From an uncultured Acidobacteriota bacterium (lineage in GTDB: Bacteria > Acidobacteriota > UBA6911), in the NCBI GenBank assembly GCA_963843575.1, contig CAWJKZ010000021.1, forward strand, positions 96,001-160,000: a stretch of DNA of 64,000 bases, in the 5' to 3' direction. The position numbers were made by a program, and so were the translations under genes. The notes under the pieces are model-generated. The model was given only the letters and a program-made list of their open reading frames with translations, was not told the origin of the DNA and searched no databases. Positions 1 through 64,000 of the stretch are shown here, one piece after another (positions within the stretch are counted from its first letter, which is position 1; every line of letters starts with the position of its first letter).

Positions 1-72
1 GCCGTCAAATCGTATCTGGAAAAACGCCGCTTCCGCTTCGACGCCGATCACTCACTGATACTTCCCGAATAG
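1..72 (+). CDS. 3' end of a CDS truncated by the window edge (AVKSYLEKRRFRFDADHSLILPE*), product unknown
   Basis: Frame +1 is open from base 1 to TAG at 70-72, 51 bp upstream of the next gene on the same strand. Confidence 0.4.
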   Translation, partial: AVKSYLEKRRFRFDADHSLILPE

Positions 73-123
73 GCGCGAGTACGTCCGGGCGACAAAGGGG
101 TCCGGCAAGAAAGGGAGGGGAGG

Positions 124-1464
124 ATGGACATCGAGACGATCCTGCGCGGAACGCTCAAGCCGGCGCTGGGCTGCACGGAGCCGGTGGCCGTGGCGCTGGC
201 GGTCGCGGCGGCCGCACAGGCCACGGCGGGCTGGACACCGGAACGGCACGGGCTGCCGGTTCGAGGCCTGTCTGAGGACGACGTGGCGTCGGTGCGCCTT
301 TCGGTCAACAACAACATCTTCAAGAACGCGTTCTCCATCTTCATCCCGAACGCCGGGGGGCACAAGGGGATCAAGATGGCGGCGGCCCTGGGGATCTGGT
401 GCGACCCGAACGCCGGTCTCTCCCTGTTCCGGGACATCGGCGAGGCGGAAGTCGCGCGGGCGCGCCGCCTCATCCTCGGCGGCAAGGTGTCGATCGACAT
501 CGTCCCCGCCGATCACACGACCCTGCTTGTCGAGGCCTCCGTCAGACTCGGGGGCGGTCCGGAGGGTCGCGAAGGCGGCGCCCTGATCCGGGACGAGCAC
601 ACGAACCTGGTCCGGCTCACGCGCGACGGCCTCGAGATCTACCGGCGGATCGAAACGCCCCCTCCGGGGCCGGACTCCGGCGACGGTGCGGACGTGCTGG
701 CCGGCCTGGGTTTCGCGGACTTGGTGCGCATGGCCGACGACCTCCCGGAATCGGCGCACCCGCTGCTGCTCAGGACGATCGAGTTGAACGTCAAGGCTGC
801 CGAGACGGGCCTGGAGCAGCCGCTCGGCCTGGGGGTCGGGTACTTCGGTACCCGGCTGCCGCACGACGTCGCCCGCGATTTTTCGAGCAGCGCTGCCGCG
901 GGAAGCGATGCGCGCATGTCCGGGTACCCGGTGGAGGTGATGAGTTCGGCTGGGTCGGGCAACCAGGGGATCATCGCAACCGTGCCCGTCGTGACGTACT
1001 GCAGGGCAAACGGCGTCGGGGAGCGGCCCATGCTGCAGGCGCTCGCCCTGTCGCACCTCGTGACGATGTACGTGACCTCGCATGTCGGGTACCTCTCGAC
1101 CCTCTGCGGGGTCGCCGTCAAGGCGGGCATCGGCGCGGCCTGCGGCATCACCTACGCCATGGGGGGCCGGGCCGCCGAAATCGGCCTTGCCGTCAAGATC
1201 ATGGCCGCGACGCTCTCCGGTGTCATCTGCGACGGGGCCAAGCTCGGGTGCGCGCTGAAGGTGAGCTCCACTTCCGACATGGCCGCGAAGGCCGCGTCGC
1301 TGGCCGTGAACGGGTTGGATGTTTCGGAAGAGAACGGCATCGTCGGGGACACGCCGGAGAAGACGATCCGCAACCTCGCCCGCCTGAACCAGTCGATGCG
1401 TGCGGTCGAGGACGGGATCGTCCAGATCATGAAAGAAAAGCTCACTTCCCCCGAGGTTCTTTGA
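124..1464 (+). CDS. L-cysteine desulfidase (CyuA/YhaM, serine dehydratase alpha-like family)
   Basis: N-terminal LKPALGCTEP, SDARMSG, SAGSGNQG, LSTLCG and ICDGAKLGCALK motifs; GGAGG RBS upstream. Confidence 0.88.
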   Translation: MDIETILRGTLKPALGCTEPVAVALAVAAAAQATAGWTPERHGLPVRGLSEDDVASVRLSVNNNIFKNAFSIFIPNAGGHKGIKMAAALGIWCDPNAGLSLFRDIGEAEVARARRLILGGKVSIDIVPADHTTLLVEASVRLGGGPEGREGGALIRDEHTNLVRLTRDGLEIYRRIETPPPGPDSGDGADVLAGLGFADLVRMADDLPESAHPLLLRTIELNVKAAETGLEQPLGLGVGYFGTRLPHDVARDFSSSAAAGSDARMSGYPVEVMSSAGSGNQGIIATVPVVTYCRANGVGERPMLQALALSHLVTMYVTSHVGYLSTLCGVAVKAGIGAACGITYAMGGRAAEIGLAVKIMAATLSGVICDGAKLGCALKVSSTSDMAAKAASLAVNGLDVSEENGIVGDTPEKTIRNLARLNQSMRAVEDGIVQIMKEKLTSPEVL

Positions 1465-1572
1465 GCCCCTCACCCTCGCGAATTTCAACACCATGGGTTC
1501 GCCGGCTCACAGGTGTGAAGGGACGGCACAGGGAGCGATGCCGCAAAGAACTGAAGGTCAAAGAGATAGGAT

Positions 1573-1587
1573 TGGCAGGGGAATTGC
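1573..1587 (+). promoter_or_regulatory. Sigma-54 (-24/-12) promoter
   Basis: TGGCAGGGGAATTGC fits TGGCAC-N5-TTGC with exact GG-N10-GC spacing; it precedes an operon that ends in a sigma-54 activator. Confidence 0.7.
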
Positions 1588-1600
1588 GGTAGCGCAGGGC

Positions 1601-2863
1601 ATGAAAAACAAAACCTTTCTCGCGATGCTGATCTGGTTTCTCCTCCTGGTGTGGCCGGTTCAGGTGGCGGCCGTGCCACAGGATCCCGATGACAACGTCA
1701 ATTCGCGCTATACGGTGGAGGATGTGCAGCTGCGGGGGGTGGCCGAATCGAAGATCGACCAGGCCCTGCGCGACGACATGCGGAAGCTGGTGGGCGAGAA
1801 ATTCAGCGAGGCGGCGGCCGACGAGATAGCCAGGCGCCTGCGCAAGGATCTGCCCGACTACTCGGTCGAGACCAGGGTCCGGCGCGGAGACCAGGCCGGC
1901 CAGGTCAGGGTGATCTACGAGCTGGAAAGGATCTGGTGGAAGAAGTTCGACGTCGAGGGTTCCCGCGTCGTCTACCACTCCAAGCAGGGGTGGAGCGGGG
2001 CGCTGAGTGCGACCGTCGACACGCACCACAACGCCTTCACCTTCAGCTTCGCGAACAGCGCCGACGAAATCCTGGAGCGGAACGCGGGCATCCGTCTCGG
2101 CTACGAGCACAGGAAGCCGGGCACGGACCGGTTGCGGTTCCGGATGGGTTTCGAAACCTACCACGAAAAGTGGAATCCCGCGACGGAGCTGGCGCTCGCG
2201 GGGGACGGGGACGTGCCCGGGGTCTACCGCGCCCGCCAGGGTTTCAGCCCGCAGATCGCGGTCCTCCCGTGGCGCGACCTGCAGTTGAGCGTGGGTGCCG
2301 ATTTCGAACGGCTTCAGATGCAATATCCCGCCGTCCACACGGACAGCGCCTATTCGGGGACGCTGGCCGCGAGTTACCGGCACCGGTGGGGGGACGCATC
2401 CGGCGTCCGGCAGCGCCTGGGTGCGGATTACTCAGTGCGCAGCGCCACCCGGGTCCTGGACAGCGACTTCGTCTACACGCGCCACGCGCTGACGGCCGAA
2501 TACCGGGTCCGGTACGCGCGCAGCCTCGTCGGCGTGCGTCTGCTCGCGGGCGCCGTCACGGGCCGCGCGCCGCTGTTCGAACGCTTCTCGCTGGGCAACG
2601 CCACGACGCTGCGCGGCTGGAACAAGTTCGACGTCGCGCCGCTCGGGGGGAACCGCGTCGCCCACGCCTCGATCGAGTACGGCTACTCCGGCTTCAGGAT
2701 CTTCTACGACGCCGGGGCGGTGTGGGACTCCGGGAAAGGAGGCCGGACCAGGCACGCGCTCGGTTTCGGCTTCGCGGAGCGTCGCGGCGCGTTCCTGTTC
2801 CTCGGGTTCCCATTGCGCTCGAACCACGTGGCCCCGGTTCTCACCTTCGGCATCGGGTTCTAG
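1601..2863 (+). CDS. Omp85/BamA-TamA-like outer membrane beta-barrel protein with one POTRA-like domain
   Basis: Signal peptide from ATG 1601 (MKNKTFLAMLIWFLLL), POTRA-like YTVEDVQLRG, LRGW variant of the VRGF loop motif, C-terminal Phe (FGIGF). Confidence 0.75.
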   Translation: MKNKTFLAMLIWFLLLVWPVQVAAVPQDPDDNVNSRYTVEDVQLRGVAESKIDQALRDDMRKLVGEKFSEAAADEIARRLRKDLPDYSVETRVRRGDQAGQVRVIYELERIWWKKFDVEGSRVVYHSKQGWSGALSATVDTHHNAFTFSFANSADEILERNAGIRLGYEHRKPGTDRLRFRMGFETYHEKWNPATELALAGDGDVPGVYRARQGFSPQIAVLPWRDLQLSVGADFERLQMQYPAVHTDSAYSGTLAASYRHRWGDASGVRQRLGADYSVRSATRVLDSDFVYTRHALTAEYRVRYARSLVGVRLLAGAVTGRAPLFERFSLGNATTLRGWNKFDVAPLGGNRVAHASIEYGYSGFRIFYDAGAVWDSGKGGRTRHALGFGFAERRGAFLFLGFPLRSNHVAPVLTFGIGF

Positions 2864-2873
2864 GGAGGCGCCA

Positions 2874-3500
2874 ATGCGATATCGACGACGACTCCCTGGC
2901 CTGATTTTCCTTCTGCTGGCGCCGTTGCCGCGGCTCGTCGCCCAGACGCTGCAGCCGTACCTGGAAGGGGACCGCGTGCAGGTGGCGGCGCCGCAACTGC
3001 GGTTTCTCTCCGGCCGGGCATTGGAGAGGCTGCGCGATGGCGCAGCGGTGCCGTTCACGCTGCAGCTGACGGCCACGTCCGGCGGGAGGGCCCTCGCGCA
3101 GGCGTCGGGGCGCGTGGTCCTGAGCTTCGACCTGTGGGAGGAGCGCTTCTCCGGCGTGCAGGACGCGCCGAGGCGCTCGGCTTCGCACCTGACTCTCGAC
3201 GCGGCAGAGGCGTGGAGCCTCCAGGCCGTGGCGCTGCCGCTTTCGGCCCTTGCGGGGCAAGAATCGTTCGTACTAAAGTTGGAGATCCGGGCAGAGGAAC
3301 AGGCGGAGCAGGTGGATGCGGAGGCCGGCAACCCGGGCCTCTCCATGGCCGGCCTGATCGAGGTTTTCAGTCGCAAGGCCAAAGAACAGCCGTCGCGCTG
3401 GTCCGCCATTTCGGCCACGGTGCGCGTGCATGACCTCGACCGGAAAAATCCCAGGAACGGAGCTCCTCTTCCACCCTTACTACGCGGCCCAATGATGTGA
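2874..3500 (+). CDS. Exported protein, DUF4390-like
   Basis: Signal peptide, ERLRDGAAVPF and SFDLWEERF segments; lies directly before an NtrY-like kinase with GTGA overlap. Confidence 0.6.
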   Translation: MRYRRRLPGLIFLLLAPLPRLVAQTLQPYLEGDRVQVAAPQLRFLSGRALERLRDGAAVPFTLQLTATSGGRALAQASGRVVLSFDLWEERFSGVQDAPRRSASHLTLDAAEAWSLQAVALPLSALAGQESFVLKLEIRAEEQAEQVDAEAGNPGLSMAGLIEVFSRKAKEQPSRWSAISATVRVHDLDRKNPRNGAPLPPLLRGPMM

Positions 3501-4891
3501 ACCGGCTTCGCAACAGGCTCCTACTGGTCTTTCTCGCCGGCACCCTGGTGCCGCTCGGGGCGATGCTCTGGATCACGGCCGCGCTCTTGCAACAGAGCCT
3601 GCGCTACGCCGACACCGGCGCATTGGACAGGCTCTCCAGGCTGTTGGAACAGACCGGCCGCCAGCTCTACCAGGGGGCGCGCGACGATCTAAAGGAGGAG
3701 GTCGCCCGGGGCGCTGTCGCGCCGCAGCGTTTCCCGAGGTCGGCCTCCGCCTCCTGGCCCGAGGCGGTCCGGGAGTTCTGGGACAGCGGCGAGCCGGAGA
3801 GGTTTGCGCTCTCGGGCGCCAAGGGGGATCGCCTGGACTACCTGGTGCGTCGGGACGGGGAGGTGCTGCTCTACCCGCGCCCGCTGGGAAAGATCCGGAT
3901 GGGGCCGCTGTCGGACGAGTACCGGCAGGCGCGCCGGCAGGTGGAAGACCTCCAGCGGCGGGATTTGCGGAAGGGCTTCACCACCACGCTGCTCGTCCTG
4001 AGCGCGTCGGTCTGGGTCCTCTCGCTGGTCGCGCTGGCGTACGTCGCCCACCGGATCAGCCGCCCGATACAGGATCTCACGGAAGGTCTCTCGGAGCTGG
4101 CCGCAGGACGCTACGACACCCGGCTCCGCGCGCAGAGCACGGACGAGGTCGGCCAGGCGGTCCAGGCCTTCAACGATATGGCCGCGCGGCTGGAGCAGAA
4201 CCGGGACCGGTTGGTGTACCTGACTCAGGTCGCCAGCTGGCAGCTCCTCGCCCGGAAGATGGCGCACGAGCTGAAGAACTCCCTGACCCCAATAAGGCTC
4301 ACGGTCGAGGAGATCGTCGCCCGGCAGCCCCACTGCGACCCCGGTTTCCTCCAGCAGGCGGCGCAGGTCGTCATCGAGGAAATTGACACGCTGGAGCGGC
4401 GCGTGCGCGCGTTCTCCGAATTCTCCAGCGAGCCCGCTCCACGACCCGCCGCCATCGACCTCAACGAGGCCGTCGCCGAGCGGGTCGAGTTTCTCAGGGT
4501 GGCGCACCCCGGGGTCGAATACCGTATGGAACTCACGGCCGCGGCGCCGCGGGCCTTCGCAGATCCCGACCACGTCAAGGGCATACTGACGAACCTGCTG
4601 GAGAACGCGGCTGAGGCGCTGCCGCGCGCGGGCGGCGCCGTCCTGATCATAACAGAAGTCCGGGAGGGGAAGACCCGGGCGGAGGTGCACGACTCCGGCC
4701 CGGGGCTCAACGAAGAGGTCCGGCTCTCCCTTTTCGAGCCGACGATCTCGTTCAAGAAACAGGGCATGGGGCTCGGGCTGTCCATCTCGCGCAAGAACGC
4801 GCTGCTGGCCGGCGGCGATCTCGAGGTCATCGAAGGGCAGCTGGGCGGGGCGGCTTTCCGGTTGCTCCTCCCCCTCGCCCAGGACGCGTGA
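3497..4891 (+). CDS. HAMP-domain sensor histidine kinase (NtrY-like)
   Basis: Two TM helices, HAMP (DEVGQAVQAFNDM), H-box WQLLARKMAHELKNSLTPI, N-box NLLENA, DSGPG, GMGLGL. Confidence 0.93.
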   Translation: MNRLRNRLLLVFLAGTLVPLGAMLWITAALLQQSLRYADTGALDRLSRLLEQTGRQLYQGARDDLKEEVARGAVAPQRFPRSASASWPEAVREFWDSGEPERFALSGAKGDRLDYLVRRDGEVLLYPRPLGKIRMGPLSDEYRQARRQVEDLQRRDLRKGFTTTLLVLSASVWVLSLVALAYVAHRISRPIQDLTEGLSELAAGRYDTRLRAQSTDEVGQAVQAFNDMAARLEQNRDRLVYLTQVASWQLLARKMAHELKNSLTPIRLTVEEIVARQPHCDPGFLQQAAQVVIEEIDTLERRVRAFSEFSSEPAPRPAAIDLNEAVAERVEFLRVAHPGVEYRMELTAAAPRAFADPDHVKGILTNLLENAAEALPRAGGAVLIITEVREGKTRAEVHDSGPGLNEEVRLSLFEPTISFKKQGMGLGLSISRKNALLAGGDLEVIEGQLGGAAFRLLLPLAQDA

Positions 4892-4894
4892 TAC

Positions 4895-6232
<1,338 letters not shown>

Positions 6233-6249
6233 GCGGCGCTGCAGAACAA

Positions 6250-6333
6250 GTGGGCCGGGCTTCAGCCCGGACGCTGTTCTTGGTGGCGGTATAGCGCAGA
6301 TCGCAAGACGTCCGGGCTAGAGCCCGGGCCCAC
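6250..6333. repeat. REP-like inverted doublet, family A (GTGGG-CCGGGCTTCAGCCCGGAC)
   Basis: Two inverted GTGG-headed hairpins; a near-identical element lies at 49816-49909. Confidence 0.8.
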
Positions 6334-6408
6334 TTGTGTTGGGTACGGTTTGTTTTTTGTCGCTGTGTGGCGCACGGAACGATCGAGGTACAATGGGAGC
6401 TCACCGAA

Positions 6409-8709
6409 ATGAAGACCACAGTCCTTTGCTTGGTGGCGGCGTTGCTCGGTCCCCCGGCGCTCCCGGCGCAGTCGGGGTCGCTGCAGGAGATGAAGCCCGA
6501 CGCCGTGGTTGCGCTCCAGGGCGAAACCCATCACGTGCAGGGGCTGCTGGTTTCCGGTGACCGGGTGTACGTCACGGCCGTCGACCGAGCGGCGCGCAAG
6601 GCCTATCTCTTCGAGCACGATCTGAAGACGGGGACGAGGCTACGTGCGGTCGAGATCCAGCAGGGGGCGCGGTACCACCCGGGCGGCTTCGACGCGGACG
6701 ACGCCGCGCTCTGGATTCCCGTCGCGGAATACCGCGCCGGGAGCAGCACCGTCGTTCAGCGCCGCTCCAGGGAATCCCTCCAGCTGATCTCTTCGTTCGA
6801 GGTGGCCGACCACGTCGGCGCGCTGGCGGTCGGGCCGGACAGGCTGTATGCAGCAAACTGGGACGCGCGCAGCCTGATCGAACTCTCGCCGGATGGGAAA
6901 ATCCTGCGCGCCAGGGACAACCCGACACCGCTGGCGATCCAGGACTGGAAGTACCGTAACGGAATCCTCGTGGCCTCCGCGGTCACCCCGGCGGATCCCG
7001 CGGGCGCCGCCGTCGCCTGGATCGACCCGGAAACCCTGGGGGTGCTGAAGACCGTCCCCGCGGGAGTCACCGACCGCGGTGTCCCTTTCACGGCCGAGGG
7101 GCTGGATTCCCGGGACGGGACGCTTTATCTGCTTCCCGAGGACGCCCCGTTGCGTGTCTTCGTGTTCGACCAGCTGCGTCTCGCGAACCTCAATCGTCCG
7201 GAGCGGGAGCAGTGGCTTCGCGACCTGGGATTCGGCATGTTCATCCACTGGAACGTCGATGTGAACCTCGGTTCGGTGATCTCCCACTCGCTCGTCGGCG
7301 CGGATGCCGGCTACGTCGAGCGATACTTCGACCTGCTGCCGCGCTACCTTCACCCGCGCAAGTTCGATGCGCGGGAATGGGCGCGGCTCGCCCGGCTCGC
7401 GGGGATGAAGTACGGGGTGTTCACGGCCAAGCACCACGCGGGATTCTGCTGGTGGGACACGAAGACGACGCCGTTGAACGTGATGAACACGCCGCTCCGG
7501 CGGGACGTCGTGCGGGAATACGCCGATGCGTTCCGCGCCGAGGGGCTGGCCGTCGGGCTCTACATCTCACCGGACGACTTCTGGTGGTTCCACAATAATG
7601 GCTACCGCATCGCGCGGCCGCCCGCGCCGATGACCACCACCAGGGAAATTCCGGCGCTGAAGGTCTACGGGCAGGCGCAGCTGCGCGAGCTGCTGACGCA
7701 CTACGGGAAGATAGACGTTCTCTTCATCGACGGCCCGGCGCACGGGCTGCGCGAGCTCGCCTGGCAGATCGACCCGCAGATCGTCGTCACGCGGGGCGCG
7801 ATCGAAACGCCGGAGCAGCACGTCCCCGGGATTCCCATGGACCAGCTGTGGGAAGGCAACATGACGATCGGGGACGCGTGGCAGCACAAGCCCGCCGACA
7901 CACCGAAGAGCTCGCAGAAGCTGATCGAGACGCTGGTGGAGGTCCGCGCGAAGGGGGGCAACTTCCTGCTGAACGTCGGCCCCCGCCCCGACGGCGAGCT
8001 CTCGCAGGGCGAAGAGGCCCGTCTGCGCGACATCGCACTGTGGAGCTTCGTCAACGGCGAGGCCCTCGACGCCGTCCGGCCCTGGGTGATCACCAACGAA
8101 GGGAACATCTGGTTCACCCGGCACAAGCGCGGCGGCACCGTTTACGCCTTCGTCACCCGGAGCCCGTGGAAACTCGGGGAACGCCGCGAACTGACCCTGA
8201 AATCCGTCCGGGCGACCCCGCGCACGGACGTCGGGATTCTCGGGCAGTCGGACGAGGTCCTCGAGTACCGGCCGGACATCGGGCCGAAGACCGCGTGGCG
8301 CCAGACCGACGACGGGCTCGTGATCTCGGCAATGACCGCACAGCGCCTGTACGACGACCGGCGGTGGGACAAGCCGGTGGTCTTGCGCATCTCGAACGCC
8401 GAGCCGGCACTCGACCCGCCCCGGGTCGCCACGCTTGACGCCAGCGGCGGCACGCTGCGCGGACGCCTGGAGTCGATGGGCGATGCCCGCGCGCTCGAGG
8501 TCGGATTCGAGTACCGGCCGCGCAAGGGGCTGACGGACCTGTATGAAAAGACGGAACCGTGGCGCCCACTGCCGTTGCGGACCGTCTCGGCGCCGGGCGA
8601 GTTTACGGGCCGCGTCCCGGGCGGGCTGGCGCCGGCGGACCTGGAGTTCCGCGCCGTGGTCAGGCACCCGGTCATGACCCTGTACGGTGCCGAAAAACCG
8701 GTTCAGTAA
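6409..8709 (+). CDS. Secreted fusion of a DUF6454-like beta-propeller and a GH29 alpha-L-fucosidase-family domain
   Basis: Signal peptide from ATG 6409; HHVQG, YHPGG and WIPVAEY in the N-half; FGMFIHW, AGMKYGVFTAKHHAGF, LFIDG and GGNFLLNVGP in the C-half. Confidence 0.8.
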   Translation: MKTTVLCLVAALLGPPALPAQSGSLQEMKPDAVVALQGETHHVQGLLVSGDRVYVTAVDRAARKAYLFEHDLKTGTRLRAVEIQQGARYHPGGFDADDAALWIPVAEYRAGSSTVVQRRSRESLQLISSFEVADHVGALAVGPDRLYAANWDARSLIELSPDGKILRARDNPTPLAIQDWKYRNGILVASAVTPADPAGAAVAWIDPETLGVLKTVPAGVTDRGVPFTAEGLDSRDGTLYLLPEDAPLRVFVFDQLRLANLNRPEREQWLRDLGFGMFIHWNVDVNLGSVISHSLVGADAGYVERYFDLLPRYLHPRKFDAREWARLARLAGMKYGVFTAKHHAGFCWWDTKTTPLNVMNTPLRRDVVREYADAFRAEGLAVGLYISPDDFWWFHNNGYRIARPPAPMTTTREIPALKVYGQAQLRELLTHYGKIDVLFIDGPAHGLRELAWQIDPQIVVTRGAIETPEQHVPGIPMDQLWEGNMTIGDAWQHKPADTPKSSQKLIETLVEVRAKGGNFLLNVGPRPDGELSQGEEARLRDIALWSFVNGEALDAVRPWVITNEGNIWFTRHKRGGTVYAFVTRSPWKLGERRELTLKSVRATPRTDVGILGQSDEVLEYRPDIGPKTAWRQTDDGLVISAMTAQRLYDDRRWDKPVVLRISNAEPALDPPRVATLDASGGTLRGRLESMGDARALEVGFEYRPRKGLTDLYEKTEPWRPLPLRTVSAPGEFTGRVPGGLAPADLEFRAVVRHPVMTLYGAEKPVQ

Positions 8710-8717
8710 ACCGGACC

Positions 8718-9128
8718 CTACTGCTTGACTGCAGCCGTCACGAGTTCAACGACCCGGCGCGCTCCTGCGCGCGCCTGTTCGGCATCCGGCCGTTGATAGA
8801 AGTCGGAGGGTGTCAGGTCCTCGCTTCCATAGAACGCCAATTCCCGGTCGCGCCTCAGCGACCTGGATGTGGCGACGAGGTCTTCGATGTATGGGCGGAT
8901 GTTCTCCGGAAGCCTGTCGCCTTCGGAACGCAGAATCTGGCCGACATCGTGGATGCGAGGGACCTCGACAGAAGAAGAACGCAGAAGAGACTTCAGCGCC
9001 AGCTCAACCGCTTCCTGGGACTCGCGCACAACATCGGCCCAGCTCTCGAGGTCGAAAAGGACATCGATCGCGGCAAGCCTGTGGGTTGCGCGGGTGAGGT
9101 AATCCGCCGCCAGTGTCCGGTTATGCAT
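8718..9128 (-). CDS. HEPN domain protein (toxin of an MNT-HEPN pair)
   Basis: SQEAVELALKSLL, PRIHDV and RRDRELAFYG motifs; start overlaps the stop of the upstream MNT gene. Confidence 0.88.
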   Translation of the reverse strand: MHNRTLAADYLTRATHRLAAIDVLFDLESWADVVRESQEAVELALKSLLRSSSVEVPRIHDVGQILRSEGDRLPENIRPYIEDLVATSRSLRRDRELAFYGSEDLTPSDFYQRPDAEQARAGARRVVELVTAAVKQ

Positions 9129-9735
9129 CACTTTCCTTGAATTCCTTAATCCAGTAGGGGCTTCCATGGACAACCCGCCGCCGGATCCTCCCCTGTCCCA
9201 TGGCCTCGCGTACGGACCCGAGAAAGCGTGAGATCTGGTGATCGCATTCCCGAAGAACGATACCGTCAAGCGCCACCTCATACCACAAACCGCCGGCCTC
9301 CTGGACGCTCGCGGGCAGTTTGACAAAGTGAGGGGAGATCTCACCTTGGTCCGGAGTGCCGGCGTATTGCCGGCAGAACTCTTCCCAGCGGCGATACAGA
9401 TCCCGGGTGATTTTCACTCCCGGCCGCATGATCAGCAGCAGATCGATATCCGATCCGTCGGTAGCATCGCCGCGAGCGGCGGATCCGAAAAGGAGCAGGC
9501 CGACAAGATCCCCTTGCCACCATTGAACGGTTTTGTCGAGGAAGTCCGGTGAGATCAAGTTTGACTGCGCCGTTGCTGCGGCGGAACGCCCGGGCAACGC
9601 ATCGTTCCGCAGCAGCTTGGCGACACAAAACTGGTTCAGGGACTTTCCGGTGCGCAGGGCCTCCTGCTTCAGACGGCCATGCAAGCCCGCAGGCATTCTA
9701 ATGACGAACTTTCCCGAGCACTGCTTCATACCCAT
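9121..9735 (-). CDS. HicB-like RHH domain fused to a minimal nucleotidyltransferase (antitoxin)
   Basis: N-terminal SGKFVIRMPAGLHGRLKQEALRTGKSLNQF (RHH); LFGSAARGDATDGSDIDLL (GS..DxD MNT motif). Confidence 0.85.
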   Translation of the reverse strand: MGMKQCSGKFVIRMPAGLHGRLKQEALRTGKSLNQFCVAKLLRNDALPGRSAAATAQSNLISPDFLDKTVQWWQGDLVGLLLFGSAARGDATDGSDIDLLLIMRPGVKITRDLYRRWEEFCRQYAGTPDQGEISPHFVKLPASVQEAGGLWYEVALDGIVLRECDHQISRFLGSVREAMGQGRIRRRVVHGSPYWIKEFKESDA

Positions 9736-9736
9736 A

Positions 9737-9752
9737 TAGTATCATAGTACTA
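9737..9752 (-). promoter_or_regulatory. Palindromic operator overlapping a -10 box of the TA operon
   Basis: TAGTA-TCATAG-TACTA inverted repeat; minus-strand TATGAT ends 5 nt before the ATG. Confidence 0.5.
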
Positions 9753-9890
9753 AGCCAGAAAGTTGAGTGGGTCAAAAACCCCTGCGCTCTCCGGAGTTCA
9801 CGAGGAAGTTCCCGACTTCCAGGTATACAGGGATAGATGAGGGACATCCACTCTGCCGGCGAGGAGAACGCTTTCCATCGATCGTGATCT

Positions 9891-10268
9891 GCGGTCGTCG
9901 CGGTACTTCTGATCGCCTGCGCGAGTACCGCAAACCTGATGCTCGCGCGGACCACCGCCCGCCGTCGAGAACTGGCTCTGCGGGACGTGCTGGGCGCCGG
10001 TCGCGGGCGCATGGTGAGTTGGCTCCTCACGGAAAGTGTGTTTCTGGCGCTCGTGGGAAGAGCTGCGGGGAGTGGACTGGCTTATCTCCTGATGCGTCTG
10101 TTTATTACGATCTCTCCGGGGAATCCTCCGCCGCCTGCGCGAGGCAACCCTCTGGCTCTTGGCCAGGGAACCGGGTGGGCAATTACCGGTGTGATCGCCG
10201 GCGTCGGGGGAGTCCTGATCCTCGTCGGGTTCGCTGCCTGCTACATTCCCGCGCGGCACGCAATGTGC
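9891..10268 (+). pseudogene. Remnant of an ABC/ADOP-type (MacB/FtsX-like) permease
   Basis: [40 protein letters not shown]...LLTES joined to the C-terminal FAACYIPAR; far shorter than the family and preceded by an in-frame stop. Confidence 0.75.
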
Positions 10269-10400
10269 ATCGTCGGGCAGCAAATCAGGCAATTTAGTAC
10301 CGATGGGACTAAGCAGAGACTGCATGGATAAGCCAGCATGCTCCGGGACATTCCTCTGGGCGCATCACCGGCAGGGGTGTCGCCCGCCGGACCGACAGAG

Positions 10401-10967
10401 TCAATCATACGGAGCGTAACTGTAGACCTTGTAGACACCATCCATTTCGATCAGAGTGCCGAAAAGGGGAACGTCTTCTTCCGCGCCGTTCTCGATGCGG
10501 ATGGTGAACCTGTAGTCCGGCCACGCGGTGTGTGAGGCGAAGCGCTCCTTGGTCTTCGCCGAACTCATGCTGACGATCTCGACCTTCCGCCCTCTGTACC
10601 GCTCATACAGCTTTGCCAGGCGGTTTAGGCTCCGGAAGTAGACGTCATTCCAGACGAAGTCGAATGGAATGTTCGTCCGGGGATTGCTGGCCGGAAGTTC
10701 AGGCCAGACGTAGGACTGGAACTCCTCCCTCGACAGCGTGAGGTTCTTGAGGGTCTGCAGGTCGCTGTCGGCCAGCGCCCGCACGACCGTGGCTGCCACG
10801 GCTTGGGGGGACGATTCTGCATGCGCCAGGCGAACCGGCCTGTTCCGCGCCGCATAGACTGCGAACAGGCAGAGCCCGGCGACGCAGGCGGCCGGCGCAA
10901 GAACAGCCGGCTTCCGGAGAAGCCGGCCGTATTTCGAGCGTCTGTTATGGGGCTTGCGTGAGGCCAT
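10401..10967 (-). CDS. Hypothetical membrane-anchored protein, last gene of the TonB-receptor operon
   Basis: One N-terminal hydrophobic helix; starts 1 bp after the stop of the upstream gene. Confidence 0.75.
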   Translation of the reverse strand: MASRKPHNRRSKYGRLLRKPAVLAPAACVAGLCLFAVYAARNRPVRLAHAESSPQAVAATVVRALADSDLQTLKNLTLSREEFQSYVWPELPASNPRTNIPFDFVWNDVYFRSLNRLAKLYERYRGRKVEIVSMSSAKTKERFASHTAWPDYRFTIRIENGAEEDVPLFGTLIEMDGVYKVYSYAPYD

Positions 10968-10968
10968 C

Positions 10969-12717
10969 TCAGTTCACGCTGATGGAAACCCAGCCGCCCT
11001 GCAGCCAGTTGTTATTCGGGCCGATCCCGCCGATGAAATCGACTCTCTCGAAGAAACCGTCGTCCGGAGGGGATTTGACGACATCGATGCGCAGCGCGGG
11101 TGAATAAACCCCCGGCATGTAATCGGCCGTAAGGCGGTGGTACGGATCCACGAGCTTCGGGTCGATCTGGAGAACCATTCTGCTCTTGGACTGGATCCAG
11201 TTCTGCGTATCTGCGTTGCCGAAGGTCCCCGCCCCGTCGGCGCCGAAGACGCCGTTGTTGAACAGGATGGCGTTGTCGAACACAAGGTTCCCGTTCCCAG
11301 CCTGGGTGATGGTCGCCGCGTCCCGCATGTTGATGGCATCACGGCCGTAGCCCACGACGATGAAGTTGTACAGCTTTCCTGCGGTGCCGCGGCGCAGCAT
11401 CAGTCCGTGGTCGGCCTTGCCTTCGCCTTCCGCATAGTTCTGCTGTGGCCCGACGATGGTCATGTTGTAGATCGTGGGAGACGAACGGGGTTCGTTGTCG
11501 TTGCCGTTCTCCCAGTTGTCCGCCTCGATTCCGCGGTTTCCTTCCGTATTGGGATACACGTGCGTGATGACGAACTGAGCCTTCCCCTGCCAGCCTTCGG
11601 TCCAGTCGAACTGGTCATCGCCGCCGCCGGTGCAGAAGACGTACTTCACGCCGGCGCGTCCGCCGAAGAACTCGATGTTGTCGTCGTTGCCGTTGTTGAA
11701 GTGCAGGTGATCCAGGACGGTCTGGCTACCCACGCCATTGAGGTAAAGACTGTTGGCTTCGCGGGTGGGAGTGAACTTGATGCCCGCGTACTCGACCCGG
11801 ACATAGCGCATGATGCCGCTGTCGTCGTCGGGGACGGTGCCGCCGTACGGCACGCTCTCGATCCCTTCCACCACTCCGGCGCCGCCCGTCACGTTGATCG
11901 GGGCGCGTCCGGCGATGGCGACGCCGAACCAGTCACCGGGCCGGCGCGTCCCGACCGAGTTGACCGACGTGAAGACGATCGGGCGCTGGGCGGTGCCCAC
12001 CGCGTTGATTTTCGCTCCCTGCACGATGCAAAGGCCGCCGAGCGTGGCCGTATCGCCGAAGAGGATGGTCCCGGGCTCGATGGTCAGGGTAGCCCCGGAG
12101 CGGACGAACACCATCCCGGAAAGGACGTACGCGCGCTTGTTCGAAAGGGTGCGGCTCTGGGTGATGTCGCCCGACAGGGTGTCGATTCCTTCCACCACGG
12201 TGAAAGGAGCAAAGCCCTGCGACTGGATATACGTTCCGGTGGCATCACGTAACTCCATTACATACCTGTATGTGCCCGCAGTGGCAGGCGCATTCCTGGC
12301 GGCGCCGAGGAGGCCGCCGCCGCCGAAGAGAGTGAAGGCGTTCAGTTCGGGCACCAGATAGATGGGGTAGCGGCCCGTGGTGGCGTCTGCAGTGTTGCCG
12401 AACATATCCGTGACGGTGCCGGACTGGTAGCCCGGGTGATAGAGTTTTTCCCCAGTCTGCAGATTTTCGAGATATACGAAGTAGCTGGAGTAGGGGGTAG
12501 GACTACCGTTCGGCGACTGGTGGAGCCTTATCGTGACGCTTTCATTGGCGCTATAGACCACCTTGTCGGCATAGAGGTAGGTGGAAGGCGCTTTCACATC
12601 CTGGAGACTCGGGGCGACGATGTTTTGCCGCCCGGTGTCGGCATCGCCGGCAAACGCAGCGTACGCGGTAACACCCAGCAACGCCAGGACCGCGCCCAAA
12701 ATGAACGGCTTTCGCAT
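10969..12717 (-). CDS. Secreted beta-helix (pectin-lyase-like) protein of the type paired with TonB-dependent receptors
   Basis: Signal peptide; GATLTIEPGT, PIVFTS, DDSGIMRYVRVEYAG, DDNIEFFGG, DDQFDWTEGW, GIEADN; AAGGAG RBS. Confidence 0.8.
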   Translation of the reverse strand: MRKPFILGAVLALLGVTAYAAFAGDADTGRQNIVAPSLQDVKAPSTYLYADKVVYSANESVTIRLHQSPNGSPTPYSSYFVYLENLQTGEKLYHPGYQSGTVTDMFGNTADATTGRYPIYLVPELNAFTLFGGGGLLGAARNAPATAGTYRYVMELRDATGTYIQSQGFAPFTVVEGIDTLSGDITQSRTLSNKRAYVLSGMVFVRSGATLTIEPGTILFGDTATLGGLCIVQGAKINAVGTAQRPIVFTSVNSVGTRRPGDWFGVAIAGRAPINVTGGAGVVEGIESVPYGGTVPDDDSGIMRYVRVEYAGIKFTPTREANSLYLNGVGSQTVLDHLHFNNGNDDNIEFFGGRAGVKYVFCTGGGDDQFDWTEGWQGKAQFVITHVYPNTEGNRGIEADNWENGNDNEPRSSPTIYNMTIVGPQQNYAEGEGKADHGLMLRRGTAGKLYNFIVVGYGRDAINMRDAATITQAGNGNLVFDNAILFNNGVFGADGAGTFGNADTQNWIQSKSRMVLQIDPKLVDPYHRLTADYMPGVYSPALRIDVVKSPPDDGFFERVDFIGGIGPNNNWLQGGWVSISVN

Positions 12718-12772
12718 GGTACTCTCCTTTAGGGTAGGTGGATGCTAACAGTCTGATTCCGGTGGAGCCTCT

Positions 12773-15583
12773 TCAATATATGTCGTAGCCGATTCCGACG
12801 CTGATCTGCCGGCCCAGTTTGTAGCGATAAAAGACCTGGTCTCCCTGGTAATGGGTTACTGCCCGGTTAAGAAGGTTCTGGCCGCCCAGCTTGAACTGCA
12901 TCCTGGGGAGAGCCCTGAAGCGCTTGGAAACGGTGAGGTCCAGAAAGTGGTTCGATCTCTCGTACACGTCGGGCAGGAGTGTCGCGCCGACATCGCTGAT
13001 CCGCGGCCCGACAAGGTTGTACAGCACTCTCAGGTCCACGCCGTGCTTCTCGTCGGCATACTCGAGGACGCTGTTGAAAAGGTACTTGGACTGTCCCTGC
13101 ATCGGCCGCCTCAGCGACGTCAGCACGATTCCGGGGATGTTCCCGATTTCGACATCCGAGAAGATGCGAGAGTAATTCGAATACAGCGACCAGCCGGACA
13201 GGGGCCCGCCGATGAACCCGAGGTCTTTCCTCATCTCGACTTCAATGCCGCGGTTGCTGGCGTGATCGGAGTTCCGGAACGATGTCAGGATGTCGGCCGA
13301 ATAAAACATCACCCGCTCGATGGGGTCTTCGAAGCGCTTCCAGAACACGCTGGCGGCGTAAAGCTCGCTCGGGCTGCGGAACCATTCCCAGCGGGCGTCA
13401 ACATTCTGAATGCGGGATTGCCTGAGGTCCGGGTTGCCGTAGAGCGTCGAGCGGCCGCTGATGTCCGTGAACTGGAACGGCGCCAGTTCGCGAAACTCGG
13501 GCCGGTTGAGAGTCCTGCTGTAGCCGGCGCGCAGGTTCATGCCGGGATTTATCAGATAGACGACCGAGACGGCCGGAAGGAAGTCCCGGTTGTTGAGATC
13601 GGTGACGATCGAAGTGAGACCGGGTGCAAAAGGATCGAAGGTGATCAGGTGCTGAGCGGAGTCCTCGAAACGGACACCCCCTGTCACGCGCCACCTTTTA
13701 GCGAATGCGACATCCGCGAGGCCATACCCTGCGTTAATCACGTGCTCGGCATCGTATGAGTCCGTGGAGCGCGTGATTTCGCGCAGCTCGATCGAGTCCG
13801 GTCCGATGTTGCCGTAGTCGAAGATTTGTTCGGGGGTGAGCCGGAAGTCCACGGGCCGTCCGAACGGAACAAATACGAACCGGCGGGAGGAGAAATCACG
13901 CCTGCGATCGTGGCGCAGCCAGCCTCCCTTCAGGGTTGCGATCGTATGCCCGAAGACCCAGCTGCGGCTGACGTCAACCGCCGGCTCGTAGATAACGTCC
14001 GCCTGTCCCGTAAACTGGCGGAATCCGCTCTGGCCCTGGGAACTGAAGCTGAAGTCGTCTTTGCCTCTTTCGGACCGGTAGATGACTTCCCGCATGTCCG
14101 GTTCGTCGCGCTCCGCCCGGGAGTAGGCGAGCCGCCACTCCAGCAGGGTGCCGAAAAGACGCTTCATGAAGTGTTCCCCGGAGACCTGGCTGGTGAAGAT
14201 GGTTTCCTCCGAGTAGCGCAGACGGGTGTCTTGTTCATCGGCGCTGTTCCCTTCACTGTAGCCGCTAAGGTACCGGACCTCGTCGCTGGCGTCGCGGCTG
14301 AAGAAATTCTTCACCTGGAGCTTGTGGTTGGTACCGAGCTTGTAGGCGACGTTGCCGACGAATCCGAGCTTGACGTTCTTGGTGTTCTTGTCATTTGTGA
14401 ACAGGTTCCAGGGGATCAACGTATTCCCCAGGGCCTGGTAGGAATTCACCTCTTCGAGCTGGTGCGAATACTTGTGGCCGTAGGTGAGTGAAAACACCGT
14501 GCCGAGATTCTTGTAGCTCCCGCCCCCCATGATCGTCTGGGAGAAGTTCGGGGCTGCGTCGGTCGCGCCGGGCGTCCACTGGTTCTTGAGGGACCGACCA
14601 AGCTCCTGTAGCTGTTCCGAGGTGAATCCCTTGCCGGTCACGGGGCTGAGCCGTGTGACACGTCCACTGGGGAAGGCCGCCGGGAGCTGGCGCGCTCCGC
14701 CCCCGAATCCCAGCCAGTCCAGGTGGCTTCCGTGATACGAGAGGAATTTGTTCCCGAGCACGTTCGAGTCCCAGCTGAGTCCCGCCGAGTATTTCAGGGT
14801 CAGTTCCGCGGGGAACTCGATGGTTTCGATATTGACGACCCCCCCGGAAAAGTCGCCGGGCTGGTCGGGTGAGTAGCTCTTGAGAGTGGAGATCTTGTTG
14901 ATCAGGCTTGACGGGAAAAGATCGAACGGGACGACCTTCCTCTCCGGCTCGGTAGAGGGCAGCAGGGAACCGTTGAGCATCGCCGAGCTGTAGCGTTCAC
15001 CCAGACCCCGAACGAACACGTACTTGTCCTGCACCACCGAGATCCCAGTCACCCGCTCGAGAATGCCGGCCGCATCGGAGTCGGGGTTCCGGCTGATATC
15101 CTCGGCGGAAACGGTGTCACTGATCGTGCGAGCCGTCTGTCGCTCCAGGAGCACGGAGTTGACCGTGGCAGCCTTCATCGAGTCAGCCGTGACGGTGACC
15201 TTTTCTGAAATCACATTTGTCGGCACGAGTACCGGATCGATGAAGACCGTCTTGCCAATCTCCACCCCGATGTTGTCGACCGGTTGATCGAAGTAACCCT
15301 CCATGCTCACTCGAAGTGTGTGTTTGCCGACGGGCAGCTTCAGAACGTATCGGCCATCGATGTCGGTGAGGACCTTCTGGCCGGACCCGACAGCCTCAAT
15401 CGATGCGCCGCGCAGGTTGTTTCCCGTCTGGCTGTCATAAACCGTGCCGCTCACGGATCCGATTTCGACTCCAGGCCTCCGGTCCGACGGCCGCTTCGGC
15501 TCCTGGCCGAAGGCGGGGGCCAGCAGCAGGACCACATTCAATGCGATAGTCAGCAGGCACCCGAACCGATTTTTGTCGAACAC
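12773..15583 (-). CDS. TonB-dependent receptor with an N-terminal carboxypeptidase-regulatory-like domain
   Basis: TDIDGRY N-domain; plug (KYVFVRGLGERYS, DFSGGVVNI); barrel motifs RPEFRELAPF, GNPDL and NLLN; aromatic C-terminus. Confidence 0.93.
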   Translation of the reverse strand: MFDKNRFGCLLTIALNVVLLLAPAFGQEPKRPSDRRPGVEIGSVSGTVYDSQTGNNLRGASIEAVGSGQKVLTDIDGRYVLKLPVGKHTLRVSMEGYFDQPVDNIGVEIGKTVFIDPVLVPTNVISEKVTVTADSMKAATVNSVLLERQTARTISDTVSAEDISRNPDSDAAGILERVTGISVVQDKYVFVRGLGERYSSAMLNGSLLPSTEPERKVVPFDLFPSSLINKISTLKSYSPDQPGDFSGGVVNIETIEFPAELTLKYSAGLSWDSNVLGNKFLSYHGSHLDWLGFGGGARQLPAAFPSGRVTRLSPVTGKGFTSEQLQELGRSLKNQWTPGATDAAPNFSQTIMGGGSYKNLGTVFSLTYGHKYSHQLEEVNSYQALGNTLIPWNLFTNDKNTKNVKLGFVGNVAYKLGTNHKLQVKNFFSRDASDEVRYLSGYSEGNSADEQDTRLRYSEETIFTSQVSGEHFMKRLFGTLLEWRLAYSRAERDEPDMREVIYRSERGKDDFSFSSQGQSGFRQFTGQADVIYEPAVDVSRSWVFGHTIATLKGGWLRHDRRRDFSSRRFVFVPFGRPVDFRLTPEQIFDYGNIGPDSIELREITRSTDSYDAEHVINAGYGLADVAFAKRWRVTGGVRFEDSAQHLITFDPFAPGLTSIVTDLNNRDFLPAVSVVYLINPGMNLRAGYSRTLNRPEFRELAPFQFTDISGRSTLYGNPDLRQSRIQNVDARWEWFRSPSELYAASVFWKRFEDPIERVMFYSADILTSFRNSDHASNRGIEVEMRKDLGFIGGPLSGWSLYSNYSRIFSDVEIGNIPGIVLTSLRRPMQGQSKYLFNSVLEYADEKHGVDLRVLYNLVGPRISDVGATLLPDVYERSNHFLDLTVSKRFRALPRMQFKLGGQNLLNRAVTHYQGDQVFYRYKLGRQISVGIGYDIY

Positions 15584-15616
15584 GGCATCCTCCCCAGTCC
15601 TTGCTTAGAAAATGAG

Positions 15617-15670
15617 ATACTAGATCCCGTGTGTTATGCGGGCGTGACGGGACAGTGAAGATCCCGTGAA
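15617..15670 (-). promoter_or_regulatory. Pho-box-like array of four half-sites at 11-bp period plus -10 box
   Basis: Minus strand reads TTCAC-N6-TTCAC-N6-GTCAC-N6-ATAAC (plus-strand starts 15666, 15655, 15644, 15633), then TAGTAT 10 bp downstream. Confidence 0.7.
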
Positions 15671-16234
15671 ATCAGATTACCCGGACAGCTCGCTTGAGGT
15701 TCGCCAGCCTCCGGATATAGGACAGGAACCGCCAGTGCTCTTTATTCAGGCGTCTGAAGTGAGACCACAAAAGATATCGCCCAGAAGTACCCTTGTTGAA
15801 GCTGGTGGAGCGCAGGAGACGGAGTGCCTCTTAGCAAAACTTGAAGATCAAGACGTTGCGGCCTTGCTCCGGCATCAGTTGTTCGTCTACCGCGAACTGT
15901 TTGGGTGGCTGAACGCACCGTTCGAAGGCCCGCCGCAGCTAAAGCCCAGCTGTCGTTCGGGATCGCGTCGTAGTTCAGAATGCGAGAACCCACAGAGGAG
16001 CGGGTGCAACTCGATTGCTGGCCCAAAGAACCGCCGTGCGGAAACTCCCGGCGCGGCTCTCCGGGTAGGACATGCCGAGTCCGAATCCGAATGCGGTCAG
16101 GAGGGTCAATCTCAGCAGGAAGAAGCGGCAGGTCCGCAGCCGGGAGGTGTGCCGGAGCGTGCGGATTTCGGTGCTCATGCTTCCCCCCGGATTCCCGATG
16201 AAGGATCGTCTCACGCCGACCGGCGGTACCGCCG

Positions 16235-19200
16235 TCAGCGCAGGGTGAACGGGACCGCGGCGCGCTTGCCGCTGACCACCTCCGTCACGACGACGCGCCA
16301 GTCGCCCCTCGCGTCGTTGAGCGCCGTCCGGAAGCGGGTGTTCCCCTTGCCGTCCCTGATGTCCTCGTTGCCGGAGTAATACCGGACGATCTTGCCGGAG
16401 GGGTCGAAAACCTCGACCTTCGCGACCGAGCGGAGCCCCGGCGCGCCCGTGACCTGGAACTCGACGCGGATCTCCTCCCCGGCGGCGATCGCGGAGGGCG
16501 AGGCGGCCAGCACGGCCGACACCGGCGCCTCGACGATCGCGAACAGACGCGGGACCGCCGGCTCGATCTCGGTAACGAATTCCTGTCCGGCCGCGACGTA
16601 AGCCTTGTTCCTGACGTCGTACACGGTTCCAGGGGTGTCCAGCCGGATCCGGATCCTCTCCACGCCCGTGCCATCCCGGTCGGGGATCAACCCGAGGAGG
16701 CGCGTGCTCCCGAGGTTGAACAGATAGGCGGCGCAGCCGGCGACGGGGGCGCCGGAAGCCTGCGTGATGCGCGCCTTGGGGGCAAGCCCTGCATCCTCGA
16801 GCACCAGAGCCATGTCCTGCAGCGCCGGCCCTGCTCGTCCCTCGAGCCGGTCTTTCGGGTACGTGGACAGAAAGTGATTCAGCAGGTAGGTGCGCCCGCT
16901 GCCAAACCGGTTGGCGACGGCCGCGGGGGAGGCCCCTGCCCGGGCGAGGTTGCGGCCCGTGGTCAGCTGCACTCCCCGGTCCTGGGCCTCCGACAGGAGG
17001 GCTTCCCTGGACCCGGGCGCGGCGCTGATGCCGAGGACGTCCAGGAGTGGGCGTGAGGCGCGGAACGTGCAATGTTCGTCCATGACGCCGGACAGCGCGT
17101 CGGCCAGAAGAGTCCCTCCGCCGCGCACGAATTCCCGGATGGCCTCGACTTCGCGGTCGCTCAGCGCGATGCTCATCGGCAGCACGAGGGTCTGATAACC
17201 CCTGGAGAGGAGCTCGCCGTTTTCCACCGCGCCGTAGGCGATGAAGTCGAACTGGAGGCCGGAGTCCTTGAGTAACTTCACCCAGCCGTCGCGGTTGTCG
17301 TTGAAGCGGTCGAGGGCCTCGCTGGTGTGTTCGCTCGCTTCCTCTTTCACCTTCCCGTCGAGGATCCAGGCGCCGTGGATGCTCGGGTAGGAGTAGTGGA
17401 TCGCGATGCCGTGGTTGTCGGGGACCGCCAGGCCGACGAGCTTGCCGATCCCCTCGCCGCGCATCTCCTGGAATCCCTGCTCCATGTCCTTGCCGCTCTG
17501 GCTCATGGTGAGGTCGGGGTCGAGCGTGGAGTACTGCCAGAAGACGTAGGCCCCGCCGTTTGAACCTTTGAAGAGGTTGTCGTAGAAGTTGTAGAAGACG
17601 TCCCGGCCGAGCACGCCGTATCCTGCCCCGCCCGATATCTTCAGGTCGGTGCCGAAGCAGCGGTGGAACTCGAGCTGGTTGCCGCCATCGTACGCGTTCA
17701 AGTGCCGGGTATAGCGGTTGATGCGGCTGTAGTCGCAGCCGTTGTGCGATCCGGACTCCTGGGTGCCCGAATTCAGCAGGATCCCTTCGGGGTCGATCTT
17801 GCGTAGCTCGTCGAGGACGAAGGCGAAGGAGTCCGCGTAGGTTTTCTCCATGTACGTCCGGTGGTCGGCCCAGGAGGCGTAGTTCCCGCGCCGTTGTGCC
17901 CCGGGAGCGTCGTCGGGCTCGACGGCGTCCCATGTCGTGAAATCCGTACCCCACTGCCGGTTCAGCCGTTCGAGGGAGCCGTAGGACTCGCGCAGCCAGC
18001 GGCGCATCGCGTCCAGCGTGTGCGGCGAGAAACAGATGTCCACGGCGTCGGTGTAGCAGGTCAGCGACGGTTCCTCGTAGACGTAGTACGACATCGGGGA
18101 GAAGGGGACCCAGGGGTCGGTGAGCCGACTGAGTTCTTTCGAGACGAGCGCGCGGTAGTCGGGATCGTCCAGGCAGTACTGCCGCCGCAGGACGTGCTTG
18201 TCGCCCGTGGCGAGGTATTTCTTCTTCATGGCGGTGTAGTAGTCGCGCGCGGGTCCGTCGGGGGACTCCTGGCCGGGGATACGCGTCTGGGCCTGGACGT
18301 TGTAGTTGGCGTGCTTGCTGTGATTCACGGAATAGGACGAGAGGGTCGTCACGTTCAGGCGCCGCATCTGCTCGTCTATTTTCGGCCATATCCCGGGGAT
18401 CGGGTCGGGGCCGAAGCGATACATGACGATGTCGTAGTCATCCCAGCGCCGCGGCTGCAGGACGAAGACGTCGGCGGTGCGCCGGTCCGCGCGGACCTTG
18501 TCGACCACCACTTCGCAGTCGACCCGCGCGAGGTGGGTCAGGGCGCCGCGGGTCGCAAGCGCGAAGGAGTGTTCGGCCGCGGCGGGGAGGGTTGCGGTGG
18601 CGTACCGCTCGTCGAGCAGGCGGTCGTAGTTGTCGTAGAGCCGCATGCGGATTTCCGCGGTCGCGGGGGCGGTGGCCTCCAGGGTCAGGCGGACCGCGAC
18701 CTCGTCCCCGGAGCGCACGCGGTCGGTCACGGGTTTGAGCGAGCGGATCGTCACCCCCGCGGGGACGTCGAGCGTCGTGACCGACCAGTCGAGGGCGCGG
18801 TCGCCCTGCAGCAGCCTGGCCTCGATCGTGTGGCGGCCGCCCTGCAGTCGCGGCAGGCCGAAGCGGAGACGGCGCGCGCCGTCGCGCGCGGCGGCGAAGC
18901 CGGTGGTCTCGACCTCACCGAAGCTGTTGCGGACAGTGACGGCGAGGCGCGAGCCGGCGGGCGCCCCGTCGACCCGGGCCTCGACCGCCGCGGCCGTACA
19001 CGTTACCTCGCGTATGGCGGCCGCGGGCTCGCGCCCCGCGGCCCAGACAACGGCCCGGGCGACGAGCGACCAGAGGTAGTCGTGGTAGGGATAGTGCAGC
19101 CCCGTTTCAAAGACGTCGTGGATTTCCGGGATCATCCCCTTTTCGGTGTAGGCAAAGGCCACCACGCGCCCCTTGCCCAGGGTTTGAACCGCGAGCACGG

Positions 19201-20392
19201 GATTTCCGGAGGCGGTGCGCAGCAGCACCTGTCCCGCGGCGCTCGATGGGGGAACCGCCATCTGCTCCCAAGGGAAGAGTGGCAGCGGGACGCCGCGAGT
19301 GATGTAGTGCTCCCCGACCGGCTGCCAGGGCGAGTGGTCCAGGTTCTCGAAACGGTTCCGGAAGAAATTGTTGGAGTCTTCGTTTTTGATGTCTGGGGCG
19401 CGTACGAGCGGCGAAGGCGTCCAGGCAGCGTCGGACTTGCCGTCGCGGCTGAAGGGGTAAAACAGGACGAGGCCCGTGCCCTGTTCCACGCGCCGGCGCA
19501 GGGCGTCACGGATTTCCTGCGGGTAACTGTCCCAGGGGCGCAGGCCGGGCCAGAGGATCACGTCGTAGCTCGGCCCATGGATCAGGTCGTCGGCGATGTA
19601 AGCGTGGGCCAGGCTGTAGGCGTGGGCCCAGAACTCCCCGCCGGAACTGCGCTGGGTGTAGAAGTCGCCGAAACCCCACTTGTTCGTTCCCGGGCTGCTC
19701 CCGATGGTCGTCGCCCTCAACTGCATGTCGAGGCGCTGGGCGAGCTCGATCACGCCGCGGCCGTCCGCGACGTCGGCGAGCGCAAACACCCTGATCGGTC
19801 CGCCCCCGAGCGGACGCGCCCAGGGGATGTGCGGAGTCTCGACCTCCGTCGAGTAGTCAATGTCCCACCGGCCGCGCGCCTTCAGGACGGGGTGATAGCG
19901 ATCCAGCGCGACGTAGTCCAGGTACCATGTGCCGCCCTGCTTCGTCTCGAGCGACAGCCGCCGGACGGCCGAGCGGTCCAGCCCCGGCATCTCGGCGAGC
20001 GGCCATTGCAGGTGATTGACCCCGGCACGCAGGGCAAAGACGCGGGAAGCGACCGAGCCGGCGGCGTCGGTGAGGGCAACCCGGGCCTCGCCCGGCTGCA
20101 TGCTCCAGACGAAGGCGAGCAGTGATTCCTGCCGCCGCCAGTCGGCGGGAACCCGGGCGGTCTCGACCGCACCCCCGTCTTCGGGGAAAACGATTTCCAG
20201 CGAGTTCCGCTCCCAGGCGGGGAAACGCTCGGACTGGCTTACCCGGACGCGCGCCGACGCACGCACGGCGGCGACTTCGTCCGAGCTTTCGAACGAGGCG
20301 AAGACCTGCTGCTCGGCGCGGAGCGCCGGTGCGGCGGAAAGGGCGACCAGCAGTAACGCGAGGGTGCGCGGCACCAGTGTGCGGTCGGACAT
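16235..20392 (-). CDS. Large secreted GH42-like (beta-galactosidase-type) multidomain protein
   Basis: GGAGG RBS and signal peptide at 20392; ETPHIPWARPL, RRWLRESYGSLERLNRQWGTDF, IAIHYS, IREFVRGGGTLLAD (trimerisation/GATase-like) and TALND motifs. Confidence 0.72.
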   Translation of the reverse strand: MSDRTLVPRTLALLLVALSAAPALRAEQQVFASFESSDEVAAVRASARVRVSQSERFPAWERNSLEIVFPEDGGAVETARVPADWRRQESLLAFVWSMQPGEARVALTDAAGSVASRVFALRAGVNHLQWPLAEMPGLDRSAVRRLSLETKQGGTWYLDYVALDRYHPVLKARGRWDIDYSTEVETPHIPWARPLGGGPIRVFALADVADGRGVIELAQRLDMQLRATTIGSSPGTNKWGFGDFYTQRSSGGEFWAHAYSLAHAYIADDLIHGPSYDVILWPGLRPWDSYPQEIRDALRRRVEQGTGLVLFYPFSRDGKSDAAWTPSPLVRAPDIKNEDSNNFFRNRFENLDHSPWQPVGEHYITRGVPLPLFPWEQMAVPPSSAAGQVLLRTASGNPVLAVQTLGKGRVVAFAYTEKGMIPEIHDVFETGLHYPYHDYLWSLVARAVVWAAGREPAAAIREVTCTAAAVEARVDGAPAGSRLAVTVRNSFGEVETTGFAAARDGARRLRFGLPRLQGGRHTIEARLLQGDRALDWSVTTLDVPAGVTIRSLKPVTDRVRSGDEVAVRLTLEATAPATAEIRMRLYDNYDRLLDERYATATLPAAAEHSFALATRGALTHLARVDCEVVVDKVRADRRTADVFVLQPRRWDDYDIVMYRFGPDPIPGIWPKIDEQMRRLNVTTLSSYSVNHSKHANYNVQAQTRIPGQESPDGPARDYYTAMKKKYLATGDKHVLRRQYCLDDPDYRALVSKELSRLTDPWVPFSPMSYYVYEEPSLTCYTDAVDICFSPHTLDAMRRWLRESYGSLERLNRQWGTDFTTWDAVEPDDAPGAQRRGNYASWADHRTYMEKTYADSFAFVLDELRKIDPEGILLNSGTQESGSHNGCDYSRINRYTRHLNAYDGGNQLEFHRCFGTDLKISGGAGYGVLGRDVFYNFYDNLFKGSNGGAYVFWQYSTLDPDLTMSQSGKDMEQGFQEMRGEGIGKLVGLAVPDNHGIAIHYSYPSIHGAWILDGKVKEEASEHTSEALDRFNDNRDGWVKLLKDSGLQFDFIAYGAVENGELLSRGYQTLVLPMSIALSDREVEAIREFVRGGGTLLADALSGVMDEHCTFRASRPLLDVLGISAAPGSREALLSEAQDRGVQLTTGRNLARAGASPAAVANRFGSGRTYLLNHFLSTYPKDRLEGRAGPALQDMALVLEDAGLAPKARITQASGAPVAGCAAYLFNLGSTRLLGLIPDRDGTGVERIRIRLDTPGTVYDVRNKAYVAAGQEFVTEIEPAVPRLFAIVEAPVSAVLAASPSAIAAGEEIRVEFQVTGAPGLRSVAKVEVFDPSGKIVRYYSGNEDIRDGKGNTRFRTALNDARGDWRVVVTEVVSGKRAAVPFTLR

Positions 20393-20470
20393 CGGATCAC
20401 CTCCGGGGTTTCTCCGTTTTGGGCTGGCTATAACCTCGCACAGGGGTTCGCCCGAAAGCAACGAGTCTGA

Positions 20471-20498
20471 GTGGGCCGCGTCGGCCCGACGCGGTCCC
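20471..20498 (+). repeat. REP-like hairpin, family B (GTGGGCCGCGTCGGCCCGACGCGGCCC)
   Basis: Near-identical copies at 26560, 36510 and 62361. Confidence 0.8.
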
Positions 20499-20551
20499 TG
20501 GTCGTGAGATTCCAGAAGACAGACGGCCCCGTCGAGCCGCCGTGCTCCATA

Positions 20552-23500
20552 TCATTCGTTCGGGGCAGCCCGCTTCGCGAGGCAACAGAGCGCGGGCAGT
20601 GCGACGAGCGAAATCACGAGCGTGGAGATCAAGCCGCCAAGGATGACGGTTGCGAGCGGTCTCTGGATATCCGAGCCGATACCGGTCGCGAACGCGGCCG
20701 GCGTGATCCCCAGGGCTGCGATGACTATGAGCATGAGGAGCGGGCGGAACTGCGCGCAGGCCCCGACGAGCACAGCCTGTTTCACGGGTTGGTCGTAGTC
20801 GTGCAGCTGCCGGTTGATCTCCGTCAGGTAGAGCACCCCCCCCATGACCGCCACGCCGAAAAGCGAAACGAAGCCCACGGCGGCCGACACGCTGAAATGG
20901 ATGCCGCGCAGATAAAGCGCGAGGATGCCGCCGGCGATGGAAAAGGGCACGTTGGCGAGCACCAGCGCGGCATCCCGTGTCGAGCCGAAGGTCCAGTAGA
21001 GGAGCACGAAGATCACGCCGATGGTGACCGGAAGGATCCATGCCAGCCGCTTGCGGGCACGTTCCAGGTTTTCGAACTGGCCGCCCCATTCCACGCGGTA
21101 CCCTGGGCCGAGGCTAACCTGCTCGGCACAAAGACTCTGCGCTTCGGCGACGAAGCTTCCCTGGTCTCGCCCGCGGATGTTGGTGCGGACGCTGATCTGG
21201 CGGCGGTTCTCCCGGCGCGCGATGATGCTGGAGCCGTCGGCCACGGTGATCGCTGCCAGCCGCCCCAGCGGGATACGGCTGCCGTCCACCGACGGCACCA
21301 GGATGTTGCCGATATCCGAGACCGTGCTCCGTGCATCCGGTGCGTAGCGCACGACGATGTCGAAGGACCGCTCGCCCTCGTACATTTGACTGACCGGCCG
21401 CCCTCCGACCGCCAGCTCGATGACCTCCTGCACGTCCTGCACGTTGATGCCGTAGCGCGCCACCTCCTGGCGGTTGACCTCGATCCGGAGTTGGGCCTGA
21501 TCGGCCTCCTGCTCGATGGCCGTGTCGCGGACCCCGGTACCTGGCGCAGTATGCCCAGCACCCGCGTCGCCTTGGCGCGGAGTTCGCGCAGATCGTCCCG
21601 CTGAGGATGACGGCCAGATCGGCGGAGGAGCCGGTGACCGCCTCGGTCACCATGTCGATGATGGGCTGTGTGAAGCTGAAGGCGGCGCCTGGGATGTTCT
21701 CGCGCAACCGCAGGGCGATTCCCTCGGTCAGGTCCGTCTTGTGTTTCCCCTTCGGCCAGGTCGAGTAGGGCTCGAGGGCGACCAGGAACTCGTTCCGGTT
21801 CGGCCCGAACGGCTCGGTGTTGGATTCCTGCCGCCCGGTCTGGGAAGTGACAAGCCTGACCTCATCGGACAGGGCGATCAGCCCGCGGACCTTGCCGGCG
21901 ACCTCGGCCGATTTTTCCAGCGAGATGCCGGGCGGGAGTATGCACCGCACCCAGAGTACGCCTTCGTCAAGTTGCGGGAGGAACTCGGTCCCGAGCCGGC
22001 CCCCCAGCGAGAAGCAGCCGGCGAGGAGGAGGGCGATGCCGGCGGTGACTCGCCACGGTCGGGTCAGGAGGAATCGGAGCAGGGCCTCGTAGCGGCGCGT
22101 GAGCCAGGGGATGAAGGGATTGCGCCAGCCGCGGAATCCCCTTCCGAACAGAAACGTCGCCAGGACCGGCACGACCAGCAGCGCGATCACCAGCGCGCCG
22201 GCTAGCGCGGCGCAGATGGTGAAGGCCATCGGGGTGAAGAGCCGGCGCTCTACCCGTTCCAGCGTGAACAGCGGCAGGTAGGCGGCCACCAGGATAAGCA
22301 GGGAGAAGAAGACGGGTCGCTGCATCTCTGTGGCGGCCTGCCTGACCATGTCCTGCGTGCGGTGGCGCGACTCGGGATGGGGATCGTGGCGCAAGCGTCG
22401 CACGATGTACTCCACCATGACCAGGGTTCCGTCCACGATGATGCCGAAGTCGAGCGCGCCGAGGCTGAGCAGGTTGGCCGGGATGCCGTACAGGTGCATG
22501 CACCCGAACGCCAGCAGGAGCGACATCGGGACGGTGACGGCCGTGAGCAGGGCGGCCTGGAAGCTCCCCAGGAAGAACACGAGCACCAGGAACACGATCG
22601 CGAGCCCCTCGGCGAGCGTGCGGGAGACGGTCCGGAGCGTGTTTTGAATCAGTTCAGAACGGTCGTAGATCGGGACGATTCGGACCGACGGGGGGAGACC
22701 CCTCTCATTCAGTTCGTCCACCGCATCCCGCACGCCGGCCAGCACCTCGCTCGGGTTCTCGCCTCGACGCATGGCGACCACGCCTTCGACCCGGCCCGAT
22801 TCGCCGTCGATGCCGAAGATGCCGGCCGGCGGTTCCGCCCCGATGTTGACGCGCGCAACATCGCGCACGAAGATCGGGGTGCCTCGGTTGGACGCCACGA
22901 CAATGTTTTCGATGTCGCCAACGGACCGGACCGCTCCGACACCCCGGACGACCATGGCCTGCTGCCCGTGGGGGAGCAGGGAGCCGCCGGCGTTCTGATT
23001 GTTCGCACTGACCGAATCGGCGATGCTGTCGATGGTCAGGTCGTATTTGTAGAGGGCCAGCGGATCGATTTCGATCTGGTACTGCTTTATCAGGCCGCCG
23101 AACGGGAATACGTCGCCCACGCCGGGGACCTGCAGGAGGCGGGGCGCGATCACCCAATCCTGCAGTTCCCGCAATGCCATCGGGCCGGACTCGGGGCCCG
23201 TGATGGTGTAGCGGTAGAGTTCGCCCGCCGGGGACGTCGGCGGGGCCAGCGTGGGGTTGACCTGGTCGGGGAGGTCGGCGTCGCGCAGTCTCTCGAGCAC
23301 CACCTGCCGGGCGAAGTAGTCGTCGGTGCCGTACGCGAAAGTCAGGTCCACGACGGAAAGCCCGAAAATGGTGCGCGACCTGCGCGCCAGGACCCGGGGC
23401 ACGCTGTTCAGTGCTCGTTCGACGGGCACGGTGACCTGTTGCTCCACCTCCTCCACGGCGTGTCCGGGGTACAGCGTGATGACGATGACCTGTGTTTCGG

Positions 23501-23627
23501 ACAGGTCGGGATAGGCTTCCACCTTCAACCGGGCGAACGCCCACAGCCCCAGCCCGGCGGCTCCGAGGGTCACCAGGAGCGTGATCACACGGTGGCGAAA
23601 GGCCAGGGGCAGGAGGTTGGCAATCAA
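20552..23627 (-). pseudogene. czcA: CzcA/CusA-family heavy-metal RND permease with two apparent 1-bp deletions (about 21597 and 21526); pseudogene or sequencing error
   Basis: TTG start overlaps the adaptor stop; EAYPDLS, ANLLSLGALDFGIIVDG, GTEFLPQLDEG, WGGQFEN and GSDIQRPLATV motifs are spread over three frames. Confidence 0.85.
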
Positions 23628-24793
23628 CTCGCGCCTCCCGCGCTGCCGTGCAGCAGGATCGCGGCGTCGACCACCACCCGCTCGCCTGCGCGGATGCCGG
23701 AGAGTATTGCCACTCCCTGCCCGACAGACGCTCCCGTCTCGACCTTGACGCGCTGAAACTTCCCGGGGCGCTCTTCGACGAAGACCCACGAACTCCCTTC
23801 GGCCTGGACGACCGCCGCCCGCGGCACAACTGGCAGGGTGCGGGTGCCGTGGGAATGCCGGATTCTTGCGAACATTTCGGGAAGGAAGCGGCCGGCGCGG
23901 TTCCCAAGCTCGGTGCAGACCTGGACGCACCGGGTCTGAGGGTCCACCGTATCTGCGACGCGCAGGACGCGGCCGCCGAAGACCTCCCCGGGGTAGGCGG
24001 CCAGCTCGATCCTGACAAGCTCGCCTTGCTTGATCAACCGTATCGAGCTCTCCGGAACCGCCGATGTGACCCAGAGGGTGCTGAGGTCTGCGACGGTGAT
24101 GAGTGGCTCGGTCGTGTCGTTGCGATACTCGCCGTGGACCACCTTGAGCTCGAGCACCTTGCCGGCGATCGGCGAGCGCACGACGACCTGTTGGCCGAAG
24201 ACGCCGGGCTGCAGTCCGAGGATCGCGATCCGGCGGCGGCATTGCTCGCCGGCGGCGAGCGCCTCCTTCAGCGCCGCCTCGGCCGTGGTGAGGTCGCTTT
24301 CGGCGTGGAGCACGTCTTTCTGGGCCATGGCCCCGTGGCCGAACAGGTCCTGGGCGCGCTCGAGGTCGGCCCGCGCCTTGGAGAGGGTCGCGCGCACCTG
24401 CAGCTGGCTGGCTTCGGCGCGAAGGTAGTCCGACATGGCCGCTTCGGCCTCGGGGCTCTCCACGCGCAGCAGCTCCTGCCCCTGAGCCACCGCGTCCCCG
24501 AGTCGCACTTCCACCGCCGCGATGCGGCCGGCGACGGGGAGCACGATCCGGGAGATCCGATTGGGGTTGATCTCAAGTTTACCGGGGGCGACAACTTCGT
24601 CCTGTGGTATGGGGGCCGATTTCGCGGGACCGGTCCGAATCTGGGCGAGCTTCGGGGAGTTGGGGGCGAAGACTACGCGTCCGTCCGTCGGGCTCCCCGC
24701 CGCGGCTCCGGCCGCCACGCTCCGGGCAGGATTCCCGGGATGGCAACCTGAACCAAAGAGTGCGACCAGCAGTATGATCTGACAAGTTCTCAT
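23624..24793 (-). CDS. RND efflux periplasmic adaptor subunit (CzcB-like)
   Basis: Lipoprotein-like N-terminus (FGSGC), VRSPIAGKV, VADLSTLWV, VDPQTR, PEMFA. Confidence 0.92.
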   Translation of the reverse strand: MRTCQIILLVALFGSGCHPGNPARSVAAGAAAGSPTDGRVVFAPNSPKLAQIRTGPAKSAPIPQDEVVAPGKLEINPNRISRIVLPVAGRIAAVEVRLGDAVAQGQELLRVESPEAEAAMSDYLRAEASQLQVRATLSKARADLERAQDLFGHGAMAQKDVLHAESDLTTAEAALKEALAAGEQCRRRIAILGLQPGVFGQQVVVRSPIAGKVLELKVVHGEYRNDTTEPLITVADLSTLWVTSAVPESSIRLIKQGELVRIELAAYPGEVFGGRVLRVADTVDPQTRCVQVCTELGNRAGRFLPEMFARIRHSHGTRTLPVVPRAAVVQAEGSSWVFVEERPGKFQRVKVETGASVGQGVAILSGIRAGERVVVDAAILLHGSAGGAS

Positions 24794-26085
24794 GGTTTCA
24801 CCTCTTTCCCGGACACCGAGTCGAGGATGTAAAGGGCGCGGGCGTACTCCGCGCGGGCTTCGTGGTAACTCTGCATCGTTTCGTTGAATGCGCGCTCGGC
24901 GTCGAGCAGCTCGAGCAAGGTCGCATCACCACGACGGTAGGAATAGACGGTGATTTCGCGGACGTCGCGCGCCTGGCCGACCATCGCGGCGTCGATGTCG
25001 TGCAGGAGGTCGCGAGCTGTGGCGTATTGCTGGTAGGCGGCGTCGATTTCCGCGGAGAGCCGCTGTTCGAGCGCGCGCCCCCGCAATTCCAGCTGACGCT
25101 GTTCCCGGCGAGCGCGCTCGATTTCGCCCTGGTTCCGGTCGAAGAGGGGCAGCGGGATCTCGAGGAAGAAGCCGAGCGAATTGCTTTTTCCGTTGGCTCC
25201 CTGCTGCCGGCGATACTCCGCCCCCACCATATAGTCTTGGCTGGCCTGCGCCTGCTGCAACCGCACCTCGGCACCGGCGCGCTCGATATCACCGCGGAGG
25301 GCGAGTAGGTCGGGGCGCAGCCGCAAGGCACGCTCCTTCAGCACCTCGAGGGGCGATACGGCGGGGTCGCGCCTCAGGTCCCCCTCGACGTCTCGCACGG
25401 ACTCGGGCTGAGTCCTGCCCATCAGGGTCGCCAGCCGGGTCAATGCCTGGTTCAGGCGCAGCTCGCTCCGCCGGACTGAATTTCGAAACTGAAGCGCCGC
25501 CAGCCTTGAGCGGATCAGTTCCACTCTGGAAAGGTCGCCTGCCCGGGCGCGTGCCTCGTTGATCTCCACGATCCGGTCGAGCGATTCGAGGCTGAGCCGG
25601 GCTACCGAGAGGCTGTCGCGCGCGAGCTGGGCGTCGACAAAGGCACTCTGCGTGTCGAGCACCAGGATGCGTGCGGCATCCAGAAACGCGAGCTCCGTCA
25701 CCGTGCGCGCCAAGCGCGCCGATTGCACGCGCCAGCGGCGCTTCGCGCCGCGCTCGAGCAGGAGATCCGAGCGCAGGTTCAGTTCGGACGGCCCGGCGCC
25801 GTTGGCCTCGCTGAATCCCGTGCCGGCCAGATCCAGGTGGTCGCCTCCGGCGCTGAGCACCGGGTTGGGTCGCAGCCTGGCGGTGATGACGCGCGCTTCG
25901 GCGATGCCGACGTTGGCCTTTTCCGCCAGGAGCGACAGGTTGTTGCGGAGCGCCTCGTCGACCGCCTGTTCTATGCTGATCCTGGCCGGATCCGCCGCGG
26001 GCTGGTCGTTCTGAGCCGGGGCCCGCCGCGCCGCGGCCGTCCAGACCAGCGCCGCGATGCACAAACCGATTGCAGTGTGCTGCAC
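24790..26085 (-). CDS. TolC-family outer membrane efflux protein (CzcC-like)
   Basis: GTG start with AGAGGA RBS, signal peptide, ARLRPNP, IPLPLFDRNQGEI, LLELLDAER. Confidence 0.9.
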   Translation of the reverse strand: MQHTAIGLCIAALVWTAAARRAPAQNDQPAADPARISIEQAVDEALRNNLSLLAEKANVGIAEARVITARLRPNPVLSAGGDHLDLAGTGFSEANGAGPSELNLRSDLLLERGAKRRWRVQSARLARTVTELAFLDAARILVLDTQSAFVDAQLARDSLSVARLSLESLDRIVEINEARARAGDLSRVELIRSRLAALQFRNSVRRSELRLNQALTRLATLMGRTQPESVRDVEGDLRRDPAVSPLEVLKERALRLRPDLLALRGDIERAGAEVRLQQAQASQDYMVGAEYRRQQGANGKSNSLGFFLEIPLPLFDRNQGEIERARREQRQLELRGRALEQRLSAEIDAAYQQYATARDLLHDIDAAMVGQARDVREITVYSYRRGDATLLELLDAERAFNETMQSYHEARAEYARALYILDSVSGKEVKP

Positions 26086-26150
26086 GATGGCTGTTCCTCT
26101 CTTACGTGGGGATGGAAGCACCCGGACGTCGAGTCAGGGCAGGACAAGGG

Positions 26151-26450
26151 TCAGACGGCGGGGTGGAGAGGTGGAGCCCGGACCGGAGTTTCCCGGAGGA
26201 CGGTGGTGGGGGTGAAGCCGATCTTGCTCAGGCAATTGGAAATGACGAAGGTCGGGGTCGGCGGTTCGATGCCTATTGGATGGGCGAGGTCTTCGGACCA
26301 CGATCCGTGTTCGAGGTTGGTGAATGCGCAGGGTTGCGCCGAAAGCCTGTTGTGCCGGTGCCACGGGCTGAAGAGAAAGAGGCTCAGGCCGGTGATGCTG
26401 AAGAGAACAGTGAGACTGACCAGCCTTCTCGATCGAGCGTATCTGCCCAT
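26151..26450 (-). CDS. Small DUF2946/CzcI-like leader protein ending in a RAPP motif
   Basis: 99 aa: TM helix, WHRH...PCAFTNLEH, C-terminal PVRAPPLHPAV; 65 bp upstream of the czcC-like gene. Confidence 0.7.
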   Translation of the reverse strand: MGRYARSRRLVSLTVLFSITGLSLFLFSPWHRHNRLSAQPCAFTNLEHGSWSEDLAHPIGIEPPTPTFVISNCLSKIGFTPTTVLRETPVRAPPLHPAV

Positions 26451-26559
26451 GCGACGTCCCACAGTTAACGTGCCTACATTAACACAGTCGAATCTGGAGT
26501 CGTGTCTTGAAAATCCATTGGGAACCCAGAACGAGGGAAGGACCGGTGGCCCGGCCAAG

Positions 26560-26587
26560 GTGGGCCGCGTCGGCCCGACGCGGCCCC
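26560..26587 (+). repeat. REP-like hairpin, family B
   Basis: GTGGGCCGCGTCGGCCCGACGCGGCCCC. Confidence 0.8.
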
Positions 26588-26637
26588 TGACTCGGGGTAC
26601 ACCTCTTACGAAGCTTGAACCGCAGGGCGAGGACGGC

Positions 26638-26686
26638 AAAAACAACTCGACACGCAGGACACGGAAAAAAGCAGAAGGACACGGAA
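26638..26686 (+). repeat. Dispersed ACACGGAA-type repeat
   Basis: AAACAACTCGACACGCAGGACACGGAAAAAAGCAGAAGGACACGGAA aligns with the reverse complement of 33341-33387. Confidence 0.65.
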
Positions 26687-26697
26687 GGCCGAGTCCT

Positions 26698-26747
26698 GTG
26701 TGGCGGGTTTGCCGTCGCGTACGGCCGAAACTGCAAATCCGCCACAC
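26698..26747. repeat. Inverted repeat GTGTGGCGGGTTTGC / GCAAATCCGCCACAC (REP-like)
   Basis: 15-bp arms with 1 mismatch and a 20-bp spacer. Confidence 0.6.
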
Positions 26748-27046
26748 GGCCGCTTCCCGGCGTCCTGCGCCTGGCGCGACCGTATCGCGAACAGGGACTT
26801 CCACTTGCGCCCGGGAAACCGCGCGGCTCGCGGCTGGCACGGGAGGTGCAACTCAAGGGGTGACCGAAGAGAGGGGATCGGCGGGACCGGTCCCCGGCCA
26901 GTGCAAGCGACCTGATGAGGGCCCCCGCGGGTTTCCACACCGGTGGGCGGCCCTCCAGGCCGAACCGGTGACGAAGCAGTCATTCACCGGAGCGAACTCG
27001 ACGCGCGATTGGCTTCAACCGCGCGTCCAATTGTCGGAGGCGAAAC

Positions 27047-27448
27047 ATGAAGCACAAAACGGTTGTAACCCTGTTTGCGTTTAGCTCCCTCGTGGCGCTG
27101 AGCGGTGTGTCGGCTTTTGGCATGGCCCCGGATGGCATCAGAGCCAAAGTCCCGTTCGAATTCAGGGTCGGAAGCGTGACGCTGCCCGCCGGGGAATACC
27201 TGATCACCAGCGAATCCGCCAACGATCCGGAGCTTCTCGAACTGCGCAACGAGAACGGCTCGCCCTCGGTGCTGATCATGGCGCAGCCGCTCTATCCGAA
27301 TTCCGGCGTCTCGGTCAAACCGGAACTCGTGTTCAAGCGCGTCGGCAACCTGGAATACCTGACCCAGATCTGGGACAGTGCAGGCGAAGCGGGCGAGCGG
27401 GTGCTCGAGCCGGCGTTGGTGAACAAGTCGGGCCACCACAAGAGCTGA
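27047..27448 (+). CDS. Small secreted protein of the Acidobacteria-type VPFxF-x-VG-xxxLPAGxY family
   Basis: GGAGG RBS, signal peptide, IRAKVPFEFRVGSVTLPAGEY, LVFKRVGNLEYLTQIW. Confidence 0.85.
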   Translation: MKHKTVVTLFAFSSLVALSGVSAFGMAPDGIRAKVPFEFRVGSVTLPAGEYLITSESANDPELLELRNENGSPSVLIMAQPLYPNSGVSVKPELVFKRVGNLEYLTQIWDSAGEAGERVLEPALVNKSGHHKS

Positions 27449-27457
27449 GCGCCGCGG

Positions 27458-27539
27458 CCTTGGAGATCCTTTGAGCTCTTCGAGAAACCTTGGAGGTGGT
27501 TTTCAGAGCTCGCCTCCTGGGCTCGAAGAGCTCGAAGAG
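27458..27539. repeat. CTCGAAG 9-bp-periodic palindromic repeat
   Basis: CTTGGAG/CTTTGAG/CTTCGAG left arm and CTCGAAG right arm; related copies at 35149, 37901, 40829, 54444 and 59124. Confidence 0.7.
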
Positions 27540-27546
27540 TAACGAC

Positions 27547-27573
27547 GGGCGGGGGCGGGCCGACCCCGCCCAC
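27547..27573 (-). repeat. REP-like hairpin, family B variant (GTGGGCGGGGTCGGCCCGCCCCCGCCC)
   Basis: Matches 36556-36583 and 62400-62426. Confidence 0.75.
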
Positions 27574-27654
27574 ATGGGCCCGGGGAAAAAACCGGTATCG
27601 GGTCCACCCGCGTTGACTTACAATCGCGCCGGGGCGCACAGGAGGGGTCCCGGC

Positions 27655-30282
27655 ATGATCGGCCGAACCGTCCTGCATTACCGGATCGTCGAGAAGGTCG
27701 GCGAGGGCGGGATGGGTGGGGTCTACAAGGCGCGGGACCTGCACCTGGACCGCTTCGTCGCCCTGAAGGTCCTTCCGCCGGAGCGGACTTCCGATCCGGA
27801 CCGCAGGCTGCGCTTCATCCAGGAGGCCAGGACGGCCTCCGCACTCAACCACGCCAACATCGTCACCATTCACGACATCGCCGAAGTGGACGGGACGCAC
27901 TTCATCGTGATGGAGTACGTTTCGGGCAAGACGATCGACCAGCGGATCGGGCGTTCGGGGCTGCGGGTGGGCGAGACCCTGAAGTACGCGGTCCAGATTG
28001 CCGAGGCGCTGGCCAAGGCGCACGCCGCCGGAGTGGTCCACAGGGACCTGAAGCCCTCCAACGTCATAGTCACGGACGACGGCGTGGTGAAGATCCTGGA
28101 CTTCGGTCTTGCCAAACTCCGGGAACCCGCGCAGGAGGGCGAGGTCGGCACCACCGCGACGGCGGAGAGCGGGATCAAGCCCATCACGGAAGACGGGGCC
28201 ATCGTGGGGACGGTGGCCTACATGTCCCCGGAACAGGCGGAGGGCAAGGCGGTCGACGCGCGGTCCGACATTTTTTCCTTCGGCGCGATGCTCTACGAGA
28301 TGCTGACCGGGCGGAAGGCGTTCCAGGGCGACAGCAAGATATCCACCCTCTCGGCCATCCTGTACAGGGAGCCCGCCCCGCTGGGCCCTGAAGTTCCCCG
28401 CGATCTGGAAAAGGTCGTCACGCGGTGCCTGCGCAAGGATCCCGAGCGCCGTTTCCAGCACATGGAGGATCTGAAGGTCGCGCTGAACGAGTTGAAGGAG
28501 GAGTCGGATTCCGGGAGGCTGGCCTCCGGCGTTTTCGCGCCGGGCGTGGGCGGCGGCCCCGGCCGCCGACGCGCGGCGTGGGCGGCGGGAGTAGTCCTGG
28601 CCGTGCTGGCGCTGACGGCGTGGTATTTCCTCCGGCCGGCAGCGCGGGTCGGCAACCGGGCCCCCGAGCCGGAGACGGCGCGCACCGGACACCTGACGCT
28701 ACTGTTTTCTTCGGATGGCCGGGCATCCGACCCGGCCGTTTCCCCCGACGGCAAGATGATCGCCTATGTGGCGGAGGACAAGGGGCGGGAGGACCTTTTC
28801 GTCAGCCGCGTGGCGGGTGGCGGGCGGGTGCGGCTGACCGACGACGAGGCCCTGGAATCGACCCCCGAGTTCTCCCCCGACGGCGAGCGCATCGTCTTCA
28901 CCCGCGCGGGGTCGGATTCCAGGAGGCCCGAGGTCTGGACTGTCCCGACTCTCGGCGGACAGGCCGCGCGGGTGCTCCCAGACGCGCTGGAGGCGGCGTG
29001 GTCGGCCGACGGGACCCGGCTTGCGCTGGTCCTGCGACGGCCGGGAGAGGGGGACACGCTCGCCACCTGCGCGTCGGACGGCACGAACCTGGCGCCGGTG
29101 TTGCGCAGCGACGGCAACTACCCGTTCTTCCGCCACCCCGCCTGGTCGCCCGACGGCACGCAGCTCGTCGCGGTGAGAAGCACGGGGGGTGTGGCGGGCG
29201 AGCTCTGGCTGGTGCCGATGCAGGGAGTCCCGCGCCGACTGTGGGTCGATGCGCCGAACGTTTCCAGCAACGAACCGGTTTTCACCGCCGATGGGCGCGG
29301 CATACTGCACGAGTCGAACCGTGCCGGCGCCACGAACCTCTGGATCCTGCCGCTGGGCGGCGGCCCGCCCACTCGGCTCACCACGGGCCCCGGTCCCGAC
29401 CAGTCGCCGAGCGCCGCGCGCAGCGGCGTGATCACGTTCCTGAATGCGCGCTCGCGCTGCGGCCTCATCGTCTGCGACCTCGCTGGCGGGGAGAAGCGCG
29501 AGATCATGTCGCACTCTGCCTACATGTGGAGCCCGGCCTTCTCGCCGAAAGGGGACGATCTGACCATCAGCCTGTCCGGCAAGGACGGCTCGTGGCACGT
29601 CTGGATCGTGCCGGTCCGGGGCGGGTCCGCGCGGCAGCTGACCTCGAGCCCGCTCCCCGAGGTGTACGCCCGCTTCACCCCGGACGGAGCCTCGGTCCTC
29701 TATCACACGTGGAGCTCCGCGCCGGATCGCATCTGGCGCGTGCCGCTGGCCGGAGGGGCTCCCGTCGCCGTCACGCCGGCCCGCGACGAGGACGATGCCT
29801 ACGCCGACGTCTCGCCCGACGGCCGGTGGATCGCCTTCGCGCGCACCGAACAGGAAATCACGCGCGTTTATGTCGCCCCTTTAGCCGGCGGCGCGGCACG
29901 GCGCCTGACGGACTTGCCCTCGACCCTGCCGCGCTGGTCGCCGGACGGGCGCACCATCGCCTTCAGCGCCAACCGCGGCTATGCCGGCGGAGTGTTCGTG
30001 ATCGGCGCAGACGGCACGGGAATGCGCCGCCTTTCCGAGACCGGCGGCTGGCCGGTCTGGTGGCCCGACGGCAGACGGATCGCGTTTCAGGGTATGGGCC
30101 CCGACGGCCACGAGGAGATTTTCGAGATCCCGCTCGGCGGCGGGGCGCCGAAGCCGCTCGACGTCTTGCGGTTCAGAGGGACCAACAATCCCTTCGACAT
30201 CTCCTCGGACGGCAGGCTGCTCGCCACCACCAACTGCCTCGACATCTCGTCAGAAATCTGGCTACTGGAGCCTGCCCGCTAG
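27655..30282 (+). CDS. Hanks-type Ser/Thr protein kinase with TM helix and TolB/PD40 beta-propellers
   Basis: GEGGMGGVY, VALK, HRDLKPSN, DFGLAK, YMSPEQ; many SPDG repeats; ATG 27655 with GGAGG RBS. Confidence 0.95.
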   Translation: MIGRTVLHYRIVEKVGEGGMGGVYKARDLHLDRFVALKVLPPERTSDPDRRLRFIQEARTASALNHANIVTIHDIAEVDGTHFIVMEYVSGKTIDQRIGRSGLRVGETLKYAVQIAEALAKAHAAGVVHRDLKPSNVIVTDDGVVKILDFGLAKLREPAQEGEVGTTATAESGIKPITEDGAIVGTVAYMSPEQAEGKAVDARSDIFSFGAMLYEMLTGRKAFQGDSKISTLSAILYREPAPLGPEVPRDLEKVVTRCLRKDPERRFQHMEDLKVALNELKEESDSGRLASGVFAPGVGGGPGRRRAAWAAGVVLAVLALTAWYFLRPAARVGNRAPEPETARTGHLTLLFSSDGRASDPAVSPDGKMIAYVAEDKGREDLFVSRVAGGGRVRLTDDEALESTPEFSPDGERIVFTRAGSDSRRPEVWTVPTLGGQAARVLPDALEAAWSADGTRLALVLRRPGEGDTLATCASDGTNLAPVLRSDGNYPFFRHPAWSPDGTQLVAVRSTGGVAGELWLVPMQGVPRRLWVDAPNVSSNEPVFTADGRGILHESNRAGATNLWILPLGGGPPTRLTTGPGPDQSPSAARSGVITFLNARSRCGLIVCDLAGGEKREIMSHSAYMWSPAFSPKGDDLTISLSGKDGSWHVWIVPVRGGSARQLTSSPLPEVYARFTPDGASVLYHTWSSAPDRIWRVPLAGGAPVAVTPARDEDDAYADVSPDGRWIAFARTEQEITRVYVAPLAGGAARRLTDLPSTLPRWSPDGRTIAFSANRGYAGGVFVIGADGTGMRRLSETGGWPVWWPDGRRIAFQGMGPDGHEEIFEIPLGGGAPKPLDVLRFRGTNNPFDISSDGRLLATTNCLDISSEIWLLEPAR

Positions 30283-30644
30283 CGTGCGCCCCCTGGTTAA
30301 GAAAGCTCTCATCGATGAGTCCTCGCAGTCGCGATTTGCCGCTTGACTCCCGGCAGGCAAAAGCGACAGCATCGGTACTCGAGAAACCCCGAAAGTTCGG
30401 ATGGACCGCCCTGAATCCAGTGGTTTGAGCGGTCGTGGGCACCGCGGGCAGGATGCCGGTGCACCGGACCCTCCACGCGCTGCATCCCCTCGCAGTGGCG
30501 GTGGTTCTTGGTATGAGGAAGCCCTGCGTTCCGTGCAGAACAACCGCAGGTGTGCCGGCCCGGCAGATCCGCTGCCGGCCGGATTCGAACAGGCAATCTC
30601 AACCGTCCGGGGCGCTCACGCCCCGGACGCCCGGAGGAACATTC

Positions 30645-33260
30645 ATGCTGAGACGAATAGCCATTCCCACAATGCTGGTTTTTGGACTCGTCTGCCTGGC
30701 CCCCGCCGTCACGGCCCAGGTCAGCCAGGTCATACCGCTCCATCCGGCCCCCTCGGCCGAAACGGGCGTCGCGACGGACGAGACGCCCTCGCTTTGGTTT
30801 GTCGAGCTCTCCGGCCCACCCACCGCGGACGGCGCCAGCCTGACAAGTGTCAGGAATGAGAAGAACGCTTTCCGGAACGCGGCGCGGCAGGAGCGCCTGC
30901 AGTACAAGGAGCGCTATGCCTTCGACACGCTCTTCAATGGGTTCTCCATCTCGGTGAATCCGTCGGAGCTGGGCAAGCTGCGGCGCATCGCCGGCGTCAA
31001 GGCGATCTACCCGGTCGACGTCATCCGTGTCCCGGAAACCACGCCTTCCGACCCGGATTTGTTTACCGCCCTGGCGATGACGGGCGCAGACATCGCGCAG
31101 TCGGAGCTCGGCTTCACGGGCAAGGGTATCAAGGTGGCGGTGGTGGACACCGGCATCGACGTGGATCACCCCGCATTCGGCGGTAGTGGCGTGGCCCGCA
31201 GCAATAGCCCGCTCGGCGGCCGCGTCGTTAAGGGCTACGACTTCGTCGGCGACGCCTTCAACGCGGACTCTACCTCCGCGACCTACAATCCGGTTCCCAC
31301 TCCTGATCCGAATCCCGACGACTGCGCCGGTCACGGCACCCACGTCGCGGGCATCATCGGCGCCAACGACCCCACGAATGAACTGAAGGGTGTAGCCCCG
31401 GGAGTGACCTTCGGCGCTTACCGGGTCTTTGGATGCGGCGGCTCGACCTTCAGCGACATCATGATCGCCGCCATGGAGCGTGCCCTGACCGACAAGATGC
31501 AGGTGCTCAACATGAGCATCGGCTCCGCCTTCCAGTGGCCGCAATACCCGACCGCCATGGCTGCTACCCGACTGGTCAACAAGGGCGTGGTCGTGGTGGC
31601 CTCGATCGGCAACGAAGGTGCAAACGGCCTCTATTCGGCAGGCGCCCCCGGTCTGGGCGAGAAGGTGATCGGTGTGGCCTCGTACGACAACAGCGACGTG
31701 TATCTGCCATACATCACTGTTAACGGGCGCAATGTAGGCTATATCACGATGACCTTCTCCCCCAACCCGCCGACCTCCGGAACGGGTGAGGTTGTCAATG
31801 TCGGGCTGGCCTGCTCGGCACTTCCGGCCGGGTCGCTTACCGGCAAGGTCGCGCTGGCCGCCCGGGGCACTTGCTCGTTCGCAATAAAGGCCACCAACGC
31901 CATCGCCGCCGGCGCAGACGCGGTCCTAATCTCGAATAACGTGGCCGGTGTTTTCAGCGGCACGCTGGGTGCGCCACTGTCAAACCCGAAACCGGTTGTC
32001 GGCATTTCGCTGGCGGACGGCAACTTCATCCGTGTCCAGGCCGCGCCCATCATGCTGACCTGGACCGATCAACAGGGTTCGTTTCCGAGCCCGACGGGCG
32101 GCCTGATCTCGTCGTTCAGCTCCTACGGCCTCTCCCCCGATCTCGCGCTGAAGCCCGACATCGGCGCCCCCGGGGGGAACATCTATTCCAGCTACCCGCT
32201 CGAACTGGGCGGATACGCCACTTTGAGCGGGACGTCTATGTCGTCACCGCATGTCGCCGGCGCGGCGGCTCTGCTGCTGCAAGCGAAGCCCAAGACTTCG
32301 GCGCAGGCGGTGCGCGGAATCCTTCAGAACAGCGCAGTCCCGAAAGCGTGGTGGGCCATTCCAGATTTGGGCTTCCTCGATAACGTCCACCGCCAGGGGG
32401 CGGGCATGCTTCAGATCGACAAGGCGATCCTAGCCACCACGAAGATCGAGCCCGCCAAGCTCTCGCTCGGCGAGAGTGAAACTGGCCCGCAGACGCGGAC
32501 CCTGACCCTCGAGAACAAGAGCGACTCCGCTGTCACGTACGACCTATCCTCCATAAACGCCCTGTCGACCGGAGACGTGATCACACCGTCGTTCTGGAGT
32601 TCTGATGCTTCCGTGGCGTTCAGTTCGCCCAGCGTGACGGTGCCTGCCCACGCCGCAGCCAGCGTGGATGCGATCATCACTGCGCCGACCGGGCCTGACA
32701 AGGGTCAGTACGGCGGCTACATCATCTTCACTCCCCAGGGCGGCGGGCAGGTTTACCGCGTGCCGTTCGCCGGCTTCGTCGGTGACTACCAGTCCATCCA
32801 GGTTCTCGCTCCTACGGCCAACGGCTTCCCGTGGCTAAGCGTCCTCTACGAGGGCTCCTACTACAAGGTGACGGGTCCATTGGACTGGACCTACACGATG
32901 GTCGATGGCGACGTGCCTTACATCCTGGCCCACTTCGATCATCAGGCGCGGAGGCTCGAGATCTCCGTCGTCGACGCCGCGACGTCCAACTCGCTGCATC
33001 CCGTCTTCAGCGACGTAATCACCGAGGATTACCTCCCCAGGAACTCCGCCAGCACGAGTTTCTTTGCCTTCACGTGGGACGGCACCCGGATCCATAGCAA
33101 CGGCTACAACGGTGTCGGCTACACCAAGTACCTGACGAAGCCCGTACCGGACGGGCAATACAAGCTGGTACTAAAAGTGCTAAAGGCACTGGGTGACCCC
33201 CAGAATCCAGCCCACTGGGAGACCTGGACTTCCCCGGTCATCGCCATCGACCGGCCATAG
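30645..33260 (+). CDS. S8 subtilisin-family serine protease (Vpr-like, PA and Fn3-like domains)
   Basis: Triad motifs VVDTGID, GHGTHVAG and GTSMSSPHVAG; PA domain (RGTCSF); HRQGAG; signal peptide. Confidence 0.95.
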   Translation: MLRRIAIPTMLVFGLVCLAPAVTAQVSQVIPLHPAPSAETGVATDETPSLWFVELSGPPTADGASLTSVRNEKNAFRNAARQERLQYKERYAFDTLFNGFSISVNPSELGKLRRIAGVKAIYPVDVIRVPETTPSDPDLFTALAMTGADIAQSELGFTGKGIKVAVVDTGIDVDHPAFGGSGVARSNSPLGGRVVKGYDFVGDAFNADSTSATYNPVPTPDPNPDDCAGHGTHVAGIIGANDPTNELKGVAPGVTFGAYRVFGCGGSTFSDIMIAAMERALTDKMQVLNMSIGSAFQWPQYPTAMAATRLVNKGVVVVASIGNEGANGLYSAGAPGLGEKVIGVASYDNSDVYLPYITVNGRNVGYITMTFSPNPPTSGTGEVVNVGLACSALPAGSLTGKVALAARGTCSFAIKATNAIAAGADAVLISNNVAGVFSGTLGAPLSNPKPVVGISLADGNFIRVQAAPIMLTWTDQQGSFPSPTGGLISSFSSYGLSPDLALKPDIGAPGGNIYSSYPLELGGYATLSGTSMSSPHVAGAAALLLQAKPKTSAQAVRGILQNSAVPKAWWAIPDLGFLDNVHRQGAGMLQIDKAILATTKIEPAKLSLGESETGPQTRTLTLENKSDSAVTYDLSSINALSTGDVITPSFWSSDASVAFSSPSVTVPAHAAASVDAIITAPTGPDKGQYGGYIIFTPQGGGQVYRVPFAGFVGDYQSIQVLAPTANGFPWLSVLYEGSYYKVTGPLDWTYTMVDGDVPYILAHFDHQARRLEISVVDAATSNSLHPVFSDVITEDYLPRNSASTSFFAFTWDGTRIHSNGYNGVGYTKYLTKPVPDGQYKLVLKVLKALGDPQNPAHWETWTSPVIAIDRP

Positions 33261-33285
33261 CGGTCGGGGATCGGCAATGGCACAC

Positions 33286-33327
33286 ACCGGCTGGCGGGCG
33301 ACGACGACCTGCCAGCCGGTTTTTTTT
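33286..33327 (+). terminator. Intrinsic terminator of the protease gene
   Basis: ACCGGCTGGCGGG ... CCTGCCAGCCGGT stem followed by a run of T. Confidence 0.85.
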
Positions 33328-33340
33328 AGAATCGGGTGTT

Positions 33341-33387
33341 TTCCGTGTCCTCCGGCTTCTTTCCGTGCCCTCCGTGACAAGTTGTTT
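33341..33387 (-). repeat. Dispersed ACACGGAA-type repeat (second copy)
   Basis: Reverse complement resembles 26638-26686. Confidence 0.65.
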
Positions 33388-33495
33388 CTTGTCCCCCGGC
33401 GCTCGAGCTCAGATTCCAGCTCGAGCCGCCGCACTTCGATATTGGCTTGCGACGGGGCGAAGGAAGGTGGAAACTGGCGCCCGGACAGGTTAGCC

Positions 33496-34369
33496 ATGAA
33501 TGCGCACTTTCGTATGGGCCGGCGCGAGTTCCTCGCCGGAACGGTCGCGGCGGGGACGGCGGCGCGCGAGGGCGGCGGCGCCCGCTGCTGAGCGCCGGGA
33601 CCTGGTCATCGACTGCCACTCCCACCTGAGCTTCCGCACGTCCCCGGCCGACGAGGGGGACGAAGCGCAGGTGCTCGAGGCAGCGGACAGGCTGGGGATC
33701 GACCGACTCTGCTGCTCGGTCCTCCCGGCCCGTCCGGCCACGGTGGAAGGCTTTCAGATGGCCAACCGTGTGATGGCCGCGGCCCACAAGCGGCATCCCG
33801 ACCGGTTCCTGGGCTACTGCTTCGTCAACCCCGGCTGCGGCGCGGCGGCGGTGGAGGAGATCCGCCGCTGCCTGGACCAGCCGGGGTTCATCGGGGTGAA
33901 GCTCTACAACGAACACCTGTGCACCGACCCGGTGGTGTTCCCGGTCGTCGAGCTTGCGATCGAGTTGCGCGTCCCGATCCTGCACCACGCGGGCCACTCG
34001 CACTACGCCGTTACCGACCAGCCGAACATGTCCGACGGCGGCCACCTGGCCGCGCTGGCCGCGCGCTACCCGGAAGCCCGGCTGATCTGCGCCCACGTCG
34101 GCGGCGGGGGCGACTGGGAGTGGACCATCAAGGCGCTGCGGCACGCCGGGAGCGTCTATCTCGACACCAGCGGCAGCGTGGTCGACGAGGCGATGGTCGA
34201 CATGGCCGCCGCGGTCCTGACCCCGGACCGGCTGCTGTTTGGCTGCGACATGTCCTGGACCGCCGGGGTCGGCAAGATCCGCGCGGCCCGGCTGACCGCC
34301 GCGGACCGGCGCAAGGTCCTCGGCGGCAACATGCGGCGGCTCCTGGCCGAGAGGGGAGCGCGCGCATGA
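33496..34369 (+). CDS. Amidohydrolase family protein; Tat signal out of frame (apparent frameshift at about 33565)
   Basis: MGRREFLAGTVAAG lies in one frame; IDCHSH, GVKLY, ILHH, AHVGGGG, DTSG and LFGCD lie in the next frame. Confidence 0.82.
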
Positions 34370-35148
34370 TCGTCGACACGAACGCCTATCTCGGCCCGTA
34401 CGCCTTCCGTCAGCTCCGGCACAATACCCCCGCAGGGCTGCTGAGCCTGATGGATGCCAAAGGCATCGGCAGGGCCTGGGTCTCCAGCGCCGCGGCGATC
34501 GCTTACCGCAACGTCCAGCCCGCCAACGAGGAGCTGGGCCGGGCCGTGCGGCAGTTCCGCGACCGTCTCGTCCCGCTGGCGGTGATCAATCCGTTCTACA
34601 GCGGGTGGCGCGACGATCTGGCCGCGTGCGTCGAGCAGTTCGGGATGAAGGGGCTCCGGCTCTATCCCCGTTGGCACAATTACCGCCTCACCGACGGCTG
34701 CTGCCTGGACGCGATCGACGCCGCAACGGCGCTCGGGCTGTTCGTCACCCTACCGTTGCGCGTCGAAGACTACCGGCAGCGCAGCTGGCTGGTGGACGTG
34801 AAAGACTTGACCCCGGCGGACGTTGAGCCGTTGATCCGGGCCAGGCCGCATGCCCGGTTCGTGCTGTTGAATGGATCGGGCTACACCGCGTCGGCATTGG
34901 GCCGCAGGGACGGCGACCTGCCGGCCAATTACTGGATAGAGATCTCGCGGCTCAGCGCCCTGATGGCCAACGAGATCGGCGCCCTGATCGGCGCGCTGGG
35001 CGCGGGCCGCGTCGTCTTCGGCACGGGCATGCCCTTCAACGCGCCCGACCCTGCGCTGGTCAAGATCGAAGCCCTCCGGTTGAGCCGGGGCGATGCGGAC
35101 CTCATCCTCGGGCGGAACGCGTCGCGGATCGAAGAGCTGAAGCCTTGA
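34366..35148 (+). CDS. Amidohydrolase-fold protein with degenerate metal ligands
   Basis: ATGA overlap with the previous gene; IVDTNAYLG, GLRLYPRWH, RVVFGTGMP. Confidence 0.82.
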   Translation: MIVDTNAYLGPYAFRQLRHNTPAGLLSLMDAKGIGRAWVSSAAAIAYRNVQPANEELGRAVRQFRDRLVPLAVINPFYSGWRDDLAACVEQFGMKGLRLYPRWHNYRLTDGCCLDAIDAATALGLFVTLPLRVEDYRQRSWLVDVKDLTPADVEPLIRARPHARFVLLNGSGYTASALGRRDGDLPANYWIEISRLSALMANEIGALIGALGAGRVVFGTGMPFNAPDPALVKIEALRLSRGDADLILGRNASRIEELKP

Positions 35149-35190
35149 CTCACTTCGAAGGCGCAAAGGGCTCGAAGAATCTCGAAGGTC
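35149..35190 (+). repeat. CTCGAAG repeat half-element
   Basis: CTCACTTCGAAGGCGCAAAGGGCTCGAAGAATCTCGAAGG. Confidence 0.65.
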
Positions 35191-35235
35191 GGGTGTATCA
35201 TCGCCCGGTCATCCAGTCACAACGAGGAGCCGCGT

Positions 35236-36510
35236 ATGAACAGTCGTAGGACATTTCTCATTGCTGCCGGCGGAACGATCCTGTCGAGCGCCGTCAAGGG
35301 TAAGGCTTCCGCGAGCGACAAGGTTCGGGTCGCCGTCCTGGGGGTGAACGGACGGGGGACGGACCACATCGAGGGGATTCAGGAGCAGCCGGATGCGGAG
35401 GTCGTGCTGCTGTGCGATCCCGACAGCGAGGTTTCCGCGCGCCGTGCGGCGGAGTTCGAGAAGAAATACGGACGAAAGGTCGAGACGGCGGTCGATCTGC
35501 GGAAGGTTTTCGAAAGGAAAGACATCGACGCCGTGACGGTGGCTACCCCCAATCACTGGCACTCGCTGGCGACGATCTGGGCGTGCCAGGCGGGGAAGGA
35601 CGTCTACGTCGAGAAGCCCGGCTCGCACAATATTTTCGAAGGGCGCAAGATGGTGGAGGCGGCCGCCCGGTATAAGCGGATCGTCCAGCACGGTGTTCAG
35701 CTGCGCAGTTCCGAGGCCGTGCGCGAGGCGATCGGGTTGTTGCGCAAGGGGGTGATCGGGCGGGTATACATGGCCCGCGGGCTGGTGTTCCGCTGGCGGC
35801 CGGACATAGGGAAGAAACCGGTCGAGCCGGTCCCGGCGAACCTCGACTACAACCTCTGGACCGGACCGGCCCAGATGCAGCCGTTCTCGCGCAGGTTGGT
35901 GCACTACAACTGGCACTGGACGTGGGAGTACGGCAACGGCGACGTCGGCAACCAGGGGATTCACGAAACCGATCTGTGCATGTGGGGTCTCGATGTCGGG
36001 TTGCCGGACAAGATCACGGCGATGGGGGGCAAGTTCACCTTTGACGACGACAAGGAAACGCCCGAGGTGTTGAGCTCCGTCTATCACTACCCCCGGGAGA
36101 AGAAAATCATCCAGTTCGAAGTCCGCCACTGGTGCACGAACAACGAGGACGAGGTCGGTGTAGGCAACATCTTCTACGGCACCGAAGGCTACATGCTGAT
36201 CAAGGGGTACGACACCTACGAGGTCTACCTCGGCCAGAAAAAGGAGAAGGGGCCGGCGCGCAAGGCGGGCGGAAGCCACTACGCCAACTTCATCAAGGCG
36301 ATCAAGAGCCGCAACACCGCGGACCAGAACGGCCCGGTGGAAACGGCGCACCTCTCTTCGGCCCTGGCGCACCTGGGCAACATCGCCTTCCGGCTCGGCC
36401 GGGTCCTGACGTTCAACCCGAAGACGGAGAAATTCGTCGGTGACGCCGAAGCCGACGGGATGCTGGCGCGCCGCTACCGGGCGCCGTTCGTCGTCCCCGA
36501 CAAGGTGTAG
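35236..36510 (+). CDS. Tat-exported Gfo/Idh/MocA oxidoreductase
   Basis: SRRTFL signal, ATPNHWH, GKDVYVEKP, NQGIHETD. Confidence 0.93.
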   Translation: MNSRRTFLIAAGGTILSSAVKGKASASDKVRVAVLGVNGRGTDHIEGIQEQPDAEVVLLCDPDSEVSARRAAEFEKKYGRKVETAVDLRKVFERKDIDAVTVATPNHWHSLATIWACQAGKDVYVEKPGSHNIFEGRKMVEAAARYKRIVQHGVQLRSSEAVREAIGLLRKGVIGRVYMARGLVFRWRPDIGKKPVEPVPANLDYNLWTGPAQMQPFSRRLVHYNWHWTWEYGNGDVGNQGIHETDLCMWGLDVGLPDKITAMGGKFTFDDDKETPEVLSSVYHYPREKKIIQFEVRHWCTNNEDEVGVGNIFYGTEGYMLIKGYDTYEVYLGQKKEKGPARKAGGSHYANFIKAIKSRNTADQNGPVETAHLSSALAHLGNIAFRLGRVLTFNPKTEKFVGDAEADGMLARRYRAPFVVPDKV

Positions 36511-36583
36511 TAGGCCGCGGCGGCCCGACGCGGCCCCGGGATGCTGCCAATCCAAGTGGGGCGGGGTCGGGCCGCCCCCGCCC
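36510..36583 (+). repeat. Two family-B REP-like hairpins between convergent genes
   Basis: GTAGGCCGCGGCGGCCCGACGCGGCCCC (36510) and GTGGGGCGGGGTCGGGCCGCCCCCGCCC (36556). Confidence 0.75.
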
Positions 36584-36591
36584 GCGCGATC

Positions 36592-37893
36592 CTACAGGGC
36601 AAAATCCTTCTCGATGACCGTAATGTGATCGTGTCCGCCGCGGATGGGGACGGTCTTGAGCCCGCGTTTCTCGTCCTCGGCGCGGTCGTAGCCGACTGAG
36701 GTGTGTTCCGAGAGCCTCACGTTCTTGTCGATGATCGTGTTGCGCACGCGGCAGCCGCGGCCGATGTCGGTTTCGGTGACGATCCCGGCCCGCAGCGAGC
36801 CGCCGAGGAGGACCGAGTTCTCGATCAGCGCGTGGCTGTGGACGTACACGCCGCAGCCGAGCACGGAGTTGCGCACCGTGGCGCCGCTGACGATCACGCC
36901 GTCGGCGACCATGGAGTTGATCGCCGCGCCCGTCCGTCCGGGGATCTCGTGCACGAACTTGGCCGGCGGGAAGTAGTGGGGGGCGCAGAAGAGCGCAAAG
37001 CGCTCGCTGTAGACGTTGAATCTCGGCGCGGGCTGCACGAGGTCCAGGTTCGCCAGCCAGTACTGCTCCAGCGTCCCCACGTCGCGCCAGTAGTCGCAGT
37101 CGCTGGCCACCGGCACCAACTCTTTCTGCCACACGCCGTCGCGCGTCACGTACTCCCACTCCGGGAACTTGTTGCGGGCCGTGAAGTCGTAGGCATACAC
37201 GGGCATCCCTTCCTTCAGCAGGAGGGGGATGACGTGCTTGCCGAAATCGGCCAGGTCGTTGGCCAGCGACTTCTGGAGGAAGTCGGCGTCGAAGAGATAG
37301 ATGCCCATCGACGCCAGGCACTCGTCCGTGCCGGGGATGGTCTTGGGCTCCTTCGGTTTCTCCTCGAAACCGACGATGCGCCCGTCGGCGTCGACCTCCA
37401 TCACCCCGAAATTCTCGCTCGCCTCGTCGGCCCGCACCCGCACGCACGCGACCGTCAGGCTGGCGCGCCGGTCGTGGTGGTAGTTCTGGAGCAGCCTGTA
37501 GTCCATTTTGTAGATGTGGTCGCCGGAAAGGATGAGCACGAACCGGGGCTGCTTCTGCTCGATGAAGTTCATGTTCTGGCGGATGGCGTCCGCCGTCCCC
37601 TGGTACCAGTTGTTGCCGAGCTGCTGCTGGGCCGGCACCTCGTCGATGAAGTGGTCGAACCGCCTGCTGAGCATGTTCCAGCCCGTCTTCAGGTGGTTCG
37701 ACAGGGAGTATGACTTGTACTGGGTGAGGACGTACATCCGCCTGACCCCCGAATTCACGCAGTTGGAGAGCGTGAAGTCGATGATCCGGAAAATACCCCC
37801 GAAGGGGACCGCGGGCTTGGCGCGCACGTCGGTGAGCGGCCTCAGGCGCTCACCCTGCCCACCTGCCATCACGAACGCCAGAGTCTCTTCCAT
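36592..37893 (-). CDS. glgC: Glucose-1-phosphate adenylyltransferase
   Basis: [59 protein letters not shown]. Confidence 0.93.
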
Positions 37894-37900
37894 GAGCCGA

Positions 37901-37968
37901 TCCTTCGAGATTCCTCGAGGCCTTGGAGCCTTCGAGGTGAGCTTTAAGACCCGCCTCGAAGGCTCCAA
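37901..37968. repeat. CTCGAAG palindromic repeat
   Basis: Fills almost all of the gap between glgC and the enolase-superfamily gene. Confidence 0.75.
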
Positions 37969-37974
37969 CCAGAG

Positions 37975-39276
<1,302 letters not shown>

Positions 39277-39334
39277 GTGCTGGAACTCCTTGGATTCGTA
39301 CTAATGTCCACAAATACGCTAACGTATTACTCTG

Positions 39335-39412
39335 GACGCGGATGCGCGCGGATCCCCGCGGATCGACCGAGCGGATCCGCGTAAATCCGTTGGATCCGCG
39401 GAATCTGCGTTC
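39335..39412. repeat. GCGGAT/ATCCGC short-period palindromic repeat
   Basis: Four GCGGAT units followed by four ATCCGC-like units in an intergenic region. Confidence 0.7.
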
Positions 39413-39475
39413 TGTTTTGGCTTTTGTCTTTCATTGCCCGTGTTGTTCTGCGTCCTGAAAAATACGTCGGCGTAC

Positions 39476-40798
39476 TTATGAGACTGTGTACTTCGCCAGC
39501 TTCTTTACGAGCACTTTTGACCTGCGGCCGCTTTGTTCGTAGGCCTCCCGTCGCGCGGGCGGCAGGTCGTCCGGCGAGCCCTCGATGAAGCCGAGTTTGC
39601 TCTGGAAATAGGTGAACGCCTGTGTCGAAAGGGCGATGAGTTCCCCGGTGCCGGTTTCGCGAGCCTTGTCTTCGAGGAAATTCACGAGCGTCCGGCCGAT
39701 CCCCTGGTTTTCGTGCGACGGGCGGACGAACAGGTGGGCGATTTCCGCTTTGCCCTCCTCGGGGTAGGAGTGAAGCGCCACGCAGGCGACGGGGTTCCGG
39801 TCGATCTCGAACAGGTAGTAGTCCCCCAGCTGTTTTTCGATGACGGCGCGGCTGCGCTTGACCAGCTCCTCGGCATCCATCGACTTCTGGGTGAGCATGA
39901 GGATGCTGCGGATGTCCCGTTTCACGGCGCGCCGGATCTGCTGGTACTCGTTGGCGTAGATGAGCGTGCCGATGCCTTCGTTCGAGAACACTTCGGCCAG
40001 CAGCCCTTCGTCGACCAGGCCGTTGATGATGTGGACGCGCTGCACCCCGGCGCGGCAGGCGAGCGCGGCGTGCTGCGCCTTGGAGAGTTGCGGCGCGGGG
40101 ATGTCGTCCTTGTCCCTCTGCAGCAGGGCCTCGAGGTCCCCCACGATCATCTGGCGGACGAGCCTGCCGCGACAGACGATGCCGTCATGTGTGGTGACGA
40201 AAACGAGTTTGATGGCCTTGAGCGCCTCGGCCACGGCGAGCGCGATGCCGTCGGAGTTCACCCGGTAGGTCTTGCCGTCGCCGTCGAAGCCGAGCGGAGC
40301 CAGTACCGGCGTGATGCCCTGCGCCAGCAGGGTCTGCAGCATCTCCGTGTCGACGCGCTCCACCTTGCCGGTGTAGAGGTGGTCGACGCCCCCGATGATC
40401 CCCACGGGATAGGCGGTGATCACGTTGGCGTAGGCCGCGCGCAGGTCGTTGGCGAACAGGCCTTCGAGGATTTCGTGGGTGAGCCGGTTGGCGGCGGTCA
40501 GGGCGAGTCTGAGGGTGGCCTCGTCGGTCACGCCGGCGCCCTCGAGGTCGGAGGGGAAAAATCCCTGTTCGGCGGCCAGGGCCCGGATCTGCGCCGATGC
40601 CCCGTGCACGATCACGACCCGGATGTTCAGCGACCTCAGGACGGCGACGTCGAGCAGCAGGTTGGAAAAGTTCTCGTGGGTGACGACACCCCCGTCGATG
40701 CTGAGAATGAAGGCCTTTTCCCGAAAGTGAGGGATATAGCGGAGAATGCCCCGCAGGTCCGCGGGCCTCCATGTGGATCGTTCGTCGTTCTCTGGCAT
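39476..40798 (-). CDS. argA: Amino-acid N-acetyltransferase (N-acetylglutamate synthase, AAK plus GNAT domains)
   Basis: DLRGILRYIP, VIVHGA, GVQRVHIING, LLAEVFSNEGIGT, C-terminal GNAT with QGIG and SGRRSK. Confidence 0.9.
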   Translation of the reverse strand: MPENDERSTWRPADLRGILRYIPHFREKAFILSIDGGVVTHENFSNLLLDVAVLRSLNIRVVIVHGASAQIRALAAEQGFFPSDLEGAGVTDEATLRLALTAANRLTHEILEGLFANDLRAAYANVITAYPVGIIGGVDHLYTGKVERVDTEMLQTLLAQGITPVLAPLGFDGDGKTYRVNSDGIALAVAEALKAIKLVFVTTHDGIVCRGRLVRQMIVGDLEALLQRDKDDIPAPQLSKAQHAALACRAGVQRVHIINGLVDEGLLAEVFSNEGIGTLIYANEYQQIRRAVKRDIRSILMLTQKSMDAEELVKRSRAVIEKQLGDYYLFEIDRNPVACVALHSYPEEGKAEIAHLFVRPSHENQGIGRTLVNFLEDKARETGTGELIALSTQAFTYFQSKLGFIEGSPDDLPPARREAYEQSGRRSKVLVKKLAKYTVS

Positions 40799-40828
40799 GA
40801 TGTGCGATCTTACGCCAGAACGGTCCAC

Positions 40829-40907
40829 ACTTCGAGTCCTTCGAGCCATCGAGGTCCGCTTTGAAACTCACCGCGAAGGCTCGAAGGGCTCGAAGGATCT
40901 CGAAGTC
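40829..40907. repeat. CTCGAAG palindromic repeat (cleanest copy)
   Basis: ACTTCGAGTCCTTCGAGCCATCGAGGT...ACCGCGAAGGCTCGAAGGGCTCGAAGGATCTCGAAGT. Confidence 0.78.
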
Positions 40908-40976
40908 GGGTTTGTGCTTGTCATGCCGGGCGTGCGAGACTACGCTTTAGAGCGCCTTTTAACGGAAAGGACCGTC

Positions 40977-41786
40977 ATGCGCTTCATCGCCCTGTTCGGA
41001 TTTCTCGCCGCGGCAGTCGCTGCCGCGGCCCAGGTCCCTACTGCCGCCCCTGGCCCGATACCGCCGCCACCCGACGTCGCCGCCGCCCCGGACGACGCCG
41101 TGAAAACGGCGTCGGGCCTCGCCTCGAAGGTGCTTGCCTCCGGCAGCGGGAAGGAGCATCCGGCGTCCGACGACGTCGTGACCGTGAACTATACGGGGTG
41201 GACCACCGACGGCAAGATGTTTGACAGCTCGATCGCGCGCGGGCGCCCCTCGATCTTCGGACTGGACCGCGTCATCCCCGGCTGGGGCGAAGCGGTCCAG
41301 CTGATGGTGGAGGGCGAGAAGCGCCGGGTCTGGATACCCGAGCAGCTGGCTTACAAGGGCAAAGAGGGGCGTCCGAAGGGGCTGCTGGTCTTCGAGATAG
41401 AGTTGATCAGCTTCAGCCCGTCGCCGACCAGGGCTCCCGCCGACGTCAAGCAGCCGCCAAAGGACGCCAGCCGCACCGTGAGCGGGCTCGCCTACAAATC
41501 CCTGCAGGCCGGTACCGGGACCCAGCATCCCCGGCGCAGCAGCACGGTCACCGTCCATTACACCGGCTGGACGACCAACGGCAAGATGTTCGACAGCTCG
41601 GTGGTGCGCGGTCAGCCGGCCACCTTCTCATTGGACAAGGTCATTGCCGGATGGACCGAAGGTGTGCAGCTGATGGTCGAGGGTCAGAAGATGCGCTTCT
41701 GGATCCCGGAAGAGATCGCCTACAGGGGGCAGCAGCCCCCGTACGGCATGCTCGTGTTCGACATCGAACTAATCAAGATCCAGTAG
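40977..41786 (+). CDS. Exported FKBP-type peptidyl-prolyl isomerase with two tandem FKBP domains
   Basis: Signal peptide; two copies of VxYTGWTTxGKMFDSS...VIxGW...WIPE..AY. Confidence 0.95.
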   Translation: MRFIALFGFLAAAVAAAAQVPTAAPGPIPPPPDVAAAPDDAVKTASGLASKVLASGSGKEHPASDDVVTVNYTGWTTDGKMFDSSIARGRPSIFGLDRVIPGWGEAVQLMVEGEKRRVWIPEQLAYKGKEGRPKGLLVFEIELISFSPSPTRAPADVKQPPKDASRTVSGLAYKSLQAGTGTQHPRRSSTVTVHYTGWTTNGKMFDSSVVRGQPATFSLDKVIAGWTEGVQLMVEGQKMRFWIPEEIAYRGQQPPYGMLVFDIELIKIQ

Positions 41787-41838
41787 CCGCCGCCACTCAA
41801 GCGGGTCCGGGCTTCAGAGGCTGTCCAGCGGTTGATCG

Positions 41839-41971
41839 TGAAGTGCGGCGGCTCGACGCCACCAAAGGCCGAGGTCGCAGGGTCGCATCCCGCAATTCGG
41901 TGTGGCGCCGAGGCGCCGAGCATTCCTGCCGTAGGACGTAAGCGAAAGCGGCGCCGAGGCGCCGCACTCCA
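41839..41971. repeat. REP-like inverted doublet, family C (TGGAGTGCGGCG... type)
   Basis: TGAAGTGCGGCGGCTCGACGCC ... AAAGCGGCGCCGAGGCGCCGCACTCCA between convergent genes; degenerate single copy at 20524-20549. Confidence 0.7.
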
Positions 41972-41978
41972 GATTACT

Positions 41979-43010
41979 TCAGTCCGGGACCATGACGGCC
42001 TTGACGATCGGCAGGCTCCCCTCGACGGCGGCGGTCAGTATCTTCCTGGCATCCGCAAAACCGAAGGTGTGGGTGATCAGGGCGCGGCCGTCCACGAGGC
42101 CGTCCTTGAGCAGGCGGTTCGAGACGGGGAAATTGATCGCGGGCTCGGCGAAGGTCGGTTTCAGCGTGATCTTGCGGAAGACGAGGTCATTGACGTCGAC
42201 GTTGATCGTGCTCTTGCCGCCCAGGTGCAGGCCGAAGAAGTTGACCATGCCCCCGAACCGGACGATCTTCAGCGCGTCGACCAGGCTCTCGGGCGGAGAA
42301 CTCACGATGACCCGGTCCACCCCGTCCGGGAAGCGCTTCCTGATCTCCTCCTCGACGTCCTGCCTGCCGGTCTCGATGAACAGCTCGCAGCCGAACTGCG
42401 CGGCCAGGGCGCGGCGCGCCCGTCCGCGCTCGTTTTCGACCGAAGTCCCGATCATGGCGACAAACCCGGCTCCGCGCAACCTGGCTACCCTGGCGCACAT
42501 CAGGCCCAGCGGCCCGGGACCCATGACCACGACGCTGCCGCCGAGCGGGATTTCTGATCCCAGGACGGCCGTGAGGCTCACGGCCAGCGGTTCGGTCAGG
42601 CACGCCGAGGCGTAGTCGAGCCCGTCGAACTTGACGAGCGAGTTGAAGCGGACCGACATGTACTGCCCCATGCCGGGCTGTCCTTCCATGTTGAAGAGGT
42701 TCCGGCAGAACTCCGGATGTCCCGCCTTGCAGTTGTCGCAGACGCCGCACATGGTGCAGTCCTCGACGATGACTCGGTCCCCGGGTTTGACGTGGGTGAC
42801 TCGCCTGCCCACCTCGAGCACCTCGGCGGCGATTTCGTGGCCGAGGGGCATGGGATCACCCTCCCAGTCGCGCACGAAATTCAGGTCGGTACCGCACACG
42901 CCGCACGCTCGTATCCGCACGGTGACGTGGTTTTCGTCGGGCGGGGCGATTTCCGTTTCCTGCTCCCGGATCTCCAGCAACCTCCGGCCCCAGAGTCCTT
43001 TGCTTTTCAC
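41979..43010 (-). CDS. Zinc-binding (MDR) alcohol/sugar dehydrogenase
   Basis: CGVCGTD, GHE, CGVCDNCKAGHPEFC, GPGPLG; GTG start with GGAGG RBS. Confidence 0.92.
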   Translation of the reverse strand: MKSKGLWGRRLLEIREQETEIAPPDENHVTVRIRACGVCGTDLNFVRDWEGDPMPLGHEIAAEVLEVGRRVTHVKPGDRVIVEDCTMCGVCDNCKAGHPEFCRNLFNMEGQPGMGQYMSVRFNSLVKFDGLDYASACLTEPLAVSLTAVLGSEIPLGGSVVVMGPGPLGLMCARVARLRGAGFVAMIGTSVENERGRARRALAAQFGCELFIETGRQDVEEEIRKRFPDGVDRVIVSSPPESLVDALKIVRFGGMVNFFGLHLGGKSTINVDVNDLVFRKITLKPTFAEPAINFPVSNRLLKDGLVDGRALITHTFGFADARKILTAAVEGSLPIVKAVMVPD

Positions 43011-43241
43011 CGTGTCCTCCGCAGCCGCCCGGCTAGGGCTCTCTCCCTTGAGGGCGCGCTTTTCGCACACGCTAGCATGGCGACATTCGAATTGCCACAC
43101 TTCCTGGGATCGGTGGCCGCGCCGTTGGGCCCCCCCGGTTTAAAGCACGCTGATCTGGCTCTCGAGATTGACTACGGCCGCAACTGCGGCAAAATCCACG
43201 ATCCCCGGCGACACTCCATCGCATGCTGCTGTGTGACCGCT

Positions 43242-46200
43242 TCACGGTATAACGGGCAGGGCCGCCATGGCTCCGGGGGAGAGACGCAGGGCCATCGCGC
43301 AAACCGGCGTCGGCGCCTCGATCTCCAAGCTACCGCGAAAGCTGCCGAGGGCGGCCGCTGTGCCCGGGAAGAGTTCTCTGGGGAAGCGGGCAAGCTGACC
43401 GAGGGCCGGCAGCAGGAACTCCGCCACGCCCCCTTCGATGAGGTTCCCCCCCGTGTCCCTCAGTCTCAAGGCAAGGCTGACGGGAACCGATGCCGGGTTG
43501 GAGAAGGCCACGCCCGTGTCCAGGTAGAGCGCGTAGTCGGTCTCCAGTGGGATGGTCAGCCGGCTCGCCGGACGAACCGCTTCGACGGCGCCCAACCCCA
43601 GGCGGCCGGAAAACAGCAAAGTGGCGTCGACCTGCAGGTCGGAGGTTACCGCCACCGATCCGGTCACCAATGCTCCCAGCCCGTCGGTCGCGAGCCGGGC
43701 GGAGCCGCCGGGCGGCAGGCGGAACAGGGAACTGCCATCCACCTGGGCCCCGTTGAGGTCGACTCGGAGCGGTTGTCCCTGGCTGTCGTGGAACTCCACG
43801 GTCCCGGCACAGGCTTCGGTGAGGGAAGGGTTGACCAGGACCAGGGTGGAGGCCAGTCCGTCGCCGTCGGCGAATTGCGAGAAGTAGACCGTCCCCGCCG
43901 CGGGCGCCAGGGAGATCCTGCGGATCGCGTGGTTGTCCCGGTCCGCGACGAACAGGTCACCCGACGGGTGCACGGTCAGGCCCGAGGGGAGCGCGAACCG
44001 GGCATCACTCCCGGTTCCGTCCCTGCTTCCCGAGAGCGATGTGTCGGGTGTCGTGTTGATTTTGGGGCTGCCCGCCAGACTGCTTACCGTCCCGTCCTTC
44101 CCCACCCGTCGCACGACCCACCCGTCGCATACGTAGAGGTTGTCGGAGTCGTCGACGGCCATTCCCAACGGGTAGCCAAACAGGGCCCTGTCGTGCGGGC
44201 CATCAAGACCGCCGTGGAGGCCGGGCGTGCCGGAAAGGGTGGTGACCTCCCCCTGGGGCGAGATCTTGCGGACCACGCAGTTGTTGTAGTCCGCCACCAG
44301 CAGGTTCCGCTCCGAATCGAAAACGATCTTCTGGGGGCCGTCGAAGCGGGAGGCGGCGCCGTTGCCGTCGGCAAAACCCGGCACGCCGGCAACCCCGGCG
44401 AGCGTCGTCACCGCGCCGTCGGGGGTGATCCTGCGGATGGTGTGGTTGGAGGTGTCGCTCACGTAAATATCCCCCGACCGGCTCTCGACCGCGATCCCGC
44501 GCGGCCCGTTGAAGCGGGCCGCACCCGCTGTCCCATCCTCCGAGCCGGGTTCACCGGCTGATCCGGCCAGGGTGGTAACGGTGCCGTCGGGGGCGAGCTT
44601 GCGCACCTGGTGGTTGCCGTAGTCGGCGATGAACAGGGTGCCGTCTTCGCCCACACACAGGCCCCGCGGGTAGGCAAAGCGGGCCGACGCCCCCGTGCCG
44701 TCCTGGCTCCCGCTGCTGCCCGCGAGGCCCGCCACGGTGCTGACCACGCCCTGCGGGCTGATCTTGCGGATGGTGTGGTTTGCGGTGTCGGCCACAAACA
44801 AGTTCCCGGCCCGGTCCGCTGCGATATCGTTGGGGGAAGCAAAACGCGCGGTGTGGAGGTCCCCGTCGTCAGAGCCGCGCGCGGCCGCCTGGCCCGCGAA
44901 GGTGGAAACGATTCCGACGAGCCGGGCCCGCGCGACACGACCGATGGTGACCGCCGCACGCGTGGCAAACTGACCGGTACCGGCTACGCGCATGGCCATG
45001 CCGTTGAAGGGCAGGGATGAACGCGCCACGAGGGTGCCCCTGAAGATGTTCGAACTCGCCCAGGGGAAAATCTCATCGACAAACAGCGCACGCTGCCCAT
45101 GGGCTGCGAGCTTCACGGTCGCCTCGGTTTCGGGAATCTGCAGACCTTCCTCGGAATACAGGCGACAGGCCACCGAAATCTCCCCCGCGTTGGGATTGGA
45201 GAGCGCGACGCCGCCGCGGACTTCGTGCGACGGGTCCAATTCGACCGGCACGATCAGGCCGGTCGTCGACAGCGGGGAGGCGGGGACACCGGCACTCCCG
45301 CTCTCGCCGTCCAGGATCAGGTACGCCTCGACACGGGAGTCCGACGCCAGCTCGATGGATCCGGGCTGGAGCGCTCCCGCTCCCTCGGTGCCGTAGTACC
45401 CCACCCCGCGCGGCGGCAGACGGAATGGCAGCGGTCCGTCCCGCGCCTGACCGCCGAGCGCGAGCTGCAGCGGTACCCCGCCGGTCCCGAAGAACCGCGC
45501 GGTGCCCGAAACCTCCGCGGAGGACGACGGGTTCACCAGGACAAGGGTGGAGCGGGTTCCGGCCCCGTTGGAAAAGTGCGGCAGGAACTTCACGTTGTTG
45601 TTCACGGTCACGGTGAAGCCGGAATCGGTGGCCGCTTCGACGGCTATCGAGATGCCGTTGGCCGGATCCGAAAACACCTCGCCCGGCGTCTGCATCGCGC
45701 CGTCGTCGCCGGTGAACCCGTTGTTGTCGGTGTCGACGACTTCGCTGGGCTTCCACTCGGGTGGACTGTTCCATTGGGTGGGGGAGTACCGGTCGGGATC
45801 GACGTCGTAGAGGATCACCGCGTCGCCGAGGAGACCGGTGTCGTAGCCGACTCTCTGCCGCGCCTCCGCGGTGTAGAAACGCACGTGTGGGCCGGGGAGC
45901 CGGACTTGGGCCATCTTGTACCCTCCGGCCTGGGGTTGCGCGAGTCGAGCGAGATGGATGGTCTCCTGGGTGCCGGGGGAGGAGAGATACTTCTCTCCGG
46001 GGGCAATCCACCCAAGCAGATCCTTGTGGTAGGCCGTCGTGTGAATGGCCTGAAGACCGAAGACGGGGTCGGTGATTTTCCCGCCCCAGTGGCTCATCAG
46101 ATCCCAGAAGTTGTCGTAGGTGTCCCCGTAGCTTCCCGTCGAGTGCGGCAGTCCCAGGGCGTGGCCCATTTCGTGGGCGAAGACGTGATGGTTGGAGTCG

Positions 46201-47042
46201 CGGTCGTGGCCGTACACGTTGTGAAGCAGGGTGGTGGGCAGCCAGATCACGCCCCAAGTCCGGTTCACGCCATCGAGCGTCCAGTTCAGCGGCCCTCCGT
46301 AGCCCAGGTATTTCTCCCCGACGAAATCGTTGAAGATCAGGGCGATGCCGGCGTACGAGGGGAAGTGGACGTCGCGGTCGGCAACCGCGGTCGCATCCCG
46401 CAGCGCCCGGATCTGGTCGAGCCAGAGAGGATTTCCGTAAACGTAGTAGGAGCGGGGGCGTGGCAGGACGTACCAGCCCACCACGCGGCTGTTCTCGAGG
46501 TTGATCGCGTCGTAGGAAACCTCGCGCCAGAAGTGGTCCATCCCCGGGAATCGTGGCGCGAGCAGATCGTGGTAGTAGGCGATGGACCGCGGTTCGGCGA
46601 CGATGTCGGAAAACTTGCAGAGGATGATGACCCACGGTTGCGGCCCGGTCTTCGCGAAGCTGGGACTCGCGCCCGGGCGCACGCCGCCAGGCGCGGAGGG
46701 TGCCGGTTCGCGGAGGTTCACAGACGAAGCTTTCAGGACCGAGCGTCCGCCGCTCTCGACCCACTCGCCGCGGATCTCGGCGAAGCGCGGCGCCAGACCC
46801 GGGGAATCCGGCAGGCCGTCGCCCGGGAGAATCTCCGTGCCCTCCCCACTCGCGTCGACGAGGAAATACCGCGTCCCGGAAAGACCCTGCACGGGATCGT
46901 CAAAACAGAAGGTGTGCAGCCAGCCCGCGATAACTGGGGAGCGGGCGCCGGCTCTGCCGCCGGCGACGCCCGGGTGCGGCGACCAGGAGAGGGTTCCGAC
47001 AAATGCGAACAGCAAGGCCAGCCGAGGCAAAGCTCCGCGCAT
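43242..47042 (-). CDS. Secreted multidomain protein: M6/M11-like zinc metalloprotease, repeated beta-sandwich modules and NHL-repeat propeller
   Basis: Signal peptide; AHEMGHALGLPH and WDLMS; two FxxFxxGxG..STLVLVNPS modules; about 6 NHL repeats (VADTANHTIRKI). Confidence 0.85.
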   Translation of the reverse strand: MRGALPRLALLFAFVGTLSWSPHPGVAGGRAGARSPVIAGWLHTFCFDDPVQGLSGTRYFLVDASGEGTEILPGDGLPDSPGLAPRFAEIRGEWVESGGRSVLKASSVNLREPAPSAPGGVRPGASPSFAKTGPQPWVIILCKFSDIVAEPRSIAYYHDLLAPRFPGMDHFWREVSYDAINLENSRVVGWYVLPRPRSYYVYGNPLWLDQIRALRDATAVADRDVHFPSYAGIALIFNDFVGEKYLGYGGPLNWTLDGVNRTWGVIWLPTTLLHNVYGHDRDSNHHVFAHEMGHALGLPHSTGSYGDTYDNFWDLMSHWGGKITDPVFGLQAIHTTAYHKDLLGWIAPGEKYLSSPGTQETIHLARLAQPQAGGYKMAQVRLPGPHVRFYTAEARQRVGYDTGLLGDAVILYDVDPDRYSPTQWNSPPEWKPSEVVDTDNNGFTGDDGAMQTPGEVFSDPANGISIAVEAATDSGFTVTVNNNVKFLPHFSNGAGTRSTLVLVNPSSSAEVSGTARFFGTGGVPLQLALGGQARDGPLPFRLPPRGVGYYGTEGAGALQPGSIELASDSRVEAYLILDGESGSAGVPASPLSTTGLIVPVELDPSHEVRGGVALSNPNAGEISVACRLYSEEGLQIPETEATVKLAAHGQRALFVDEIFPWASSNIFRGTLVARSSLPFNGMAMRVAGTGQFATRAAVTIGRVARARLVGIVSTFAGQAAARGSDDGDLHTARFASPNDIAADRAGNLFVADTANHTIRKISPQGVVSTVAGLAGSSGSQDGTGASARFAYPRGLCVGEDGTLFIADYGNHQVRKLAPDGTVTTLAGSAGEPGSEDGTAGAARFNGPRGIAVESRSGDIYVSDTSNHTIRRITPDGAVTTLAGVAGVPGFADGNGAASRFDGPQKIVFDSERNLLVADYNNCVVRKISPQGEVTTLSGTPGLHGGLDGPHDRALFGYPLGMAVDDSDNLYVCDGWVVRRVGKDGTVSSLAGSPKINTTPDTSLSGSRDGTGSDARFALPSGLTVHPSGDLFVADRDNHAIRRISLAPAAGTVYFSQFADGDGLASTLVLVNPSLTEACAGTVEFHDSQGQPLRVDLNGAQVDGSSLFRLPPGGSARLATDGLGALVTGSVAVTSDLQVDATLLFSGRLGLGAVEAVRPASRLTIPLETDYALYLDTGVAFSNPASVPVSLALRLRDTGGNLIEGGVAEFLLPALGQLARFPRELFPGTAAALGSFRGSLEIEAPTPVCAMALRLSPGAMAALPVIP

Positions 47043-47241
47043 GAGAGGGCTCCTGCGGATCCATGAGGTTCGGTTGAAGCGTTTCGATACTGTTAGACGA
47101 TTTTGAGGACCGGATAGTTCCCTAGACGGAGGCCGGAGTCTGTTGTCTGGCGCGGGCGATCACGGTGAGAATGCCGTAACTGGCCGCGAGCGGTGAGCAG
47201 AGCCGCTGTGCCCGGACGGCTAAAAGGCGCCCGGGTTCATG

Positions 47242-48204
47242 TCAACGGGTCCGCTCGTATTCGATGACGCCGGCGAGGATGGAGTCGAGGTCGTGGCGGT
47301 TTTCGTACCCGATGAGTTTTTTGATCTTGGAGATGTCGGGCACGCGCCGTTGCATGTCCTCGAATCCCTCCTGATATGCCTGGTCGTACGGGATGTGGGT
47401 GATCGGCGAGGAACTCCCGGCGGCGCGCTTCACCCGCTCGGCGAGCTCGTTGATCGAGATCTCTCCATCCCCCCCGATGTTGAAGATCTCGCCCACGGCT
47501 CGGGATTCGTCGATCAAGCCGATGACGCCGCGCACGACATCCTCGACGCCTGTGAAACTGCGGGTTTGTGTGCCGTCGCCGAAGATCGTGATCGGCTCGT
47601 TGCGCAACGCCTGCCCCACGAACCTCGGGATCACCATCCCGTACCGCCCGGTCTGCCTGGGCCCGACGGTGTTGAAGAACCGGGCAATGATTACGGGCAG
47701 CTGCTTCGTCCGGTAATAGGCCAGCGCGAGGAACTCGTCCATCGCCTTGGTGGCGGCGTAGCTCCAGCGGGCGACGGAAGTCGACCCGTAGACGCGCGCG
47801 TCGTCCTCCCGCAGCGGGACGTTGGAATTCCTGCCATAGACCTCGGAGGTGGACGCGATGAAGGTCTTCTTGCGGAACTTGTTGGCGAGTTCGAGCACGA
47901 TCTCGGTCCCCACGATGTTCGTGTGAATCGACTTGAGCGGCTCGTCGATGATCAGCTGCACCCCCACGGCAGCGGCGAGGTGCACGACAACGTCGCAGAT
48001 GCCGGTCAGCTCGAGCATCGTCTCCCGGTTCAGGATGGTGTCGCGGACAAAGTGAAACTGGCGCTGGGCAGAGATCTGGCTGATGTTGTCCAGGCTCCCG
48101 GTGGAAAGGTCGTCGATGACGTAGACCTCATCCCCGCGCCCGAGGTAAGCCTCGGCAAGGTAGGAGCCGATAAAACCGGCCCCTCCGGTGATCAGAACCC
48201 TCAC
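47242..48204 (-). CDS. NAD-dependent nucleotide-sugar epimerase/dehydratase
   Basis: LITGGAGFIG, HLAAAVGV, STSEVYG, YAATK, RFFNTVGPRQ. Confidence 0.93.
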   Translation of the reverse strand: MRVLITGGAGFIGSYLAEAYLGRGDEVYVIDDLSTGSLDNISQISAQRQFHFVRDTILNRETMLELTGICDVVVHLAAAVGVQLIIDEPLKSIHTNIVGTEIVLELANKFRKKTFIASTSEVYGRNSNVPLREDDARVYGSTSVARWSYAATKAMDEFLALAYYRTKQLPVIIARFFNTVGPRQTGRYGMVIPRFVGQALRNEPITIFGDGTQTRSFTGVEDVVRGVIGLIDESRAVGEIFNIGGDGEISINELAERVKRAAGSSSPITHIPYDQAYQEGFEDMQRRVPDISKIKKLIGYENRHDLDSILAGVIEYERTR

Positions 48205-48274
48205 GTTGTCTCCTCGATGATGCCCGACTGTAGTATGTCCGAGCGGCGGCGTCAAACCCCGATTGGGGCGCACG

Positions 48275-49480
48275 CTACCGGACGGCCGTGAACATGATCT
48301 CGAGGAGCCCGTCGGGGCTTACGAGAGCCGCTTCGACGGTAGCCCGCGCCGGGAAATCGGCGCTGAACACTTCACGGTACGCACCGTTCATCGCGGTGAA
48401 GTTGTTTACGTCCGTTATGTACACGACGGCGTCCGCGACCTGTTCCCAGCCGAAGCCGGCTGACTTCAGGGTGCGGCCCACGCGGGCCAGGATCTCCCTC
48501 GTCTGCGCTTGCGTGTCGTTCCGGTTCGCCTCGGTGTTTCCCATCATGCCGGCGACGTACAGCCGGTCGCCGGCGCGCACGGCGGCGCTGAAGTTGGGGT
48601 TGGCCTGTCCCGGTGCGCCGTCGGGCCCGGGAGTGACGAACGCTTCGTGTGTGCCGCGCACCGCCGTCAGGCCGATTTCAACGAGGAACTGCGGGCCCAT
48701 CAGGGGCGCCCTGACCGTCGCACGGGCGGGCGGGTCCTCAGGGAAGTAGGGTCGGTAGGCGGCGTTCATCCCCTGGAAATCGGCCACGTCGGTGATGAAG
48801 ACGCGCGAAGCGACCACGTTGGAGTAGTCCATGCCGGCGGCGCGCAGTATCTCCCCTGCGTTGTCGAGGACGGTGCGCGTCTGCGCCTGAATGTCGCCAG
48901 GCACCACGGCGTTGTCCCTCCCATTGCGCGAGACGAGGCCCGAAAGGAACAGCGTGTCCCCTGACAGGATGCCGTAGCTGTAGGGATTGGTCGACGGCGT
49001 CCACCCGGCAGGGTGGACGACCTTGCGCTCGCCTCCGGCGGGGATCGCGACCATGGAAATTTCGATGAGCGCGTCCGGGCGGACGAGATTGGCCTCGACG
49101 GTCGTGCGCACCGGCGGGTCCTTGGGCCAGTAGCCCCGGTAAACCTCGTTCATCGCCTGGAAATCGGACGCACGCTTCAGGTAGACGTTCACCGACGCGA
49201 CATCGGCCAGCGACGATCCGGCCGCGGTGGCCAGCCCGCCCATGAAATCGAGCAGGTGCTTGGTCTGGGCCCGAACGTCCCCCTTGATCACGTTTCCGGA
49301 CGCGTCCGTCGCCAGCGCACCGGAGATATAGATGAAGCCGCCGGCCCGCACCGCGGGGCTGAACGGCAACTTCATGTCGGGGCCAAGACGGTAGACCCGC
49401 CTGGGGGACTGCGAGGCCAGCGCTCCGACAGTAGCAAGCAGCACGAGAATCCTGATTCCGTGTTTTCGCATGCCGGGCAT
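48275..49480 (-). CDS. Rid (YjgF/RidA) family protein with three tandem domains and a signal peptide
   Basis: Three repeats ending PPVRTTV, PPARATV and FPARATV, each followed by LxEI; hydrophobic N-terminal leader. Confidence 0.9.
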   Translation of the reverse strand: MPGMRKHGIRILVLLATVGALASQSPRRVYRLGPDMKLPFSPAVRAGGFIYISGALATDASGNVIKGDVRAQTKHLLDFMGGLATAAGSSLADVASVNVYLKRASDFQAMNEVYRGYWPKDPPVRTTVEANLVRPDALIEISMVAIPAGGERKVVHPAGWTPSTNPYSYGILSGDTLFLSGLVSRNGRDNAVVPGDIQAQTRTVLDNAGEILRAAGMDYSNVVASRVFITDVADFQGMNAAYRPYFPEDPPARATVRAPLMGPQFLVEIGLTAVRGTHEAFVTPGPDGAPGQANPNFSAAVRAGDRLYVAGMMGNTEANRNDTQAQTREILARVGRTLKSAGFGWEQVADAVVYITDVNNFTAMNGAYREVFSADFPARATVEAALVSPDGLLEIMFTAVR

Positions 49481-49620
49481 TATACGGCAAAGGTGCGCCT
49501 CGTGGGGGGGGATCGTGCTGCGCGAGGAAACGGTTGCCCTGCCTGTGCTCCGTACTTACACTGGGCTCATTGCAGAATGGGGCGAACCGAAGCCCGCCTC
49601 ACTCGAGGGAGGTGAACGAG

Positions 49621-49810
49621 TTGATACTCGATGAAGTGCGCAGGTGGTGTCGTTCGTTGCCGCACGCGACGGAGGACATCAAATGAGACGGCGACCTGGT
49701 CTTCTCCATCGGCGGCAAGATGTTCGCGGTCGTCATGCTGGATCCGCCGCACCCCCGAGCTGGTCAAGGCCCGCTTACCACGCAGGCTCCGTGCCGCGCC
49801 CTGCCCGTAA
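49621..49810 (+). pseudogene. MmcQ/YjbR-family remnant
   Basis: WCRSLPHATEDIK*DGDLVFSIGGKMFA with TGA (49684) at a usual Trp; then jumps out of frame to C-terminal-like ELVKARLP; GGAGG RBS retained. Confidence 0.75.
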
Positions 49811-49815
49811 AACAA

Positions 49816-49909
49816 GTGGGTCCGGGCTTCAGCCCGGACGTCTTTTGATCTGATCTACGCGGCGACGGGCGCACGTTATAGCGACGTCCGCGCTGAAGCG
49901 CGGACCCAC
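49816..49909. repeat. REP-like inverted doublet, family A
   Basis: GTGGGTCCGGGCTTCAGCCCGGAC ... GTCCGCGCTGAAGCGCGGACCCAC. Confidence 0.8.
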
Positions 49910-49922
49910 TAACGGGGGGCTA

Positions 49923-49992
49923 AGGGCTCGCGCAAGAATGAGTTCACATTTTGCTGATCGCCAGAATGTGAACTTATTCTTGCGCGAACCCT
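49923..49992. mobile_element. MITE-like 70-bp hairpin
   Basis: 31-bp inverted arms with 28 matches around an 8-bp loop; AT-rich core; TAA and TGA at the ends. Confidence 0.5.
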
Positions 49993-50061
49993 GAGGCGCA
50001 GGAACTGCCTTGGGCTAAAATGAAAAGGAATCCATCTTCCATCCGATAAGGGGGTAGAGCC

Positions 50062-50280
50062 ATGAACGGGGACGCAAGCGAAGATACGACCGTCTACAGA
50101 GTCGTGGTCAACCACGAGGAGCAGTATTCCATCTGGCCCGCCGACAGGGACCTGCCTTTGGGTTGGCGGGATGAAGGAAAGAGCGGGACTAAAAAAGAGT
50201 GCCTCGCCCACATCAGCGAGGTCTGGACGGACATGCGTCCGCTCAGCCTCAGAGTTAAAGACTCCCGCCCGATCGAATAG
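50062..50280 (+). CDS. mbtH: MbtH-like protein
   Basis: [25 protein letters not shown]. Confidence 0.95.
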
Positions 50281-50299
50281 GCAGTCTGAACAGGATCGA

Positions 50300-53200
50300 A
50301 TGAACCTCCAGGATATCGGACATCACGGGATACGGTCCGGGATACCACGCGTGGACGGGCGCGAGTTTCCCCTTTCCTTTGCCCAGCAGAGGTTGTGGTT
50401 TCTCGACCAGCTCGGCGAAAGTGGACCGCTCTACAACGTCCCGGTCTGCTTCCGGCTGCAAGGAATCCTCCGGACCGGGGAGCTACAACGCGCGCTCGGG
50501 GCGGTGGCAGCGCGGCACGCGACGCTCCGCACGAATTTCGTCGAGGTTGGCGGGATTCCGAGACAAGTGGTCTCCGAGCCGCGGGAGATCCCGCTGCCGC
50601 TGGTGGACCTGACGGGCCTGCCGGCGCATGAGCGTGAGAGGGAGGCCGTCCGGCTTGCCGGCCAGGAGGCTCAGCGGCGTTTCGACCTCAGCCGCGACCC
50701 GCTTTTGCGCGCCGCCGTGTTCCAGCTCGGGCCCGAGGATCACCTGCTGATCGCGAACATGCACCACATCGTGTCGGACGGGTGGTCGTTGGGCATCTTC
50801 TTTAGGGAACTCGGCGCATTCTACGAAGAGTATGTCACCGGGACACCTGCCGCCCTTGCGCCCCTGCCGATCCAGTACGCGGATTTCGCGGTCTGGCAGC
50901 GGGAGAATCTGCAGGGGGCGAGCCTGGATAAGCTGCTTTCGTACTGGAAGGGTCAGCTCGACGGCGCACCGGGGCTCTTGGAGCTCCCGACCGACCGGCC
51001 GCGTCCCGCCGTGCAGCAGTTTCTGGGCGGGTCCGTCGCCATCGAGGTGCCCCGGCCCGTGTCCAGGGCGCTGGCGGAGTTCAGCCGCCGGCACCGGGCG
51101 TCGATGTTCATGACGCTGCTCGCTGCATTCAAGCTTCTGCTGTACCGCTACAGCGGCCAGACGGACATCGTCGTCGGATCTCCCATCGCCGGGCGGAACC
51201 GCATCGAAGTCGAGTCGCTGATCGGGTTTTTTGTGAACACGCTGGTCCTGCGGAGCAAGGTCGAGGGCGCCGGGGATTTTCGCGCCCTGCTGCACCGCGT
51301 GCGCGAGACGGCACTGGAGGCCTACAACTACCAGGATCTCCCGTTCGAGAAGCTCGTGGAGGAACTCCAACCCCGCCGCGAAATGAGCCACAGCCCGCTA
51401 TTCCAGGTTATGTTCGGGTTCCAGAACGCGGCGCCGCCGCCCGCACTCCTGCAGCTAAAGGTCACGCCCCTCGAGATCCACACCGGCACTTCCAAGTTCG
51501 ACCTGATCCTGTCGCTGAGCGACGGGCCGCAGGGGCTGCAGGGAAAACTGAACTACGACGCCGGACTATTCGACGCGTCGACGGCGGCCCGGATGGCGGG
51601 ACATTACCGCAACCTGCTCGAAGCCGTCGTGGCGGTTCCGAACCACCCGGTCGGCAGGCTCGCACTCATGACTGAAGGCGAACGCCTTCAGATCGTGTCG
51701 ACGTGGAATTCGACGGAGGCCGATTTTCCGACGAACGCCTGCATCCATCAACTGTTCGAAGAACAGGCCGGGCGCACCCCCGAACGGGTCGCCGTCAACT
51801 ACGGGGACGTCCGGATCACCTACGGCAGGCTGAACGCTTGCGCCAATCAGCTGGCGCGCAAGCTCCAAGCCATGGGCGTGGGGCCGGAGGTTCTGGTCGG
51901 CATCTTCATGGAACGGTCGGCCGGCATGGTCGTCGCGCTGCTCGCGGTTCTCAAGGCCGGCGGGGCCTACGTCCCCCTGGACCCCGGCTATCCCGCCACA
52001 CGACTCTCCTTCATGATCGAGGACTCGGGCGCCCGCGTGATCCTGACCGAAGAGAAGCTGGCTCCTAACCTGCCGCCCGGGAGTGCACGGGTGCTGGTCC
52101 TGGACAAGGTGCAGGACGAGATCACGTCGCAATCCGGACATAATCTCGCTTGCGTGACCACCGGCGGCAATCTCGCGTACCTGATGTACACCTCGGGTTC
52201 GACCGGCACGCCCAAAGGGGCCGCCATCCCTCACCGGGCCGTCAATCGCCTCGTGATCCACACCGACTATGTCCAGCTCGTCCCCGACGATGTGGTGGCG
52301 CAGGTCTCGAACTGCGCGTTCGACGCGGCGATCTTCGAGATCTGGGGCGCCCTGCTGAACGGCGCCCGGCTCACGGGCATTCGCAAAGAGGATGTCCTCT
52401 CGCCGGGCAGACTTGCCGGCCTGATCGAGAGGGAGGGCGTCAGCGTCATGTTCCTGACCACGGCGCTCTTCCACCAGTTGGCGCGTGAGTCGCCGGCCGT
52501 GTTCGGGAAACTCCGATGCCTGTTGGTTGGCGGCGAGGCGGCGCAGCCCAGGTGGGTGGATGCGGTGAGCCGGGAAGGGCCTCCGGAGCAGCTGCTGAAC
52601 GTCTACGGCCCGACCGAGACCACGACCTTCGCGTCGTGGCACCGCGTGACGGCGCCGCCGGGCCGCGCGAGTTCGATACCGATAGGGAAGCCGATCGCCA
52701 ACACGCGTATCCACGTGCTTGACTGCCAGATGCAGCCGACGCCCATCGGTGTCGTCGGGGAGCTCTACATCGGTGGCCCCGGGTTGGCCCGAGGCTATCA
52801 CAACCGGCCGGACACGACGGCCGACAGGTTCGTCCCCAACCCGTATGCGCTCGAGCCGGGAGGGCGGCTCTATCGGACGGGAGACCGGGCGCGTTACCTG
52901 CCGGACGGCAGCATCGAGTTCTGTGGCCGCTCGGATCAGCAGGTTAAGATCCGTGGGTTCCGCGTGGAGCTCGAGGAGATCGAAGCCGCGGTCGCCAGGC
53001 ACCCGGATGTGAAAAGGTGTGCCGTCGTGGCCGTCCGGGACGCCTCCGGAGCCAGGCGTCTCATAGGCTACGTCGTTGGCGCTGCGCAGCACCCCCCCGC
53101 GCCCGATGACCTGCGCCACTTCGCCGGCGAGAGGCTTCCGGACTACATGGTGCCCTCGGCGTTCGTCCTGCTCGACGACCTGCCGCTGTCGCCCAATGCC

Positions 53201-54391
53201 AAGGTCGACCGTGCGGCGCTTTCCGCGCTCGCCGTCTCCGTTTCGGGTCACGACCAGACTCCGGCGCTCGACGATTTCGAGCGCCGGCTCGCCAGGATCT
53301 GGGAAGCGGTCCTACGCGTCCACCCCGTCGGCGTCCGGGACAACTTTTTTGAGCTGGGAGGCCATTCGCTTCTGGCCGTCCGGCTGATTTCGCAGATCGA
53401 GAAAGCCTTCGGCCGGCGCCTGCCGATCGCGAACGTCTTCCGGTACCCCACCCCTCAACTGCTCGCGTCGGTCCTGCGGCAACAGGAATGGGTGCTGCCC
53501 CAGTCCCTGCTTGCCCCGCTGCAGCCGCTGGGGGACCGGCCGCCTTTCTTCTGGGTCCTGGGGGACAACAGCAACGCCTTTCTGCCCCAACATCTGGGGA
53601 AGGAGCAACCGGTCTACGGTCTGATGCATCAAAGCCAGGACGGGAGACCGGCGCGGTATACCACCGTGCGGGACCTGGCGGCCCACTATCTCGGCGAAGT
53701 CCAGAGCGTGCAGGGCGAAGGCCCCTATTGGCTGGGCGGCTTTTCCTTCGGGGGTCTGGTAGCCTTCGAAATGGCTCAGCAGCTTTTGGACGAGGGGCAC
53801 CGGGTCGCGCTCCTGGTGCTGCTGGAGCCCAGCCACCCCGGGAATCAAGTCCCCCGTAAGCCGCCTATTCCTGCTCCTGCTGCCGCGACGGGCGGCCGTT
53901 TCGAACACCTGGTGCGGGAAAGCCACCGCCACCTGGGGGAGATGCGCCGGCTCGAGGTGCGAGGCCAGGCGGACTATCTCTGGTCGAGAATCGTCGCGAA
54001 GGGGAGACAGGCGGCGGCTCGCCTCAAGAAACCCAGCCGACGGGCGGCCTACAGGCTGTACCTCAAGGTCGGGCGTCCTCTACCCGGGAGCCTGCAGTCA
54101 ACCTACCTGATCGATCTCTATCACAGGGCAGCGCAGAGTTACCAGGCGCGGTCCTACGCGGGGCGCGTCGTGCTCATGGGCCGTCCGGGACACCTGCCCG
54201 ACATGGTCCTTCACTGGAGCCCGTTTACTTCCGCGCTGAAGACCTGTGACCTGCCGGGCGAGACCCACACCGACGTCGTGCGCGTCCCGGAGGCGATTAG
54301 GGAGATGTGCGGAAAGCTGAGTGCCCTGATGGAAGAGTCGCTCGAGGCCGGCATTGCTGACAAGGCCGAGCCCTTAGGGGCCCGGGGCTAG
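50300..54391 (+). CDS. Single-module NRPS (C-A-T-TE)
   Basis: LSFAQQRLWFL and HHIVSDG (C); YTSGSTGTPKG, YGPTE, YRTGD (A); FFELGGHSL (T); GFSFGG (TE). Confidence 0.95.
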   Translation: MNLQDIGHHGIRSGIPRVDGREFPLSFAQQRLWFLDQLGESGPLYNVPVCFRLQGILRTGELQRALGAVAARHATLRTNFVEVGGIPRQVVSEPREIPLPLVDLTGLPAHEREREAVRLAGQEAQRRFDLSRDPLLRAAVFQLGPEDHLLIANMHHIVSDGWSLGIFFRELGAFYEEYVTGTPAALAPLPIQYADFAVWQRENLQGASLDKLLSYWKGQLDGAPGLLELPTDRPRPAVQQFLGGSVAIEVPRPVSRALAEFSRRHRASMFMTLLAAFKLLLYRYSGQTDIVVGSPIAGRNRIEVESLIGFFVNTLVLRSKVEGAGDFRALLHRVRETALEAYNYQDLPFEKLVEELQPRREMSHSPLFQVMFGFQNAAPPPALLQLKVTPLEIHTGTSKFDLILSLSDGPQGLQGKLNYDAGLFDASTAARMAGHYRNLLEAVVAVPNHPVGRLALMTEGERLQIVSTWNSTEADFPTNACIHQLFEEQAGRTPERVAVNYGDVRITYGRLNACANQLARKLQAMGVGPEVLVGIFMERSAGMVVALLAVLKAGGAYVPLDPGYPATRLSFMIEDSGARVILTEEKLAPNLPPGSARVLVLDKVQDEITSQSGHNLACVTTGGNLAYLMYTSGSTGTPKGAAIPHRAVNRLVIHTDYVQLVPDDVVAQVSNCAFDAAIFEIWGALLNGARLTGIRKEDVLSPGRLAGLIEREGVSVMFLTTALFHQLARESPAVFGKLRCLLVGGEAAQPRWVDAVSREGPPEQLLNVYGPTETTTFASWHRVTAPPGRASSIPIGKPIANTRIHVLDCQMQPTPIGVVGELYIGGPGLARGYHNRPDTTADRFVPNPYALEPGGRLYRTGDRARYLPDGSIEFCGRSDQQVKIRGFRVELEEIEAAVARHPDVKRCAVVAVRDASGARRLIGYVVGAAQHPPAPDDLRHFAGERLPDYMVPSAFVLLDDLPLSPNAKVDRAALSALAVSVSGHDQTPALDDFERRLARIWEAVLRVHPVGVRDNFFELGGHSLLAVRLISQIEKAFGRRLPIANVFRYPTPQLLASVLRQQEWVLPQSLLAPLQPLGDRPPFFWVLGDNSNAFLPQHLGKEQPVYGLMHQSQDGRPARYTTVRDLAAHYLGEVQSVQGEGPYWLGGFSFGGLVAFEMAQQLLDEGHRVALLVLLEPSHPGNQVPRKPPIPAPAAATGGRFEHLVRESHRHLGEMRRLEVRGQADYLWSRIVAKGRQAAARLKKPSRRAAYRLYLKVGRPLPGSLQSTYLIDLYHRAAQSYQARSYAGRVVLMGRPGHLPDMVLHWSPFTSALKTCDLPGETHTDVVRVPEAIREMCGKLSALMEESLEAGIADKAEPLGARG

Positions 54392-54443
54392 CCTGGATTT
54401 GCACACCGGGCGCGCCGAACAGGGCGGTGCGCCCCGGAGGTAG

Positions 54444-54480
54444 AACTCACCTCGAAGACTCCCCAAAAATCTCGAAGACC
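54444..54480 (+). repeat. CTCGAAG repeat half-element
   Basis: AACTCACCTCGAAGACTCCCCAAAAATCTCGAAGA between the convergent NRPS genes. Confidence 0.55.
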
Positions 54481-54483
54481 CAC

Positions 54484-56373
54484 TCACCGGGCGGACCCGC
54501 CTCTGCGCCGGACGACCAGCTGCGCCAGCTCCGCGATCGTGGGCGCCTCGAACAGCGAGCTTACCGGCAGCTGCAACCCGTATTCCTCCGACATGCGAGA
54601 GATCACGCGGGTGGCCGCGATCGATTGCCCTCCCAGCTCCAGGAAGTCGTCGTCCACGCCGACGCGGTCGATCTTCAGCACTGCGCGCCAGATCTCCGCC
54701 AGTTTCTCCTCCACCGGCGTGCGCGGGGCAACGAAGGCGGTCTCCGGCAGGGGCCGGACTCCGCCTGTGGCCGCCGGGAGGGCGCGCCGGTCTATCTTGC
54801 CGTTTGCCGTCAGCGGCATGGCCGCCAAGGTAACGAAGACGGAGGGGACCATGTATTCCGGGAGCTTTGCCGCCACGGCGCGGCGCAAGCGGGAGGCCTC
54901 GGGCGGGTCTGGTCCTTCCGGGACCAGGTAAGCCGCCAGGCTCATTTCGCCGGGGCCTTCCTCGCGGCCGATCACGGCCGCCTGCCGGACGCCGTCGATC
55001 CCAAGCAGGACCGTTTCGACCTCCTCGACGTCTACACGGTGCCCGCGGATCTTGATCTGGAAATCCCTGCGGCCCACGAAGCACAGGCAGCCGTCGGAGC
55101 CGCGGCGGCCCAGGTCTCCGGTGCGATAGATCCGTCCGCCGCCATTCGGGTCGGGGAGAAAGGCCGCGTCGGTCAGGTCTGGGCGGTGCCAGTAGCGCAC
55201 CGCACCGTATCGGCTGCGGATGGCGAATTCGCCGACCTCGTCCACGCTCACGGGCCGGCGCTGCTCGTCGAGGAGCAGAACCTCCGTCCCCTCGACCGGA
55301 TAACCCGCGGGCAGGACGCTGCCCGTCAGCTCCGTTTCCCTGTCCGCGAAGATGTAGGCATAGTCGCCGAACTCGGTGCAACCCAGCGAGCTCGACAGGA
55401 TGCACCGTTCCGGGAAGTGCTTCCGATACAGCGCCACGTCGCTGCGATACACGGGCTCGCCGTAGAGGCTGATCAATCGCAGGTCGACCAGTCGCTCGTT
55501 CCCCGCGAACGTGGTGACCCAGGTCCGGAACGTCGAGACGGCGGAGCGGAATACGGTCACGCGCTCGCGTTCCAGCCACGCGCCTAGGCGAGTCAGGTCT
55601 TCGCGCCGGAGGTTGACCGGATAGTAGGTAGCTCCGTTGAGCAGGGCATACAGGTAGGACCGCATGCTGGCACGCAGCATGGCCAGCCGGTCTTCCGGGC
55701 ACATCCGGGAGATGTTCGTGAAGTGCCTGATCGCCTGCAGCACGCCCCTGTGGTCCCGGACGATTCCCTTGGGCTGTCCCGTCGATCCCGACGAGAATTC
55801 CAGGGCGATGTCTGCGTCGGCAGGGAGGCGCAGCCCGGGAGCGGTCTCCGGACAACCGTCGAGCTCTTCGATGTCGAGGACGGGCACGCCCGAGAGCTCG
55901 GCCGCAAGACCGAGGTGGCCCCGGTCGGTCACGATCAGGGCCGCGCCCGACGCAGTCAGGCTGTAGTCGAGACGGGCGCGCGGGAAGGTGCTCTCCAGCG
56001 GGACCTGGACCCGGCCCGCTTTCAGGGCTGCCAGCGAAGCCACGACATAAGGGGCGCCGTTTTCGAACAGGAGGGCCACGGGTTCCGTGCTCGAGCCCGC
56101 GCGTCCCATGATGGCGTGCGCCACCCTGTTGGCGGCGCGATCCAGTTCGGCATAGGTCAGCTCGCGGGTGGGGGTCTTTACCGCCGGCCTGTCGGCGTGC
56201 AGGCGCACCGTCTTCTCGAAGCGTTCGACAATCGACTGCTCGACGTCCTCTTCCCGGAATTCCGAGAAGACTCCGGACGGGTGGACGCACCGGTTTTGGA
56301 TTGACCGCTGCAGGGCGGCCGCCTCGTTATTGCTTTCGTAACTCTGGTTCATGGGACGACTGCATTCCTCCAT
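54484..56373 (-). CDS. Stand-alone NRPS-like A-T didomain with atypical substrate pocket
   Basis: FSSGSTGQPKG, SSLGCTE, YRTGDLG, KIRGHRV, NGKIDR; T domain FLELGGQSI. Confidence 0.9.
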   Translation of the reverse strand: MEECSRPMNQSYESNNEAAALQRSIQNRCVHPSGVFSEFREEDVEQSIVERFEKTVRLHADRPAVKTPTRELTYAELDRAANRVAHAIMGRAGSSTEPVALLFENGAPYVVASLAALKAGRVQVPLESTFPRARLDYSLTASGAALIVTDRGHLGLAAELSGVPVLDIEELDGCPETAPGLRLPADADIALEFSSGSTGQPKGIVRDHRGVLQAIRHFTNISRMCPEDRLAMLRASMRSYLYALLNGATYYPVNLRREDLTRLGAWLERERVTVFRSAVSTFRTWVTTFAGNERLVDLRLISLYGEPVYRSDVALYRKHFPERCILSSSLGCTEFGDYAYIFADRETELTGSVLPAGYPVEGTEVLLLDEQRRPVSVDEVGEFAIRSRYGAVRYWHRPDLTDAAFLPDPNGGGRIYRTGDLGRRGSDGCLCFVGRRDFQIKIRGHRVDVEEVETVLLGIDGVRQAAVIGREEGPGEMSLAAYLVPEGPDPPEASRLRRAVAAKLPEYMVPSVFVTLAAMPLTANGKIDRRALPAATGGVRPLPETAFVAPRTPVEEKLAEIWRAVLKIDRVGVDDDFLELGGQSIAATRVISRMSEEYGLQLPVSSLFEAPTIAELAQLVVRRRGGSAR

Positions 56374-56382
56374 GGGCGGATT

Positions 56383-57321
56383 CTACCCGTCCTCGTTCCT
56401 GGAGCGGAAGTAGCGTTTGACGTGCTCGTGCAGCTCCGGTTTTTCAGAATTCCAACGCCAACAGCCCTCCGGGCTCAACGCGATGTCAACGTAGGGGTCG
56501 AACCGGTACCCGGCGATGTCCTGGTAGCGGCGCTCGTATTTCCGGTTGGCCCGTTCGCCGTGCCACAGGTGAAACACGCGCCCTGCGGCCCAGCCGACCC
56601 GGCCACGCACCGAGTCGAAGAACGGCCGCGCCCACGCCCGGTAGTGCCGTGCCTGCGCTTCGGTGAACGATCTGAGGCCTGTGTAGTGATCGAACAGGCC
56701 GTAGGAGGCGCAGACGACGGCCTGGTCGCCGCTCCCAAGGATGGAGGCGTCATACAGCCCGTGCCGGTCGAGGAGATCCCTCCGGGCCGCCCAGGCCAGC
56801 CCGTTACCACAGCCGCTGCGCAGGACGGAGTTCGGCACGAACATATCTTCGGGGAGCGCATTCAGTTCGCGGATCTTGTAGATAGACGACATGGCCGTGG
56901 GCGGGACGTCGGCTGGAGGGAATCCGGCGCCGTCATAATCCCTGGGCAGATCCAGCCGGGCCTGAAACAAATGGACCAGCGCGTGTCTCTGCAGCCCTTC
57001 CAGGGCGAGCAGCGGCCAGTCGGGCCGCTCGAACAGGACGTCGCAGTCGAGCCAGGCGACGCTCGCGCAATCGCGGGGCAGCGCGCCGAGCGCGAGGTTC
57101 AGGAGCCGCTCCTTCTGGAACATGATGTCGCCTTCGCATAGCTGGATCAGGCTGTCGGCGTCCCCGGGTTGAAGCTCGAGGCCGTCGAAGCCGAGTTCGA
57201 CCGTAACCAGGGGCACGCCGAGCCGCTCGCGGAAAATGCGGTAGTTTTCACGCCGGCGGCGGTATCCGGCTGGATTGAAATAGCACGTAATGGCCCAGAG
57301 CTGCCCGGCATCGCCCGTCAT
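56383..57321 (-). CDS. Putative GT-A-fold glycosyltransferase-like protein
   Basis: ITCYFNP, FQKERLLNL, DxD motif in AWLDCDVLF, LGSGD, VFHLWHG. Confidence 0.65.
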   Translation of the reverse strand: MTGDAGQLWAITCYFNPAGYRRRRENYRIFRERLGVPLVTVELGFDGLELQPGDADSLIQLCEGDIMFQKERLLNLALGALPRDCASVAWLDCDVLFERPDWPLLALEGLQRHALVHLFQARLDLPRDYDGAGFPPADVPPTAMSSIYKIRELNALPEDMFVPNSVLRSGCGNGLAWAARRDLLDRHGLYDASILGSGDQAVVCASYGLFDHYTGLRSFTEAQARHYRAWARPFFDSVRGRVGWAAGRVFHLWHGERANRKYERRYQDIAGYRFDPYVDIALSPEGCWRWNSEKPELHEHVKRYFRSRNEDG

Positions 57322-57446
57322 GGTTGCCCCTCCTGTCGGCCGGGCCGCTGAGAGAACGGCCGCCCGACCCCGTGTGACTCATCTGCTTTACTCATCGGAC
57401 GGATTCAGCTTGTCCCTCAGTACCGAACGGACCGGCCCGACCATCG

Positions 57447-59078
57447 TCAGGACCAGCGGGTCCAGTCGCGTGTGACGAGCACGTAAACGGCGATCAGCGT
57501 ATTCGTGACCGCGTGAGCCTGTATCGCGTCGGAGGTTTTCCCCCTGAGACAAAACGCCCAGCCAAACAGCAATCCCGCCAGCGTGCCCGGCAGCCAGTTG
57601 CGGCCGTGGACGGCTCCAAACAAGAGAGACGAAATCACAAATGAATAAAGCGGTATCCGGCCGGCCTGGACCTCCAGGAACCGGGCCGACACGAACCGCC
57701 GGAGCAGGTAGCCGCGAAACGCGAGTTCTTCTGCGACCGGGGTCGCGACGACGTATCCCAGCACCCTGAACGAAACCCAGAAGGCTGACCACACGGTCGG
57801 GATCTGACTCAGGCTGTCGGCCGTGTCCGCGTTCCCGGAACCCCCCCGGCGAGCCACGAGCAGCCACAGGACTGCCGCAACCGTTCCGAGCGCAGCGGCC
57901 GGCCAGGACCACGACCAGCGTGCCCGGCCATACGATGCCCGAAAGAACCACAGCACCCCCGCGATTGCGACGACGCGCACCGGGTACAGCCAGTCGAAGC
58001 CTGCCGAAACCGCCGTGGTCACCATCCCGGCGGCGACGCCGGCCATCAGCGGCGCCAGATAAGCCGCCGAGGGGCTCGACCTGAACGTCCCCGCGGGCGG
58101 TCCCGTGGTCCTTGTGAAGAATCTCATCCGCCCGGCGCCGACGATGAGCCCCAGGGCCACCGCGTTGAAGGCCAGCCACCCGGCCTGGGAATGGAACCCC
58201 CCCATCGCCACTTCCGCCGAAACACGGGTGCCGAGGACGATCAGGGAGGCTAGACGAAAAGCGTTGGTGACCCACATCGACGCGAGGCCTATCGGGAACA
58301 GCAGGAACGCCTGGGGAAAACGAAACTCGTCCCGGTACATCCCCAGATAGACGGCGAGAAAGATCGAGACGAGCCCCATCCCCTCGAATCCCGAGCACGA
58401 CACCCCCACAATGACCTTGAAACCGGCCGTGCCGAGGGTCCTGGTCAGCGGATCGCAGACAAGATCGGGATACAGCGGATGCAGCAGCCAGTAAACACTC
58501 TGGAACGTGTACCCGGCGAGGGATTGCCAGAGTTGCCCCAAGCGCGCCTCGGCGATATATGCCGCGCTCCCGATCGCCAGACCGCCGATCGATTCCCACC
58601 TGAAGCCCCCGAACAGCCGGGACCAGAAGTCAGGGGGAAAGACAATCAGGCACCAAGAGCCGAAAGCCGCGGTTCCGGCCAGAACCCACAGGATTACCCG
58701 CAGGACCGGCGGACCGGCTGGATGCGATCCTCCCTCGACGACCACGCGCGTCATCCAGACGAACGCTCCGAAGAGGGCAATGTGGACCAAGAGGATCAGA
58801 AACAGTCGGGTCCATTCCCGCCTCCTCTCGAGAGTCGGCTTCACCTCCGCCCAAAGTCTCCTGCCGCCGAACAGCAGCAGCGATGTCGCCACCGAGGGAA
58901 CCAGGATCTGCACGAATCCCGGCAGGTAGGTCGAGTAGTAGATCAGCCTGGCCACCAAGGAGTCGCCGTCCCCAGGCGCAGGGACGCTGAACCAGAGTTG
59001 GAGCGCCGCGACTTCGACGAACAGCAGCAGAAGCGCCCCGCCCCACTTGATGATCTGTCCAGCTGCTTTAATCTGCAT
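57447..59078 (-). CDS. xrtE: Exosortase E / CPBP (CAAX) protease fusion, VPEID-CTERM system
   Basis: Exosortase Cys-Arg-His in SCSGFEG, NAFRL and FHSQAGW; CPBP motifs PVAEELAFRG, FGAVH and AHAVTN. Confidence 0.88.
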   Translation of the reverse strand: MQIKAAGQIIKWGGALLLLFVEVAALQLWFSVPAPGDGDSLVARLIYYSTYLPGFVQILVPSVATSLLLFGGRRLWAEVKPTLERRREWTRLFLILLVHIALFGAFVWMTRVVVEGGSHPAGPPVLRVILWVLAGTAAFGSWCLIVFPPDFWSRLFGGFRWESIGGLAIGSAAYIAEARLGQLWQSLAGYTFQSVYWLLHPLYPDLVCDPLTRTLGTAGFKVIVGVSCSGFEGMGLVSIFLAVYLGMYRDEFRFPQAFLLFPIGLASMWVTNAFRLASLIVLGTRVSAEVAMGGFHSQAGWLAFNAVALGLIVGAGRMRFFTRTTGPPAGTFRSSPSAAYLAPLMAGVAAGMVTTAVSAGFDWLYPVRVVAIAGVLWFFRASYGRARWSWSWPAAALGTVAAVLWLLVARRGGSGNADTADSLSQIPTVWSAFWVSFRVLGYVVATPVAEELAFRGYLLRRFVSARFLEVQAGRIPLYSFVISSLLFGAVHGRNWLPGTLAGLLFGWAFCLRGKTSDAIQAHAVTNTLIAVYVLVTRDWTRWS

Positions 59079-59123
59079 CGGCCGGTCGCCGTGCCTCGGG
59101 TGCTCCAAGTCCCGCAGGCGAAA

Positions 59124-59168
59124 CACTCACTTTGGAGGCTCCAGGAACTCGAGGGATCTCAAAGGATC
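59124..59168 (+). repeat. CTCGAAG repeat half-element (degenerate)
   Basis: CACTCACTTTGGAGGCTCCAGGAACTCGAGGGATCTCAAAGGATCT. Confidence 0.55.
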
Positions 59169-59274
59169 TGGGGTTTTTTGGGGCAGGAATTGAATTGGCA
59201 GACAAAAGACCGGCACCCAATGTGGCCGTAAACAGAACTACACTCCGGGTTGCCTGGGAACCACAGGTTTGAGT

Positions 59275-59547
59275 CTATCGCTGGCGCTTGCGATCCCTGA
59301 AGATCATGAGGCCGCCCGCCAGCAGCGTAAGCGCACTCGCCAGCAACCCGGGATCGAGTTCGGGAGCGTGAGCGGCCGACCCCGCGTCCTTGCCGTTAAT
59401 GCCGTAAGCATTCCCGTTCGGGTTGGGGTTTCCCGGCGGATTCGCCTTGCCCGGGTCCGCCAGAGCCGTGGACGCCAGGAGCGCCAGCACAAAGAGGATG
59501 CCACAGACGAGCGACGGCCTCCTCTTTGTTCGAGATGCGCAATGCAT
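59275..59547 (-). CDS. Small secreted protein with VPEID-CTERM-like sorting signal
   Basis: AAGGAG RBS; signal peptide; Asn/Gly/Pro-rich core; APELDPG, TM helix and RDRKRQR basic tail. Confidence 0.85.
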   Translation of the reverse strand: MHCASRTKRRPSLVCGILFVLALLASTALADPGKANPPGNPNPNGNAYGINGKDAGSAAHAPELDPGLLASALTLLAGGLMIFRDRKRQR

Positions 59548-59846
59548 GTGGTGACTCCTTCGATTGGAGTGTGATTCCCGCTTCAACCCAGCTTCTGTCC
59601 CTCTCCGCAATGCCTGTTGTTGACAGTGGTACTCAGGGTGCCTCGAGACTATCGCAGGTGGTGGGCAGTTGGCAATGGAACTATGGTGGGAGTAGACATT
59701 GCATCCTGGAACCCCGCCGGCCGCACTGGCCAGGTCCGCTCGCCTCGGCACACCGAACGGCCTTTGCTTTGGAGTTTGGTTGTGCTTCCAGGTGAATTGT
59801 GATATTCAGAAACGCCGCTCCTCTGCATTCGCCCAGCGCCAGAGAT

Positions 59847-60605
59847 ATGCGACGAGAGTTCATTTATCCTCACCGGAGTGTGCGTTCCTTCCCTGTTTCC
59901 GGGCCGCGGCTGTACGCCGCGCTGGCGACGGCGGTTTCCCTCACGGCTCTGGTCTGTTATTTCGGCACGTCGCTGCTGGCTGCCCATGGCAACCTGTCGT
60001 CGTATCTGCTCGAAACGACGTGCGTCGCCGGTGTCGGGTCTGAGGTGGAGTCCGTGCGGGTATTTCCCTACCTGGGGAGTGCGGTGGTGCCTCGGGTACC
60101 ATTTCCGCCCAACCGGGCCAACCCGCTGCGGACGGGGATCGTGTTTGCGTCGTTCCTTTTCGGATTGATCCTGATCCACCGGCGGTTCCCGCTCAGCCGC
60201 AACTTTGTCGTTTTTCTGATGGTGCTCCTCTGTGCGGCCGCGGGGGTGATGTTCTTCAACCCCTCTTTTCATTTCGATTCCGGCATGTTCGCGCAGATCT
60301 GGTTACGCGGTGAGTTCCTGGTCTGGCTGTTGCTCCCCTGGGTTTCGGCCCTGCTTTTCATTCTGACCATGCCGTCGGTCGCGGCGGGCGTGGGCTGGGC
60401 GCTGTCGATGCAGGCGTACGCCATTTTCTGGTCCGCCCTCCGCTTCGTCTTCTGCCTGGGCGTGCTGCACTTTACCGGCATCCTGTTTTTGCCCCTGCTC
60501 TGGTTCTCCCTGGGGATATTGTTCGACATGGTCTACATCCTGACGTTTTACAGCTTGGCGCTGCAGTGGTCCATGAAGCGAGCGATGGGCGAGAGGCGGT
60601 TGTGA
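59847..60605 (+). CDS. Polytopic membrane protein of unknown function
   Basis: About 6 hydrophobic helices; stop overlaps the GTG of the GT2 gene. Confidence 0.78.
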   Translation: MRREFIYPHRSVRSFPVSGPRLYAALATAVSLTALVCYFGTSLLAAHGNLSSYLLETTCVAGVGSEVESVRVFPYLGSAVVPRVPFPPNRANPLRTGIVFASFLFGLILIHRRFPLSRNFVVFLMVLLCAAAGVMFFNPSFHFDSGMFAQIWLRGEFLVWLLLPWVSALLFILTMPSVAAGVGWALSMQAYAIFWSALRFVFCLGVLHFTGILFLPLLWFSLGILFDMVYILTFYSLALQWSMKRAMGERRL

Positions 60606-62014
60606 TCTATCTCGTGTGGGGTTGCAGGATCTGCCTGGTTTTCACCGTGCTGGTGCTTACAGCGTACGTCGTCAGGCACCACTTTTTCGTTCTCTTCCGC
60701 ATCTCGACGCGGAAATCGCGCGACATGATGGAGTTGGTCGGGTTCACGACGCCGACGGTGACGGTGCTCGTGCCCATGCACAACGAGGAGGCGGTAGCGG
60801 CCGACGTGCTGCAGGCACTGGTGAACTGCGACTACGACGAGGGTAGGCTGGAGGTCTTGGCGGTCAACGACCGGTCGGAAGATCGCACCGGCGAGATCAT
60901 CGACGAGTTCGCGGCCAGGTACCCGGCCATCAGGGCGGTTCACCGCACGGCGGGAGAGGGGGGGAAGGGGGCGGCGCTGAAGCATGCCAGCACCCAGGCC
61001 CGGGGAGAGATCCTGCTGCTGTTCGACGCGGATTACATTCCGAGCCGGGCCATGATCAGGTTCCTGGTCGCTCCGTTTTGCGATCCTGAAGTGGGGGCGG
61101 TCATGGGCCGCGTCGTGCCCCACAACGGGGGAGCGAGCCTCCTGGCGGGACTGCTCGAACTGGAGCGGGGCGCCGGCTACCAGATCGGTCAGAAAGCGCG
61201 CTATGACCTCGGTCTTACCCCGCAATTCGGCGGGACCGTCGGGGGGGTCCGCGCTTCCGTGCTCGCGGCGGTGGGGGGATGGAACACCAACTCCCTCACG
61301 GAAGACACGGACCTGACCTTCCGCCTGCTGCTGAAGGGGTGGAAGGTTGCCTACGTGAATCGGGCCGAATGCTACGAGGAGGCGCCCGAGACGTGGCAGG
61401 TGCGGAGCAGGCAGATCGGCCGGTGGGCCATGGGCCACACCGAATGTCTGCACGCTTTCTGGAAGCAGTGGATCCGGCGGCGGTCGCTGACCAGGGCCGA
61501 AAAGATCGATGGCCTCTTCGTCCTGGCCTGCTATTGGACGGCCCCGATCCTCGTGCTGGGATGGCTGGCCTCGCTGGTGCTGTTTTTCACGCCACAGGCC
61601 CACGAGTCGGTTTTTTTCCTGCTCGCGCTCTCCTTCGTCGGTTATCAGCTGTTCGGCAACCAGGCGACCTTCCTGGAACTCGGCGCCGCCGCCCTGCTGG
61701 ACGGCAACCGCCGGCGCGTCGTTCTGCTGCCGCTGAGCCTCTTCAATTTTTTCGCCAGCACGGGCGCGATCTGCCAGGCGCTGCTGAGTTACTACATCGG
61801 TGGTTTCTTCGGTTCCGGGCCCCACTACTGGCACAAGACCAAGCGCTACCGCGGGGGCAACGGAGGTCCGCACCGGAACGGCAACGGAAACGGGCGCCCC
61901 AACGGGGGTCACGCCAACGAAAACGGCGGGAGCAACGGTGTAGTGAACGGCAGCCTGGCGAACCTCGGCGGCCGCAGTCGCGGGCAAGGGCCACAGGAAG
62001 GTCGGACGAAATAA
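60602..62014 (+). CDS. Processive GT2 glycosyltransferase (cellulose synthase/PgaC/IcaA-like)
   Basis: VPMHNE, NDRSED, GKGAAL, FDADY, TEDTD, QIGRW (D,D,D,QxxRW); flanking TM helices. Confidence 0.92.
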   Translation: MIYLVWGCRICLVFTVLVLTAYVVRHHFFVLFRISTRKSRDMMELVGFTTPTVTVLVPMHNEEAVAADVLQALVNCDYDEGRLEVLAVNDRSEDRTGEIIDEFAARYPAIRAVHRTAGEGGKGAALKHASTQARGEILLLFDADYIPSRAMIRFLVAPFCDPEVGAVMGRVVPHNGGASLLAGLLELERGAGYQIGQKARYDLGLTPQFGGTVGGVRASVLAAVGGWNTNSLTEDTDLTFRLLLKGWKVAYVNRAECYEEAPETWQVRSRQIGRWAMGHTECLHAFWKQWIRRRSLTRAEKIDGLFVLACYWTAPILVLGWLASLVLFFTPQAHESVFFLLALSFVGYQLFGNQATFLELGAAALLDGNRRRVVLLPLSLFNFFASTGAICQALLSYYIGGFFGSGPHYWHKTKRYRGGNGGPHRNGNGNGRPNGGHANENGGSNGVVNGSLANLGGRSRGQGPQEGRTK

Positions 62015-62083
62015 CGCGCCTGGTGCTGCAGACCAGGTGCCGGACGGCGGGTGCCGCTCCCGTGCAGTGCAGGCAGGTTTACA

Positions 62084-62354
62084 GTGACCGCTTGGCCTTT
62101 CATCGCGTTTTCCTTGATCGTCATGGCTTTGGTCTGCGCCCACTTCCTCGTGGCCTACCGGGCCTGGCAAGCCTCACGCGGCGAGGAGTTTTCCGACATC
62201 GATCCCGATTACGTGACTGGAGATGCCCGGGAGCCTCCTCGGTCCTCTCCCGGCGGGATATCCCTCCTGCGACGATCATCAAAACTGGTCCGGCCGGAGC
62301 CGGGAGCCGCTGCTCCTGATGAAGGGCGCGCTCGACTATCTCCTCACCAACTGA
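62084..62354 (+). pseudogene. Probable truncated or fused remnant of downstream operon gene(s)
   Basis: TM-containing N-terminus (VTAWPFIAFSLIVMALV...IDPDYV) loses coding character; a different frame ends LLMKGALDYLLTN* just before a REP doublet. Confidence 0.4.
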
Positions 62355-62360
62355 TGCCCA

Positions 62361-62426
62361 GTGGGCCGCGCCAGCCCGACGCGGCCCCGCGACCGTCACG
62401 GGCGGGGGCGGGCCGCCCCCGCCCAC
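62361..62426. repeat. REP-like inverted doublet, family B
   Basis: GTGGGCCGCGCCAGCCCGACGCGGCCCC ... GGGCGGGGGCGGGCCGCCCCCGCCCAC. Confidence 0.75.
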
Positions 62427-62459
62427 CGGACCGTCGCCGGAAGGCCAGGATGCGCGCGT

Positions 62460-62540
62460 CGCGGTCTTGAGCACGATCTCGGGGCTCAGCGGGGTTTCGT
62501 AGGGATCGTCGATGCCGGAGAACCGTTCGATTTTCCCCAG
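62460..62540 (-). pseudogene. C-terminal fragment of adenylyl-sulfate kinase (CysC-like)
   Basis: GKIERFSGIDDPYETPLSPEIVLKT resembles the CysC C-terminal FTGIDDPYExP..PE motif; no P-loop upstream. Confidence 0.65.
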
Positions 62541-62876
62541 GCTTCGATCGGTGAGGCTCACCCGCGAGTGGCGGACATGTCGCTGCACCATGTCGCTTCG
62601 TTCCTCCTCCAGGACGAGCAGCGACACCAGCTTTCGTCCGCCGGATACACCGAACGCCTGAACCACTGCGCTTCCAGCTTGCCGGGCGCCCGACACAGGG
62701 GAAAACCTTAGCCGCGGGCGTCGGGCCGCCGGCGTGTGCACGCGGGCTGCGCGGCAAAACCGCGAGCAAAACGCTCAGGGGCGAGGCCTGCCGGGCCGAT
62801 GATTAGTGTACGGCCCGCCGTACGAGCCGGTGTGTGGACGACGTGAAGGGACCGGTTCCGTGATGGGCCCGCTTCG

Positions 62877-64000
62877 ATGACTGCAAAACGGGTTGCCAGA
62901 TTCTGGATTGTGCTGACGTTGCTGGGCGGTTGCGCGGGAATCGTCTCCCCTGCCTCGGGGAAAGCGACGCCGGTTCTCACGAAAGTGGGCATGATCCACG
63001 AGCTGAAAACCGCGGAGGCCGAACGACGCTGTCGCGTGCGCGTGCGGGCGGTGGTGACCTACACGGATGCGCCAAGCGACATGCTGTTTGTGCAGGACGA
63101 AACCGGGGGCGTTTACGTCGACATCACGCCGCCGCACCGCTACCAGCTCAAGTCGGGCCAGGAGGTGGAAGTCGAAGGGGTGACGGCGCCCGGCTACTTC
63201 GCCCCGATGGTTGTCGAACCGCAGATCAGGGTGGTCGGCGACGGACGGCTTCCCCTCCCGGAGCGGGCGCCTATCCAGGCGCTCTTTGCGGGCGGTGAGG
63301 ACTGCCAGTGGGTCGAGACGCGCGGCGTTGTGCGGTCGGCGTTGGTTTCGGACGGCGTGTTGCGGATGTCGCTCGCCGAGGGCAACGCCAGGATCGCCAT
63401 CAACGTGTCGGGTTGCGCGACCGGTCTCTCCCTCGTCGACAGCGTGATCACCGTGCGGGGTGTCAGCGGCGGCGTGTTCAACGACAAGGGGCAGTTGACC
63501 GGGGCCGAACTCTATGTGCCGGGACCAGAGCACATCCAGGTCGATGAGCCCGGTCCAGCGGATCCGTTCTCCATCGAAATCCGCCCGGTACAGCGCATCC
63601 TGCAGTTTGTTCCCATCCGCGGGTACGGGCATCGTGTGCGGATCCGCGGCACCGTCACGTTTTGCAGAGCCGGCCTCTGCCTTTTCCTGCGCGACGACTC
63701 CGCCAGCATCTATATCACCATCGGGCCAGGGGATCCTCTGAAGGAGGGCGACGTGGTCGAGGCGGTCGGGTTCCCGGAAGTCGGGGACTACACGCCCATC
63801 CTCAGGGACGTCGTGTATCGCCGCGTCGGCTCCAGCGTGGTGCCCGCCCCCAGGAAGGTGGTTCCCGCCCTCGCGCTCAAGGGAGCCTATGACACGGAGC
63901 TCGTGGAGATCGAAGGCAGGCTGCTCGGCTCAGCGTTTATTATGGGGGAGCAGGTCCTGGCATTGCAGTCGGGATACCTGACCTTCAACGCCCACCTCAA
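62877..64000 (+). CDS. 5' part of a membrane sensor protein with tandem OB-fold-like extracytoplasmic repeats (histidine kinase or diguanylate cyclase type); runs off the window
   Basis: Open from ATG 62877 to the window end, so absent from the ORF track; signal peptide; repeats VRVRAVVTY..FVQDETGG..GQEVEVEG and VRIRGTVT..FLRDDS..GDVVEAVG. Confidence 0.8.
   Translation, partial: MTAKRVARFWIVLTLLGGCAGIVSPASGKATPVLTKVGMIHELKTAEAERRCRVRVRAVVTYTDAPSDMLFVQDETGGVYVDITPPHRYQLKSGQEVEVEGVTAPGYFAPMVVEPQIRVVGDGRLPLPERAPIQALFAGGEDCQWVETRGVVRSALVSDGVLRMSLAEGNARIAINVSGCATGLSLVDSVITVRGVSGGVFNDKGQLTGAELYVPGPEHIQVDEPGPADPFSIEIRPVQRILQFVPIRGYGHRVRIRGTVTFCRAGLCLFLRDDSASIYITIGPGDPLKEGDVVEAVGFPEVGDYTPILRDVVYRRVGSSVVPAPRKVVPALALKGAYDTELVEIEGRLLGSAFIMGEQVLALQSGYLTFNAHL

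Follow-up and report, generated by a model that had tools for sequence, protein, structure and literature searches.

Exosortase E/VPEID-CTERM systems, as captured by the models TIGR04162 and TIGR04161, combine an exosortase–CPBP fusion carrying conserved Cys/Arg/His and EExxxR/H residues with a tiny, co-oriented substrate gene that adjoins it and encodes a PE(I/L/V)D motif, a helix and a basic tail. Our literature search on XrtE and VPEID-CTERM found no XrtE biochemistry, and we know of no exosortase whose acceptor has been established, which is why a true coupling of an NRPS to an exosortase would matter; evidence against such a coupling saves effort on a false lead. Two-module NRPSs with a stand-alone A-T didomain that loads a non-amino acid are a known type, as are NRPS-like A-T-TE enzymes, and processive GT2 synthases such as PgaC/IcaA, NodC and cellulose synthase have an N-terminal helix, a GT2 domain, a QxxRW motif and a C-terminal membrane region. 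According to the passage of PMC7293339 that cites Craig et al. (2011), N-acyl amino acid synthase (NAS) genes often adjoin PEP-CTERM/exosortase genes.

Elements resembling all of these lie together in a 12-kb block (positions 50062–62014) of the window, i.e. the whole 64-kb stretch of DNA that was analysed, and each of the eight genes that the original prediction had named there was found in place (Table 1). That prediction read the block as one system in which a split NRPS is coupled to exosortase E sorting and glycan synthesis. We consider it more probable, with moderate confidence, that the block consists of three separately conserved units lying side by side, namely XrtE with its substrate, the NRPS with a glycosyltransferase, and GT2 with a membrane protein, rather than of one system. 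Literature searches on exosortases with nonribosomal peptides, and on A, T and glycosyltransferase genes in Acidobacteria, yielded no characterised member of the A-T family and no description of such an arrangement.

Table 1. Features in and around the block, with positions in the window.
Feature	Position	Strand	Remark
YjbR/MmcQ-like gene remnant, left boundary	49621..49800	+	Pfam YjbR E 0.019, weak
REP-like hairpin doublet (49820-49839 / 49886-49905) and 34-nt-arm hairpin (49920-49995)	49815..49995	.	inverted repeats I1, I2
MbtH-like protein, 72 aa	50062..50280	+	Pfam PF03621, E 6.7e-23
NRPS C-A-T-TE	50300..54391	+	Pfam Condensation 1.2e-109, AMP-binding 3.7e-91, PP-binding, Thioesterase
Stand-alone A-T loading didomain (putative), non-canonical A	54484..56373	-	Pfam AMP-binding, PP-binding
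GT-A-fold glycosyltransferase-like protein (unk312), 312 aa	56383..57321	-	9 nt upstream of A-T
Exosortase E/CPBP protease fusion (XrtE)	57447..59126	-	start GTG 59126 or ATG 59078
Precursor mini-protein, 90 aa, APELD-CTERM tail	59275..59547	-	translation; signal-peptide-like N-terminus
Multi-helix membrane protein, small unnamed family	59847..60605	+	ORF opens 59799; likely start 59847
Membrane GT2 synthase (PgaC/NodC/cellulose-synthase-like), Asn/Gly-rich tail	60566..62014	+	Pfam Glyco_tranf_2_3 9.8e-33
APS-kinase C-terminal remnant, right boundary	62466..62540	-	Pfam PF01583 E 7.9e-4

The boundaries predicted for the block, with a YjbR pseudogene, a REP doublet and a hairpin on the left and gene fragments on the right, were recovered as repeats and remnants, although the YjbR evidence is weak (a match at 49687–49800 to profile positions 16–34 of 88, with an in-frame stop). 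The two REP-like hairpins form inverted arms of 28 nt; their pattern occurs five times in the window, where 0.12 occurrences were expected, and a second doublet lies at 6253–6329. On the right, the APS-kinase match covers positions 128–152 of the 152 in the PF01583 profile, inside an ORF at 62124–62741. Pfam searches of the eight block proteins gave no exporter or PPTase domain, again as predicted. The mini-protein, xrtE, GT-A-like and A-T genes are co-oriented on the minus strand with gaps of 148, 125 and 9 nt, and a promoter/terminator scan, which was not tuned to such organisms, placed no terminator-like site in these gaps and a single promoter-like site ahead of the mini-protein gene. Since the four genes share a strand and their gaps are free of terminator-like sites, they may be co-transcribed.

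XrtE scored 212.2 bits against the exosortase E/protease model TIGR04162 (cutoff 150; residues 191–556 matched), bearing out its predicted assignment, and exceeded the cutoffs of the exosortase signature TIGR04178 (42.8, cutoff 23) and of TIGR03008 (105.1, cutoff 81); against Pfam Exosortase_EpsH it stayed below threshold (19.7 vs 25.7). Its C-terminal CPBP domain matched Pfam Rce1-like (6.5e-15, residues 450–543), and C244, R291, H312, E466, E467, R471, H507 and H538 are invariant in an alignment of 35 homologues; the Cys/Arg/His exosortase core and the Glu-Glu/Arg/His CPBP motifs are what we take to be the catalytic residues. By curated score, CPBP fusion and conserved residues alike, the protein belongs to the exosortase E/protease family.

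The neighbouring mini-protein ends in ...HAPELD-PGLLASALTLLAGGLMIF-RDRKRQR, a tail that can also be described as APELD-PG...LMIFRDRKRQR. Its motif, membrane helix and basic tail are those expected of an XrtE substrate, its gene ends 148 nt upstream of xrtE, and it is the only protein within the window that combines a PExD motif with a membrane helix and a basic tail. With motif, hydrophobic helix and terminal basic cluster beside xrtE, it carries the VPEID-CTERM signature; it differs from the described systems in that the TIGR04161 model, by which the original prediction had proposed to identify such a tail, gave no match to this protein even at E 10. Among tails adjoining xrtE elsewhere, proteobacterial ones score 33–52 bits with this model (cutoff 33) and those of planctomycete/acidobacterial type about 15 bits (L009, L012 and L078) or nothing (L002). 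PExD-helix-basic tails are nevertheless a regular companion of the exosortase: at least one lies within 6 kb of xrtE in 59 of 80 other genome loci, 81 of 82 such near tails share the strand of xrtE, with 53 lying upstream of the gene and 28 downstream, and the far flanks, covering 0.88 Mb, hold only four PExD-type tails. The motifs counted in these loci were VPEID (25), APEID (24), TPEID (10), VPELD (3) and APELD (1), and the adjoining precursors have a median length of 62 aa. Judged by these tails, XrtE in Acidobacteriota and Planctomycetota is predicted to act on tiny mini-proteins, which often occur in tandem. By analogy with the sortase/exosortase model, the precursor in the window would be exported via its signal peptide and retained in the membrane by its C-terminal helix, and XrtE, acting through Cys244/Arg291/His312, would cut at APELD and pass a peptide of about 33 residues, rich in Asn, Gly and Pro, to an acceptor.

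To see whether the NRPS neighbourhood is conserved, we ran profile searches over another 82 xrtE loci with flanks of up to 10 kb (1.39 Mb in total); the genome loci among them are the 80 top-ranking ones from a set of at least 469. These 80 come mostly from Acidobacteriota and Planctomycetota, which corrects the original background, where the XrtE/VPEID-CTERM pair was said to be defined mainly from Alphaproteobacteria; one alphaproteobacterial plasmid, a point against the three-unit reading, carries xrtE within an EPS locus. Condensation domains, MbtH, relatives of the GT-A-like gene and relatives of the window's membrane protein were found in none of the 82 loci. The A-T profile gave two strong matches, both acyl-CoA-ligase-like and without a carrier domain, and the GT2 profile four weak ones (E 5e-10 to 3e-3). 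Neighbour clustering of the 80 loci returned a fatty-acid hydroxylase family protein (18/80) as the sole recurrent neighbour.

These results weigh on the reading of the whole block as one system, in which the NRPS product would be the acceptor, anchor or decoration for the XrtE-sorted mini-protein or for a surface glycan. Tight, co-oriented genes with gaps that lack terminator-like sites, the repeats and gene remnants that set the block off at either end, the adjacency of NAS and exosortase genes cited above, the existence in NCBIfam of an 'exosortase A system-associated' acyl-CoA ligase family (TIGR03098) and the AMP-ligases near xrtE in two of the 80 loci (L049 and L066) all speak for it. 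We nevertheless regard it as distinctly unlikely: besides the absence of C domain, MbtH, GT-A-like and membrane-protein relatives from the other loci, the A-T and GT-A-like genes recur together on 16 contig sizes, none of them usably shared with XrtE homologues (see below), and both A domains fall far under the TIGR03098 cutoff of 592.35 (C-A-T-TE 206.8, A-T 154.8). The block resembles the NAS/exosortase A systems, as the relevant part of PMC7293339 presents them, in having predicted acylated-amino-acid genes beside an exosortase and a sorting-signal protein, but it differs from them in having a modular NRPS instead of a NAS acyltransferase and an exosortase of class E instead of A, in the TIGR03098 scores and in a link that is not kept in other xrtE loci. 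NRPS neighbours, found in no other xrtE locus examined, set the window apart from the described exosortase E systems. That xrtE should elsewhere be unlinked to these NRPS and glycosyltransferase genes was the outcome named in advance as fatal to the proposed coupling, and as far as the data reach this is what the loci show. Adjacency is the only tie of the XrtE unit to the NRPS or GT2 units. Because the genome loci are a best-80 sample in which the closest XrtE is 46% identical and no close relative of the window genome is included, there is a small chance of a lineage-specific NRPS–xrtE link, to which adjacency and possible co-transcription in this genome would point.

The three-unit reading, which we favour, leaves the NRPS to be considered in its own right. 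Its core motif set (HHxxxDG, A cores, carrier Ser, GxSxG) is complete, and direct reading of the C-A-T-TE protein gave MHHIVSDG, LGGHS and GFSFG. The C domain is nearest to elongation-type C domains (Txo1/Txo2/TycC), and the A domain, with a hand-read pocket of DAFFLGVTFK, scored 453 bits against TIGR01733 and has Asp235 (FDAA), a residue numbered here per GrsA-PheA and presumed to bind the alpha-amino group. The stand-alone A-T scored 261.6, under the TIGR01733 cutoff of 317.4, and falls outside the amino-acid-activating A domains; it has a five-residue deletion at the FDxS/Asp235 (A4) site, common to 97 of 120 homologues, and conserved Arg, Asp and Tyr in the pocket columns, and its carrier Ser584 is invariant in the homologues. 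Lacking the Asp235 motif, the didomain probably loads a non-amino acid, and a loading A domain without the amino-group-binding Asp makes a product of acyl-amino-acid type plausible.

Fused relatives of A-T occur as A-T-C (P0270), A-T-TE (P0259) and A-T-GT2 (P0316, P0347), and on a Nostoc plasmid an A-T 41% identical to that of the window precedes C-A-T-C, a GT4 gene and two GT9 genes. Given the A-T-C fusion, whose C domain shares 49% identity over 427 aa with that of the window, A-T and C-A-T-TE look like one split two-module line, in agreement with their original treatment as a pair. Such an A-T followed by C-A-T-TE with MbtH, a loading A domain without Asp235 and the A-T-TE and A-T-C fusions are all familiar from NRPS lines with stand-alone loading or from NRPS-like A-T-TE enzymes; the A4 deletion, the Arg/Asp/Tyr at the pocket columns and the regular pairing of A-T with a Pfam-less GT-A gene, or at times its fusion to GT2, are not. 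From the observed domain order, fusions and gene pairing we infer that A-T would load a carboxylic acid other than an alpha-amino acid, that C-A-T-TE, assisted by MbtH, would use its C domain to join this starter to an Ile/Val-type branched-chain amino acid, that TE would free the product and that the GT-A-fold enzyme would put a sugar on the starter or the product; a glycosylated acyl-Ile/Val-type compound is the likely outcome. The acyl-amino acid of the original prediction thus keeps its plausibility through the missing Asp, and its proposed use for the sorted protein via exosortase E finds no counterpart in the 82 unlinked xrtE loci. We hold it very unlikely that in this lineage a glycosylated acyl-amino acid is the acceptor or membrane anchor for the XrtE-transferred peptide of about 33 residues; were it true, the window would offer a parallel, built on an NRPS, to the NAS–exosortase A link and a first handle on exosortase acceptors.

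The sugar-transferring step would fall to the GT-A-like protein, which matched nothing in Pfam or NCBIfam. Its AlphaFold model (pLDDT 89) gave 310 Foldseek matches in the PDB at E<=0.001, and those listed are all GT-A enzymes (TM 0.29–0.46), including B4GALNT1, WrtF, K4CP and TarS. In its DxD motif (D92-C-D94), D92 is invariant and D94 nearly so, and the nearest Atlas clusters, some with phage members, are labelled 'putative Glycosyl transferase family 2' (score 0.99). As modelled, the protein is of GT-A fold with a DxD motif, and it stands outside the Pfam and NCBIfam families. By sequence, the PDB yielded only a 63-residue stretch of hepatitis C NS5B polymerases (best E 5.6e-5), a likeness that we set aside as fortuitous in view of the GT-A enzymes retrieved by fold.

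This family is large (3584 matches among 8000 candidates scored), and it appears to travel with A-T. The best-120 homologue lists of the two proteins have 16 contig sizes in common, 12 of them >=8 kb, and 12 of the 21 distinct sizes >=8 kb in the GT-A-like list recur in the A-T list; pairing on the same contig is here read from equal sizes and not from names or DNA. Three shared contigs of 3.0–3.8 kb (3036, 3359 and 3837), with one source in both lists, have little room for anything besides the two genes, and a fourth shared short size (3205), with sources that differ between the lists, may be coincidence. The XrtE list shares only sizes 1721 and 2923 with these lists, and both are too short for both proteins. 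Two candidates were rejected as relatives of the GT-A-like protein, a 286-aa ORF that lies upstream of A-T in Nostoc (hhalign E 0.86) and the GT2 portion of P0347 (hhalign probability 0.3).

Could the NRPS instead be an ordinary cluster for a small, diffusible metabolite of dipeptide-like or acyl-amino-acid kind, with the GT-A-like gene an unrelated neighbour? Secondary-metabolite clusters commonly have MbtH with C-A-T-TE, more distant relatives of the GT-A-like protein (35% identity) are encoded on plasmids of Cupriavidus, Burkholderia and Ralstonia with hypothetical genes and no NRPS around them, and the nearest Atlas clusters include phage members; the 9-nt gap to A-T, the 16 shared contig sizes with their roughly 3-kb contigs and the very existence of A-T-GT2 fusions make this reading quite improbable. 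On the same grounds, drawn from gene order and homologue lists, we take the NRPS to be tied to predicted glycosyl transfer. The original tie of the NRPS to glycan synthesis accordingly survives as far as glycosyl transfer is concerned, and not as a coupling to the exosortase.

The third unit pairs the GT2 synthase with the membrane protein, whose gene it overlaps by 40 nt. GT2 has the architecture of the processive synthases, with QIGRW read directly at the QxxRW site, but it scored under every equivalog cutoff (139.9 against 422.3 for the PgaC/IcaA poly-GlcNAc synthase model TIGR03937), and its partner is a member of a small family rather than PgaD or BcsB. A search of 1.84 billion cluster representatives found 87 members of that family at E<=1e-3, and many of their matches start at query residue 17. 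The modelled membrane protein (pLDDT 92) is helical with one beta-hairpin; Foldseek gave no PDB match at E<=0.001 and tblastn none among plasmids. An Atlas lead to the 'exosortase K family' (score 0.77) was rejected on comparison with the XrtE alignment (hhalign probability 0.16). The processive GT2, translationally coupled to this novel membrane partner, would make a polysaccharide.

A further reading has the NRPS/GT-A-like and GT2/membrane units cooperate, for example on an acylated or amino-acid-substituted polysaccharide or a glycolipid, with the XrtE pair merely between them. The two units lie inside one 12-kb block bounded by the same repeats and remnants, and the A-T family repeatedly keeps company with glycosyltransferases, be it the GT-A-like neighbour, the GT2 fusions or the Nostoc GT4 and two GT9 genes; yet the membrane family is so small beside the GT-A-like family that most GT-A-like/A-T pairs cannot have this membrane partner, and no kinship is detectable between the GT-A-like gene and the GT2 that is fused to A-T in P0347. 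We judge such cooperation rather unlikely.

Two findings hold whichever reading of the block is right. For exosortase E, most acidobacterial and planctomycete tails of its mini-protein substrates escape the curated VPEID-CTERM model. For the NRPS unit, there is a widespread, uncharacterised loading didomain without the amino-group-binding Asp whose gene regularly has a glycosyltransferase as its partner or is fused to one. This pairing points to a product family, of which as far as we know no member has been isolated, that may consist of glycosylated compounds of acyl-amino-acid type.

All eight genes that the original prediction had placed in the block were recovered by ORF listing, translation and family scans, and its edges also agree. 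On the left lie a REP-like hairpin pair with 28-nt inverted arms, then a hairpin with 34-nt arms, and a YjbR remnant (a weak match); on the right lies the remnant of an APS-kinase tail. Five copies of the REP pattern lie in the window, where 0.12 would be expected, and a second doublet is found at 6253-6329, between a sigma-54 regulator gene and a fucosidase gene. Intergenic distances, taken from the gene coordinates, are 19 nt between mbtH and the NRPS gene, 92 nt between the convergent NRPS and A-T genes, 9 nt between the GT-A-like gene and A-T, 125 nt from xrtE to the GT-A-like gene, 148 nt from the mini-protein gene to xrtE (or 196 nt with ATG 59078 as the xrtE start) and about 300 nt between the divergent mini-protein and membrane-protein genes; the membrane-protein and GT2 genes overlap by 40 nt.

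Genes of the block, with coordinates in the window and the basis of each assignment
Gene	Position	Strand	Basis
mbtH	50062-50280	+	family scan
C-A-T-TE NRPS	ATG 50300 to 54391	+	family scan
A-T didomain	54484-56373	-	family scan
GT-A-like gene (312 aa)	56383-57321	-	without Pfam or NCBIfam family
Exosortase/CPBP fusion (xrtE)	57447-59126	-	family scan
Mini-protein (90 aa)	59275-59547	-	translation
Membrane protein	ORF 59799-60605	+	
GT2	60566-62014	+	

The exosortase unit is canonical. XrtE scores 212.2 bits against TIGR04162 (cutoff 150) and also matches the exosortase signature and CPBP models. Among the candidates scored from a 5.8-billion-protein set, 1454 were relatives, the closest at 48% identity and many with the source label exosortase E; C244, R291, H312, E466, E467, R471, H507 and H538 are invariant across 35 aligned relatives. 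The translated presumed substrate begins like a signal peptide, continues with about 33 Asn/Gly/Pro-rich residues and closes with APELD, a hydrophobic helix and RDRKRQR; it carries the only PExD-helix-basic tail in the window. At least 469 xrtE loci occur on one-genome-per-species contigs; as a reference we sampled the 80 best (flanks up to 10 kb per side), mostly from Acidobacteriota and Planctomycetota. In a pattern search, 59 of the 80 had one or more such tails no farther than 6 kb from xrtE; 81 of the 82 near tails lie on the same strand as xrtE (53 upstream, 28 downstream), and only four tails fall in the far flanks (0.88 Mb). VPEID (25) and APEID (24) were the commonest motifs, followed by TPEID (10), VPELD (3) and APELD (1); precursors had a median length of 62 aa and, at some loci, up to four tandem copies. 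At L015, L056, L061, L033 and L077, tiny substrates lie upstream of xrtE, in some loci as tandem arrays of three to four near-identical genes. The curated VPEID-CTERM model finds nothing in the window tail even at E 10, and it barely detects or misses the tails of four other loci of non-proteobacterial type, whereas three proteobacterial-type tails score 33-52 bits; the system is the same, and the miss is due to the narrowness of the model. The pair joins a known family as a new member; the family is biochemically uncharacterised, and no description of XrtE biochemistry turned up in the literature searched.

The original prediction had proposed a candidate system coupling a split NRPS to exosortase E surface sorting and glycan synthesis. 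With tblastn, the eight window proteins gave no match to MbtH, the GT-A-like protein or the membrane protein in the 80 loci, two weak matches to GT2, and adenylation-domain matches in L049 and L066 only. Profile searches (HMMs from our own alignments, phmmer for single domains) covered every ORF of 60 aa or longer in the 80 loci and two from plasmids (82 loci, 1.39 Mb) and found no GT-A-like protein, membrane protein, C domain or MbtH, four weak GT2 matches, and for A-T two strong matches (L049 and L066 again) and one marginal (E 0.0056). The L049 and L066 genes are acyl-CoA-ligase-like, lack a carrier domain and do not reach the threshold set for the 'exosortase A system-associated' ligase family. 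When neighbours within 7 kb were clustered, a fatty-acid-hydroxylase family membrane protein (PF04116) was the sole recurrent one apart from the mini-proteins, directly downstream of xrtE in 18 of the 80 loci (e.g. L004, 11870-12730) and absent beside xrtE in the window; every other cluster reached at most eight loci. Thirteen plasmid records carry xrtE, mostly Rhodobacterales plus one Novosphingobium; in the two viewed, xrtE lies among molybdenum-cofactor/formate dehydrogenase genes or inside an EPS locus, with no NRPS in either. The original prediction had named, as what would refute it, xrtE homologues in related genomes without linkage to these NRPS/GT genes; within the reach of these data (the top 80 out of 469 or more loci, nearest 46% identical, and two plasmid loci) this is the outcome. 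Acyl-amino-acid synthesis adjoining an exosortase does have a precedent in class A systems, according to the part of PMC7293339 that cites Craig et al. (2011); compared with what is described there, however, the enzymes of the window differ and its link is not conserved. We consider a single coupled system very unlikely, and regard the block as probably made up of three independent units.

The NRPS unit is conserved independently and tied to a glycosyltransferase. The best 120 A-T homologues share 45-59% identity, and their list and that of the GT-A-like protein have 16 longest-contig sizes in common (99790, 11359, 8678, 259338, 36400, 326208, 17784, 667870, 41509, 8423, 10225, 21810, 3837, 3036, 3205 and 3359), an inferred pairing based on equal sizes. 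Among sizes of 8 kb or more, the GT-A-like list has 21 distinct values, and 12 of these also appear in the A-T list. The contigs of 3036, 3359 and 3837 have the same source in both lists and are nearly filled by the two genes; the 3205 match joins different sources and may be coincidence. The XrtE list shares with these lists only 1721 and 2923, contigs too short for both proteins. A-T relatives also occur as fusions: A-T-C (P0270), A-T-TE (P0259 and, by precomputed Pfam, three more) and A-T-GT2 (P0316, P0347). Since the fused C domain of P0270 resembles that of the window (49% identity over 427 residues), a Rosetta-stone argument suggests that the window A-T feeds C-A-T-TE; the P0270 contig has the same size (259338) as that of one GT-A-like homologue. 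A Nostoc plasmid (L084, Nostoc sp. UHCC 0926 plasmid pn1, 10917-22891, unannotated) encodes a 41%-identical A-T, also without Asp235, then a docking-domain C-A-T-C protein, a GT4 and two GT9 genes, and may direct the synthesis of a glycosylated NRPS product. No description of the A-T/GT-A-like cassette was found in the literature searched.

The C domain of C-A-T-TE carries the HHxxxDG motif and most resembles elongation-type domains (Txo1, Txo2, TycC), with far lower scores against lipo-initiation starter domains. Direct reading of the pocket of the C-A-T-TE A domain, with the fourth position F taken 43 residues past the Asp, gave DAFFLGVTFK (GrsA-PheA numbering), which, compared by hand with code tables, would resemble Ile/Val/Leu codes. 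The A-T adenylation domain falls under the amino-acid-adenylation cutoff and has a 5-residue deletion exactly at the FDxS/Asp235 site. That column is a gap in 97 of the 120 homologues; among the ungapped ones S, A, N and G are commonest, with Asp one column on in five. Other pocket columns hold Arg (75/120), Asp (94/120), Tyr (86/120) and Lys517 (120/120). A-T would accordingly be a candidate for loading a starter other than an alpha-amino acid, possibly an acidic one. A branched-chain amino acid would be joined to this starter, the TE would release the conjugate, and the GT-A-fold enzyme would carry out the glycosylation. The original interpretation is partly upheld: its split NRPS, acyl-amino-acid type of product and glycosyl-transfer link are retained, and its exosortase E coupling is dropped.

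The GT-A-like family is large, with 3584 matches among the 8000 candidates scored, all unnamed, the closest at 50-60% identity. The predicted structure (pLDDT 89) has 310 fold matches at E≤0.001, those listed being only GT-A glycosyltransferases (TM 0.29-0.46), and in the WLDCD motif D92 is invariant and D94 nearly so. Phage members occur in the nearest Atlas clusters, which bear the label 'putative family-2 glycosyltransferases', and relatives at 35% identity lie amid small hypothetical genes on Cupriavidus, Burkholderia and Ralstonia plasmids (L081-L083); the wider family is therefore partly borne on mobile elements.

In the remaining unit, GT2 shows processive synthase features (an N-terminal helix, GT2 domains and a QIGRW motif) and passed no cutoff among equivalog models. 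The membrane partner encoded upstream of it comes from a small family, with 87 representatives found at E≤0.001 among 1.84 billion; one of them, P0380, is fused at the N-terminus to a domain of TPR repeats some 290 residues long. The predicted structure of this partner is helical, with high confidence (pLDDT 92), and matched no PDB fold; a relation to exosortases was considered and rejected, as none was found in the comparison. The Asn/Gly-rich low-complexity end of GT2 (about 55 residues, 61840-62011) recalls the Asn/Gly/Pro-rich mature mini-protein (59365-59460), which may be mere composition.

Outside the block, the window carries ordinary chromosomal genes, as expected for a GC-rich bacterium. 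A gene directly left of the block (48278-49480, minus strand) encodes 401 aa with three RidA/L-PSP domains and adjoins that of an NAD-dependent sugar epimerase/dehydratase (47245-48273). An AcrB-type RND pump (20555-24242, minus strand) is split over overlapping frames (20555-21463 and 21117-24242), which suggests a frameshift or sequencing error, and two overlapping plus-strand ORFs at 33500-35145 (33500-34366 and 33919-35145), both matching Amidohydro_2, may reflect a frameshift within one gene, or else a miscalled start in tandem genes.

Apart from the question of coupling, the analysis has useful by-products: XrtE substrates are mini-proteins that the curated tail model largely fails to detect, and A-T stands for a family of glycosyltransferase-linked NRPS loading modules that is still uncharacterised.
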